DNA of 64,000 bases from Isurus oxyrinchus (Eukaryota): positions 558,001 to 622,000 of the forward strand of contig JANJGN010000301.1 in NCBI GenBank assembly GCA_026770705.1. Reading direction: 5' to 3'. Shown here one piece after another: positions 1-64,000 of the stretch. Numbering within the stretch: position 1 is the stretch's first letter; the number at the start of each line of letters is the position of its first letter. The position numbers were made by a program, and so were the translations under genes. The notes under the pieces are model-generated. The model saw only the letters and a program-made list of their open reading frames with translations, ran no database searches and was not told where the DNA came from.

Positions 1-132
1 AAATGTGGATGTGGGTTTTAGTTGGAATATATTTGGATATGTTTATAGTTATAGTTTAATTTCAAGTTGTTTGGTTACTTAATGATCACAATTCACAGAG
101 TCTAACTTGTTCAATCGGCCATTCTTTCCCAG

Positions 133-432
133 TGACACCGTCTTCGCCCACTCTCTACAGCCTGGTCTCCTCCTGTCAGCAACAAAACACCGACGGCTCC
201 GTCACCTATGGCTGTTTGGCGATGGACTACTCCCCAGAAATCACAAGCTTGACCTGGAAGAAAGATGGGCAGCAGATTACCACTGGATTTAAGACATACC
301 CGTCAGTGAGAAACCAGAAGGGAACCTACACCCTGAGCAGCCAATTAACCATCACCGAGTCAGAGGGAGAATGCAGCAAAATCAAGTGTGAGGTTCGACA
401 CAGCGTCTCAGACAAGAGCGTTGAAATGCAAT
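133..432 (+). CDS. IGHM: IgM heavy chain Cmu1 exon (shark-type)
   Basis: Acceptor ttctttcccAG (131-132), donor GTAAGT at 433, 300 nt, phase 1-1. C1-set Ig domain [14 protein letters not shown]...[10 protein letters not shown]...TWKK...YTLSSQL...CEVRH. Confidence 0.96.
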
Positions 433-646
433 GTAAGTGTTGGGGAACGTGTGAGAAACAGAAAGGCTGTGATTGACCTGTATAGGGCCTTGGTTATAAC
501 ACATTAATAGTGCTCTGCATAGTTCTGATCCCTGGAAATTCCAGGTTAGTGTCCATTGACTGCAAAGAACCTGTTAAAATATAAGAACTCATTGTATCTG
601 TTATCAATTTCTTCTGCAAGAAATGGCTAACCTGTGTTTTTTGAAG

Positions 647-961
647 GTCCTCCTGACATCTTACATCCAACTGTTCTCCTCACCGTGAGCTCCAAGGAAG
701 AAATCACAACGAACAAATTTGCAACCGCCGTCTGTTCAATCATCGATTTCCGTCCGAAGCCAATCACCGTGAAGTGGCTGAAAAATGGACAACCCATGAG
801 TTCAGGAATTATCACCCCTCCCGCCTTTGAAATGAACGGGAACTTCTCGGCGACCAGTCGGCTGAAAGTCTCCGCTGGGGAATGGTTCAGCGACGCAGTG
901 TATACCTGTCAGGTCACTCACCAAGGGGTCACCCAAAGTCGAAACGCCACCAAGTGTGAGG
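647..961 (+). CDS. IGHM: IgM Cmu2 exon
   Basis: Acceptor AG 645-646, donor GTAAG at 962, 315 nt. [40 protein letters not shown]. Confidence 0.96.
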
Positions 962-1577
962 GTAAGAAATACAAACCGTGGAAGCAATAGAGCATTCTGC
1001 ACTCCAATGTTAATCAAATCAGGAATTTATTGGAGTTAGTAGAAAGCACAGAACAACTTCTAATTTACTATCATATAGTTGGTGTTTCATTCCAATGTAA
1101 GTGCTGCATTCGGATTATTCACCATTCAGGATTTGATCACATCACGTCTCTGCATTGACGTCATAGAGTGAGTGAGGTGGACTTGATATCAGCTTTGCCT
1201 TGAGTCAGCTGATCATATTTGGAGAGGCAGAAGGTGTCTGGAACCCTTCACTGGTAACAGCTTCGAGATAGAGTGTTGGAAAGTGCTATTTATAAAACAG
1301 CTTTCAGTCCTGCATTCCAGGGCCCATGAATGATACATTTGTATTGGGACTGGGGCAACGCAGATTCATGAGAATGTTACCGGGGCTGAACGACTTAAAT
1401 TTTGAGAACAATGTACACAGACCAAGCTGGTTTTCCATTGTGTAAAGAAGATTAAAAACAATAGTTAGAGGTTGATATGTCCAAGGTGATTTATTCTCCT
1501 TCAGAGAGTGAAAGCTGAATACTGCTGTCCTGCTCCTGAAGGTGAAACTTTGGTTGATTTTCATTTCTGTCTCACAG

Positions 1578-1889
1578 GTGATCACCAATGCCACAACGAT
1601 CCCACAATTACTCTATTGCCACCTCCAATAGAACAAGTCTTACTGGAAGCGACCGTGACCTTAACCTGCATCGTTTCTAATGCTCCTTATGGAGTCCTCG
1701 TGTCCTGGACACAAGAGAAGAAGCCTTTGAAATCAGAAATCGCCGTCCAACCTGGAGAGGATCCCAACAGCGTGGTCAGCAACGTAAACATCTCGACACA
1801 AGCCTGGCTGAGTGGGGCTGAGTTCTACTGCGTGGTGAGCCATCAGGATCTGCCGACTCCTTTAAGAAGTTCCATCCACAAGGAACCAG
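1578..1889 (+). CDS. IGHM: IgM Cmu3 exon
   Basis: Acceptor ctcacAG 1576-1577, donor GTGAG at 1890, 312 nt. [42 protein letters not shown]. Confidence 0.96.
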
Positions 1890-2039
1890 GTGAGCGGTGA
1901 GATTGAAGCAATAAGTTGTTCGATGTGTCTATTTCCAGTGTAAGTGTAAGGATCAATATTTACTATTCATTGTATTCATGGTCTACTCTGATTAGCAATT
2001 TCGCCAACTAAACGCCCTGGGCCTGTGGACTTTCAGGGG

Positions 2040-2183
2040 GAAATTGATAAGTAGATGAATGAACAATGAATTGAAGGTTGTGCCATTGGGTTTAGATGAA
2101 GCAAGATGGGAGGAGCCTGGTGCGAAGCTAAAACACCAACATGGACCAGTTGGGCAGAATGGCCTGTTTCTGTGCTGTAAACT
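2040..2183 (+). mobile_element. Degenerate CR1-type LINE 3' tail in the Cmu3-Cmu4 intron
   Basis: Ends in ...tgggcagaatggcctgtttctgtgctgtaa, like the CR1 tails at 12300-12350 and 36000-36048. Confidence 0.55.
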
Positions 2184-2271
2184 TTGAGAAACTTTCTCGT
2201 CCAACCCCAGGGAAAAGGATTGTGCCACCTCTGCTCCGAGCTGGAAAGCCGGACAGATCCCAAAGTATTTT

Positions 2272-2470
2272 ATTTATTAATTCATGGGATGTGGGTGTCG
2301 CTGGCTGGGCCAGAGTTATTGCCCATCCCTAATTGCCCTTGACAAGGTGGTGGTGAGCTGCCTTCTTGAATCGCTGCAGTCCATGTGGTGTAGATACACC
2401 CACAGTGCTGTTGGGAGGGATTTCCAGGATTTTGATTCAGCTATAGTGAAGAATCGGTGATATATTTCCT
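2272..2470 (-). mobile_element. LINE 3' tail fragment (same family as 45415-46445)
   Basis: Reverse complement matches about 46255-46445 and 21715-21900. Confidence 0.8.
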
Positions 2471-2592
2471 AGAAGTGGATAATGAAAAACCTTAATATTC
2501 ATCACAAAACACGTTTCTCTCACATCTAACCAGCCGCTTCATTGTCTACGAAAGTATGCAGCTTATTGACATTTATTGTACATTTTCTGCAG

Positions 2593-2984
2593 TTAAAGAC
2601 CCAAGGGAACCGTCCGTGTCTGTCCTCCTGCCCTCGGCAGAAGATGTCTCCGCTCAGAGGTCCGTCTCCCTCAGCTGCTTAGTGAGAGGTTTCTCCCCCC
2701 GAGAGATCTTCGTCAAGTGGACCGTCAATGACAAGCCGGTGGCTCCCGGAAACTACAAGAACACCGAAGTAGTGGCAGAGAACGACAATCGCTCCTTCTT
2801 CATGTACAGCCTGTTATCCATTGCAGCAGAGGAGTGGGCCAGCGGCGCTTCTTACTCCTGTGTGGTGGGACATGAAGCGATCCCCTTGAAGATCATCAAC
2901 AGAACGGTTGATAAATCCAGCGGTAAACCGAGTTTTGTGAACATTTCCCTTGCACTGATGGACACCGTTAATTCATGTCAATGA
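2593..2984 (+). CDS. IGHM: IgM Cmu4 exon plus secretory tailpiece
   Basis: Acceptor AG 2591-2592. [28 protein letters not shown]. Internal donor G/GTAAA at 2923 for the membrane form. Tail [20 protein letters not shown] with N-I-S sequon and penultimate Cys. Confidence 0.97.
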
Positions 2985-3011
2985 GAATCTCTCGGTTACA
3001 TTTCAAACTAC

Positions 3012-3027
3012 AATAAAAAATAATAAA
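3012..3027 (+). terminator. Secretory-form polyadenylation signals (2x AATAAA)
   Basis: AATAAA at 3012-3017 and 3022-3027 just after the secretory stop, followed by GT/T-rich sequence. Confidence 0.8.
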
Positions 3028-3419
3028 GTCCTTTTCTCCAATCGTGATTTAAATACACAATCGTTTAATTAATGTTGTTTTCCACTTTTGATAATTTCAG
3101 ACGTGTTTTGCTAAAATCGGATACTCACAGGGCTCAGACCCAAGTCTTGTACATCCAGTGCTCCCAGCTCAGATACACTCTGGGTTAGAGACAGAGTAAA
3201 GTTCATTCATTACAGAATTCTGCAAAATAACTTCACCAGCTCTCCTCCCGCTGAGGAGAAATCTGACAATTTCTCATTTCTGATAAACAAACACAGCACA
3301 TTTAGATCTTGGTGTTCCTGCCTCTTTTGTCATCCATCCCTTTAAAATGGATGCCAGCTTTAAGCTTCTGCACCACACTGACTGGGAACTGAAGTGAGGG
3401 TCACACAGAAATATGTCCC

Positions 3420-3945
3420 AACAATCCCCCAGCAGAGAGAGGGGGAAGGGAAATTGTTACCCCACTGCACCTCCACCTCCCCAACAGAGAGAGGGGGAGT
3501 GGAAATTGCTAACCCACTGTACCCCGACTTCTCCAACAGAGAGAGGGGAGGGGAAATTGTTAACCCAATGTACCCCCACTTCTCCAACAGAGAGAGGGGA
3601 AGGGGACATTGTTAAACCACTGCACCTTCACTTCCACAACAACAGGTGGGGGGGGGGGGGGGATTATTTAACCACTGTACCCCCACTTTCCCAACAGAGA
3701 CAGGGGAAGGCAAACTGGTAACCCACTGTACCTCCACTTACCCGGCAGAGAAAACTGAAAGGAAAATTTTAAGCCAATTTTACCTCCACTTGCTAAACAA
3801 AAAGACGAGGAAGGTCATTGGTTAACCCGGTGTGTCTCCACCTTCTCAGCAGAGAGAACCGAAAGGGAAATTGCTTAGATAACCAGACAGAGCAAAACTA
3901 TTAACTCACTGGACCCTCAGGCCCCGAGCAGAGAATCTGGAAGAG
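3420..3945. repeat. Minisatellite, about 52-bp unit, decaying to the right
   Basis: Recurring acccactgtacccccacttctccaacagagagaggggaggggaaattgtta units, with a G15 run at 3648-3662. Confidence 0.85.
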
Positions 3946-4354
3946 AATGGGTCTCTACTATAAAGACTCAGTTACCAACAGTCGAAGTCAGCTTCTGGCT
4001 TACTGGCCACAGATTTTAAACTCCCATCATGCTTTGGATGTTGTAAAAACATCTATTTATGCAACATAACTTGAAGATGTTTTAACACTCTTGTCCCTGT
4101 TAAGCTTATGCTAAGATTGATTTCCCATCATCCAAATCTAAATTGGTGATTGAATCCTCCTTGGGTTGTTCAAGGTTCTGTCCCTGAATTTTTATGAGGC
4201 ACATGGTTGATTGTTTGCATTCGTTCATCTGGTATCACCTTGCATCTCACAGAAAACAGGTTTATACACAGAACATTGAAAATATTCACCAAATTTTTCA
4301 CCATCAAGTTCAGACTCGATCATTGGTACCTGGTGAAATTTGGAAAAATAGTAA

Positions 4355-5370
4355 AAATACACACAACTGATACAAATTGACAGACACAAACATGCGTACA
4401 CACACACATAGGCACAGACACACAGACACAAACACACACAGGTACAAGCAGACACATGTACACCCACACATGCGCACCCACACAAACACAGGCAGAAACA
4501 CATAGACAAATACACATGCACAAACACACACATTCACAAATACACACACACAATCACACACATACAGAAATACACACACAGACACACTCGCTCACACACA
4601 TATACACTATCACACACACACAAACAGATAAAACCAGACAAGCAGACTCATACAAGGATACAAAGCACAAATGTAACTTTTCGCATATGCATTATCACAC
4701 GTTCACAATGACAGAAATACAGACAGAAAGACACACACTATCGTACACATTAAAACAATGCATGGACATACATTAACACATGCACACACATGAGCAGACG
4801 ACACCCAGATACAAAAACACAGAGGAACCGACTAACACATTCACAGACACCCATGTGGACACAAACATGAACATACTCATACACACTAGAACACAAAAAA
4901 CACACGTTGGTACATATGAAAACATAAAAACGCATTGATACATAGTTCTAAATATCGATCAACACACAAATGCACACATTAAAATCTATATCTCTCTCTC
5001 GCTGTGTCATACACACACACACACACACATACACACACACAGACTCTGTGACACAGACTTTAATATGCTGACACACAGTGGAACACAAAAAGAAACATTA
5101 ACACTCATATTAGCAGGCAGGAATGCGTAAACACACATTAACACAGACGGTAATAAGTCAACATAGACATCATTACACAAACACGCACAATAACACACTC
5201 ATACATACACATTGGCAGAAAAACCAAATATACGTACAGACGCAGACACAAAAATACACAAATCAGTACTCATTGGCACATGAACACATACATTAACACC
5301 TATGGACACACAATCAACCAGTATTGCAAAGTGCGAGATACTCATGCAGACACACACAAAAGCTCAAGCA
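4355..5370. repeat. Degenerate (CA)n low-complexity tract
   Basis: About 1 kb of CA-rich sequence. Explains the spurious HT/CV-rich ORFs. Confidence 0.9.
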
Positions 5371-5913
5371 CAGAGGCCAGGCTATTGAATAAAGTATAAT
5401 TCAAATGTACTTTTTTAATGGGCATATCCTCCGGCAATTGTCTCTATTACATAATAACCCAATAAACACACTGAAACAATGCTCTTACTGAGAAACTGAT
5501 TTAAATTAATGATGCACCAAACATTCCCATATCACAAATAAACAAACAAGATGGGAACTCACGTCCGAGCTTTTAAAAAGCAATGTTCACGGTTTCCAAA
5601 TAAGTAGCTCAGTGAATCTTTCCCGATACCCATCATAATATTCTCCAATAATAGATCATACGAAATTGTTCGAAAATAACCTGATACTGGAGAAAATTTG
5701 CAATTTTTTCCGGCATGGACTGTACAAAGATTGTAAAGGGAGAACAGCTGTGGAGATAGTTACAGAGATGGGTTACTGGGTGTCCCTTAATAGTAGATAT
5801 ACATTGACCACTGAATACATTAATAACTTATAAAAGAGTAAAGGAATTTTTTTTAAATGATACCCTAGATTAATAAACAATCTAATTATATTTCCTCGGC
5901 TATATCCCCGTAG

Positions 5914-6041
5914 ATTCCACAGACCGCATCTGGATTGAAGACTCTGAGGATGATAACGGCAACATCTGGACAACCGCTTCCACATTCATCATCCTATTCT
6001 TCCTGAGCATTTTCTACAGCACTGCCGTCACTCTGGCGAAG
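5914..6041 (+). CDS. IGHM: IgM TM1 exon (not in ORF track)
   Basis: Acceptor ccgtAG 5912-5913, donor GTGAG at 6042. (D)STDRIWIEDSEDDNGNIWTTASTFIILFFLSIFYSTAVTLAK = acidic spacer plus antigen-receptor TM motif, in phase with the Cmu4 donor. Confidence 0.95.
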
Positions 6042-6179
6042 GTGAGAAGATTCAATCCACTCACACTTCAAACTGACAGAAGCGGTTTGAAAAATCTCTC
6101 AATGTTTCATTGATTAGAACTCTAACATAAATGTCCCAGATTATAAACATCTGCTTCATTATTTCATCCTCTTTTACAG

Positions 6180-6188
6180 ATCAAGTGA
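6180..6188 (+). CDS. IGHM: IgM TM2 exon (I-K-stop)
   Basis: Pyrimidine-rich acceptor cttttacAG 6178-6179, then ATC AAG TGA. Confidence 0.9.
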   Translation: MK

Positions 6189-6603
6189 CCGATTGAATTT
6201 TGGACACCGTAGATTTTCCTCAGCTCTTTATTGAGACCTCTGTATTCCGAATTTAAAATATATCCTCTCGGTGACTGTAAAAATGAAATACCTTCAGTTT
6301 ATGTTGCCGAATTTGTAACTGAGACAATTATGAACGGTATTTCCGTTTCTCTGTTTCAAATGTGCGAGATAATTATGATTCATTGCAACAGCAGCTTATA
6401 ATTTCCCAGTAGTTTGAATTCCCTGTGTAAATAAGTAACTTTTCTCATTCCTCATTCACAATTAATCCCTTCCCTTTATATTGAGCTCCTGTTTTCTCGT
6501 TCTGGTGTCTGTTACAGTTGTACACAAAGTTGGCAGCTCAGAGCGAATGTGCTCTGTTCTCAATGTGACTCTCAGTGATTATATTCACTTCAGTTAACTT
6601 TAA

Positions 6604-6645
6604 AATAAACTTTTCTGTAAAATGTTCCCTGAAATTGTTAATAAA
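6604..6645 (+). terminator. Membrane-form polyadenylation signals
   Basis: AATAAA at 6604-6609 and 6640-6645, about 420 nt after the TM2 stop. Confidence 0.6.
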
Positions 6646-6779
6646 TCATGAATGTGAAACGAACTGACTTTGCTGAACTCCTTTATCTCAGACCCATCGA
6701 CATCGCTCCATTTTCCCTATTACACTGTTTTCCCCCCCTTTCCCAGGCAGGCATTTTTAACCAGACTTGTCTGGGATCT

Positions 6780-6882
6780 GAAACAAAAACAGAAAATGTT
6801 GGAAAAACTCAGCAGGTCTCACAGCATCTGTGGAGACAAAAAACTGAGTTTCCGTTTCGAGTCCTCATGACTTCTTCAGAGC
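6780..6882 (-). mobile_element. Penelope-like element terminal fragment
   Basis: Matches the terminus attached to the GIY-YIG elements at 8868 and 62490-62587. Confidence 0.7.
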
Positions 6883-7196
6883 CCGAGATCCTTCAGTGAA
6901 AGAGTCACCGCGCCACCCAGCGACCCATTGCTGTTAATACACCTTTACCTCTGCCTTTTTATGGCAAATTCCAGAGGCAAAATGATTGCACGGCGAGGAG
7001 AATCTCGGTGATTTCACTCATACTCAGGCCTCTCACAGTCACATGTCAGGTAATTGTAAACAGCAGGGGCTGTTCATCAGAGGCCCATACAGGACAGTAT
7101 ATGGAGGATGAAAGTTTCCTTTACACTGTCCCATTAATCACTCCCAGCGTCGGTGCAGCAGGGTTTAGATAGAGAGAAAAAGTTTTGTTTTTCCCT

Positions 7197-7525
7197 CTTT
7201 ATCCTTTCATGAGATACGGGTGTGGCTGGCAAGGCTGCTCTGAACAGTCCGCCTTCCGAGGCCATTTCAGAGGGCAGTTAACTGTCAACCGCATTGCCGT
7301 GGACCTGGAATCACATGTTGGTCAGGCCAGATGAAGATGACAGATTTCCTCCCCGAAAGGACTTGAGTGCAGCAGATGGGTTTTTACGACAATCGGTGAT
7401 AGTTGTCATGGTCACCATCACTGAGGCCAGTTTTCAATTCCAGATTTTATTAATTGAACTCACATTCCAGCAGCTGCCATGTTGGGATTTGAACCCCAGC
7501 CCCGAGAGCATTCGCCTGGACTCTC
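7197..7525 (-). mobile_element. tRNA-derived SINE with LINE-derived tail
   Basis: Reverse complement has B-box GGTTCAAATCC, a body homologous to 21915-22098 and 23422-23738, and the LINE-type tail. Confidence 0.75.
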
Positions 7526-7851
7526 TCTACCTTGTCCAATTAAACACTCACAAGGCAGAACGTCACAGGCCGCCTTCTCAAGTCTATTAGGGATGGGCAA
7601 TAAATGCTGGCCCAGACAGCCACACCCACATCGCATAAACGAATAACAAAAAAATACATATATACTACAGACGGTACAGTTGATACAAACCATTGGATGA
7701 TTCCTAGAGACTAGGGCCGATCTGACACAGAAACATTATCGAAGAGTAATTCTGCAAAATTATTACTACAGTTTGGGGCTTATCAGGGACACCAGGGAGC
7801 ACAAATCGTGGAAATTCCCAGGCCCTGCGGCCTGCCCGACGCAACAAACAA

Positions 7852-8233
7852 ATGAACTCACGAAGCATCGCCCCAGGGATCCTCTCTTCCTGTTCCATTC
7901 CATCTGACACCATTCTCCTGGACTCACTGAGCATCACCCCAGGGATCCTCTCTCCCTGCTCCATTCCCTCTGATACCATCCTCCTGAACTCACTGAACAT
8001 CGCCCCAGGGATCCTCTCTCCCGGCTTCATTCTCTCTGATACCATCCTCCTGAACATCGCCCCAGGGGTCCTCTCTCCCAGCTCCATTCCCTCTGATACC
8101 ATCCTCCTGAACTCACTGAACATCACCCCAGGGATCCTCTCTCCCGGCTCCATTCCCTCTGATACCATCCTCCTGAACTCGCTGAACTTCGCCCCAGGGA
8201 TCCTCCCTTCCTGCTCCATTCCCTCTGATACCA
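7852..8233. repeat. 66-bp tandem repeat, about 6 copies (one 57-bp unit)
   Basis: Unit ctgaactcactgaacatcaccccagggatcctctctcccggctccattccctctgataccatcctc starting at about 7852, 7918, 7984, 8050, 8107 and 8173. Confidence 0.95.
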
Positions 8234-8357
8234 GCTCTGATGGGAAGCTTCAACTCTCACTCCACTGATTCTGACAGAGGCTGTTATGCATTTTCAGTTT
8301 TAAACCAATAAAAAGAACTCTCTGTTTAAGCAGTGTGACATGAGCAAAGAACCCTCA

Positions 8358-8429
8358 TTCCCAAACCAGAAAGGTAATCCGGGCCGCAGCGTTGAAAGGG
8401 CTGAATTCTAACCACATGGTCACCAGGGA
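8358..8429 (-). pseudogene. tRNA-Glu(TTC) pseudogene
   Basis: 72 nt, collinear with vertebrate tRNA-Glu (TCCCTGGTG..GTGGTTAGAATTCAGCCCTTTCAACGCTGCGGCCCGG..GGGAA). T-loop/B-box destroyed. Confidence 0.8.
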
Positions 8430-8867
8430 CATTATCCTTGTGTTTTGATAAATGATACTTTTGCCTTTTATTTTCATTTCAGACTGCTTTATCCAGAGAC
8501 AAAATTGCCTATTCAGGTAACTAAACAACCATTGCCATTGGCTGGAACATGAAATTGACAGTGTGGTGAAATAGTGCCAAAAGCGGTGAATTGCAAAATT
8601 CAATTTTCAAAACCCACCAATCTAATCACTGCAGCTCCTGTGCAACTTGCAAGGCAACACACGACAGACATTCATCACTGTAAGTAATTGACCGACATAA
8701 AAGTTTTCCACTTTCATGTTACATCTTCTAACTCCTAACCTCCACCTCAGTCATTTCCAGTTCTATTTAATACCCACGTGGAACTTTAACTCTGCTCCTC
8801 GTTCCACAGATTTTGGCCGACTTGCTATGCATTTTATATTATAATAAAGCCAGGAATTTGTGCTCTA

Positions 8868-9765
8868 ATAAAAACAGAGGTGCTGAAGTTCCCAGCAGGT
8901 CTGGCAGCATCTGTGGAGACAGAAACATGTTGAATGTTTTCAGGCCATATGGCTCTTCTTCAGAACTGAAGGGAGATAGAAATGTGATGGATTTTATGCT
9001 ACTGACGGGGCGGGGTGGGGGTGGGGGTTGGGGGGGGCGGTTTAGAAAATGGAGCAAAAATGTTCAGGGATAGGTTGGAGATCTGGAGAGATTAAATGAC
9101 AAAGATATCATGGAACACAAGTCAAAGGCAAAGGGAATGATATTATTAGTTATGAAAGCAGGTGTTAATATTTAGACAAAGGTCAGCACTGACTGGAAGC
9201 AAAATAGCAGAATGTGTTAATAGCAGAAAAAGGGTCGGCGCTGTCTGAAAGCAAAACATGAGAACAAGATGCAAACTGGCACTTGGGGGTTGGGAGGCTG
9301 CAGGGAAATTAAAATGGAGGATGGAGTTCATGGTGTGAATCTGTTGACCTCAATGTTGAGTCCAGAAGGCTGTAGAGTGCCTATTGAGAAGATGAGGTGC
9401 TGTTCCTCCAGTTTGCATTGAGCTTCACTGGAACATTGTAGAAAGCTGAGGACAGAAATGTGAGTGTGAGCCAGATGGTGACGGGCAGGTCTGGGTTATG
9501 CTTGTGGACTGAGTGAAAGTGTTCCACAAAGCGGACAGTCAGTCTGTGTTTACTCTCCCCAGTGTAGAGGAGACCACCTTGAGGGCAGTGAATGCAGCAG
9601 CCTGAATTGCATGAAGTGCAAATAAATCTCTGCTTCATCTGGAAGGAGAGTTTGGGATCTTGGAGGGAGGCGGGAGGAGGTAAAGGGGCAGGTGTTACAC
9701 CTCCTGCAATTGCATGGGAAGGTGCCGTGGGAAGGGGATGAGATGTTGGGGGTGATAGTGTTTTT
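8868..9765 (-). mobile_element. Penelope-like element 3' part (degenerate GIY-YIG endonuclease plus terminus)
   Basis: FPCNCRRCNTCPF and QRFICTS..CIHCPQGGLLYTGESKHRL..RFVEH, with frameshifts. Homologous to 61768-62587. Confidence 0.85.
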
Positions 9766-9806
9766 TGGATCAGAAATTGGTTTCTGGTTGTGATATTTTG
9801 CACAAC

Positions 9807-9871
9807 AGCGAGACCGGGAATCAAACCTGGGCGATGAAAGCACCGAATCCTAACCACCAGGTCACCAGGGT
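9807..9871 (-). pseudogene. tRNA-Glu(TTC) pseudogene
   Basis: Reverse complement ACCCTGGTGACCTGGTGGTTAGGATTCGGTGCTTTCATCGCCCAGGTTTGATTCCCGGTC. Deletion in the variable region and disrupted acceptor stem. Confidence 0.85.
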
Positions 9872-9888
9872 GCTTGTGAATCATCCTG

Positions 9889-9944
9889 TTTAGAGAATTC
9901 AGCTGTCAACCAGAACATTGGTGGTTTGACACCATCTAGGGCCA
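9889..9944 (+). pseudogene. tRNA-Asn-derived 3' fragment
   Basis: TTCAGCTGTCAACCAGAACATTGGTGGTTTGACACCATCTAGGG aligns to the 3' part of the tRNA-Asn copy at 14252-14329. Confidence 0.6.
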
Positions 9945-10174
9945 GTAGATGCTCTCTATTCCTGCTTCTACTTATATTACAGACACAGTTCTGCTTTTAG
10001 TCTTTTGGTTACAAGGAAATGTTGCCCTAACTTTTCCAGCCCTGCTGTTATCCAGTAAGTTCCCAGGCAAATAGTTCTATGAATTTTTATTTCAAAGAAA
10101 ATTAGATAAATTAGAGCAAACATGTGCATAACATCCAACTCGTTGGGTTCAAAGCAACAAATATAAATTGATAC

Positions 10175-10266
10175 AGAAACAAAAATAGCTGGAAAAACTC
10201 AGCGGGTCTGACAGCACCTGCGGAGAGGAACACAGTTGACGTTTCGAGTCCGGATGACTCTTTGAA
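10175..10266 (-). mobile_element. Penelope-like element terminal fragment
   Basis: Same terminus as 47905-48006. Confidence 0.7.
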
Positions 10267-10440
10267 TAGACTCTCAAATAGAAATTGATTCTGTGATTGC
10301 ACATATAGAACTGGAACAGACCATCGCACCGAGTGAATCCATTGTCTGTTTACATGTTGCTCAGTGAAAATCTCAATCATCCTTGACTTTGTGGCATTCG
10401 GGTACTGAAACGGTAAGCAGTCTATACTCAAAAGGCATGT

Positions 10441-11060
10441 GAACATACGAATTAGGAGCAGGATTAGGCCACTCGGCCCTTCAAGCCTGTTCAGCCATTT
10501 AATAAGATCATGGCTGATCTGTTTCTAACTTCCGACCAATCCCCATGAATCTTTCAGCCTCTTGTTAAATATACCTATCTCTGCCTTAAAAAGATTCAAA
10601 GACTCTGCTTCCACTTACGACACTCTGAGAGAAAAAGAATTCTCTCATCTCTGTCTTAAATGAGCGAACCCCAATTTTTAAACAGTGACACCTATTTCCA
10701 GATTCTCCCACAAGAGGAAAGATCCTCTTCACACCCACCCTGTCAAAACCCCTCAGAATCTGAAAGATTTCGATCAAGTCACCTCTTAGCTTTCTAAATT
10801 CCAGCAGATACAGGCCTAGCCTGTCCACCCTTTCCTCATGAGACAGCCCGCCTATCCTTGATATTAGTCCAGTAAGCATTCCCTGAATGACTTCTAATGC
10901 ATTTACATCTTTCCTTAAATAAGGAGGCCAACACTCTCCACAGTACTCCAGATATGGTCATACCGGTGTCCTGTACAACTGAACTATAACCTCCTTACTT
11001 CAATTCCCCTCACAGTGAATGATAACGTTCAATCAGCTTTCCTAATTACTTGTTGTGCCT
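10441..11060 (-). mobile_element. CR1 LINE 3' fragment
   Basis: LSHEERVDRLGLYLLEFRKLRGDLIEIFQIL (CR1 ORF2 C-terminus) plus 3' tail. Confidence 0.9.
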
Positions 11061-11249
11061 AAATAGTTCCACTTATTTATCAAATTTTTTCAGACCTCCT
11101 GAATAGCTATGCACATGTGGAAATTATTCTCTCATGTTCCATCCCTGTTACCCTGACATGTCTAAATCTCTTCACAGCCGATATACTCCTCTGTATCCTC
11201 CTCACAGCTTACATTTGCATCGTTTTCATCAACTAATTTTTGTCTACAT

Positions 11250-11320
11250 GCACCAGCGAGGGTCGAACTCAGCACCCGATTTGGTAAATCCACTGTTTTA
11301 ACCACTGGGTTGCCCCAACG
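11250..11320 (-). pseudogene. Highly degenerate tRNA-like relic, isotype unassigned
   Basis: Reverse complement has A-box-like CAGTGGTTAA and B-box GAGTTCGACC at tRNA spacing. The nearby flank is homologous to that of the tRNA-Leu relic. Confidence 0.45.
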
Positions 11321-11975
11321 CAGTAAAGGTCCTCTTGCAACTTTTAAAACTACTATTATTCTCTGTACCATTTACCATGAAGACACATAACTAAAGTGAA
11401 TAAAGTTTCCGATGGTAAAAATGCGTTTATCCCTCTCAGGGAACTAAACCACATTGACACACGCAGAGGAACACACACACACACACACCGATAGTGACAG
11501 CTGTCTAAGGAAAGAAAAATGTCCAGAAAGCAAGGATGTCACCAGATTGGTTCCGTTTTTGTTCCATTTCCAACTGCAAATTTGGTGAATGCCTGCGGAT
11601 GAACAGAAATGAAAAATACTGGGAAGCGTTTGAAATATTTTTTTAATAGATAATTAATTCTGTAACTCATTCTTAAAGCAGGAACAGTGAGAAATGTAAA
11701 CTATTAAATGTAGTTTGCAGGTTCAATATGTAGGATTTGAACTTGTATCAGGGAACATAAAATGGTTTCAAGCCCATTACATAAGCAACTCAGCTCCATC
11801 CATTGCTGCCATCTACCTTTTAATGCTTTGTACATAAAGCGACAGAGTGGTTACAGCTGAGAATGAAGACATGTAGCCCCATCTATTCCTGGCTGCCCTG
11901 CAATTTCTGCTGTCTCTCCTCGATCTTTCCTCCAGAATGGAGCACTGTACACTGAACGTGCACAGGAACACACAT

Positions 11976-12355
11976 GTGATTGAGGTGCATAAAATTATAT
12001 GGGGTATAGGTAGGGTAGACAGGAAGGAGCTTTTCCCCTTAGTGGAGGGATCAATAACCAGGGGGCGTAGATTTAAGACAAGGGGCAAAAGGTTTAGAGG
12101 GGATGCAAGGAAGAATTTTTTCACCCAGAGGGTGGTGGGAATCTGGAACACACTGCCTGAAAGAGTGGTAGAGCCAGAAACCCTCAAAACGTTAAAGAAG
12201 TATTTGTATGTGCACTTGCGATGCCATGGTATACAAGGCTATGGGCCTAGTGCTGGAAAATGGGATTAGAATATTTAGGCACTTGTTTGACGGGCACAGA
12301 CTCGATGGGCCGAAGGGCCTTTTTCTGTGCTATAGGCCTCTATGACTCTATAACT
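11976..12355 (+). mobile_element. CR1 LINE 3' fragment
   Basis: [24 protein letters not shown], tail ctatgactcta. Same subfamily as 35536-36048. Confidence 0.9.
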
Positions 12356-12401
12356 GAAAGGTTTGGCAAAATTGATTGAAAATATGAACCGTCTGAAACT
12401 C

Positions 12402-12483
12402 TGACAATGGAGAGATTTGAACCCACGCTTCCACAAAAAGTAGAACCTAACTCCAGCATCTTGGACCACTCGGCCACGCAACT
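12402..12483 (-). pseudogene. tRNA-Leu(TAG) pseudogene
   Basis: 82 nt, reverse complement AGTTGCGTGGCCGAGTGGTCCAAGATGCTGGAGTTAGGTTCTACTTTTTGTGGAAGCGTGGGTTCAAATCTCTCCATTGTCA. A/B boxes retained, but internal T5 and stem mismatches. Confidence 0.85.
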
Positions 12484-13027
12484 ACTAGTGTCAAAAATTG
12501 TCCTTGCCATGACTGAAATTTTCAATCACTCTCCACATTGTAACATTCAGTAACTGAACGGTCTCCACTGAAAAAACATACAGAAAGAAACATTCTCCTC
12601 TTGCATCTTTCCAACCTGCTTTTTCTTTCTGAACCTTTTTAATGAAAAGCTACACAACTAATGTGAGTGAAATTTGCGATGGTAAAAATGGGTCCATCCC
12701 CTCATGGAACCGAACCGCTTTGACACATTCCTGATCCGAACCACTCGTTGTGCAACATAGAAGCCCCTTTAAAAATGTAACTATTATTTTCAGTTTCCTC
12801 TCCTCTTCGACCAAAACGAATCACTTCACACTTCCAGACATTAAATTTCAGCTGCCACTTGTCCGTCCAAATGGATTTGTTGAAGGGGCCAAAAGGAGAA
12901 CCGACTCAAACTGGGAATGAAAGAGTGAGAATGAAAGAAGAGACGTGATGGGTTTTGTAGATACCGGGGGAAAGAGATTCCAGGATCAGTTCATTGTGAC
13001 AGTTCACACAGCAACAAGGAAACAACA

Positions 13028-13085
13028 TTCCCTGATGAGAGCCAAACCAGGGCGGCAGGAGCGGGAGTGCCAAATAACAGCCTGT
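13028..13085 (-). pseudogene. tRNA-Glu relic (very degenerate)
   Basis: ttccctgatgagagccaaaccagggcggcagg.. resembles 8358-8410, and flank 13140-13255 is homologous to 8545-8660. Confidence 0.5.
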
Positions 13086-14251
13086 TTAGTTAAAACATAG
13101 AAGACTTCTTCAGCCAATAACTGCATCGAGTGTGTTCAACATGAACATGAAGTGAACAGTGAGGGGAAATTGTGCCACAAGCTGCGGATGTACAACGTTC
13201 AATTTCCAAACCCACCAACAGAATCAATGTGGCTCCTCTGAAACTTTCAAGGCAAATATTGATCCTTTATCAGATGCCGTTCCCAGAACTATACACAGTC
13301 CTCCAGGTGTGACCTAACCAGGGCTTTGTATAGCTGCAGCAAACCTTTCCCTCTTTGCTATAACAGTCTCTGTAACAGGTTGTACAGCAAGAGGAATTAG
13401 ATTGTATAAGGCGACTGAGAAAAACGAGGGCATGCTTGATCTGAATCAATCTCTTTGGAAAGTTTGGTATGAAATCAGCTGCATAAATACATTTATGGTT
13501 CAAAAACTATACCGGAATCTAAAGTCCAACTCCTGATGTCATTGGGTCAGGGAAATTTTGTTGATGATCACACAGTGCGCATGGGCACTGCAGAAACTCC
13601 TGCAACTCTTTCAATATTGTTCTATAATTTCATAAGCTCCATGAAATCTCTGTTTAACCTCCTTTATTCTAAAGAGAACAATCGCGGCCTCTATAATCTC
13701 TCCACAAAGCTGAATTTCCTCATCTATGGACATGATGCAAGGTGAAAAATTGCAATGAGATTTTAGAAAATATTGCCAGCTAGCAGTTGGGAAGATGCAA
13801 AAGGAACCAAAGCAAAAAACCCAGTCTCCAGCTTTGCAAAGCTTTCGAAATTCTTTGGGAACCGGGATCAGAGGAGAACGAAGGGCAAACTGTCCGACTG
13901 ACCTTTCAAGGTACCATTCCCCTCTTTAAGGCACTGGAACGTTGACTCTGATGTTATCATTGAAATTAACTGATCTGAGACATGGAAAGGATTCTCCTCA
14001 CTGCACATCAGCAATTCAAGCCGAATATTGGTTTCGGGACAATCAGAGCACTTGGTGACAGACAAGGCACCAAAAGGATCGAAGGAGAGCTGGTTCCAGG
14101 TGACATGGATGTGTCTGCAGTGGGTGGGATCAGACTGTTTCCATATATCCAAATCAATGCCTCACCCTTTATTTTGGAAAGGTAAAACTCGTAGAGAACA
14201 ATGATCATTCTGATAGCGGCATCTGAACCTTTAAGTACATATCTTGCGACT

Positions 14252-14329
14252 TTTTCTGTGGTGCAATTGGTCAGCGTGTTCGGCTGTTAACCAGAAGGTT
14301 GGTGATTCGAGCAAGACCACCCGCCGACG
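14252..14329 (+). pseudogene. tRNA-Asn(GTT) pseudogene
   Basis: CTGTGGTGCAATTGGTCAGCGTGTTCGGCTGTTAACCAGAAGGTTGGTGATTCGAGC... T-arm insertion and broken acceptor stem. Confidence 0.88.
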
Positions 14330-15164
14330 AAGCTTTCACCGTTTGTCAGCCCATCACATTCATCACCCCCACAACTCTGGGTTGTCAAGGTGCATATTGG
14401 CTTCAAGAAAATAATCCACAATCGAGGCACATGTTTCTGTTATTCAGTGATCCCACACAAACAGTCGCTTTCTTATGAATATTTCAAATGTAAAGAGAAA
14501 ATGATCAGACCTGCCATGTACCTATATCTAATCCATTGGAAAGATATGAAGTTATGAGATTCAAACAAACCCATCAGTGATTCTCTCTTCTTCAGCTCCA
14601 CAGTGAGTGGGATAGGGAAGAGCGGAGAAGCAGCAATATTCTGGCCCCACACTCTCCAATCACCGCTGCCAGCAGAAAGCAGTGACAGTAGCTTCAATCA
14701 GTGGCTTACTGCCCATCCCTGGGATGCAAGATACTCCAACACGGGCTAAACTTCCCAATACACTGAGCACAGGCTCAGGGAAAGGCAGGTAAATTATATC
14801 CCATTCACTAAGCCTCCAAGCACCATTTACAAAATACCCTAGTGAGGGAGTCACAAATAAAAACAACAACAACTTTCTAAATCTTTTCACTGTGAAATTC
14901 CATCTTTTTATTTAAAAACTGACAGTTGTGCATCTGAAAATGAGCACCATGGGATTTGTGTTACTGATGACTTGTTTTCCATTGTTTGTCTGTCAGGTTT
15001 GCTACTCAATTTGTGTTGGAGATTGAAGCGAATCTGATTTCAGAACGAGGTCACAAAGCAGGTCAATATTAAACCCAGGAACACATCCTGAGGAAAATAG
15101 ATCACAATGTTTGGAAGGAGGTGCAGCTAAGAAATGGAATCTGTGAATGATGTTATTGATGATT

Positions 15165-15682
15165 GATGGGAAAGCATTGGACCCTTGGGCTTCTGGTAGT
15201 CAATTCCCTTCTCTCCCATTGCATTCAGACAGTTAACTTGCTGTGATGTTTTCCCTTCCCACACTCAGAGCAGGTTAATGGCCTCTCCCCAGTGTGAACT
15301 TGCTGGTGTCTCAGCCAATGGATGCATGAGTGAATGAATCCCTTCCCACACATGGAGCAGGTTAATAACTTACCACCAGTGTGACTGCATTGGTGAGTTT
15401 CCAGCTAAGATCAGTGGCTCAGTCCTTCCTCACATTCCCCACATTTCCGCAGATTCTCATCAGTGTAACCGCGCTTGTATTTCGACAGGCCAGATGATCC
15501 CGTGAATCCTCATCCACACACAGAGCACGTGTACAGTTTCTCCCCACTGTAAACGGTGCTTTTTCCTTCCATGTTCAAACTCTGATGATATTCAGGCTAC
15601 GATAAATTGGGCAACTCAGCCAGATCCTAGTGTGATGTTTGGTTAGAGTTTCCTGACTGCAAATCTTCCCCTCCTAATACCC
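15165..15682 (-). pseudogene. C2H2 zinc-finger pseudogene (ZNF-H)
   Basis: Reverse complement gives NMEGKSTVYSGEKLYTCSVCG* and further decayed fingers. Paralogous to 25197-25600. Confidence 0.85.
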
Positions 15683-15774
15683 AGTGAGGGGGAGATAAAG
15701 ATGGAAATAGAGAGAGAAAATGAGGGAAATATGCAAAAGGAGAGATGGAGAATGACGTGAGAGGGTAAGGTTCA

Positions 15775-15799
15775 GAGGGAGAGAGAGATAGAGAGAGAG

Positions 15800-15845
<46 letters not shown>
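15775..15845. repeat. (GA)n microsatellite
   Basis: Direct inspection. Confidence 0.95.
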
Positions 15846-15954
15846 GAGAGTGGCAGGGGTGAAAGAGAGGGATTTCATATCAAATTGACCAGAACTTTGA
15901 CAGAACGTCCCAAACCCTGAATCTACACCATCTAGAAGGAGCAGGGTAACAGGT

Positions 15955-16822
15955 GTATGCAAACGCATCCTGACTTGTCTGGCATCCAGTGCCGCGTGAA
16001 CAGAAATGTCCTCCAATTAAATATTGGAAAAATTAAAGCCATTGTCTTTAGTCCCCCCTACAAACGTCACTCCTTAGCCACTGGCTCCTCTCCTCTCTGC
16101 TGCAACTGTCTGAGGCTGAACCAGATTCTTCTCAAATTGGTGTCTTCTTCAAACATATCTGCATCATCACAAAGACCGCCGATTCCCACTTCTGTAACAT
16201 AACCGAACCCTGTCCTAGTCTCAGCTCACCCAATTCTGAAACTCTCATCTATGCCTTTATTAACTCTAGACTTAACTACCCTAACGCACCCCAGGCCACA
16301 TCCCACATTCACCTCCCCAGTAAACTTGAGGTAATGCAACACCCTGCTACCCATGTGTTTGTTTGCAGTAAGTCTTGCTCACTCATCACCTCTGTGCTCG
16401 CTGACCTAAAAAGGCTCACGTTTAAGAAGCATCAACATTTTAAAATTCTCATCCTTGTTTTCAAATCCCTCTGTGGCTGCAATCACCCCTTTCTCTGTGA
16501 TCTCCTCCAAGCCCACAACCCTTTGGGATCACTGCGCTGATCTAATCCTGATCTCTCGACCATTCTCAATTAATCACTCCATCACTGGTTACCATTCTTT
16601 AAGTTTCTAAGGCCCCAAGCTCTGAAATTTCCTCCCTAAACCTGCCCACATCTCTATTCACTTTCTTCCTTTAAGATACTCCTTAGCCTTACTCTTTCAC
16701 CAAGCCTTTGGTCACCTGCCCTTATGTGGCTCGGTGTCAAATGTTGCTTTGTAATATTTCTACAAAATGCTTTGGAACATATAATTACATGAAAGATGCT
16801 ATATAAATACAAATTATTGTTG
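15955..16822 (+). mobile_element. L2-type LINE 3' fragment
   Basis: LQLNIGKIKAIVF, ITSVLADL..FKILILVFKSL. Tail gctatataaatacaa. Homologous to 26960-27815. Confidence 0.8.
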
Positions 16823-17169
16823 GTTTGGATACATATTACTGTTCCTTCATCACTACAGGGTGAAACGTTCTGTAACTCCCTATCTAACAACATTGTGGGA
16901 GCACCTTCACACGGGTTGCAGAGGTTCAAGAAGGTCAAACATCATCTTCCCCACAGGTAAATGGGGATGGGCAATATCCGCTGCAGGTCTTGTTAATGGC
17001 ACTGAAATCTCAAGGTACACCTGTGTCAGATGGGGCAGTCCTTCCTTTAAACTCCATCTGAGAGGAAAGTGACTGCTCCCGAGAGCTGGATGAGAGGAGG
17101 CAACACAGAGTCAGATGCTGAACACACTGCAGCCCACACGGACATTACAAACTGCCCCCTTTCTTGCTG

Positions 17170-17585
17170 CACATAGGAAGAGAAGCAGGCCATTCAGCCC
17201 CTCAAACCTGCTCCACCATTCCATTTGATTGATGCTGATCTGTACCACAACCCCCTTTTCCCATCTTTGATCAAATTACTTTTATATCTTTGCTTAACAA
17301 AATTCAATCTATTCATGTCTTGAAAAATTCAATTGACCCCCAGCATTCACAGCTTTTTGGGGAGGTTGGTCCTGATTCCCACAACCATTGTCTGAACACG
17401 TCGTTCCTGATTTCACTCCAGGTTCTACTGTTTTCATTCTGCCCCCTTGTTCTCGATTCCCCAGCAGAGCAAATGTTTTCCCTGTATCTACCCTCACAAA
17501 CACATTGATCATTTAAAAAAAACAGCATCATATCACCACTGAAACTTCAATATTTCATGAAATACAAACCTATTTTCTGCAGCCT
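17170..17585 (-). mobile_element. CR1 LINE 3' fragment
   Basis: Starts with the reverse-complement CR1 tail (caggccattcagcccctcaaacctgctccaccatt). Confidence 0.7.
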
Positions 17586-17589
17586 GTTC

Positions 17590-17900
17590 ACCTTGAAGTG
17601 CAGCAGCATTGACTTTAATGTCTTGGAGGAGCTTTCTACCAACTGTTCAGAATGGCGACAACTTATCCATCAAGCAGCATCACACTTTGAGTCACAGTGT
17701 CTTCATGATGAGGCACAGCAGCAGCAAAGAAGTGGAATCAGATGCTGTGCTCCAGATCCCAATACTTCATGGATGTCCTGCCCCATGAGTCCAAATATCT
17801 GCAGGTCAAAAATCAGTCTGTTCAGTCACAAGAAGACCCATGGCAGAAACTCACCACCCTGAGTAGACATCATCCTTGAATCGAGAGGCTGCTGACGAAG
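17590..17900 (+). mobile_element. RTE-type LINE 3' end
   Basis: EWRQLIHQA..CPMSPNICRSKISLFSHKKTH (decayed C-terminal zinc motif). Second copy at about 23850-24070. Confidence 0.65.
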
Positions 17901-18759
17901 TATTAAACAACAACTAACACAGGCACTTGGGGACTGAGAGAATACACACAGATGAACAGGTTGTTTAACAGAATTCTGACCACAGAAAGTTCATTCCAGT
18001 GAAGCCAGACTGAACATGAAGATGAGGCAGAAATAGCGGCAGACATAATAGCCCAAGATTAAACATAATGCAAACTGAATTAGAATCACCATTGGAGCAG
18101 CTTTATTAGATTCACAATAACTATGCATAATAAACAGAGGCCTTTCATTGTAGGATAATGAAAATACTGGACAAAGATAGGAATAGTTTGATTCTGAGGG
18201 GTTGAGGAGAGGCTTGGTAGAGGATAGACAAATGGTGTGGCTTCTGCAGCTTCTGTAGTTCTGCACTCTCACAAGGAAGGAGGTGGTTAGATTATGCAAG
18301 TGTCACCATTAAGCTGCAAACATAAAATCAAGGCTTTATTTAAGCAATGAAATGGATATAGAAATGAAGAGGCTCTGTCGGTTCAATGGAACTTGAGGGA
18401 TTTAGGGTCATTAATAAAAATGAAACATTCCCGCCTCTGAGCCATAAACTCCTCTGCAGACAGTCCTGGTGAGTGAAGACGGCTCTCCAGCTCATTCTGG
18501 GTTGACATCAGGCAGGATAGGTGTATCCGGCAGGTCTGGCTGTTCTCTCCCACTGTGTGAGCTGATCAAACTCTCCCGGCTAATGCCGGAACAACAAATC
18601 GGCTGGAATTAAATGCTTCCAGACACGGAAGTGGGGTTAAGCAGCCTGCGAATTCTTCCACTAATTCACACTGTTCTCCAAGGGATGAATTCAAAGAGAA
18701 ACAATCACTACGCCCTGTAATTTCCCGAAATAATTCCTGCTGCCTGTCCTGACTGAATC

Positions 18760-19290
18760 CATTTCAGCAGCAAATGTTGAAATGTTTGCTCCACACCCAC
18801 AGGTGTAGACAGTTTCATCTGTTTAAAGCCACAAACAGAAAGGTCCAGTTTTCTCTTGGAGTTTGAGACGAATCAACTTTCAAAATGATGCAGTTTCTGG
18901 CAATGAGGGAGATCCGGACTCAGCCCCGCCCCTCATTCACTCCAATTGCTTGGAGGACCAGCCACTTTCGCAGGGTCCTCCAGTCCCGCCCCGTCTTCCT
19001 ATTGGTCGCGAGTTGCCGTCAATCAGTCTCGGGCATTGTGATCTGAGCATGTGCAGGCCATGGCGACGGACGGTAAGAGAGCTCGAGCGAGCGGGTTTAA
19101 AATGGAGGGTTTACAAAGACCGAATGCGGATCCAGAACTCAAAATATAACCTGCAACATTTTCTATTTAGGACGCGACTAGAAACCGTAAACATTATCCC
19201 TGACTCCCCGGTTTCTCCCGCTCAGGTCTGACTTTGGAGTGAGTCCGGAGAGGCCCCAGCGCATGTGCAATGTCAGCTCATTCAGGAAGC
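18760..19290. promoter_or_regulatory. ZNF-family CpG-rich promoter cassette
   Basis: 18760-19055 is homologous to 29008-29282 and 47100-47320. GC boxes, ATTGG, decayed NRF1 motif, donor-like G/GTAAG near 19072. Confidence 0.65.
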
Positions 19291-19607
19291 GTCTGTAAAT
19301 GTAGAGAAAGTGATAAAAGTTAGGGAGCGTCTCTAAAAATGGTGATTGTCAGGAAATGTCTGCAAATGAAGGACATGATGACTGAGCATGGAGTGCTTAA
19401 AAAGCAAGGGAACGTGCTGATAAACAGGGAATGTCTGTAAAGAATCATTGAGTCATAGAATTGTATAACACTGTTACCAGAGAAGAAGATGATGCTTGAC
19501 CTTGAACCTTTGCAGTCTGTGTGGTAAACTGCTCCCACATTTCTGTGAGATAAGGAGTTACAAGAATTTCACTCAGTGATGATGAAGGAATGGTGACATG
19601 TCCAAAT

Positions 19608-21485
19608 CAACAACAACAATGTGTGTTTATATGGTGCCTTTCGTGTAATAGAAAGCTCCAAAGTGTTTCACAGGAGTTTTATGAAGCAACTTTTGCCACT
19701 GAGCCCACAGACGGAGATGTTTGACTAGATGACCAGAAGTTTGGTCAGAGATAGGTTTTAAGAATTATCTTGGTGGTTATGAGGCTGGAGAAGATCACAG
19801 AAATAGGAAGGAGCGATAACATGAAGAGATTTGAAAGCAAAAATGATAAATTTAAAATTTAAGTGCTTCTTAGCCTGGAAACTTTGTACCTCAGAGACCA
19901 TGATGGTGATGCGTGAACAAGACTTGGTGGAGTAAGCACATGGGCAGCAGAGTTTTGAATGACCTCAAGCTCACAAGGAGGTTTAATGTGGGAGGCCGGC
20001 TGGGATTGCGTTAGGATAGTTAAGTCTATAGGTAACAAATGAATAGATAAGAATTTCAGCTGCAGAGCAACTGAGACTAGGATGGAGTTGGATGATACTG
20101 AGGTGGAAATGGGCAGTCTTGGTGATGATAAAGGGGAGCCTGTCGACATACTGTACTTAGATTTCCAGAAGGCATTTGATAAGATGCCACATCAAAGGTT
20201 ATCGCGACAAATAAAAGCTCATGGTGTAGGATGTAACATGTTAGTATGGATAGAATATTGACTGGCTGGCAGAAAACAGAGAGTATGCATAAATTGGTCT
20301 TGTCTGATTGGCAGGATGTGATGCGTGGAGTCCCACAGGATCTGTGCTGGCACGTCAACTTTTTACAATTGATATCAATGACTTAGATGAGGGGAGAGAA
20401 GCCATTGTAGCTAAACTTGCAGATGACATGAAGATATGTAGGAATGTATGTTGTGAAGAGGACATAAGGAGGTTGCAGATGCATATAGATAGGCTGACTG
20501 ATTGGGCAGAGATCTGGCAAATGGAGTTTAATGTTGGAAAATGTGAAGTTGTTCACTTTGGCAGGAAGAATAAAAAAGCAGAATGTTACTTAAATGGAGA
20601 ATGACTGCAGAATTTCAAGGTGCAGAGGGATCTAGGTGTTCTAGTGCATGAGGCACAAAAAGTTAGTATGCAGGTATAGCAAGTAGTTAAGAAGGCTAAG
20701 GGAATGCTTTTCTTTATTACGAGAGGGATTGAACATCAAAGCAAGGATGTTATGCTTCACTTATACAGGGCATTGGTGAGACCACGTATCGAATACAGTG
20801 TGCAGTTTTTGGTCCCCTTATTTAAAGAAAGATGTAAATGCATTGGAGGTGGTTCAAAGGAGGTTTACTAGATTGATACCTGGATGAACGGATTGTCTTT
20901 TGAGGATAGGTTGGACAGGCTGGGCTTGTTTCCACTGGAGTTTAGAAAAGGGAGGGGTGACTTGATTGAAGTATATAAGATTCTGAATGGTCTTGACAAG
21001 GTGGATATGCAAAGGATGTTTCCTCTTGTTAGTGAGTCCAGAACTAGGGGCATTGTTGTGAAATTAGGAGTCGCCCTTTTAGGACAGAGATGAGGAGAAT
21101 TTTTTTTCTCTGAGGACTCTGGAACTCCCTGTCTCAGAAGTCAGTGGTGGTGGAGTCATTAAATATTTTTAAGGCAGAGGTAGATAGATTCTTGTTAGGC
21201 ACAGGAATCAAAGTTTCTCAGGGGTAGATGGGAAGGTGGAATTTGAAATGCAAGTAATCAGTCATGATTATATTGAATGGCGGAGTGGCCCTGAGGGGCT
21301 GAATAACCTACGTATTTTCCTATTTTGCATGTTCACATGATGCAGATGTGGTTTGAAGGTCAGTTTGGGGTGAAACATGACACCAATGTTGTGAAAAGTC
21401 TGGTTCAGCCTCAGACAGTTGCTGGGGAGATGATGGAGTCAGTGGCTGTGGAGTGGAGAAGGGACTGAAGACAATGGTTTCAGTT
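19608..21485 (-). mobile_element. L2-type LINE fragment split by a CR1 insertion
   Basis: 19608-20130 and 21340-21485 are consecutive parts of the reverse complement of the L2 sequence at 26960-27815. Confidence 0.7.
20131..21335 (+). mobile_element. CR1 LINE 3' half (decayed RT)
   Basis: YLDFQKAFDK, GVPQGSVL, KLADDMK, WQMEFNVGKCEVVHFG and 3' tail. Confidence 0.92.
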
Positions 21486-21488
21486 ATT

Positions 21489-22312
21489 GGGGAGACATTG
21501 GCATAGTGGTATTGTCACTGGACAAGTAATCCAGAGATCAGGGTAATGCTTGAGGGACCCAGGTTCAAATCCTGACACAACATCAGGCTTTCACCAAGAC
21601 ACGTTACACAGCACCTTCCAAACCCACAACTACCTAGAAGGACAAGGGCAGCAGATAGATGGGAACACCACCACCTGGAGGTTCCCCTCCAAGTAACTCA
21701 CCATCCTGACTTGGAAATATATTGCCATTTCTTCACTGTCACTGGGTCAAAATCCTGGAACTCCCTACGTAACAGCACTGTGGGTGTACCTACACCACAT
21801 GGACTGCAGTGGTTCAAGAAGGCAGCTCACCCCATCTTCTCAAGGGAAACTAGGAATGGGGAATAAACGCTGGCCCAGCCAGCGAAGCCCATGAGTGAAA
21901 AAAAAAGTTTACAAGACAGATGGTGGAATTAAATTTCAATGAAAAGTCTAATGTTGGCAACAAAACCATTGTCGATAGTCGTAAAAGCCCATCTAGTTCA
22001 CTAATGTCCTTTAGGGGAGGAAATCTGCCATCCTTACCTGGTCTGGCCTACGTGTGACTCCAGACTCACAAGAATGTGGTTGACTCTGAAATGCCCTCAG
22101 TTGTATCAAACCACGACCGGAAAATGATTAAGAAATGAAACCAGACCACTCAGCATCGGCCCAGGCACCAGAAGCAACAAAGGCAAACTCAGCCCTGTCA
22201 ACCCAATGAAGTCCTCCATACTAACATCTGCAGGCTGGTGCCAAGAATGAGAGAGCTGTCTCACAGAGGAGTTAAGCAACAACCTGACATACTCATATTC
22301 ACGGAACCATAG
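21489..22312 (+). mobile_element. tRNA-headed element: SINE-like head/body continuing into a LINE APE-endonuclease N-terminus, with a nested LINE tail at about 21585-21906
   Basis: A-box TGGCATAGTGG, B-box GGTTCAAATCC, body as in the SINEs at 7197 and 23422. 22208-22312 translates EVLHTNICRLVPRMRELSHRGVKQQPDILIFTEP*. Confidence 0.7.
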
Positions 22313-22589
22313 TTCTTGTGGAGACAAAGTCTCCTCTTCACATTGAGGATACCCTCCATTGTGTTGTCTGGTACTACAACCCTAGATCTCAAACAGATCA
22401 TGCAACCATGAGGTGCTGTGAGCCATCAGCAGCAGCAGAATTGTACTCAACCGCAGTCTTCAATTTTGCTTTGAATCATCATCCCCTTGATCATTTACTC
22501 AGTCTTCCATCCTATCGCAGACCGTTTGTTCTTTTCTCCTCTCCCCCTCTCTTTTACCTGACCCTATATTTTCTGGAAAAGTATTAAAT

Positions 22590-22916
22590 CTTTCACTCTT
22601 TCCTGTTTGGATAAAGGGTCACCGATGTGAAACATTCAATCTGTTTACCTCTCCATAGATACTGTTTGACCTGCTGAGTGTTTCCAACATTTTCTGTTTT
22701 GAGGTTGGATTTCTAGCATCTGCAGTATCTTTTTTTGGGGTCACTGTACATTCTCTCACTTATCGTTACCTGTATAAAGGTGAAGAAGAGCTTTTAAAGA
22801 ATGAGACAGCAGTAATTGTCTTGAAGGGTCATTCGGACTCGAAACATTAACTGTGCTCCTCTCCACAAATGCTGCCAGACCTGCTGAGTTTTTCCAGGTA
22901 TTTTTGTTTTTGTTTT
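22590..22916 (+). mobile_element. Two Penelope-like terminal fragments
   Basis: About 22605-22735 and 22820-22916 match 62490-62587. Confidence 0.7.
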
Positions 22917-22989
22917 AGTAATTGTCACCCTGTTCGACATAAAACTAAACTCACTGTTAATTCCTCATTGGTAATAATTTTAAACACAA

Positions 22990-23060
22990 AGTTTCGGCCG
23001 GGATTGAACCGGGGACTCTCTCATGTAAAGTAAATGTGATAATCACTGCACTGGGGAAAT
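22990..23060 (-). pseudogene. tRNA-Val pseudogene (anticodon reads TAC)
   Basis: Reverse complement ATTTCCCCAGTGCAGTGATTATCACATTTACTTTACATGAGAGAGTCCCCGGTTCAATCCCGGCCGAAACT. B-box retained, anticodon stem broken. Confidence 0.8.
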
Positions 23061-23169
23061 GAGTGTGAATCCCCCCCGGACAGAGGGGAACTGACCATCC
23101 ATCTCTAGCTCTAATTCCCAAACAGAAAATGCTGTCAAGAATCAGCAAGTCAGGCTGAGTCTGTGGCCG

Positions 23170-23420
23170 CTCTCAGCGTCTGAAACCGTCACAATTGCTC
23201 CAAACCAATAGGAAAAGGGGGCGGGACTGGGGGACACGTGCACGCGAGAGGCTGGCCCTGCAACCAATGAGGAGGCGGGACTGACTGAAGCATGCGCAGT
23301 GCGGATAATGGGGGTCCACAATGGGTGAAGGCAGAGGGGTTGGCGGGGCAGAGGGAGCGATGGACAGAGACATGTTGTGTAAACCCGCAGCCGTGTTCGG
23401 CTCAGGCTAAAGGCCCCATC
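23170..23420. promoter_or_regulatory. Putative promoter of ZNF-A
   Basis: CCAAT x2, GGGCGG box and GCATGCGCA (23290-23298), CpG-rich. Confidence 0.6.
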
Positions 23421-23421
23421 A

Positions 23422-23738
23422 TTTTTTATTCATTCCTGGGATGTGGGTGTTGGTGGCGGGGCCAGCAATTACTGGCCATTCCTAAGTGTCCTTGTTCAGA
23501 GGGCAGTTAAGAATCATCACATTGCTGTAGGCTCTGGGGTCACAGATAGGCCAGACCAGGTAAGGATTTTTATAACAATCGACAATGGTTTCATCGTCAT
23601 CTTTAGACTTTTAATTCCAGATTTTTATTGAATTCAAATTTCACCATCTGCTGTGGTGGGGATTGAACCCACATCCCCAGAGCATTACCCTGGGTCTCTT
23701 GAATACGAGTACATCACAATGCCACTATGTCACCACAA
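23422..23738 (-). mobile_element. tRNA-derived SINE with LINE-derived tail
   Basis: Reverse complement shows tRNA-like head, body, then caaggacacttaggaatggcc..cacatcccaggaatgaataaaaaa tail. Confidence 0.8.
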
Positions 23739-25305
23739 TGGCCACGTGCATGACCAGCATCTTTGTAGGGGCCAATGTTTTAATGACTGGGAGGAGCTTG
23801 TTACCCATTGTTCAAAATGATGACAACTTGTCCATCAAGCTGTATTAACCTTTGAGCTGATCAATAATGTCTTATTGATGAGGCAAAGCAGCAGCAGAGA
23901 AGGCAAGCAAAGGAAGAAAATCCTGCTCTCCTGATCTCACTACCTCATAGATGACCTGCCCCATGTGTCCAAAGATCTGTGTGTCTGTTCAGTCACATGA
24001 AGACCAATGGCAGAAACTCACAACCCTGAGTAGACATCACCCTCTAATCAAGGGACTGCTGATGACAATGAGGGACAATGTGCAGAGGACACATGTGAGG
24101 TCATCCTGGACCAGGAAGGAGGAGAGAATGCTGTGAATTTCTATGCTGGGATGGATTTTGGAAACTCCTTTTACAGGGGGTTAGAAGGGGAGGATTTATG
24201 CACAGCAAACTCAAAGCAAGAAAATATTTGTCTCCTCTGAATTTCCATCCTGGACTGATAGTGATTGCTTCTATGAACTCATGGGGTACCGGAAGCAGAG
24301 GTCTTTTTAAAGGAGTATCTTAAAGGAGGAAAGGAAGATAGAGAGGCAGACAGGATTAGTAATGAAAACCCAGAGTTTATGGCCTTGGCAGCTATAGGTA
24401 CCAAATGTGGAGCAAATGAAATCAGGAATTGTCAGTAAGTCAGAAGTAGAGTGCAGACATCTCAGAGGGAACAAAGGAATGGATGATGGTTTCAGCAGCA
24501 GATGAGCTGAGACTGGGGTGGAGTCTGGCGATGTTAGTAAGGTGGAATCCAGTCTTCATGATGATGCAGGTATGTGGGTGGAGCTTGCCTTGGAGTCAAA
24601 TATGACACCATTGTTTTGAACAATCTTTTTCAGCCTCAGGCAGTTGACAGGGAGGGGGTTGGAGTCGGTGCCTAGGGAGTGAAGTTTGTACTGGGGACTG
24701 AAGTCAACGGCTTCAGCCTTCTCAATATTTAAACAGAGGAAAATTCTCCTCATCCAGTGCTGGGTGTTGGGCAGGTCAGGATGGTGTGTGACTTGGAGGA
24801 GAACCTGGAGGTGATGGTGTTCACATACACCCGCTACCCTGGTCCTTCTAGGTGGTGGAGATTGAGGATTCATGAGATTCTGTCAAAGTTCTGGTCGATT
24901 TGCACAAATATAAATAATATTCCTCTCGTTCTCTGCTTCTGCTCCCAGGCCTCTTTCACTCTTCTCCCCCCATATTCCAGAGTCTTGTATAGGACCAGAC
25001 TGGGTGGCATGTTTCCTTCCCTGAAGCACATTAGTGAACCAGTTGGGGTTTTACGACAGTCCAGCAATTTTCATGGTCACTTTTTCCTAGTGTCGGCCCC
25101 ACAAATCAGCAGATTCATTCAGCTCAATTTCACAACCTGTCTTTGTGTTTTTGTGGGGTCTCTCTCATTTTTTTCTATTTTAAAATATTTTGACAGGTTT
25201 TTAGAAGGGGAGGATTTCGAGTCCGGAAACTCAAACCAAGCATCACATCAGGATCTGACAGAGTCACCCAATTTATCGTAACCTGAATATCATCGGATTT
25301 TGAAC

Positions 25306-26175
25306 ATGGAAGGAGAAAGCACCATTCACAGCAGTGAGAAACCGCACACGTGTCCTGTGTGTGGACGAGGCTTCAGCCGATCATCTGGCCTGTCGAAACA
25401 CAAGTGCAGTCATGCAGGGGAGAAACCATGGAAATGTGGAGACTGTGGGAAGGGATTCAGATCCCCTTCTGAGTTGGATACTCATCAACGCACTCACACT
25501 GGGGAGAAGCCATTCATCTGCTCCATATGTGGGAAGGGATTCATTTGGTCAGCAAACTTGCTGACACACCAGCGCGTTCACACTGGGGAGAGACCGTTCA
25601 CCTGCTCTGAGTGTGGGAAGGGATTCACTCATTTATCGTCCCTGCTGAGACACCAGCGAGTTCACACTGGAGAGAGGCCATTCATCTGCTCTGCATGTGA
25701 GAAAGGATTCACTGATTCATCCAACCTGCTGAAACATCAGCGAGTTCACACAGGAGAGAGGCCATTCACCTGCTCTGCATGTGGGATAGGATTCACTGAT
25801 GCATCCAACCTGTTGAGACACCAGCGAGTTCACACTGACAAGAGACCTTTTAAATGCCCAGACTGTGGGAAGTGCTTTAAAAGTTCTGGGGATCTGATGT
25901 CCCATCAGCGTGTTCACACTGATGAGAGACCTTTTAATTGTCCAGAATGTGGGAAATGCTACAAAAGGTTCTGGGAACTAATGTTTCATCAACGTGTTCA
26001 CACTGACGAGAGACCGTTCAGGTGCTCCCACTGTGGGACTGGGTTCAGGCGATCATCTGAACTCACTGTACACCAGCGAGTTCACACTGGGGAGAGACCA
26101 TTCACCTGCTCCGAGTGTGGGAAGAGATTCACTCGGTCATCCATCCTGATGAGACACCAGCAAGTTCACAAGTAA
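25306..26175 (+). CDS. C2H2 zinc-finger protein, 10 tandem fingers, no KRAB seen (ZNF-A), intact
   Basis: ATG at 25306 (aacATGG), 10 CxxC-x12-HxxxH repeats with TGERP-type linkers. Acceptor AG at 25195-25196, in-frame stop upstream of the ATG. Confidence 0.9.
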
Positions 26176-26354
26176 CTACAGTGATTGGATTTAGCTGTTC
26201 ATCACATTCAGGACTGAACCATGTTCTTTGGGGTCTGTTTCTGCTGATATTAGTAAACTCCAAACCAGTTGTAGGTTTTAGTATTGTTGAAATTTAAAAA
26301 AGATTAGTTTTGTGTAAAGTACACAGTGAGGTGAATCTTTTTAATCTCTCTAAC

Positions 26355-27815
26355 TCACCAAGTTCCTTTTGAAGGGCTGTCCCTCTCCTCTCTCTTCTCC
26401 ATACTCACCCCAACAAGTGTGAGGAGCTCATGGAGCTTCCTTGTCACTAAGATTGAGACAATCCCATCTGCTGACTCTGCTGCTTCCCTCCCTTCCACTG
26501 GTCCATCGGGCAAAACTGTCTTTAAAGCTCTTCCTTGTCCAAGTCCTGAACTCGCATCTTTCCCCAGTTTCTCTTCTATCTCTCCCTCATTCCCTTCAGT
26601 GCTCATCTTATCCATGAGACCCACTTTCTGCTCTACTGACCCTATTCCCACTAAGCTGCTGACATTCAACTCTCGCTCTCTCCTGGTACTATCCCTCTAT
26701 CTTTTAATCCACCATCATCACCCATTCCATAAAAAAAAATCTTTAACCCCATCTCCAAACTCCCTTTCCTTTCCAATGTCCTTGTCCTTGGTGTCCCCCA
26801 AGGATCTATCCTTGGCCCCTCCTATTTCTCATCTACCTGCTGCCACTATGTGACACCATCCAAAAGCACCGTGTTAGTTTTCACATGTACACTGACAACG
26901 CCCAGCTCTACCTCACCACCATCTCTCTCCATTCCTCCACTGTTACTAAATTATCAAACTGCTTATCCCACATCCAGTACTGAAATGAGCAGAAATTTCC
27001 TCCAGTTAACAATTTGGAAGACCAAAGCCATTGTCTTCAGTCACCACAATAAATTCTGTTTCCTAACTGCCAAGTCCATCCCTCTCCCTGGGAACTGTCT
27101 GAGGCTGAACCACACTCTTCACAATCTTGATGTCATATTTGACCCCAAGATGAGATTCTGACCACATACCCACACCATCACGAATACCAGATATTTCAAT
27201 CTCCATAACTTCACTTGTCTCCCCCCCCACCCCAGCTCATCTGCTGCTGAAACCCTCAAACATGCCCATGTTACCTTTAGACTTGACAATTCCAATACAT
27301 TCCTGACCAGCCTCAATACATTCACCCCACCCCCACACGGAAACATGAGATCATCCAAAACTCTGCTGCCCATGTGTTTTCTCACACCAAGTCCTGTTTA
27401 TCCATCACCCCTGTGCTCACTGACCTACAATGGTCAAACAATGCCTCAATTTTAAAATTCACATTCTTGATTTCAAATCCCTCCATGGCCGTTTTCCTCC
27501 CTATCTCTGTAATCTCCAGTCACAGAACCTCTGAGATATACGCACTCCTTACCCTGGCCTCTTTAGCATCTCTGATTTTAATTACTCCACCATTGGTCGC
27601 CATGCCTCAGTGCGAAGCTCTGAAATTCCCCCCCTAAACCTCTCCCCTGATGACAAATGCTTGTTCCAATCTGACTCTCCAATCCAGGTTTTGACCATCT
27701 ACCCTTTGATCACCCTATGTGACTCAGTATCAAATTTTCTTTATGAAACTCCTCTAAAGCACCTTAGGACATTTTATTACATTCAATGTGTTACATAAAT
27801 ACCAAGTTGTTATTG
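26355..27815 (+). mobile_element. L2-type LINE fragment
   Basis: GVPQGSILGPL.F, decayed YADD (YTDN), NFLQLTIWKTKAIVF and L2-type tail. Confidence 0.85.
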
Positions 27816-28244
27816 TTTCAGGAAGCCAGTTTGGGCAAAGTAAGATTCCACAAGTGGCAAGCAAGTGACCGATTAATCCAGTTTTTTGGTGGTATTAGTT
27901 AAACCACGAATGTTGGTCCCACTGTACCAGGAGAACTCCCCTGTGGACAGTATGTGGAATTGTTGAGGTCTCCTGAGCTAAGAGTGGAGCTAACTGAGCT
28001 GTAAGGCCTGCAGTGTACCTTGAAGAACTGCTGTCTGGGATCTTTCCTCTTTATTCACTGACTTCCGGTTGAAGTTGTTTCTGCAGCAAAATAGTTAACT
28101 TTGAACATCAATCTCAATTTCATCTTTGGAGCAAAATCGAGAATTTTAAATCAGTTGTAAAAAAGAAAGTTCTTTATTAATTTAGAATCTTTCACTGCCT
28201 TAAAGCCATCCCAAAGTGATTCACAGTCAATGATGTATTTTGGA

Positions 28245-28720
28245 AGGATGAATGAGGAGAGGCAGTATAAACTAAATGGTACAATTTTAAACAGAGTGCA
28301 AGAACAGAGTGACCTGGGTGTGAAAGTAAAAAAAAATCTTGGAATGTGACAGGACTAGTTGATCAAAGTGATTGATAAAAGCTAATGGAGACCTTAGTTT
28401 TATTAACAGAGGCATGGAATACAAAAGCAAGGAAGATACAATGAATCTTTATAAATCTATGGTTAATTCTTAACTGAACTATTATGTCCAATTCTGAGTA
28501 CGATACATTCGGAAAGCTGTCAAGAAATTGGAAAGGGTCTAGGGAAGAATGACTGGGATAATCTCAAGGATGAGGGATTTCAGTTTTGTGGATAGACTGA
28601 AGAAGATGGGATTAAGGAGAGATTTAATAGAGATGTTGAGGTTTTGAGGAATTTTCATCTACACAGCGAGAAATTGTTTTCATTTGCAGAATGGTAGGTA
28701 ACCACAGAACACAATATAAT
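28245..28720 (+). mobile_element. Decayed CR1 fragment
   Basis: EQSDLGV, RGMEYKSKE and NYYVQF-like motifs. Confidence 0.7.
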
Positions 28721-29007
28721 TGTTCGATTGAGAAAACATACAATTTTTAAAGACGTTAAATTATGTATGTATCTGATCCATACATACTGCAAGGAGATGT
28801 CTTTGAGATCAGTTTTTCCTTTACATTCTGTGTTGTTCTGAATAATAACAGTATTAACTTTCCCCCTAACCTGTCCTAAACCTTCTACCACTTTATCTAT
28901 TGAAACCAGGGACTCTCTTTGTTCTAATGGTGACATTCCCTGTCTGCCCAGTTATTCCTTTAATTCGGCCCTTGAATTATTTGTACATTGTTTCATTATT
29001 TTCCCAT

Positions 29008-29720
29008 ATTTCAGCAACAAATGTTGAAATGTTTGCTCCACACCCACAGGGTTTCATCTGTTTAAAGCCACAAACAGAAAGGTCCAGTTTTCTCAAGGAG
29101 TTTGAGACAAATCAGCTTCCAAAATGATGCAGAGTTTCAGCCCCGCCCCCCATTCACTCCGATTGGTTGGAGGACTAGCCGTTCTTGCTGTGTCCTGCAA
29201 TCCCGCCCCTTCTTCCTATTGCTCCGGAGCTACTGTCAATCATACACCCCCCGGTGTATTATGACCTGGAGCATGCGCAGTGCAGGTGATGTCCACAGAC
29301 AGACGCTTGTTTATCTCATCTTCAGGCAGGAAGGAGGCGGAGAAGCGGCGGCAGCGTTAGGGGCAGTGGGTCGGAGGGGAGGCTTCACAAACACTCAGTG
29401 GAGGCGTCAAACGCCAAAGAAGGAGCCACAGGTAACGCGTTTGCACCAATCGGGGCGGGAGCTTTGGGACTTTTCTCGGTCACAGGGCGACGTGGGCTCC
29501 AACTGGAGTCAATGGAGCCGGAGAGTGGGAGGAATGGAGTGGGCGGGAAGCTTGAAAATCACTCAGTGGAGGCCTGAGATCGCGAAGAACAAACTACCGG
29601 TCGCGGGGTTGCAGCGAATGGTCCGGTTGCAGCTGTGGCCCGAGTCTCCCCTCGGAGACAGGCCCGGGTTAACAGCCGCCATCTTTATAGGTCAATGTGC
29701 AGCGGGGCGCATGCGCGGCC
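29008..29720. promoter_or_regulatory. Putative promoter/first exon of ZNF-B
   Basis: Shared cassette. GCATGCGCA 29271-29279, GCGCATGCGC 29707-29716, YY1-type GCCGCCATCTT 29675-29685, CCAAT and GC boxes. Confidence 0.7.
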
Positions 29721-30208
29721 ATCCATGTCCCTGTCAGCAGGAGGAGAGGATGTTGTGAATTTCTGTCCTGGACTGACCGATGGATTTTGGAAACTCCTTT
29801 TATCGAAGGTTAGAATCCGGTTTCAAGACAAAAAACTCAACTAAACATAACATTCAGATCTGTCATTGTCACTGAATTAATCAAATGTTTAAATGGAGGA
29901 AGGTACTGCATGTGGTACATCCAGTACATCCTGACAAGTCAGGACCGTGTGACTTGGAGGGGAATTTGGAGGTGATGATGTTCACATACACTTGCTGCCC
30001 TTATGATACTGGGCAGTGGAGGCTCAGGGTTTGGGAGATTCTGTCAAAGTATTGGTTGAGTTATACATATATAAAATCCCGCTCCTTAGCCCGCTGGTAC
30101 CCTGCCAATCTCTCTCTCTCTGCCTCTCTCCCTCCTCCCACAGAGGCCAGATTCAGTGTAGGTCCAAGCCAAGGTGGCAGGTTCCATTCCCTGAGTGACA
30201 TCAGTGAA

Positions 30209-31102
30209 GAATCTCACAGTGCAGAAGAGGCCCTTCGGTCCATTGAGCCTGCACCAACACGTGAGAAACAACTGACCTACCTACCTAATCCCATTTACCA
30301 GCACTTGGCCCATAGCTTTGAATGTTATGACATGCCAAGTGCTCATCCAGGTACTTTTTAAAGGATGTGAGGCAACCCACCTCCACCACCCTCCCAGGCA
30401 GCACATTGCAGACCGTCACCACCCTCTGGGTAAAAAAGTTTTTCCTCACATCCCCCCCAAACCTCCTGCCCCTCACCTTGAACTTATATTCCCTCGTGAC
30501 TGACCCTTCAACTAAGGGGAACAGCTGCTCCCTATCTACCCTGTCCACACCCCTCATAACCTTGACACCTCGATCAGATCGCCCCTCAGTCTTCCCTGCT
30601 CCAACGAAAACAACCCAAGTCTATCCAACCTCGCTTCCCAATTTAAATGTTTCATCCCAGGCAACATCCTGGTGAATCTCCTCTGCACCACCTCCAGTGC
30701 AATCACATCCTTCCTAAAATGTGGCGACCAGAACTGCACACACTACTCCAGCTGTGGCCTCACCAAGGTTCTATACAACTCCAACATGACCTCCCTACTT
30801 TTGTAATCTATGCCTCGATTGATAAAGGGATTTTATATATGTCCCATTTGCCTTTTTCACCGCCCCACTAACATGCCCCTCCGCCTTCAGAGATCTTTGG
30901 AAACACACACCAATGTCCCTTTGTTCCTCAGAACTTCCTAGTGTCATGCCATTCATTGAATACTTCCTTGTCAAATTACTCCTTCCAAAGTGAATCACCT
31001 CACACTTTTCAGGATTAAATTCCATCTGCCACTTATCTGCCCATTTGACCATCCTGTCTATATCTTCCTGTAGCCCAAGACACTTGACCTGACTGTTAAC
31101 CC
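30209..31102 (-). mobile_element. CR1 LINE 3' fragment inserted into an intronic SINE remnant
   Basis: [27 protein letters not shown]. Very similar to 36194-37164. The flanks rejoin into the sequence seen uninterrupted at 25000-25140. Confidence 0.92.
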
Positions 31103-31368
31103 AAGAAGTAGGGATTTTATGACAACCCGGCAGCCTTCATGGTCACCTTTTCCTAGTGCTGACTCTACAAATTACCAGATTCATGCAGCTTAATTTCATA
31201 ACTTGTGGGTTATTGTGGGTTCTCTGTCACTCCCTTTAATCTGTTTTAAATCAATTTCACAGGGTATTAAGGAGGGAGGATTTGCATTCATGAAGCTCAA
31301 AAGAAATCACATCAGGATCTGACAGTCGCCCAATTTTCTCCTAACCTGAATATGATTGGATTTTGAAC

Positions 31369-32157
31369 ATGGAAGGAAAAAGCACCATTCACATTGGAGA
31401 GAAACCGTACACGTGTTCTGTGTGTGGACGAGGCTTCAATCAATCATCTGACTTGTTGAGACACAAGCGCGGTCACACTGGGGAGAAACTGTGGAAATGT
31501 GGGGAGTGTGGGAAGGGATTCAGTTACCCATCCCAGCTAGACATTCATCGACGCATTCACACCGGGGAGAAGCCGTTCAACTGCTCTGAGTGCAGGAAGG
31601 GATTCACTCAGTTATCCAGCCTGCTGAAACACAAGCAAGTTCACACTGGGGAGAGACCATTCAGCTGCTCCAAGTGTGAGAAGACATTTGCTCGATCATC
31701 CATCCTGCTAAAACATCAGCGAGTACACAGTGGGGAGAAGCCATTCACCTGCTCTGAGTGTGGGAAGGGATTCACTCAGTCATCCAACCTACTGTCACAC
31801 CAACGAATCCACACTGGGGCGAGACCATTCACCTGCTCCGAGTGTGGGAAGGGATTCAGTCAGATATCTGATCAGCTGAAACACCAGCGCGTTCACACTG
31901 GGGAGAGACCATTCACCTGCTCCGAGTGCGGGAAGGGATTCACTCAGTCATCCCACCTGCTGAGGCACCATCGAGTTCACACTGGGGAGAGACCTTTTAA
32001 ATGCCCAGACTGTGGGAAATGCTATAAATGTTCTGGTGACCTGGCATATCATCAACGTATTCACACTGATGAGAGACCATTCAGGTGCTCTGACTGTGGG
32101 AGCGGCTTCAGGAGATCATCTCAACTCACTATACACCAACGAATTCACTCTGGGTAG
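31369..32157 (+). CDS. C2H2 zinc-finger protein, 9 fingers (ZNF-B), 10th finger cut off by a nonsense codon
   Basis: ATG 31369. TAG at 32155-32157 replaces the linker Glu. The frame continues with a full finger to TAA 32236-32238. Confidence 0.85.
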
Positions 32158-32659
32158 AGACCATTCACCTGTTCCGAGTGTGGAAAGGGATTCACTCAGT
32201 CGTCCTATCTGCTGAGACACCTGCAAATTCACAAGTAACTACAGTGATTGGATTTTTCTGTTAATTTCACCCAGGACTGACCCTTGTTCATTGGTATCTG
32301 TTTCTGCTGACGTTAATAAACTCTATTCGCATTACTGGGGTTAATATTTTGGATAAAAGTCAAGTAGATCAGCTTTGTGTTAAACATGCACAGTGTGTTG
32401 AGTCTTTTTAATATCTCACTAACAAAGTTAGTTTCTTTTGAAGGGCTCTCCCTCTCCCTGTCTCCGCCATTCTCACCTCCAACAACACATTTGAGTTGCT
32501 CATGAAACTTCTTTGTCACTAAGATTGAGAGAATCTTATTAGCTGCCTCTGCTTCTTCCCTCCCTTCCACTTGTCTACCAGGATAATGCCTCTGAACTTC
32601 CCCCTCACTGACCCCCAAACCACATCTTTCTCTAGTTTCTCTCCCATCTTTCCCTGTTT

Positions 32660-33162
32660 GTTTTGTCTGTGGGAAAAGATTTCAAACATCAGTGTGACTG
32701 GAAAAGCACCGAAACACACACACACCTGAGTGAGGGTGTTCCAGTGAACTCGCTGTGGAAAGAGCTTTAACCAGTGTTACAGCCTGAATAAGCGCCACAC
32801 CATTCATAGCAAGGAAAAACCATGCACGTGTACTGTGTGTGGACGAGGCTTCAGTTGGTCATCCAATCCGGAGAGGAACAGCATCCACACCATGGAGAAA
32901 CCGTGGAAATGTGGGGACTGTGGAAAGGGATTCGATTATCCACCCGAGCTGTTAGCTCATCGGCGCATTCACACAGAGGAAAGGTCGTTCGCCTGCTCCA
33001 TGTGGGAGGGGATTCATTCAGATATCCAACATGTTGACACACCAGCGAATTCACACGAGGGAGAGACCTTTTAAGTGCCCAAACTGTGGGAAGTGCGATA
33101 AATCTTTGGGCGAAGTGACCCACCATCACACCGACGAGAGACCATTCAGGTGCTCTCACTGT
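32660..33162 (+). pseudogene. C2H2 zinc-finger pseudogene fragment (ZNF-C)
   Basis: [14 protein letters not shown].., frameshifts, truncated at RPFRCSHC. Confidence 0.85.
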
Positions 33163-33207
33163 TGTCACGCCTCACTGGGGATAGTGCGCTGTAATATCAA
33201 GCCCCAC

Positions 33208-33483
33208 TGTTCTCTGAGTCTGACAAATGTGAAAAGTTTGACCAAACCACCAAATTGGCCCAATTCTACCTAACTGTTTAACTTAGGTTAACAGAATAGG
33301 AGCACCAGGTTTGTAAATTTAATAAGTAAATAGTTGTTTATTACAAATTGTTCTCCGAGTCTGACAAATGTGAAAAGTTTGACTAAACCACCAAATTGCC
33401 CCAATTCTACCTAACTGTTTAACTTAGGTTAACAGAATAGGCACACCAGGTTTGTAAATTTATTAAGTAAATAGTTGTTTATT
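33208..33483. repeat. About 140-bp direct tandem duplication within an LTR-like insertion starting TGTCACG at about 33163
   Basis: tgttctc(t/c)gagtctgacaaatgtgaaaag...aaatagttgtttatt present twice. Confidence 0.85.
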
Positions 33484-35438
33484 GAACAAATTGTTTTTAA
33501 CCAGTGGCAAAAATAGGAAATATGAACTTATACACACACATAAGACACACTAAACATGGATTTTAAGGGTGGGATAAAACAATTCAATAGCACCAGTCCA
33601 AAGTACAGGATTTGATGGTTGATTTTGATCAATGTCTGCCAAATTCCTTTCAGTTCTTTGTTAATGACATGAGGTGGTCTTCCAGCACTTTCAGTTTTTA
33701 TTTCTCTGGTTGTGAACTTGCTTTTCAATGTCTCTAACAGTGGTTTTTCCCCTTTTCTTTTTACAGGGGTTTCCTTAGAGCAGGTTATAGAGATATAAGG
33801 AAAAGAGAATTTAGGTGTTTTCTCTTTGCAGGCCAGGAACTTTCTGCTGCACTTTCAGCTACACAAACCTTGGTCACCTGGTCAGGAGCCAATTAAAATG
33901 CTGTTGTCAGTTGGCTCCCTTGGTCCAGGACTCCTATCTACAAACATTCACTCCCTCCACCACTGACACACAGCAGCAACAGTGTGTACCATCTAAGAGA
34001 TGAACTGCAGGAATTCACCAAGGCTCCTTAGACAGCAACTTCCAAACCCATGACCACTACCATCTAGATGGACAAGGTCAGCAGACACATGGGAACACCA
34101 CCACTTGAAAGTTCCCCTCCATGTCACTCACCATCCTGACTTGGAAATATATTGCCATTCTGTTAGACTCACATCTCCCAAGACTGAAGTTTTCTTTTAC
34201 AAACTGGAAGGATTTGGCATGATCTGGACGTGTGGACGCTAACCTGGGATTTTTTTTTAAAAAAGGTCATAAATTCACCTTGGGACTGTCAACAAGCAGG
34301 CCTCTTCCAAGAAATCACCTGACCTATATGGTTCTTGAGAAGGAGTTGTTTGATTTGATAGAACTATTCAGTCATGAGGGGTCCAGACAGAGTAGATAGG
34401 GAGAAATTGTTCCTACTCGTGAAAGGATCCAGAACAAGAGGGCACAGATTCAAAGTAATTAGTAAAAGAAGCAAAAGTGATATGAGCAGAAATGTATTTT
34501 TACGCAGCGAGTGGTTAGGGTCTGGAATGCACTGCCTGAGGGTGTGGTGAAGGCAGGTTCAACTGAAGCATTCAAAAGGGAATCAGACTATTACCTGAGA
34601 TCAAAGAATGTGCAGGGTTAGGGGAAGAAGGCAGGGGGATGGAACTCGGTGAGTTGCTCCTGTACACTCTTTAGAATTGTACCCTTTATTTCTATATTGT
34701 CTCTCCGTGCTCCTCGTACCAAAATGAATCACTTCACATTTCTCTGCATTGAACTTCATCTGTCCGCCCATTCCACCAGAGAAATGGCCACATCGCAGTT
34801 TAGGAGCCAGGAGGCAGAAAGGAAGAAGTATTTAGATGAGCACTTGAAACGCCACAGCATCCAAGTGCTGGAAAATGGGATTAGAATAGATCAGGGTTTG
34901 ATGGCCGGCACAGACACGATGGGCTGAAAGACCTGTTTCTGTGCTGTATAACTAACTCTATCTTTGAAATGAGTGACCACCAGACAGTCCAAGAGAACTA
35001 GGCAGGTATTGCGCTCATCGATCAATTTTGTTTTGTTCACTGGTGAGGACATTGGTTCCTCAGAGGTGTGCAGTCAGAGCCAGGTTTGTGGCACCACGAG
35101 CAGTTCTGCTGTACAGGAGGAGAGGAAGAGAGGAAGAGCTATAATGATAGATTTGTTATTTTGGGGAACAGACAGGTGCTTCTGTGGCTATATACATGAC
35201 TCCAGGATGGTATGTTGCCTCTCTGGTGCCAGGGTCAAGGATGTCATGGAGCGGCTGCAGGACACTCCATGGGGGAGGGTGATCAGCCAGAGATCATGGT
35301 CCACATTGGTACCAATGACTTAGGTAGGAAAGGGGATGAGGTTCTGCAAGCAGACTTTAGGGATCTAGGGAGGGCACTGAAAAGCAGGGCCTCTAAAGCA
35401 GTAATCTCAGGATTATTCCCAGTCCCACAAGCAAATGT

Positions 35439-35529
35439 GGCTCTGTGGTGCAATGGACAGCATGTTGGCCTTCTCATCAGTGATAGGTCAGGTATTCAAA
35501 GGTTGTGGATTCAAATCCCACCAGAGTCA
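35439..35529 (+). pseudogene. Intron-containing tRNA-Arg(TCT) copy (retroposed pre-tRNA)
   Basis: GGCTCTGTGGTGCAATGGACAGCATGTTGGCCTTCTC [18-nt intron 35476-35493] ATTCAAAGGTTGTGGATTCAAATCCCACCAGAGTCA, collinear with vertebrate Arg-TCT. Several inactivating substitutions. Confidence 0.9.
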
Positions 35530-35535
35530 CATTTT

Positions 35536-36048
35536 AAGGATGTGATTGCACTAGAGAGAGAGCAGAGGAGATTTACCAGGATGTTGCCCGGGCTGGAGAG
35601 TTTTAGTTGTGAGGAGAGATTGGATAGACTAGGGTTATTTTCCCTGGAGCAGAGGAGATTGAGGGGGACATGATTGAAGTGTATAAAATTATGAAGGACA
35701 TAGATAGGGTAGCCAGGAAGGAACTTTGCCCCTTGGCGGAGGGATCAATAACCAGGGGGCATAGATTTAAGGTAAGGGGCAGGAGGTTTAGAGGGGATGT
35801 GAGGAAGAATTTTTTCATCCAGAGGGTGGTGGGAACCTGGAACTCACTGCCTGAAAGGGTGGTAGGGGCAGAAAGCCTCATAACATTTAAGAAGTATTTG
35901 GATGTGCACTTGTGATGCCATGGTATACAAGGCTATGGGCCTAGTGCTGGAAAATGGGATTAGAATAATTAGGTACTCCTTTGACCTGCACAGACTCGAT
36001 GGGCCAAAGGGCCTTTTTCTGTGCTGTAGACCTCTATGACACTATGAC
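35536..36048 (+). mobile_element. 5'-truncated CR1 fused to the pre-tRNA
   Basis: [36 protein letters not shown], tail ctatgacactatgac. Confidence 0.92.
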
Positions 36049-36193
36049 AAGCGAGTATAGAAATAGGAGAACTGAGCGAATAAACAAATGGCTGGAAAGT
36101 TAGTGTTGGAGGGAGGGCCTCAGATTTCTGAGGCATTGGGACCAGTTCTGCGGAACATGGGACCTATACAAGGTCTACACCTGAATAGGGATC

Positions 36194-37164
36194 TGTGCTC
36201 GGTCCCCTATTATTTGTCATTTATATAAACGGCAGCGATGACTATGTGGGGGGTAGGATTAGTAAGTTTGCATATGATACAAAGATTGGCCGGGTAGTTA
36301 ACAGTGAGGTTGAGTGTCTTGGGGTACAGGAAGATATAGACGGGATGGTCAAATGGGCAGATAAGTGGCAGATGGAATTTAACCCTGAAAAGTCTGAGGT
36401 GATACACTTTGGAAGGAGTAATTTGACAGGGAAGTATTCACTGAATGGCATGGCACTAGGAAGTTCTGAGGAACAAAGGGACCTTGGCGTTTGTGTCCAT
36501 AGATCTCTGAAGGCACAGGGGCATGTTAGTGGGGCAGTGAAAAAGGCATATGGGACACTTGCCTTTATCAATCAAGGCATAGATTACAAAAGTAGGGAGG
36601 TCATGTTGGAGTTGTATAGAACCTTGGTGAGGTCACAGTTGGAGTACTGTGTGCAGTTCTGGTCGCCACATTATAAGAAGGATGTGATTGCACTGGAGGG
36701 GGTGCAGAGGAGATTCACCAGGATGTTGCCTGGGATGAAACATTTATGTTATGAAGAGAGGTTGAATAGACTTGGGTTGTTTTCGTTGGAGCAGAGAACA
36801 CTGAGGGGCGACCTGATCAAGGTGTACAAGATTATGAGGGGCATGGACAAGGTGGATAGGGAGTAGCTGTTCCCCTTAGTTGAAGGGTCAGTCACAAGGG
36901 GGCATAAGTTCAAACTAAGGGACAGGAGGTTTAGGGGGGATGTGAGGAAAAACTTTTTTACCCAGAGGGTGGTGACGGTCTGGAATGCACTGCCTGGGAG
37001 GGTGGTGGAGGCTTTAAAAAGTACCTGGATGAGCACTTGGCATGTCATAACATTCAAGGCTATGGGCCAAGTGCTGGTAAATGGGATTAGGTAGGTAGGT
37101 CAGGTGTTTCTCATGTGTCAGTGCAAACTTGATGGGCCGAAGGGCCTCTTCTGCACTGTGATTC
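36194..37164 (+). mobile_element. CR1 3' fragment nested in the older CR1 ORF1
   Basis: VLGPLLFVIYIN..SKFAYDTK..LEYCVQFWSPH, a long nearly open frame. Confidence 0.92.
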
Positions 37165-40100
37165 AGGGACAAATATCCTCACAAGGAGATTTTCTAATGC
37201 TGTTGGAGTGCAGGGGATGGGGCAGACGGGTTTGGTTTAAACTAGATTGGCAGGGGAATGGGAACCTGAGGGAAAATTCAGAGCAGGGAACAGGAGATGG
37301 AGAATTAATGAGTGACTCTGAAAGACAGAAGCAGCACAGGTTAAAAAATGTGCAGCACAGGAACTTGGCAGTGTTAAAATGTGTATTTGTAAATGCAAGG
37401 AACATAGTAAATAAAGCCGATGAGCTGAGGGCACAGGTAGGCACATGGCAGCATGATATCATTGGTATAATGGAAATCTGGCTTAAGGAAGGGCAAAAAT
37501 GGCAGCTCAACACACCTGTATATAGAGTTTTCAAGCAGGATAGGAGGGGGATAAAGAAGTTGGGGGTGCAGCATTATCAATTAAAGGATCAATTACAGCT
37601 GTGAGGAGGGATGCTATACTAAATGAAGCATCAAATGAGGCCATATGGGTTGACCTCAGAAATAAAAAAGGGCAGCCACACTGCGAGGAGTGTACTATCA
37701 ACCTCCAAATTGTGGAAGGGAGTTAGAAGAGCAAATATGTGGACACATTTCTGAGTGCAAAAACAACAGGGCAGTAATAGTTGGGGACTTCAACTACCCT
37801 AATATCAATTGGGATAGGAACACAGTGTGAAGGATACAGAGGGCGCACAGTTCTTGAACTGCATTCAAGAGAACCTTTCTGGCCAGCGCGTAACAAGCCC
37901 AGTGAGACTGGGTGCAATTCTAGAATTAGTCTTAAGAAATGAAGCTGGGCAAGTGGATGAAGTAGCAGTGGGAACCACTTTGGAGATAGTGACCATAATC
38001 TGGTTAGATTTAGCATCATTACAGAAAAGGACAAAGATAGAACAGGAGTAAATGTTCTAAATTAGGGGATGACAAATTTTCCAAAGCTGAGAGGTGAGCT
38101 GGCAAGAGTGGACTGGATACGGCTATTAGAAGGAAAAACTGTCAAATCAGTAGGAGGCATTCAAGATTCTATGGGCACAGTGTAGACGTGTCCTTTCAAA
38201 GAAAAAGGGTGGTACTGCCAAATCTAGATCTCCCTGGTTGTTCAGAAGAATACAGGCCAAGATAAAGCACAAAAAGAAAACTTATGATAATCACAAAAGA
38301 CTTACTGTAGGAGGCTTAGAGGAGTATAGAAAGTACGGGGGTGAAGTAAAAATGGAAATTAGGAAAGTAAAGAGAGGATTTAAAAAAATATTGGCAGGTA
38401 AAATCAAAGAAAATCCTAATATGTTTTACCAGTACATTAAGAGCAAGAGAATAACTAAGGAAAAGCTAGGGCCAATCAGAGATGTACAAGGTAGCTTGTG
38501 GTGAGGGCAGGGTTCTCAACAAGTACTTTGTCTTTGTCTTCATTAAGGAGAGGGATGATACAGACATTCCAGTTAAAGAGGAGTGTGAATTATTAGATAC
38601 AATAATCATAGTGAGAGAGGAAGTACTGGAGGGGCCGGCAGCCTTGAAGACGGATATATCACCAGAGCCGGATGGATTGTATCCCAGGCTGTTGAATGAA
38701 GCCAGGGAGGAAATTGCAGATGTTCTGAAGATCATTTTCCAATCCTCACTAGATATAGGTGAGGTCCCAGAGAATTGGAGGTCTGTGAACATTGTACCAC
38801 TATTTAAAAAGGGTGCAAGGGATAGGCCAGAAAATTATAGGCCAGTCAGTCTGACTTCTGTGGTGGGCAAATTATTAGAAACAATTCTGACAGGATAACT
38901 TGTCCCTTAGAAAGACACAGATTGATCAGGGATAGTCAGCATGGTTTTGTCAGGGGGATATCATGTCTTACTAACTTAACAGAATTTTTTGAGGAAGTGA
39001 CAAGGATTGATGAGAATATTGCAGTGGATGTTGTCTACATGGATTTCAGTAAGATATTTGACAAGGTCCCACATGGCCGACTAGTCAGGAAAGAGATCTC
39101 ATGGGATACGGGGGAAGGTGGCAGGTTGGATCCAAAGTTGGTTCAGTGACAGGAAACAAAGCGTAATTGTCAATGGCTGGTTTTGTGAAGGAAAAATGGT
39201 TTCCTGTGGTGTTCCACAGGGCTCAGTGTTGGGGCCCTAGCTGTTTGTTGTGTATATTAATGATTCAGACTGAAATGTGGGAGGCATGATTGGGAAATTC
39301 GCATATGATATAAAAAAAGGCTATGTAGTTGATAGTGAAGAGGATAGCTGTTGACTCCAGAATGATATCAATGGTTTGGTCGAGCGGGCGGAGAAGTGGC
39401 AAATGGAATTCAATCCTGAAGAGCTGGAGGTAATGCATTTGGAGTGAGCAAATAAAGCAAGGGCATTCTCAATAAATGGGAAGTTATTGAGAGGGGTTGA
39501 GGAACTGAGAGACCATGGAGTGCATGTCCATAGGTCCTTGAAGTTGGCAGGACAGGTGGACATGGTGGTAAAGAGAGCATATGGAATGCTTTCCTTTAGT
39601 GGGTGAGTTACTGAACACCAAAACAGGCTGTAATAATAAAACTGTATCAAACGTTGGTTAGGCCACAGCTGGAATTTTGTGTACAGTTCTGGTCACATTA
39701 TAGTAAGGACACAAATGCTCTGGAGAGAGTACAGAGGAGATTTACAAGAATGTTTCCAGGGCTTGAAAATTGCAGCTATGAGAGAGATTGGATAGGCTAG
39801 GGTTGTTTTCCTTTGAACAGAGGAGACTAAGCAGTGACCTAGTTGAGGTGTACAAAATTATGAGGGGCCAAGATAGGGTAGACAGGAAAGACTTGTTTCC
39901 CCTAGCTGAGGGGTCAATTACCAGGGGGCACAGATTTCAGGTGGTAGAAAGGTTAGAGGGGGACATAAGGCAAATCGTTTTCACCTAGAGGGTGGTGGGC
40001 ATCTGGAATTCACTGCCTAAATTGGTGGTTGAGGCTGAAAAGCTCAAGTCATTTATAAGGTACATGGATCTGCATCTGAAACACTGTAACCTGCAACACT

Positions 40101-42625
40101 ACCGACCAGGTGCTGGAAAGTAGGATTAAAATGAACAGTTAGTTTCTTTACTTTTTTTTGGCCGGTGCAGATGTAACGAGCTGAATGGTCTCTTTCTGCA
40201 CCGTAACTTTTCTATAGTTCTACCAACTTATATATGTCCTTTTGAAATTCTTCACTCAGTTCACAATTCTTCCAAGTTTTGTATCATCTGCAAACTTTGA
40301 AGTTGTACCCTGTACACCAAGGTCTAGGTTATAAAACTGGTGACTCAGGCACTCACTCCTTCACTCTAATTCTAACAAATAATGCAGCTCACAACAGCAT
40401 ATCAGTAATAATGACTTTATTAGTCATTTTGAATATATGGAAAGGATCACCTTTTCCCAATTGTGGAGAACAGAAAGTCCAGTGGTTAGTTCAGAGCTTC
40501 CTTCTCCCCAGGTCTATTCTAACAAGTTGTGACTATCTGAGTTACATTTATACAGACTCACTCACTCAGTCAGTGATCAGGTCTGACTGAGCGACAACAA
40601 CATCAACAACAACTTATATTTATATTGAGCTTTTAACATAATAAGACATCCCAAGGAGTTTGACAGGAGCATAAGGACATATTAGGTAAGATGACCAAAA
40701 GCTTGGTTAAAGAGGTCGGTTATAAGGAGTGTCTTAAAGGAGGAAAGTGAAGTAGAAAGGTGGACAGGCTTAGGAAGGAAATTCCAGAGCGTAGGGCCCA
40801 GGCAGCTGAAGGCACAGCCAGTAATGGTGGAGTGATTTAGATTAGAGATGAAGGACATTGAGTAATGGTGCTCCATGTATGTGGGCCCGATAGCCCAGGC
40901 TCAAGGCCTAAATCTGAACTTTGCGACATAGTTTGGCCATCGCTGGTCTCAGAGAAAAGCAATTCCTCATATAAACATCTTGTAAGATCTTTGTTTATTG
41001 ATAACAGAAAAAGTTAGCATCAGTTGAGTCCTCCTGTGTACTCGATGGGGATTGACTTTAACAGATTTAAAATCCCCTGGATTTCAGTGATACAACAAGA
41101 ATGGTTTAATAAAAAGAAAACATATATAAATCCTGGAAAACTAAAAGAACAAAAATGGGGAAATACACAGCAGCTCAATCATTTCAAAGTGATAAATGAA
41201 TGGTCACTGGTTCAGGTGGGACTGTTTCAGGATGAATACTTCCCACCAGCAGCACCAACCCCCTCCCCCCCTCCCGTTCACTGAATATTCCTTCACCCAC
41301 TCATCCACCAATTGCACATCCACCCAATGGCTCCCAGCCCGGATTGACATTCAACATGAACCCAGTGAGAGGGTGAGCTGGCCCTCGGGATGTCAGAGCT
41401 GGAAATGGTTCCAATCAATACATTTTCTGTGCTATTACTTAAAAAGGAAATTAATATTTTATCAAACTCCCCTGTGCACCCTTGGTGAATTACAATTTCC
41501 AGCCCAGACCCTTCCTATTGCTTCTACATGGTGCATCCTGTGTGGTTTCAGCAGAGGGAGAGACAGGCTGCTCACATCCCTGCTCTCACTGCCAAGACGC
41601 TTGTAGTCTCCACCCTCTGGGTTTCAGAGCCCTTCAGGGTCCCGGCAAAGACTGACCCACCTGTATCTGTGCAGGGGCAGATTCAGCTGGTGGGAGATGG
41701 GGCATTGTGTAGGCTACTGCCTGGGGGGTACGTATGTTGGGTGGGGAGTGCATGAGCATTGGGAACGCTTTTGAGTAAAGTTCCCACTTCCAGGTCTCCT
41801 TTCTCCATCATCCCTCTCCTGGACTAGAGTCACATCATTCCTCCCACTCTGCTGCAGACCAGCTTGGTGGAGATCAGTGACGTGCTGTAAGGTCACAGAT
41901 GCAGTGTCTGTCATCCTGTTTAAGGCAGCAGACATCTCCTGCACGGCTGTGGTCATGACCTGCACAGGCCTATTTCAGAGCCGTTCTTGAAGCTCCATGG
42001 AGGCAACCCCTCTCCATGACAGACAGTCTCTGGAACCTCCTCCAGCCCTACAACCCTCTGAGCTCCTTATGCTCCTCCAATTGTGACCCTTTCCATTACT
42101 CCACCATTGGAGACCGTGATTTCAACTCCCGAGGTCCTGAGCTCTGGAATTCCCTCCCTAAACCTCTCCCTCTCCTTCCTTAAAATACTTCTAAAAATCT
42201 ACCTCTTTGACAAAGTTTTTGATCATCTGTGAAGCACCTTGACATGTTTTACTATGTTAAAGGTTCGATAATAATGCAACTTATTGTTGTTATTGCATTG
42301 TGTTGGTAGATTCAGGAATGTCACACAAACATTTTCAATCCTCGTACCATACTCACTGGAAATCTAAAGCTGCCGTTTCACTTTCAGTCAGGAACAGATC
42401 AGTTTTACACCAATCTCTGATTTGACAGCACATTTCCAGTATTCACCGTTGTTCTTCCTGACTCTAAACCCAATTGTAAAGATACCTTCTCTTCCATGTC
42501 TAGGAGCTATGAATGATGGAAGAGAGCGGCTGGGACACATTTCTTACATATCTCAGAATTAAACCACACGTTCAGTCCTGGATGTGATTCACAGCAGCTG
42601 AAACAGCAGAATCCAACCCCTGCAG

Positions 42626-43396
42626 TCACTCGTGAACCTGCTGGTGTCTCCGCAAGTGGGATGACTGAGTGAATCCCTTCCCACACACAGAGCAGGTGAA
42701 CGGCCTCTCCCCACTGTGAGTGCGTCGGTGTCTGTGCAAATGAGATGACCGAATGAATCTCTTCCCACACTCAGGGCAGGTGAACGGCTTCTCCCCAGTG
42801 TGAACTCGCTGGTGGGTCAGCAGGGTGGTTGACACACGGAATCCCTTCCCACACTCAGAGCAGGTGTACGGCTTCTCCCCAGTGTGAGTGCGCTGATGTA
42901 TCAGCAGTGTGAATGACCGAGCAAATCCCTTCCCACACTCAGAGCAGATGAATGGCCTCTCCCTAGTGTGAGTATGCTGGTGTGTCAGCAGGTGGGCTGA
43001 CTGAGTGAATCCCTTCCCACATTCAGAGCAAATGAACGGTCTCTCCCCAGTGTGAACTTGCTGGTGCGCAGTGAGTTGAGATGATCGCCTGAACCCAGTT
43101 CCGCAGTGAGAGCATATGAACGGTTTCTCTTCAGTGTGAACACGTTGATGGGATCTCAGTTCCCCGGAATTTTTAAAGCACATCCCGCAATCTGGGCATT
43201 TAAATGGTCTCTCCCCAGTGTGAGTTCGCTGGTGGGTATGTAAGCTGGATAACTGAGTGAATCCCTTCCCACATACGGAGCAGGTGAACGGCCTTTCCCC
43301 GGTGTGACTGCGTCGATGAATTTCCAGCACAGACGGGGATCTGAAGCCCTTCCCACAGTCCCCACATTTCCATGGTTTCTCCGTGGTGCAGGTGCC
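42626..43396 (-). CDS. C2H2 zinc-finger ORF, 9 intact fingers, family start ATG mutated to ACG (ZNF-D, gene or young pseudogene)
   Basis: 257 codons open after TAG at 43397-43399. [14 protein letters not shown] where paralogs have MEKPWKC. Confidence 0.65.
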
Positions 43397-44319
43397 CTAT
43401 CTCTCCAGGTTGGATGATAGGTTAAAGACTTGTCTACATACAGAACACGTGTACAGTTTCTCCCCACTGTGAATGGTGCGATGTTTTTTCAGGCTGTGTA
43501 ACTGATTAAAGCTCTTTCCACATTCAGTTCCCTGGGGCACTCACACCAGCGCTTTTCCAGTCACACTGATGTTTGAAATCATGCCACAAAGTAGACAAAC
43601 TTTTCTCCTTCCACATTCAAAGTCTGATGGAATTCAGGGCCTGATGAATCGAGTGACTCTGTTAAATCTTGAAAGTTGGAGTTTCCTGTCTGTAAATACT
43701 CCAATTCTAATGCTTGAAAATGGAGTCACTGTAAGAAGACGACAGAAATTCAGAACAGGCAATTCTAGTTTCTAAGGAACAATTTTCCCCAAGGCTGTAA
43801 ATCCCCGTCCCACACAATCTTCCCCCTCCCTGGGCTGAAATCCAAACCCATCTCACCATCTCTTTCTTCCACCCCCAGCTTTCTCCCTCTCTCTATTCTG
43901 ACTGGGTTCAGGGCTCCAACCCTTCTGTGCATAGTAAAGTGAATCAGTCAATCATTTCTCTCCTGGTCACTGGAACCCTGAAGCTCTGCCCATTGTCTGT
44001 TTCCTCTTGAAGATGGTCACGCATGCACCCTGCCAGCTGAAAATGCCTCTCCCAAGATGCTGGCCAGTTGCCTGGGTGATCTGGGCCTGTCACCGAAGAA
44101 GACCCACCCCTCTGATTCATCCTGACTCCCTTTCTTAAGCAGTCCCTCAGGATTGAGGATGATTTGCTTCCATTCTCGTTCAATTGGCTTAGAGCTAAGT
44201 CCAAGGCATATTCAGCAAACTCTGTCATATATAGGCAGGTGGTGATTGAAGGGTTGGATAGATAAGGTGTTGGTGGGTTATGTGCTTTCTGATGCCTCAA
44301 CCTGGCCCCTGTATATGTG

Positions 44320-45310
44320 GTTTCGTCAGCGCTGTCAAGACCATCTACGACCCAAGCACTCAAGGGCCAACCCCACCAAGAGCCAAGCATGGAGGGAACC
44401 TCTTCAAGGAGAGGGAGGCAGTCAGTACTCACTGGAGAGAACATTATGGAGAACTCCTCAACCAAGGCCCTGTTGTTGACTTGAATGTCTTCAACTCCAT
44501 TCCTCAATACCCCATCTTGCTCAGTCTCGGTGCTACCACAGTCCAGGATGAAAATGAAAAAGTTATTTGACAGCTGAAAAACAACAAGATCTGGAGCAGA
44601 TGGAATCCCGGATAAAATTCTGAAACATGGCAAAGTTACGCTGCTGGCTGGACAATCTGATATTCCTTACTGGGAAGAAGGATGCATGCCGGGGGATCTC
44701 TGGGACACTCTGATTGTGGCTGTATTCAAGAAGAGAGACAAGTCCGAATGCGGTAATTACAGAGGAACCTCCCTGCTGCCTGCCACAGGGAAAATCATTA
44801 CAAGGATCCTCAACCACTTTCTCTTAGTGGCCAAAGAGTTCCTTCCAGATTCACAGTGCAGTTTTCCCCAATCGAGAGGCACAACAGACATAATCTTTAC
44901 TGGTCAGCAAACCCAAGAAAAATCCAAGGAACAGCACCAATTGCTGTACTTGCCCTTTTTCAACCTGACAGAAGTCTTTTACACTTTCAAACGTGAAGTT
45001 TTATGCAGTATTCTCCTCAATCTCGGCTGCCCTCAGAACTTTATCACTATCCTCTGCCTACTCCACAATGACATGAAACCCGTGATCCTCATCAACGGAA
45101 CCACCAGAAATCCTATCTCAGTGAAGCTGGGGTCAGACAAGACTATGTCATTGCACCAAATCCATTCTCCATTTTCCTCTCTGCATCTCACCTTGAGCTA
45201 TTTACCCCCAAGCATGGAGATAATCTAAAGAACAGACAGGAAACCTATACCGCCTTCAAAACAAAAACAGAATCAGTCCAACCTCAGACATTGAGCTCCA
45301 GGGTGCAGAT
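44320..45310 (+). mobile_element. RTE-clade LINE RT fragment
   Basis: HWREHYGELLN, FKKRDKSECGNYRGTSLL, LPDSQCSF..RGTTDIIF. Confidence 0.88.
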
Positions 45311-45414
45311 GCTTTATCTGTTTGTTAAATCCAAACCGCATTGATTCCATAACCGTTAATATCCTTGCCTCATAAACATCCAGCAATCTCAGTTTTTCAA
45401 TTTTCAATACCTAG

Positions 45415-46445
45415 CACCAAAGGAAGATGGCTGAGGTTGTTGGAGGTCCATCATCTCAGCTCTAGGACATCACTACAGAAATTCTTCAGGGTAGCGAGCT
45501 AGGCCTAACCATCTTCAGTTGCTTCATCAATGACCTTCTTTCCATCATGAGGTCAGAGGTGGGGATGTTCGCTGACAATTGCACAATGTTCAGCACCATT
45601 CACGACAGCTGATACTGAAGCAGTCCATGTCCAAATGCAGCAAGACCTGGACAATATCCAGGCTTGGGCTGACATGTGGCAAATCACATTTGCGTCACAG
45701 AAGGCAATGACCATCTCTAACAGGAGAGAATCTAACCATCAAGACTTGACATTCAATGGCATTACCATCGCTGAATCCCCCACTATTAATATTCTGGGAG
45801 TTACCATTGACAGAAACTGAATTCGACTATCCATATAAATACTGTGGCTACAAAAGCAGGTCAGAGGCTAGGAATCCTGTGGTGAGTAAGATACTTCCCA
45901 ACTCCCCAAAGCCTGTCCACCATCTACTAGGCACAAGTCAGGAGTGCGATGGAATACTCCCCACTTGCCTGGATGAGTGTAGCTCCCACAATATTCAAGA
46001 AGCTTGACACCATCCAGGACAAAGCAGCCTGCTTGATTGCCACCCCATCCACAAATATTCATTCCCTCCACCACCAATGAAGCATGGCAGCAATGTGTAC
46101 CATCCAGAAGATGCACTGGAGGAACTCACCAAGGCTCTTTCACAGCAGCACCTTCCAAACTCATGGCTGCTGTGATGTAGAAGGACAAGGGCAGCAGACA
46201 CATGGGAACACCATCACCTGGAAATTCTCCTCCAAGCCACTCACAATCCTAACTTGGAAATACATCGGCCGTCCCTTCACTGTCGCTGGCTCAAAATCCT
46301 GGAACTCCCTACCTAAGAGCACTGTGGGTGTACCTACACCACAATGACTGCAGCGGTTCAAGTGGGCAGCTAACCAACACCTTCTTAACGGTAAATAAGG
46401 ATGAACATTAAATGCTGGCCCAGCCAGTGACGCCCACATCCCATT
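45415..46445 (+). mobile_element. CR1/L2-group LINE 3' part, tail shared with the local SINE family
   Basis: QGSELGLTIFSCFINDL, MFADNCTMF, MQQDLDNIQAWADMWQ, SKSWNSLP. Tail ..gctggcccagccagtgacgcccacatccc. Confidence 0.88.
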
Positions 46446-46939
46446 AATCAATTTTTTAAAAATTGACGAAATCTCAACAGAATTCCAGATTTTCCCTGTA
46501 TTTTCTGTGAAGTGATTTCTGACATTGTTTCTGAACAGCCGAGTCTCAGTTACATAAATAAATATAAATAATAAATGATTTGTACATTTAAATGGTAACA
46601 ATTATTTAACTCTTAACTAGTCATGCAACATTTTTTTAGAAAAACATAATTTTAGTAAAATACTGTGGATGCTGGAAATCTGAAATAAAAACAGAAATTT
46701 CTGGAAATCCTCAGCAGGTTTGGCAGCTTCTGTGAAGAGAGAGAGAAACAGATTTAACATTTCCAATCCAATATGATTCTTCTTCAGAACTGAGTATTTC
46801 CAGCATTCTGATTTCATTTTAAACACATAATTGATATAAACTTTATTGTCCTTACAGGTATCTGGATGTAAATCTGATTTCAGACCTTTCCTCTGAACAG
46901 TTTTCAAACTGACTCCAGCTCATTGTCCTTCACTAAAGA

Positions 46940-47490
46940 CCCGGATGGAAAACCCTCAAAACAAGATGGCGGCGGCCGGTTGCCCGGGTAACCCGGGTCT
47001 GTCACCAGGAAGGAAGCCCCTCCTCCCTGATCCGCCCTGACTCCCACTCGCAAGATAGCGGCCAGTGAGCCCGCTGCCCCCGGGCCTGTCACCGCGAGGA
47101 AAAAGTCCAGTTTCCGGCTGGAATTTGTGACAAATCAGCTTTCAAAATGATGCAGAGTTTCAGCCAATGAGGGAGATCCGTGATGAGCCCCGCCTCTCAT
47201 TCACTCGGATTGGTGGAAGACCTGTCGCTGCCTTTCGAGCCTCCTGTGCTGCCCCCTCTTGCTGTTGGTCTGGACCTGCCATCAATCACCGGCCTTTGTG
47301 AGTTGAAGCATGCGCAATGCTAATGCTGTAGCTGGAGTGAGGCATGTCGGCCTCAAACCTGAAAAAGAAGCTTCTGGTCCCGCGTTTGTATCGAGTGGGG
47401 GAAACAGGCGCGGCTTCTCCCGGCGACAGGCCTGAGTTAATGCGGGTTCTCCCGGCGACAGGCCTGAGTTAACGGCCGGCATCTTTATAC
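46940..47490. promoter_or_regulatory. Putative bidirectional promoter between ZNF-D (-) and ZNF-E (+)
   Basis: CpG-rich. YY1 CAAGATGGCGGC 46962-46973, opposite-sense GCCGGCATCTT 47475-47485, NRF1-type GCATGCGCA 47308-47316, GC and CCAAT boxes. Confidence 0.7.
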
Positions 47491-47904
47491 AGGCAGCAAA
47501 CCAGCAGGAGGCAAAAAATCAAAGAGAGAGTTTGTTGTGAAATCAATGGGTTGTTGTAAATCAGGAGGTCAGGGTTATAGCCAACAACTTCCATTTATAT
47601 AGAGCCTTTACCATCAGGAACCATCCCAGTGCAATTCACAGGAAAACTATAAAACAAAGTGTGACACCGAGACACATGAGGAGATATGAGGGCAGGTGAC
47701 CAAAAGCTTGGTCAAAGAGGTAGGTTTTAAAAAGTGTCTGAAAGGAGGAAAGTGAGGTAGAGACGGAGAGATGTAGGGAGGGAATTCCAGAGCTTGGGGC
47801 TGAGGGAACAAAACACGGCGACCAGGGGTGGAGAAACCACCTTCACGTTGCTCATTAAATCTCCACACAATAAGTTCTGGACACAAGGCTAATGTGTTAT
47901 TCTG

Positions 47905-48205
47905 TATCAAAACAAAAACACCTGGAAAAACTCAGCAGGTCTGACAGCATCTGCGGAGAGGAATACAGTTAACGTTTCGAGTCTGAATGACTCTTCATCA
48001 GAACTAAGGAAAAATAGAAAAGAGGTGAAAGAGAAGCTGGTTTAAGGGTGTGGTGGTGGGGGGTGGGACAGGTAGAGCTGGATGGAGGGCCAGTGATAGG
48101 TGGAGATTGCCAAAAGATGTCATAGACAAAAGGACAAAGAGAAGTGCTGAGTTTTTCTCAGTATTTTTGTTTTTGTTTTGGATTTCCAGCATCTGCAGTT
48201 TTTTG
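47905..48205 (-). mobile_element. Penelope-like terminal fragment with inverted end
   Basis: 47905-48140 is the reverse complement of about 62360-62587. 48145-48205 is an inverted copy of the terminus. Confidence 0.8.
47966..48006 (-). ncRNA. Minimal type I hammerhead ribozyme motif
   Basis: Reverse complement UAGUU CUGAUGA A GAGUC AUUCA GACUC GAAAC GUU AACUG gives helix I, core, helix II and a palindromic helix III. Confidence 0.65.
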
Positions 48206-48509
48206 CTTTTATCTTATGTATGGTCAGTCAGAGTGTTTCAGATTAATCTTTTAACATGAATAATGAATGAAGTGAATTATCAAACATGTTGTTATCTCTA
48301 GTTGTACAAATTTGTTAAAAGGATACAGAAAGAATTATCCAATACTTTATCTGCATTTCAGCCCAGGGAGAAGGGAGAGTGTGTGCAATGGGGTTCTGCA
48401 GCTTTGAGGAATAAGAGAGGAAAAAAATGTTCCATTGTAACTAGAATTGTCTGTTCTGAATTTCTATCCTCTCCTGACAGAGATGACTTGTGTAAATCCC
48501 TTTTACAGG

Positions 48510-49505
48510 ATATTAGAAGGAGAGAATTTGTAGACACAATTTGAATCGAACATCACATCAAGATCTGACAGTCACTTGATTCATCAGGACCTGAATATCA
48601 TCAGCCCTTGAATGTGTAATGAAAAATGTTTGTTCGTGGGAAAAGGTTTCAAACATCAGTGTGACTGGAAAAACACCGAGACACACACACACCAGAGTGA
48701 GAGTATTCCAGTGCACTGACTGTGGAAAGAGCTTTAACTGGTTACACAACTGGAAAAAAAAGTTACATCATTTACAATGGGGAGGAACTGTTGTGTATGT
48801 GAAAAAGGCTTCATCTGATCATCAAACACCATAGAGAAACCATGGAAATGTGGGGACTGTTTGCAGGCATTCACTACCCCCTCCAAGCTGGAAACTCATC
48901 GACGCACTCACACTGGGGAGAGACCATTCACCTGTTCTGAGTGTGGGAAGGGATTCACTCAGTCATACAGCCTAGCATTACACCAGCGAGTTCATTAAGG
49001 GGAGAGGCCATTCACCTGCTCCGTGTGTGGGAAGAGATTTGTTAATTCTTCCAACCTTCTGAGACACCAGCACGTACACAGTGAGGAAAAACCATTCATT
49101 TGCTCTTATTGTGGAAAGACCTTCAGTCTTTCAACCATCCTCATCTCACACCAGCGAGTTCACACCGGGGAGAGGCCATTCATCTGCTCCGTGTGTGGGA
49201 AGGGATTCACTGAGTCAGCTAACCTAGCATTACATCAGCGAGTTCACACTGGGGAGAGGCCATTCACCTGCTCCGTGTGTGGGAAGGGATTTATTAATTC
49301 ATCCAATCTGGTGTCCCACCAGCGAGTTCACACTGAGGAGAAACCGTTCAGCTGCACTTCCTGTGGAAAGAGCTTCAAGCATTCAAGTAATCTCAGTGTG
49401 CACCTGCGAGTTCACACAGGAGAGAGGCCATTCACCTGCTCCCATTGTGGGAAGGGATTCACTTGTTCCTCTCACCTGGTGAGGCATCAGCGACTTCACA
49501 AGTGA
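48510..49505 (+). pseudogene. C2H2 zinc-finger pseudogene (ZNF-E), 8 fingers
   Basis: Start ATG changed to ATA at about 48831, TAA at 48996-48998, six intact fingers downstream. Confidence 0.85.
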
Positions 49506-50023
49506 CTGCACGGATTTGATTCTAATGTTATTGCTGCTGTTAATCATATCCAGGATTGAACCATGTTCATTGTGACAGCTGGGGTTTGTCTCTGCTGATG
49601 TTAGTAATCTCTGTAACTGGGCTGGAGTCTAATATGCTGAATCTATAGCTGATTGTGTTCTCAAGGTGGCAGTGTCCCTTTAAGAACTGCTGTCTGATCT
49701 TTCCCCACAACTCTGTGACACTCATCAGAAATTAGTTTACAACAAGATCATGAACTTTTTCTTCAATCCTAAATTGATCTTTGGTACGAACTCTACAATT
49801 CAGTGTTTGAAAGGTTCCACTGATTAACATCTCCATTTAGAAAGTGCTGATTAATCCCTGTTGACAATTCTTACTGACTTGCACATTACACACAGTGACA
49901 CCTCCATTACTCACCAGAAAGAAGGGGAATGGGATTTGGAGAATTGAGAATACCCAGATGTTACCCCTCCTGTCTGGTACAGAAATCCCCTTGGCATGGA
50001 AATGGGGACAAGTCCAATCCAAG

Positions 50024-52164
50024 TAACGGACTGAGAATTCGCCATCTAATAAACTTATGAAATCTTCAGAAATTTATGGAATATTATCAAAATTGTTCAC
50101 TCACTCTCTTATGAAGGAAGCTTCCATAGCAGCTTACTGGATGACAAATACAGGACAGGCCTGTTATCTCTGCCAAGGAGGCCTCAAGCACATTTCCTGA
50201 AACAAGACATTTCTAACCCTGTTACAATTGAATCTCATGACCCATATTTAAACCAACTGTCTGTCTGAAGGTTAAAACAGGCTCTCGAAAGCAAAAAGAT
50301 TTCAAAATGACTCGTACTGGCTTCAGCCCAGCACCCACACTCTGGCTCACACCAGTAAACCGTTCAAAGGAGATTGCAGCCACCAGCTACAGAGACCAGC
50401 ACTCACTCTGCATCATCCGTCCATTTGTCCTCCAGGACTGGTCAACCATTCTGACCTGTCACGGGTCATCCGTTTTCCTGTCTATTTAGCTCATTGATCA
50501 TATTTAAACTGTTGCTTCTCAATAAACTACTTTCAAACACTTCTGAGCTCGACCCCCTTTTTCGGGTAATCTGTGACTTCCAGACCTAAATCTTACAAGG
50601 TGTGTTCGGAGCAGGATCATAGTGGTCGAGGTCCTAGGCTTGAGAAGTAACAGTCTTAGTTAAATGTGAATGGGGAAGTTCCTAAGTAAAGCCAGGAGTA
50701 TGTAATGACATTAACATATTACAGGGAACGATGGACAGATAGACTGACAGAAAATGGGCACGCCAGGGGCGAGAGATATCCTGGGGATTGTAGAAGGGAA
50801 TGATGGGAATTACAAATGTATCTCTATAGGCTTTCTAAAGAGGTTCAAAAAGGCCAAATTGAATTGAAGAAAGTCTAGAATCAGTTGGAAAATATCCACC
50901 AGGTGGATGCAGGTGAAGAAAGAGCTGGAAAATCTTTAAATTCCATGCATAAACTTTTGTTTGAACCATATGTATTTTTGACATGCCAATAATTTAGAAT
51001 TATGTGAGATTTTCTGCAGGTGGGGAGGATGAATCGAAATTGATAGCTATCATATTTACTGGATATAATTTTTACATTTATTCTTGTTGGCAGCTCAAGG
51101 GTTTGAGTTGCTGATTCTGATAATTCTAGTAGTTTTAGTATGTTATTGATGGTATGTAATCATGAAATTATGAAAACAAGCTCTTAGCTTAGAAATAGCT
51201 GGGTTAGCCAGGATATTTCCTTCTCAAGGTGGGGAGATGTGGAAGAAATCATTGTCCAATAACCATGTAATTTTTAAAGAAATTTACTGATTGTAGGAAT
51301 AGCTCTCTCTCTCTCTCTCTCTCACTTATGAAGAAAGCTTCCTGGGTTGACAAGCACAGGACAGTGAGGCCTGTTATCTCTGCCAAGGACATGTCTCCAG
51401 CACAGACCCTGAAACAAGACAAACTTGATCGGGTCAGTGGAGGGTAGGGATGGGTGATCTCATGACCCATGTGTAAACCAACTGTCTAAGTAAAGGTTAA
51501 CAGGATGCCCTAGAAAATGATGAACCACTAAATGACTTCAAGGATTTCCAATGGAAATAGGAGGGATTAACTTGAAAATCTATCCCTTGATAATTGAATA
51601 AGTGATTGACAAAAGACCCCCAGAAATAATATATATAAACAGCCTTTCAAGAGGGAAATTACTTCAGAGAAGAAAGAACTTCTCGGTGATCCATGCTGGC
51701 TTAGGCTGAACACTTTGGTTCAAAGAAACCGAGAAAGGAAGAGACTGTCACCTCCAGCCACGGAGATCATCATCCCCCTGATCCGAGACCAGTAAACCAT
51801 TCCGAGGTGACTGTCATCTTCAGCCATGGAGATCAGCATCCCCCTGATCCGAGACCAGTAAACCATTCTGAGGAGACTGTCATCTTCAGCCATGGAGATC
51901 AGCATCCCACTGATCCGAGACCAGTAAACCATTCTGAGGAGACTGTCACCTCCAGCCCCGGAGATCAGCATTCCCCCCTTGCTTATCTGCATCCATTTAT
52001 CCAATCAGCGACCAGTAAACCGTTCTCACCTGTTATGGGTCGTATGTTTTTTCTGCCTATTTAACTGATGTGTCATATCTAAACATATCTAAAATGCTTT
52101 AAAATCACCTAAGACTTCGACCCCCATTTTGGGTAATCTGTGACTCCTGGACTAAAATCTTACA
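50024..52164 (+). mobile_element. Non-autonomous LTR element (5' LTR about 50024-50597, internal about 640 bp, 3' LTR 51238-52164)
   Basis: Two homologous blocks both ending AAATCTTACA. Purine tract AAGGTGGGGAGA before TG at 51238, TATA-like at about 51630, AATAAA at 50521. Confidence 0.75.
51741..51975. repeat. 66-bp tandem repeat x about 3.5 inside the 3' LTR
   Basis: Units start at 51741, 51807, 51873 and 51939. Confidence 0.92.
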
Positions 52165-52224
52165 CTTGTCTATGAGAGTAACTGACGGTGCAAGAACTGA
52201 AATAATCTAGAGTAATGATGAAGT

Positions 52225-52673
52225 GTTAGTTGTGGTTCAGTGTTTGCATTCTTATCTCTCAGTTGGGAGGCTGTGGGTTCAAATCCACATCCAGAAACTT
52301 GTGTATAAAATCCAGGTTGATATTTTGATGCAGTACTGAAGGAGCACAGCACTGCCAGAGGTCCCGTCTTCCAGATGAGACCTTCAACTATGGTCCCACC
52401 TGTCCTCTCAGTTGGGTGTAAAAGTTCCCAGGGTGTTACTCCAAAGAGCAGGGGATTTCTCCCTGCTGTACTGCTTCATTTTTACCCTCAGCAAACATAA
52501 CTGAACAGATTATCTGGTCACAATCACATTTCTATTTGTGGGATCTTGCTGTGCACAATTTGGTGACAGCATTTCGTACATTACAACAGTGACTACACTT
52601 CAAAAGAACTTCATTGGCTGTAAAGCACTTAGGGATGTCCTGAAGTTATGAAAGGTGCTATATAAATACAAGT
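52225..52673 (+). mobile_element. DeuSINE-type (SacSINE1/AmnSINE1-like) tRNA-derived SINE
   Basis: tRNA-like head (GGTTCAAATCC), Deu-domain-like core (cagatgagacc..gtaaaag.tccca..agagcagggg..ctccc), tail gtgctatataaatacaag. Confidence 0.75.
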
Positions 52674-52939
52674 CTCCATTAACAAAGGAGAAAAGGCCCA
52701 AAAATGGAACAGTCGGAAACAGGACATCAATCAGTCTCCTCTGATCTTAGAGAAATCAAGGACTCGAATACTCTGTGTTTGACACAAAGCTGATTTATTT
52801 AACCTATACCAAGAATATTAAACTCCAGTCCAGTTACAGGGATTACTAACACCAACAGAAACAAACTCCAACTTTCAAAATGAAATGGTTCAGTCCTGGA
52901 TGTGATTAACAGCAGCAATAACAGCAGAATGCAAGTCCT

Positions 52940-54110
52940 GCAACTTGTGAACTCACTGGTGTGTCTGCAGGGTGGATGAACAAGAGAATCCCTTCCCACA
53001 GACGGGGCAGGTAAATGATCTCTCCCTGGTGTGAATGCGCTGGTGTTTCAGACTGAGGGAATGTTGAATGAATCCCTTCCCACACACAAAGCAGGTGAAT
53101 GGCCTCTCTCCAGTGTGACTGCGCTGGTGACTCAGCAGGTCTATTTTGCCTTTAAAGCTCTTATCACAGTTGGAACATTTAAAAGGTCTCATGTCAGAGT
53201 GAATATGTTGGTGTGAAGTGAGCTGCGGAAGCTGAGTGACTCCCTTTCCGCACAGTGCACACGAATGGTCTCACCCCACTGTGAATGTGCTGGTGTCTAG
53301 GCAAGGTGAATAACTGAGTGAACCCCTTATCTCACACAGAGCAGGTGAACGGCCTCTCCCCAGTGTAAACTCTCTGATGATCCAACAGTTTGCATAACTG
53401 AGTGAATGCCATCCCACAAGAGGGGCAGGTGAATGGTTTCTGCCCAGTATGAACTCGCTGGTGTAACTGAAGTCTGGATAACAGTGAATCCCTTCCCACA
53501 CATAGCACAAGTATACGGCCTCTCTCCAGTGTGAACTCGCTGGTGAGTCAGCAGGTTTTGTTTTCTTTTAAAGCTTTTCTCAAAGTTAGAACATTTAAAT
53601 GGTCTTGTGTCAGAGTGAACAAGTTGGTGTGCAGTGAGGTGGATTAGTCGAGTGAATCCTTTCTCACACTCAGAACAGATGAACGGCCTCTCCCCGGTGT
53701 GACTGCGTCAATGAATTTCCAATGCAGATGGTTTTGTGGATCCCTTCCTACAGCCTGAACATTTCCATAGTTTCTTTGTGGTTTCAATGTCCTTGTGTCT
53801 CTCCAGGTTGGATGATTAGTTGAAGCCTCGTTCACACAGAATACATGTATGGTTTCTCCCCACTGTGAATGGTGCAATGTATTTTCAGGCCGTGTAACTG
53901 GTTAAAACTCTTTCAACAGTCAGGGCAATGGAACACTCTCACTTGGGTGTGTGTGTTTTGGTGTTTTCCCAGTACCAGGCAGAACATCCAAAAAATTCTC
54001 CTCCCACATTCAAAGCCAATGAAATTCAGGTCCTGAAGAATCAAATGACTTTGTCAGATCTGCAGAATTATCTCCAAATTACCTCCTTCTAATCCCTGGA
54101 AAAGGAGTTG
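52940..54110 (-). pseudogene. C2H2 zinc-finger pseudogene (ZNF-F)
   Basis: Run of about 10 fingers broken by stops and frameshifts (e.g. CSNCDKSFKGKIDLLSHQRSH). Confidence 0.88.
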
Positions 54111-54649
54111 ACAGTGTCAGTATCACTATCAGCCCAGGATAGAAATTCAGAATAGGCAATTCTAATTCCTACAGAAAATTCTTTCTACAAAGATGTGGTT
54201 CAATCAAGGTAAAAGAAGCGACAATCAGCAACAAAGTCCCAATAAGAGTTCAGAGAACATTTCTATCTAAACCAGGATGTTGTTCTCTGTGTCTATGAAA
54301 CACTCTGTACCCTGATGTCCCCACCAGGGAAGGTGGAAGGTGGACACCACATGTTCTCTCTCCAGAGTTACTGGAGCACAGACGAGACTGCGGAAGTGGC
54401 CGGCAGTTGGTGTGAACCCGTGCCACCTGCTCGCACCATATCCCCGTCCATCTTCAATCTATAAATTATTGTTTTAACCAAGACCAGGTTCAGGAAAAGA
54501 TCCTCTAACTTACCTAACCCCTCCAGATTGGACAGGCAAAGATTGTAACCAAACACTGAGGAGCAGCCCCTTCAGGGGCTGCAAACTCTCACACTGAATG
54601 TCTGCATGGCCCATTGACTCCTCGAGGCTGCAAACATCATCTGAGTTCT

Positions 54650-55030
54650 GTTGTGTCCACCGGACACTAGGGCCCGGTTAGGAACAGAGGCCGTGAAAGT
54701 CCGCCCATTCGGTTACGTCACCAATACGCAAGCGCTCTGCTCCCTGCGGAACCAACAGGCCTGTTTCGTGGGAAGAGACCCGAAGCTGCAGATGGGGGAG
54801 CTACAAGTTCGTATTCGGGGCTTGAGGCATTCCCCAGGTGTTTAGAAACCCTCCCCGTCGATTCCGCATCCATTTTGATGATACGACAGACAAGCGGCTC
54901 TCCAGATTCATCAATGCGCATGCTCCAAACAATGCGCAGGAACGCGCATGGGCACTGTTCTCCTGTAAGTGGGGATAGGGGACATTCAACATTGCGAGGG
55001 ATGCTGGGTAACGTCCCCGCCATGGAAAGT
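54650..55030. promoter_or_regulatory. CpG-rich promoter-like region upstream of ZNF-F
   Basis: TTACGTCA (54713-54720), CCAAT, TGCGCATGC (54915-54923). Confidence 0.55.
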
Positions 55031-55994
55031 CCGAAGCAGCGTAGAAAGATTTATTTTGGTATGACGGGCCTTTTGGGGCGCGGTGGTGTGGAAATCAATT
55101 AAATTCGGAAACAAGTTATACAGAAACCCGAGTAAAACTCCCCTTCCATCTTCTGTGCATAAGCCAGCAGTTTTCCATCCACGGGTCTTTTAATGCTCCA
55201 GGGTCAGGGAATCCAGCTAGAACTAGTTTCTATACAAGGTGATTGCGTGGATCCTGAGCTGTGGAGGGATTTCCATAAAACAATGGTAATTTTAAAGGCT
55301 GAAGGCATCAAAATTTTTACTCCATTCTGAATACCAAGAATGTTACTATAACTACTGAAAGAGCGAAAAAGTGAAACATTGTCCATCTAAATATTGGAAA
55401 TAGGTTCAAATTGAGAGGGAAATCAATCTCTATATCTTTAACAGATATTGGCATGGAAAGAGGGAAATGAATGACCTTTAGAGATCCAGTCCATTTGTAA
55501 ATCAATCATCACTCGCCAATACTGTTACACTGTCAGAGTTCAGGGGCGCAAAGGGAAAAAAAATTGCGGCCATGAATCTAATTTGGGAAATACAGTTAAA
55601 GAAACAAGATTCAATTTATAAACTAAAGTATTGAAATTCAAATAACAATAATTGTTTCCAATTAATATATTCATTTTGCCCAGCACTGGTGGGGAGTAGG
55701 TGTGGGAAATGTTCACTGTTTTATACTATTCTATTTTTCTATGATTATGATGCATGACCTTCCCCTCCATTCTGTAACATATAAATGGCAAAGCATTCTA
55801 CCCAGAATGCTCCATGTGGGTGAATATGGCCAATCTCCATCAGAAGGGCCGTAATGTACAGTCACGGGAAGGCCCTGCCTCTCCTGGAAGGAAGGGATCT
55901 GCTGGACATAGCCTCTCCCACCTTACAAATATGTGGGGCTTCTTCATATTGCAACATCCCAGCCAATTCATAGTTGTGAGATTGCAGGAGAGTA

Positions 55995-56275
55995 ATGTCT
56001 TTACTCAGGCTGGGAGAGTTTGATGGGACAGTGTTGAGGGAGTTTAACTCTCTATCAAAACCATGCTGTACCTGCTCTGTGGCACTGTTTGATATGGCAC
56101 GTTGTGGGAGTTCTCTGTATCTAACCTGGGCTGTACTTGCCCTGGATATGTTTGATGACATGACTTGGAAGGAGCTTTGTTCAGCCTCTAATTCTAACAC
56201 GTGTTGTACCTATCTTGGGAATATTTGATGGGAAAGTGTACTCTGTTTCTAATACATGTTGTACCTGCCCTGACT
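55995..56275. repeat. Degenerate minisatellite, about 60-65-bp unit
   Basis: Recurring ctctgtatctaacc..gctgtacctgccctggga..tttgatgggacagtg. Single related units at about 3150-3200 and 7120-7180 (opposite strand). Confidence 0.75.
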
Positions 56276-58013
56276 GAATTCCACATGGGAATAGGTATTG
56301 AGATAATGTTATTCCTCTTCTCACAATTTGTGACGGAAAATCTCATCTTTTCTGAGAGACCTAATAATGTCTTTGTATGAGCTCATCTCCTGACCCTCTG
56401 GCTCAGTGTCAAAAACATGCATTATCTGTCCTTTCAGATCATTGATCTATTCATGTCCAATCTTATCCTCATTAGGACCTCCTCAAACCTGCTCTGATTG
56501 TAGTTTCTTAATTTTAATGTGTGTAAGTGTCTTTACTATTGAGAAATGTTTAATAAAGTTATTAGAATTATTCAGTTCTTCCTCGCCTGGCTTCCCTCTG
56601 TCTACATTCCCCACCTCGAGGCTCAAGAATGTTCTTCCTTTTGTAGCTTCAAAGCTTTTCTCTTGGTCAGTGCAAACATTTCCATTATATCCTATCTCCT
56701 TGTTACCTGTCTTTGAATTCTCTTCATCAACCAGACCATGAACATTAGAGGAATTAGCATCATCGGTAATATCAAGAGGAAATTAAAGGCAGTTATTATC
56801 CAAGGATGTTGTTCTGCATTTCACACTATCTGCCACGGGGGCTGATCATCCAGTGTAACAATGGACCACACAATATTAACAGTAAGAGGTGGAATTTAAT
56901 GTGTTTATTTCTATCCTGATTGTTTTAAAGTCTGTTTCTCCATGGAGTATTGTGTAATGCATTGATAATATAAAAAGTCTCATCCTACTAACCACATTAA
57001 TCACTTTATGTTGTTGTGTTGTTGAGTTCCTAAGCATGTCTGGGATTCATTCCTCAGAGCAGGTTCACCATGCATTTCCACATGTTAGTCACTTCACATG
57101 TAACCAATCACATCTACACACTCACACCAGTATCCCAATATCATGCTACACATGCCGTCTGATACAAGCCATTCTTGACTTTCAGGTAATCTTAACAAAA
57201 GATCAGGAGGGTATCTGATGATCTTGACTTATCTCCCCACTGCATGGTGCAATGCCTCAGATACTGACCAGACAATTAAATGCAGTCACCTTGAAAAGTT
57301 CAGAAGCAAGGAAACTAAAATCTCCAAGAAAAGGCTTTCAATTTATTAGTCCCATCTACACTTTCCTTTCTTCCACTTAAATGTACATGGATACAAAATT
57401 GAGCTATTTTATTGACCTATACCCAGGATGAGTTCTTCCAATTTCCATTTGTTGGTATGATTTTCTCTATCTTTTACTGGAAGTGGACCATCCCATTAAT
57501 TACCATTCTATCTCATTTATGAGCTCTGGAGGAATTTTACTGTCCAACTCAATATTCACATAATATGGTGTTTTTACATCAGAGATAGAAATACTTACAA
57601 TTCAGTTTAAACCTAACTCCCATATCTCCCGTTATCAAGCACTTTGTCTTAAAAAGTAACAAATGGGACAAAGCCAAACCTTTATAAGGCAAAGCCTTTA
57701 GTTCAAATTGTCACAGTGGAAAGGGTTAACTATTCTGCTTGTTTGCAGAAAGGTTGGAGCAAACATTCTCAAATGTGCACAATTGTATCAACCTTACATA
57801 ACTTTTCTTTTCAGAGCAAAGATGAACCAAACACGATTTTTGTTTCTCCAATTCTTTTGGTATTTCTCACAGCTCTTTTGTTCTCTCTTCAGGTTACTAT
57901 TACAATCCCAGCTGACGTTCATACTGGATAATAAGATCCTAGAGTGAATCCTGGTTTGACAGATCCTAATTTTCTTTGAAGAAACCATGGAGGAAAATTC
58001 ATCAACAGGAGTC

Positions 58014-59390
58014 TGTTGACGAATTTCTAACGCAAGAAATAAACTATTTATTAAACAAGAAAAAATGAACTATATTTTGCCAGACAAAAAATAGGAAAGA
58101 TCTCAATACCAACACAAGAAGACACTTCAGACACACACTATTCCTTTACCCAGCAATATCTTTACGTTGAAGAGTTACCACTAGATTGGCACAAAAGATT
58201 CTCGCTTCGGACTGCCACAGTTGCAAATAATTTTCTTCCAGTGAAATCCTGATCATTCACTCGATGCTTATCACCCAACTTGTATCTCTCCCTGAAACAC
58301 CCAAAAAACACACTCTGAACTCTTTGCTTCTTCAACTGCAAAGTGAACAAATGAGTTCCCTAAACTCTATCTTCCAGTAGCATCTCTGCTAAACTGATCA
58401 ATTTACTGAGTTCTATTAGCTGATTATTCAGTTAACTACTGTCCCCAAGAGCCTCAGAATTTTTCTTATCAGAGAGCTTAAAATTCCTGTCCTCTCTCTC
58501 TGACACAATCTGAACACTCAAATGACAGATGCGACCAAAGCAGATTCCATGGATTTCTCAACACACCACCAAGACAGTTGTCACATTGTGAGCCAATCAA
58601 TCCCACAGAAACTTTGTCTTTCTCATGAGGGTTTCTGATCTCCACATCTGAAGATCTTGCCTTGGAATTCTTTACAAAAGTCATTCCGACTCGGGCAGTT
58701 TCAACAATGGCCCACCTCACAGGATTTTAATCTTTCCTTCTGAGATTCCTTTCCCCTGGATTCTCGAGCACACTCAAGCATCACATTCCAAGCACAATTT
58801 CAGATCTTTGGCTGTGCCAAGCAGAACACCACTGCTTCAAAGAGGTACCCAACAGCCCACAGCATGGAGTCACCAACCTTCACTGCCTTCTCGGATCTTC
58901 AGGGCTTCTCTCAAGCTCACCACTATAAGTCTGCTCATTGCAGCTCCTTCTTTAACTCTGAACCTATTTCTCTGCTCCTTTCCTTTACCTCATTCAAAGG
59001 GATCTATTCCTGTCCCCTCTCTTCATTCTTTAACTGGAACTACCTTTTGGGACCCCTCCCTGGTTTGGGAGCTTCTTCCTGTCCCTGTCCCAAGTCCTGC
59101 TCCTTGGGACACCTCCAAGATAATGGTACTCCGTTTCAGGTCATCTAACTTGCATTTCCAAACTGAACCAATGGAAATGAGTTGAGGTTTCATCACACGC
59201 CTTTTCAAATGAGTGTAATACAACTGAAGAAAAATGAAACTAAATCAGTTATCATTGAAGTTTCAACCTTCTTAGACCAAAAAGAGTCAAAGAGGGTGGA
59301 GCTTCCCACAGCTTGTCAACTCCAGCTCATAATTTCAAGGCTGAAGCTTATCTTTAGGAATCCAATTTTTCAGTGTCTTTGATAATTCTA
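58014..59390. mobile_element. Possible solo LTR-like element
   Basis: Bounded by TG...CA, non-coding, with TTTATT near the left end. No internal coding evidence. Confidence 0.3.
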
Positions 59391-59449
59391 CAAGTAAATT
59401 GTGATTAATGCTAATAGGTTTAATTTAATCAGTAATTGTTTCACTTTTC

Positions 59450-60390
59450 TCAGCACAGGAGCTGGCAGCATTTTAAATCCCAATTGTATGCTTCTCTTGT
59501 AGCTGGTGTACGAGAAGATCATGTCCACTGTAGATCCACCAGCACAGAAACTGCACTGTGCTTCTGGGTACACTCAGTCTGCAATAAGTTAAAGTGTTTA
59601 AGCATGACCACAGTGAAGGTCATCCCTATGATGCTAAGGTGTGAGATACCCCTGTAGTTGTTGCAATCCCATCCGTCATCATTGTTTTTGTATATTGTGA
59701 TGAGTTTTGCATTATGCATATCTTGTTCCAACTTTTCAGAGGAGGTGGTCACAATATCTGGGATTTCCTGTGCCTGAACAGTTTGTTTAGAACACTATCC
59801 TTGTCAGGTGATTTACTGCTTGCTAAGCAATAATTGGCCTGTTCAAACTCAAATGATGTACATCTCACAGGAGTACAGCTCACAGTAATGTTCAACCCAG
59901 TGGGACATCTGTTTAATTATGTCAGTGAGTACATCACCATCTGTGATTTCAGGGGTCAACTTTGGTGATGGTCGGACCAAGTACCCTCTTGATCCCATCA
60001 TACATAGCACATACATTTCCACTGTGACAGGCAGTTTGGATTTCTTGATATAAACTGATTGTGTTTATTTGCACAGGATCTCCCTATCTCTTACGTGACT
60101 GTCTTGACTACTTTCAAATTGTGCAGTGTTCTAGCTGTTGGGTTTATGTTGTGCATCAGGTAGGCTTTGCTTTTTGCTTCAATGACAGATGTTATCTCAG
60201 CTGAATAGGTGTTAAACCAGTCTTTGTTGTGGGTTCCACCTTTACCAAATGTTGCTGCTGCTGTGTCAGAAATGATGGAACTCAGCAACTTCCAAGCTTC
60301 ATCAATATCATTGTTGATTGATGAAGCTTTTATTGATGTGCCTGTAAAATATTTACTGCTTTGTTTAATGTTCCTTATTAATTTAACCTC
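59450..60390 (-). mobile_element. RTE-clade LINE fragment
   Basis: AKLITIYKN..DCNNYRGISHLSIIG, YPEAQCSF..STVDMIFS, TFGK..NKDWF. Confidence 0.85.
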
Positions 60391-60776
60391 ATGATGAAGG
60401 TGTCACTGAAGAATGTGCAAGTCAGTAAGAATTGTCAGCAAGGATTAATCAGCCTTTATAACCAGAGATGTAAATAGTGGAACCTTTCTGACACCAAATT
60501 ATAGATTTCGCATCAAATATCAATTTAGGATTGAAGTAACAGTTCATAATTTTATTGTAAACTTGTTCTTGAGGAGAGTTCTTGTATTAAGGGAAAAGAT
60601 CACAAATGGGCTTCTCCCCATGTGAATGTGCAGCCCCAAAAGTCAGTGACATCTCCAGAATATTAAACTCCAGCAAGTTATAAGGTTATGAAGATCAGCA
60701 AAAACAAACCTAATATTGTCAGACTATCAGTCCTGGGTGTGATTACCAGCAGCAACAACAGCAGAGTCCAGAGTAA

Positions 60777-61720
<944 letters not shown>

Positions 61721-61767
61721 GATTTAAAAAACTCATCAAAGTACAGCACAGAAATTTCTGAACAGAC

Positions 61768-62587
61768 CAGTCTCCTTTCAAGTGAAGCAGCATTTCACTT
61801 GCACTTGCCTCAACTTAGTCTACTGCATTTGTTGCTCCCAATGCGGTTTCCTCTGCATCGGAGAGACCAAACGCAAACTGGGTGACCGCTTTGCAGAACA
61901 CCTTCGGTCTGTCCGCAAGTATTACCCAGACCTCCCGGTCACTTGCCATTTCAACCCTCCACCCTGCTCTCATGCCCACATGTCCGTCCTTGGCTTGCTG
62001 CATTGTTCCAGTGAAGCTCAACGCAAACTGGAGGAACAGCACCTCATCTTCTGACTAGGCATTTTACAGCCTTCCGGACTGAATATTGAGTTCAACAATT
62101 TTAGTTCATGAGCTCTCTCCGCCATCCCCACCCCTTTCCGATTTTCCCCCTCCTTTTTGTTTTTTCCAATAATTTATATAGATTTTTCTTTTCCCACCAA
62201 CATTTTTAAGTGTATTTCCATCCATTGTTTTATCTCTACCTTTTAGCCTATTTTGATCCCTTCCCCCCACCCCATAGGGCTATCTGTACCTTGCTCATCC
62301 TGCTTTCTACCCTTAATTAGCACATTCCTTTAGATAATATCACCACCTTCAACACTTCTTTGTCCTTTTGTCTGTGACATCTTTTGGTTATCTCCACCTA
62401 TCACTGGCCCTCTATCCAGCTCTTTTTGTCCCACCCCCCTCCCCCCGAAACCAGATTATATTTCACCTTTCTTCTATTTTTACTTAGTTCTGTTGAAGGG
62501 TCATTCGGACTCGAAACGTTAGCTGTGCTCCTCTCCGCAGATGCTGCCAGACCTGCTGAGTTTTCCAAGGTATTTTTGTTTTTGTTT
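61768..62587 (+). mobile_element. Penelope-like element 3' part (GIY-YIG plus terminus)
   Basis: FTCTCLNLVYCICCSQCGFLCIGETKRKLGDRFAEHLRSV..HFN..RKLEEQHLIF. Confidence 0.9.
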
Positions 62588-63369
62588 CTATGGACCATGT
62601 TTTCCTCTCATGTTCCTGCAAATCCTTATCCCACACACTCTCCCTCCTACCATGCTGAAATCCAAATCCCAGAGTGACCAAGCGTACAATATTTTACAGA
62701 ATTGTCCCATATTTGAGAGTCAGTTATTCTGGTCTTCCTGGTGCCGGAACATTATTTGTCCCTTAAATTGGACCATTCTGGTCGCTCCCCATACAGAACC
62801 CTGTCCCCCAATGTTTCTGTGCTCCAACAGCTCTGGCAGCCAGTTTACCACATCCCACCCCCCCACCACCACCTCACCAACTCTGGCAGCAGCCCACCCA
62901 ACAAACCCCCACCCACTCGTATGGACTCCCATGGCAGGCTGTCCCTCAATTTTCTCCATGTGATATGGTCATCCTGCCAAACCCCTCATACCATCTCCAC
63001 CATTCCTTTCCTCACTCCCAGTTTTATCCCTCGCAGTACTCTGGCTGGGTTCTGTTCTCAAATCCCTGTGTGGAGAGTGAGAATATAATCAATGAATCAA
63101 TCACTTTCTCTCCTGGTCACTGGGACCCTGAAGCCCCGCCCACTCACTGTTGCTTCACCAAGAAAGTAAAAGTCCCGGAGCTACAAACATGGGACCTGCA
63201 GGTTCTTATTGGGGGTTTGGGGCCTCCAGCGGGTGTTTCTGAATCCTCACCGCCCACCTCCCAGGGTTTCCTTCCTTCCCACAGATCAGATCTTCATTAA
63301 ATAAGAGGTTACACTTTGGGCTCAAATCATTGTCCCCCCTCTCCCATCCTCTGATGTGAACCATCCTCC

Positions 63370-64000
63370 ACTCGCTGACCCAGGATGGCGGCCGTTAACC
63401 TGGGCCTGTTCCCGGGAGGGAGAAGCCCCGCAGCTGCAAACCAGGAGCTGATAATTATTCATAACGGTTACTCCAGCTCACAATACCGAGGCAGTAATTG
63501 ACGGCAGGTACGGACCAATAGGAAGAGGGGATGGGGCTGTCGGACCGAACAAGAGCTGTTGATCCTCCAATCGGACTGAATGGGGGGGCGGGGCTGAGCC
63601 CATAACCGTCATCCCTCATCATCTCCGCAGGCGCCCGGGCTGCGCACTGTCCCCGATAAAGGTGGCAGCCTTAACCCAGGCGCGTCTGGGAGAAAAGACT
63701 GAGAAGCTGTTGACCTTTCAAATACTGTGCCCAAGCTCGTATGCGGGGCTTGAGGCTTACACGAGGTGTTTATGAAGCCACCCAACCCACCCGCCGGCTC
63801 CCTTCCTCCCTCTTGACCCACCCGGCGGCAACTAACCGGCTAAGAATTTCCGCACAGCCGCTTCAGTCATCCACCATCGTCGGCAATGCGCATGTTCCAG
63901 CTCAATGCCCATCATCATTGGGCGGGGCTGGAGGACGGAGAGGAGCGGCTGGCCCTCCAACCAATCGGAATGAATGAGGGGCGGGGCTGAGCCCGGATGT
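63370..64000 (-). promoter_or_regulatory. Putative promoter of ZNF-G, with two copies of the cassette core
   Basis: 63490-63600 and 63880-64000 are reverse-complement copies of the core. YY1-type GATGGCGGC 63384-63392 in a context homologous to 29626-29685. Confidence 0.65.

What the first reader, a model, noticed from the sequence alone, without database searches (positions are those of the whole stretch)
35433..36055. Unspliced pre-tRNA-Arg(TCT) fused to a CR1 3' end and inserted as one unit into an older CR1
Seen: the host CR1 ORF1 reads [11 protein letters not shown], breaks at about 35434, and resumes SEYRNRR at about 36050. Between the two halves lie a few leader-like bases, a full tRNA-Arg(TCT) with its 18-nt intron (35476-35493), CATTTT, and a 5'-truncated CR1 with its own tail. 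ACAAGC occurs on both sides (possible TSD). Known: U6/L1-type chimeric retrocopies arise by template switching or RNA ligation, and a tRNA head plus LINE tail is the basic SINE design. Inference: this is a chimeric retrotranscript made from nuclear pre-tRNA, or a nascent intron-bearing SINE. The junction is ambiguous. TTTT may be the Pol III trailer, or it may be CR1-derived, since the CR1 copy at 30209-31102 reads GTCGCCACATTTTAGGAAGG, which would mean a switch at microhomology.
Basis: partly seen in the sequence, partly recalled or inferred. Interest (0 to 1): 0.75.

Follow-up and report, generated by a model that had tools for sequence, protein, structure and literature searches.

The report
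Unspliced tRNA precursor fused to retrotransposon
A decayed copy of an intron-containing arginine tRNA is joined to the tail of a CR1-type retrotransposon inside an older CR1 copy, likely captured as an unprocessed precursor in one reverse-transcription event and probably a dead, low-copy fossil of the step by which tRNA-derived SINEs are thought to arise.

Summary
An intron-bearing tRNA-Arg(TCT) pseudogene (35439-35529) followed by CA+T4 is joined in sense to a 512-nt 5'-truncated CR1 3' end (35536-36047), and the unit splits an older CR1 ORF1. Reads of uninterrupted host paralogues show a net 616-nt insertion with a 3-nt duplication, CAA, not ACAAGC, and only CAA restores the ORF1 frame. The CR1 family does not read TTTT at the junction, so the T-run is most simply the Pol III terminator. 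The 4 bases before the tRNA pair exactly with base 73 and the trailer, tying both junctions to one molecule. Read depth over the tRNA is 2-7 against 3,100-10,700 over the CR1 tail, and five T>=4 runs would stop Pol III: not an amplified SINE, though about ten related copies remain unresolved. Best reading (0.72): a one-off pre-tRNA/CR1 chimeric retrocopy made by a template switch in the nucleus. The source tRNA gene and an orthologous empty site were not obtained. New variant of a known kind; interest 0.4.

The parts
35033..35431 (+). Host CR1-like element, ORF1 esterase (SGNH/GDSL-like) region, left of the insertion; degenerate (stops and a frameshift near 35265)
   Evidence: tblastn with ORF1 homologues; Pfam Lipase_GDSL_2 E 0.0024 and OSK E 0.0016, both below the curated cut-offs; 93 relatives at E<=0.001
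35432..35434 (+). Left copy of the 3-nt target site duplication, CAA
   Evidence: Joint 35431->36048, skip 616, 3 letters fit either side, in all 4 runs; frame test
35435..35438 (+). Four non-host bases before the tRNA: pre-tRNA 5' leader, or a fold-back copy of base 73 and the trailer; exact reverse complement of 35529-35532
   Evidence: Host paralogues read G at 35435 where the window has A; pairing
35439..35475 (+). tRNA-Arg(TCT) 5' exon, decayed (A-box and anticodon-stem changes, C at position 37)
   Evidence: Rfam; comparison with intact genes L001-L003
35476..35493 (+). tRNA intron, 18 nt, G at -3 able to pair with C32
   Evidence: introns of L001-L003 are 19, 17 and 19 nt, each with G at -3
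35494..35529 (+). tRNA 3' exon with discriminator A73; G53 changed to A, breaking a T-stem pair
   Evidence: A73 also in 2 of 3 intact genes
35530..35535 (+). CA plus T4: inferred pre-tRNA 3' trailer and Pol III terminator
   Evidence: Sequence; family state differs; intact genes L001-L003 have their first T4 at +20, +5 and +7 after base 73
35536..36047 (+). 5'-truncated CR1 3' end (512 nt): end of ORF2, 3' UTR, hairpin about 35988-36024, two 8-nt tail units 36032-36047
   Evidence: 74-89% identity to four other window copies; 335 of 378 aligned bases identical to the copy at 11977-12354; hairpin z -2.42, 5 of 200 shuffles as good; depth 3,100-10,700
36048..36050 (+). Right copy of the duplication, CAA; its C also continues the tail unit (1-nt 3' microhomology)
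   Evidence: Joints and loose ends behind 36048
36051..36186 (+). Host ORF1 resumes (SEY...), up to a second nested CR1 insertion

Best explanation
This is a 613-nt unit made of an intron-containing tRNA-Arg(TCT) copy joined in sense to a truncated CR1 tail and flanked by one 3-nt duplication inside an older CR1, and it was likely made in a single retrotransposition event when the CR1 reverse transcriptase switched from CR1 RNA onto an unprocessed nuclear pre-tRNA. Inferred steps: (1) CR1 ORF2 protein nicked the host copy and primed at the 8-nt tail repeat; (2) it copied 512 nt of CR1 RNA; (3) it jumped to the U-tract 3' end of a pre-tRNA that still held trailer and intron, probably helped by a nearby imperfect 7-of-8-nt match between the two RNAs; (4) it copied the tRNA to its 5' end, either through a 4-nt leader or by folding back on the acceptor stem for 4-6 nt, and joined the target through up to 2 shared A's, leaving a CAA duplication; (5) the copy then decayed neutrally. 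It would not propagate as a SINE, because Pol III would stop at the T4 right behind the tRNA and at four further T-runs before the tail that the CR1 enzyme needs. Within this reading I put template switch at about 0.55, RNA ligation before reverse transcription at 0.25, and priming of the second strand by the pre-tRNA at 0.2.
For: Shown: one insertion point, net 616 nt, CAA on both sides, in joints from all 4 runs, with the host frame restored and the residue count matching homologues (41 of 93 carried the anchor motif). Intron at the canonical site with the anticodon-intron pair (rule from PMC8479045, passages), which marks a precursor or gene rather than mature tRNA. No CCA; CA+T4 instead. 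The unit starts 4 nt before and ends 6 nt after the tRNA, as a transcript would, without longer gene flanks. The 4 leader bases pair with 35529-35532 (chance about 0.4-0.5%), 6 pairs if the duplicated AA is counted. At most about 27 of 4,973 (X20) and 17 of 5,876 (X24) CR1 reads could run on through 35528-35530, by arithmetic on the bin depths, so no sizeable CR1 subfamily reads CATTTT there. Low depth over the head (2.7-8.7 copy-equivalents over intron and 3' exon if the genome is 3-6 Gb, my assumption). Decay is similar in both halves: 10 and 11 of 73 exon positions differ from L001 and L002, 3 and 4 of them at CpG, and 0 CpG remain against 4, 4 and 3; the CR1 part differs at 43 of 378 bases from its sibling. 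Precedent: U6 chimeras with L2 and RTE LINEs have 1-9 bp duplications, and pre-tRNA retropseudogenes are known (PMC4476161, passages).
Against: The source tRNA gene was not obtained, so leader and trailer are inferred, not matched. No orthologous empty site was seen: the joints come from paralogues and cannot be told from an empty allele; none of the 16 listed pieces (of 76,046) spans the stretch. A 3-nt duplication is weak alone. The junction lies 3 nt from the only 7-of-8 match in about 900 nt of CR1 (chance 0.1-0.7%), which a homology-free jump leaves as coincidence. The 2-nt trailer is short against the human mean of 8.1 +/- 3.7 nt (PMC9705548, passages), and an unbroken leader-trailer helix is atypical, since most human pre-tRNAs with extended stems have a bulge at -1/+1 (PMC8457004, passages). 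In organism A about 9-10 copy-equivalents of contig depth cover 35435-35442 (333 against 25-45 for single contigs) and are unexplained. Reads like human DNA are dropped by the tool, which can lower depth over a tRNA.
Confidence: 0.72

Rival explanations
1. Two independent insertions at one spot: a pre-tRNA retrocopy landed in the host CR1 and a CR1 later inserted exactly at its T-rich end (or the reverse), the 7-of-8 match serving as 5' microhomology with the target.
For: The region is rich in nested CR1 insertions: a second one lies 140 nt downstream in the same host ORF1. Truncated non-LTR insertions often attach by microhomology (R1/R2, PMC2718515, passages). Stand-alone unprocessed tRNA retrocopies exist in mammals (PMC5322556, passages). 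It explains the nearness of the junction to the matching site.
Against: No second duplication or leftover target base at either internal junction; one CAA pair brackets everything. The second insertion would have to hit the first one's end to the base. Stand-alone retrocopies are rare where LINEs need their own tail (PMC4476161, passages). Both halves show similar decay.
Confidence: 0.1
2. One event, but CATT is CR1-derived: the enzyme switched at short homology (CA) onto an intron-containing tRNA whose trailer was already removed, and later mutation made the T-run and removed 3 nt.
For: 35528-35535 matches the CR1 family at 7 of 8 bases, 3 nt upstream of 35536, and it is the only such site in each of 3 window copies of about 900 nt. 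The 4 bases before the tRNA could be a fold-back copy rather than a leader.
Against: Needs an A-to-T change and a 3-nt deletion within 8 nt of the junction that together mimic a terminator at the right place; the only recurring indel listed for the 512-nt CR1 part is 1 nt at 35662. The family reads TAT, not TTT.
Confidence: 0.08
3. A member of a small amplified family: an intron-bearing tRNA-headed, CR1-tailed SINE-like element with a handful of copies.
For: tRNA head plus CR1 tail is the build of TguSINE1 and PittSINE (PMC5729268, passages) and of HE1 in sharks and rays (PMC3747384, table passage). About 9-10 copy-equivalents cover leader and 5' exon in organism A, and 4-8 the intron bin in organism B.
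Against: Head depth is about a thousandfold below tail depth; the low-copy signal is what source genes or local duplicates would also give. Five T>=4 runs; T4 and T5 end human Pol III transcripts very efficiently in vitro (PMC3141230, passages). The 512-nt tail includes ORF2 coding sequence. In organism B contigs (X12) only about one copy-equivalent matches at 35442. No junction match in the metagenome collection, though that collection may hold little DNA of this animal.
Confidence: 0.06
4. DNA-level capture: a piece of a tRNA gene was used as filler or template while the 5' end of the CR1 copy was being joined to the target.
For: An intron is present in the gene as well as in the precursor, so the intron alone does not prove an RNA template.
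Against: Both ends fall at transcript-like limits (4 nt before the tRNA, at the T-run after it); a DNA patch has no reason to stop at both. Orientation is sense to the CR1.
Confidence: 0.04

Closest known systems
U6/LINE chimeric retrocopies (U6/L1; U6/L2 and U6/Mon-1 in platypus; U6/L1, L2, RTE in Anolis; one unresolved U6/CR1-like copy in turkey) (PMC4476161, PMC6789731, PMC11838501)
   Same: Full-length Pol III RNA ending in a T-run, sense to a 5'-truncated LINE 3' end, one duplication around the unit, short duplication as with L2 (1-9 bp), each junction unique.
   Different: The head is a pre-tRNA with intron, not U6; the LINE is CR1-like. U6 ends in a 2',3'-cyclic phosphate that RtcB needs, whereas nascent pre-tRNA ends in UUU-OH, so ligation is less direct here.
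Human tRNA/L1 chimeras (Law and Burns, PMC13174262; 21 loci, Table S3 read in full for tRNA rows)
   Same: tRNA sequence at the 5' end of a truncated LINE, inserted in one event.
   Different: By my reading of the table 16 of 21 are antisense and most are halves. Of the 5 sense cases, 3 are 5' halves of Tyr, Tyr and Arg-AGA ending at nt 35-38 and 2 are near full-length Glu; none is listed as both exons with an intron between them.
tRNA-headed, CR1-tailed SINEs: TguSINE1, PittSINE, tortoise Pol III/SINE, HE1 V-SINE of sharks and rays with HER1 (PMC5729268, PMC3747384)
   Same: tRNA head, CR1-clade tail with hairpin and 8-bp terminal repeat; template switching onto a tRNA proposed as their origin.
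   Different: Not amplified; intron and terminator kept; tail long and partly coding; no central domain between head and tail.
Tailless tRNA retropseudogenes, processed or unprocessed (Schmitz 2004, not read; as described in PMC5322556 and PMC4476161)
   Same: Retrocopy of a tRNA precursor, taken as evidence of nuclear capture.
   Different: Those are 3'-truncated, tail-less and L1-mobilised; this one is complete at its 3' end and carries a LINE tail.

Membership tests
small-RNA/LINE chimeric retrocopy (U6/L1 type) | Small RNA copy directly 5' of a 5'-truncated LINE with intact 3' end, same orientation | tested here: met
small-RNA/LINE chimeric retrocopy (U6/L1 type) | One target site duplication around the whole unit | tested here: met
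   CAA, net 616 nt, from host paralogue joints in 4 of 4 runs and frame test; only 3 nt long
small-RNA/LINE chimeric retrocopy (U6/L1 type) | Both parts arrived together (presence/absence at orthologous loci) | tested here: inconclusive
   Two organisms hold the stretch but no listed piece spans it; no genome held
small-RNA/LINE chimeric retrocopy (U6/L1 type) | Unique junction, no further self-propagation | tested here: inconclusive
   At most about 10 copy-equivalents over the head; 1 versus several not resolved
small-RNA/LINE chimeric retrocopy (U6/L1 type) | Head ends match the ends of the source transcript | tested here: inconclusive
   Leader-like and trailer-like ends present and mutually paired; source gene not found (one search gave 3 genes with other introns)
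RtcB-ligated chimera (U6/L1 mechanism) | 2',3'-cyclic phosphate on the small RNA and 5'-OH on the LINE RNA | not testable with these tools
   Chemistry of the ends is not recorded in DNA; a junction without microhomology fits but does not prove it
tRNA-derived SINE with CR1 tail | tRNA-derived head and LINE-derived tail with hairpin and terminal repeat | tested here: met
   head decayed
tRNA-derived SINE with CR1 tail | Many dispersed copies sharing the head-tail junction | tested here: not met
   Depth 1.7-6.9 over the head against 3,100-10,700 over the tail, with the caveat of the human-like read filter
tRNA-derived SINE with CR1 tail | No Pol III terminator (T>=4) between head and tail end | tested here: not met
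   T4 at 35532, 35601, 35638; T6 at 35810; T5 at 36014
HE1 / V-SINE | V-domain between head and tail; similarity to HE1 | not testable with these tools
   No repeat library held; the head joins CR1 coding sequence directly, leaving no room for a central domain
tailless tRNA retropseudogene | 3'-truncated tRNA without tail | tested here: not met
   tRNA complete to base 73, followed by a LINE tail
functional tRNA-Arg(TCT) gene | Intact stems, purine at 37, G53-C61 pair | tested here: not met
   ARAGORN 0 genes; unpaired 31-39 and 53-61, C37
CR1 clade (host and tail) | Esterase ORF1, AP endonuclease and RT ORF2, 3' hairpin and 8-nt repeat | tested here: met
   Weak Pfam hits, all below cut-off: GDSL-like, RVT_1 (in the related copy at 36189), Exo_endo_phos; hairpin and repeat; the two inner ORF2 pieces themselves had no Pfam hit
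CR1 clade (host and tail) | RT phylogeny placing it in CR1 rather than L2 | not tested
   No tree was built; the label rests on the features above and on recalled family anatomy

The most novel reading that the evidence does not exclude
The roughly ten copy-equivalents seen over leader, exons and intron in organism A are dispersed daughters of this fusion: a small SINE-like family whose head is an unspliced pre-tRNA, copied by the CR1 enzyme despite its internal terminators. I found no intron-bearing tRNA SINE head.
Probability: 0.06. Interest if true: 0.75.

Novelty: new variant of a known kind. Interest (0 to 1): 0.4.

Why it matters
tRNA-headed, CR1-tailed SINEs are thought to begin with a switch of the LINE enzyme onto a tRNA, but the founding fusions are usually inferred from mature families. 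This copy looks like such a fusion frozen at birth, and its intron and T-run date the capture to the nuclear precursor stage, for a LINE of the tail-dependent type in what is probably a cartilaginous fish. It also shows why most such fusions would fail: the precursor brings its own terminator. It makes a genome-wide question testable with a simple search: how often CR1 tails carry precursor versus mature tRNA heads, and whether junctions show homology (switching) or none (ligation). As a single decayed locus it has no likely function.

Tried and rejected
ACAAGC as duplication: rejected. High-copy SINE: rejected. A CR1 subfamily that reads CATTTT at the junction: rejected by bin depth. Working tRNA gene: rejected. 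Assembly artefact: unlikely, because both outer junctions restore the host to the base and the tRNA is decayed, but no listed read or contig spans the unit. Ligation of a spliced-off 5' exon: rejected, the intron and 3' exon are present. No whole genome was held, so the genome-wide junction search could not be run. Junction motif in the metagenome collection: 0 matches; 3' exon motif: 3 loci there, all intact-looking genes with other introns, and 0 in the viral collection; none is the source gene. Rfam at E<=1 found no second tRNA-like head in the window; a hit to BYDV_5_UTR at 59527-59688 (25.5 bits against 75) is taken as chance. The fold of 35435-35535 is not more stable than shuffles (z -1.54, 18 of 200); only the terminal pairing is used. 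Earlier findings of this scan: nothing in 3 look-ups. Paper searches for a described intron-bearing tRNA/CR1 chimera or SINE returned none; most subscription papers (Ogiwara, Buzdin, Schmitz 2004, Ichiyanagi and Okada) were not available and repeat databases could not be searched. PMC2912911, PMC5786205 and PMC4758252 (passages) added nothing specific.
Full report
Observation. Rfam finds one family at gathering score in the 64-kb window, a tRNA at 35439-35529 (44.1 bits, E 4.2e-6); ARAGORN finds no gene. Numbered as a tRNA it has anticodon TCT and an 18-nt insertion between positions 37 and 38 (35476-35493), where eukaryotic tRNA introns lie, with C32 facing G at intron position -3 (rule from PMC8479045, passages). 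Three intact-looking tRNA-Arg(TCT) genes from the metagenome collection (L001-L003) align over both exons and carry introns of 19, 17 and 19 nt with G at -3. The window copy differs from L001 and L002 at 10 and 11 of 73 exon positions, 3 and 4 of them at CpG (L003 was not counted), has no CpG left against 4, 4 and 3, and has unpaired 31-39 and 53-61 positions and C at 37. It is a decayed copy. Its introns differ from those of L001-L003, so none of them is the source.

The tail and the host. From 35536 to 36047 the sequence is 74-89% identical to four other repeats in the window and ends in a hairpin (z -2.42) and two 8-nt units, the anatomy described for CR1 3' ends (PMC5729268, passages). Its closest window sibling (11977-12354) differs at 43 of 378 bases. 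The two ORF2 pieces of this tail had no Pfam hit; the related copy at 36189 gave RVT_1 at E 8e-4, below cut-off. The host is a degenerate element with an esterase-type ORF1 (weak Pfam hits; 93 relatives), and endonuclease- and RT-like frames further on. Two of six relatives looked up have a named member, from a skate and from the whale shark, so the window is probably from a cartilaginous fish. I built no tree, so CR1 rather than L2 rests on anatomy.

The insertion site. I laid four public runs on 35291-36190 at 80% likeness: contigs of organism A (X1) and B (X12) and raw reads of B (X20, X24; about 1,887 million letters each), 4 of the 24 runs listed. Uninterrupted host copies join across the unit. 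The joint 35431 to 36048 skips 616 nt with 3 letters fitting either side, in all four runs; the joints from 35425, 35427 (to 36047) and 35428 come to the same net 616 once their listed 6, 3 and 3 letters between are counted. One row (35427 to 36048, skip 620) has no letters shown, 159 rows of that table being hidden. Homologues have the same residue count across the site (41 of 93 shown). The hexamer on both sides is an accident of a locally repetitive target. The insert proper is 35435-36047, 613 nt. These joints come from paralogues; they do not show an orthologous empty allele, and none of the 16 pieces listed (of 76,046) spans the stretch.

The inner junction. That is not the family state: 4,973 and 5,876 reads that stop aligning at 35536 continue with TAT-AGG (agreement 0.85 and 0.82), as do two other window copies for TAT. 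Mean depth in the bin 35501-35530 is 2.73 and 1.7, so at most about 27 and 17 CR1 reads could run on through 35528-35530; no sizeable subfamily reads CATTTT. The simplest reading is tRNA base 73, a 2-nt trailer, a T4 terminator, then CR1 with no shared base; it needs no later change. Against it, the junction lies 3 nt from the only site in each of three copies of about 900 nt that matches the unit's last 8 bases at 7 or 8 positions, a chance of 0.1-0.7% for a random junction. Reading CATT as CR1-derived needs an A-to-T change and a 3-nt loss that together mimic a terminator. A middle reading, real trailer and homology-assisted switch with 3 nt lost in joining, explains both facts. The trailer is short against the human mean of 8.1 +/- 3.7 nt (PMC9705548, passages); L001-L003 have their first T4 at +20, +5 and +7.

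The outer 5' junction. Leader-trailer pairing is known in pre-tRNAs, but mostly with a bulge at -1/+1, and an unbroken extension hinders RNase P (PMC8457004, passages). So either the source precursor had an unusually tight, slowly processed end, or the cDNA folded back on the acceptor stem and copied 4-6 more bases before joining the target. Either way the tRNA and the bases behind it were one molecule at insertion. In organism A the contig depth that does not read host G at 35435 (333) equals the depth at 35442 (333), which hints that related tRNA copies share the leader, but other letters at that place may be hidden.

Copy number. Raw-read depth (both mates) is 6.9 and 5.7 over the 5' exon, 2.47 and 2.5 over the intron, 2.73 and 1.7 over the 3' exon, against 3,100-10,700 over the tail and 200-1,250 over the host. 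For a genome of 3-6 Gb (my assumption) that is 2.7-8.7 copy-equivalents over intron and 3' exon and 9-22 over the 5' exon. Contigs of organism A give 342-445 over the head, about ten times a single contig, against 0.6-4 million over the tail; contigs of B give about one matching copy at 35442. The tool warns that contig depth is no copy number and that reads like human DNA are dropped, over half on some conserved stretches; that would not easily make a thousandfold dip, but it blurs the low range. An amplified SINE is excluded for practical purposes; one copy versus a handful (source genes, local duplicates, or a micro-family) is open. Mechanism agrees: T4 directly behind the tRNA, then T4, T4, T6 and T5 before the tail, and T4 and T5 stop human Pol III very efficiently in vitro, though read-through occurs in some contexts (PMC3141230, passages).

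How it most likely arose. Shown: anatomy, duplication, low copy, decay. Inferred: a CR1 enzyme primed at its tail repeat, copied 512 nt, switched to the U-tract end of an unspliced pre-tRNA-Arg(TCT), copied it to the 5' end and joined the target, in one event (0.72). Ligation before reverse transcription, as for U6/L1, needs a 2',3'-cyclic phosphate (PMC6789731, passages), while nascent pre-tRNA ends in UUU-OH, so I rank it second. Rivals: two insertions at one spot (0.10), CR1-derived junction (0.08), small family (0.06), DNA-level capture (0.04).

Comparison with what is known. It works like U6/LINE chimeras, known for L1, L2 and RTE with one unresolved CR1-like case, and with 1-9 bp duplications for L2 (PMC4476161, passages; PMC11838501, abstract, passages and section 21). 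tRNA/L1 chimeras are described in human: 21 loci, mostly antisense halves (PMC13174262, passages and the tRNA rows of Table S3). By my reading 16 of 21 are antisense; 3 of the 5 sense cases are 5' halves of Tyr, Tyr and Arg-AGA ending at nt 35-38, and none is listed with both exons around an intron. Unprocessed tRNA retrocopies are known as tailless L1 products (PMC5322556, passages; the original paper was not read). The head-tail build is that of TguSINE1, PittSINE and HE1, but two defining SINE features were tested and not met. Searches for a described intron-bearing tRNA/CR1 chimera or SINE head found none; subscription papers, repeat databases and supplements other than the one named were not seen and could hold such a case.

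Verdict. Real, a new variant of a known kind: a full-length, sense, intron- and terminator-bearing tRNA precursor on a CR1 tail. It is a neat fossil of nuclear RNA capture and of the first step of SINE birth, but one decayed locus of a known process, with source gene and orthologues unseen. Interest 0.4.

Noticed in passing
window 36187-37169: A second 5'-truncated CR1 (about 36192-37164, 90% identical to the copy at 30214-31100) is nested in the same host ORF1, 140 nt downstream, with AGGGA at both edges. The host thus runs from about 35.0 to 40.2 kb with two nested insertions.
   Followed up: partly
PMC13174262 Table S3, tRNA sheet: Three of the five sense-oriented human tRNA/L1 chimeras are 5' halves of Tyr, Tyr and Arg-AGA ending at nt 35-38, isotypes that carry introns (recalled for Tyr). 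These could be splicing 5' exons with cyclic-phosphate ends ligated to L1 RNA; I did not see this reading in the passages read.
   Followed up: no
window 25494-26170, 31551-32233, 42632-43142, 48908-49463, 60782-61285: Five arrays of 81-84-nt units (and multiples) that look like C2H2 zinc-finger repeats, on both strands; the window is probably part of a zinc-finger gene cluster, where local duplication could explain a few extra copies of this locus.
   Followed up: no
window 35442 (runs X12, X20, X24): Organism B holds a related tRNA-like sequence with A instead of T at tRNA position 4 (one contig of depth 20.2; 4 of 8 raw reads), not seen in organism A contigs.
   Followed up: no
window 34780-34950: Just upstream of the host lies a short, internally deleted CR1-like 3' end, 72% identical to the inner tail over 144 columns.
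   Followed up: no
window 3425-3800, 7853-8233, 33208-33495, 51741-51977: Tandem arrays of 52, 66, 141 and 66 nt units, not examined.
   Followed up: no
L001 300-393: An intact-looking tRNA-Arg(TCT) gene with A73 and no T4 until 20 nt after base 73.
   Followed up: no
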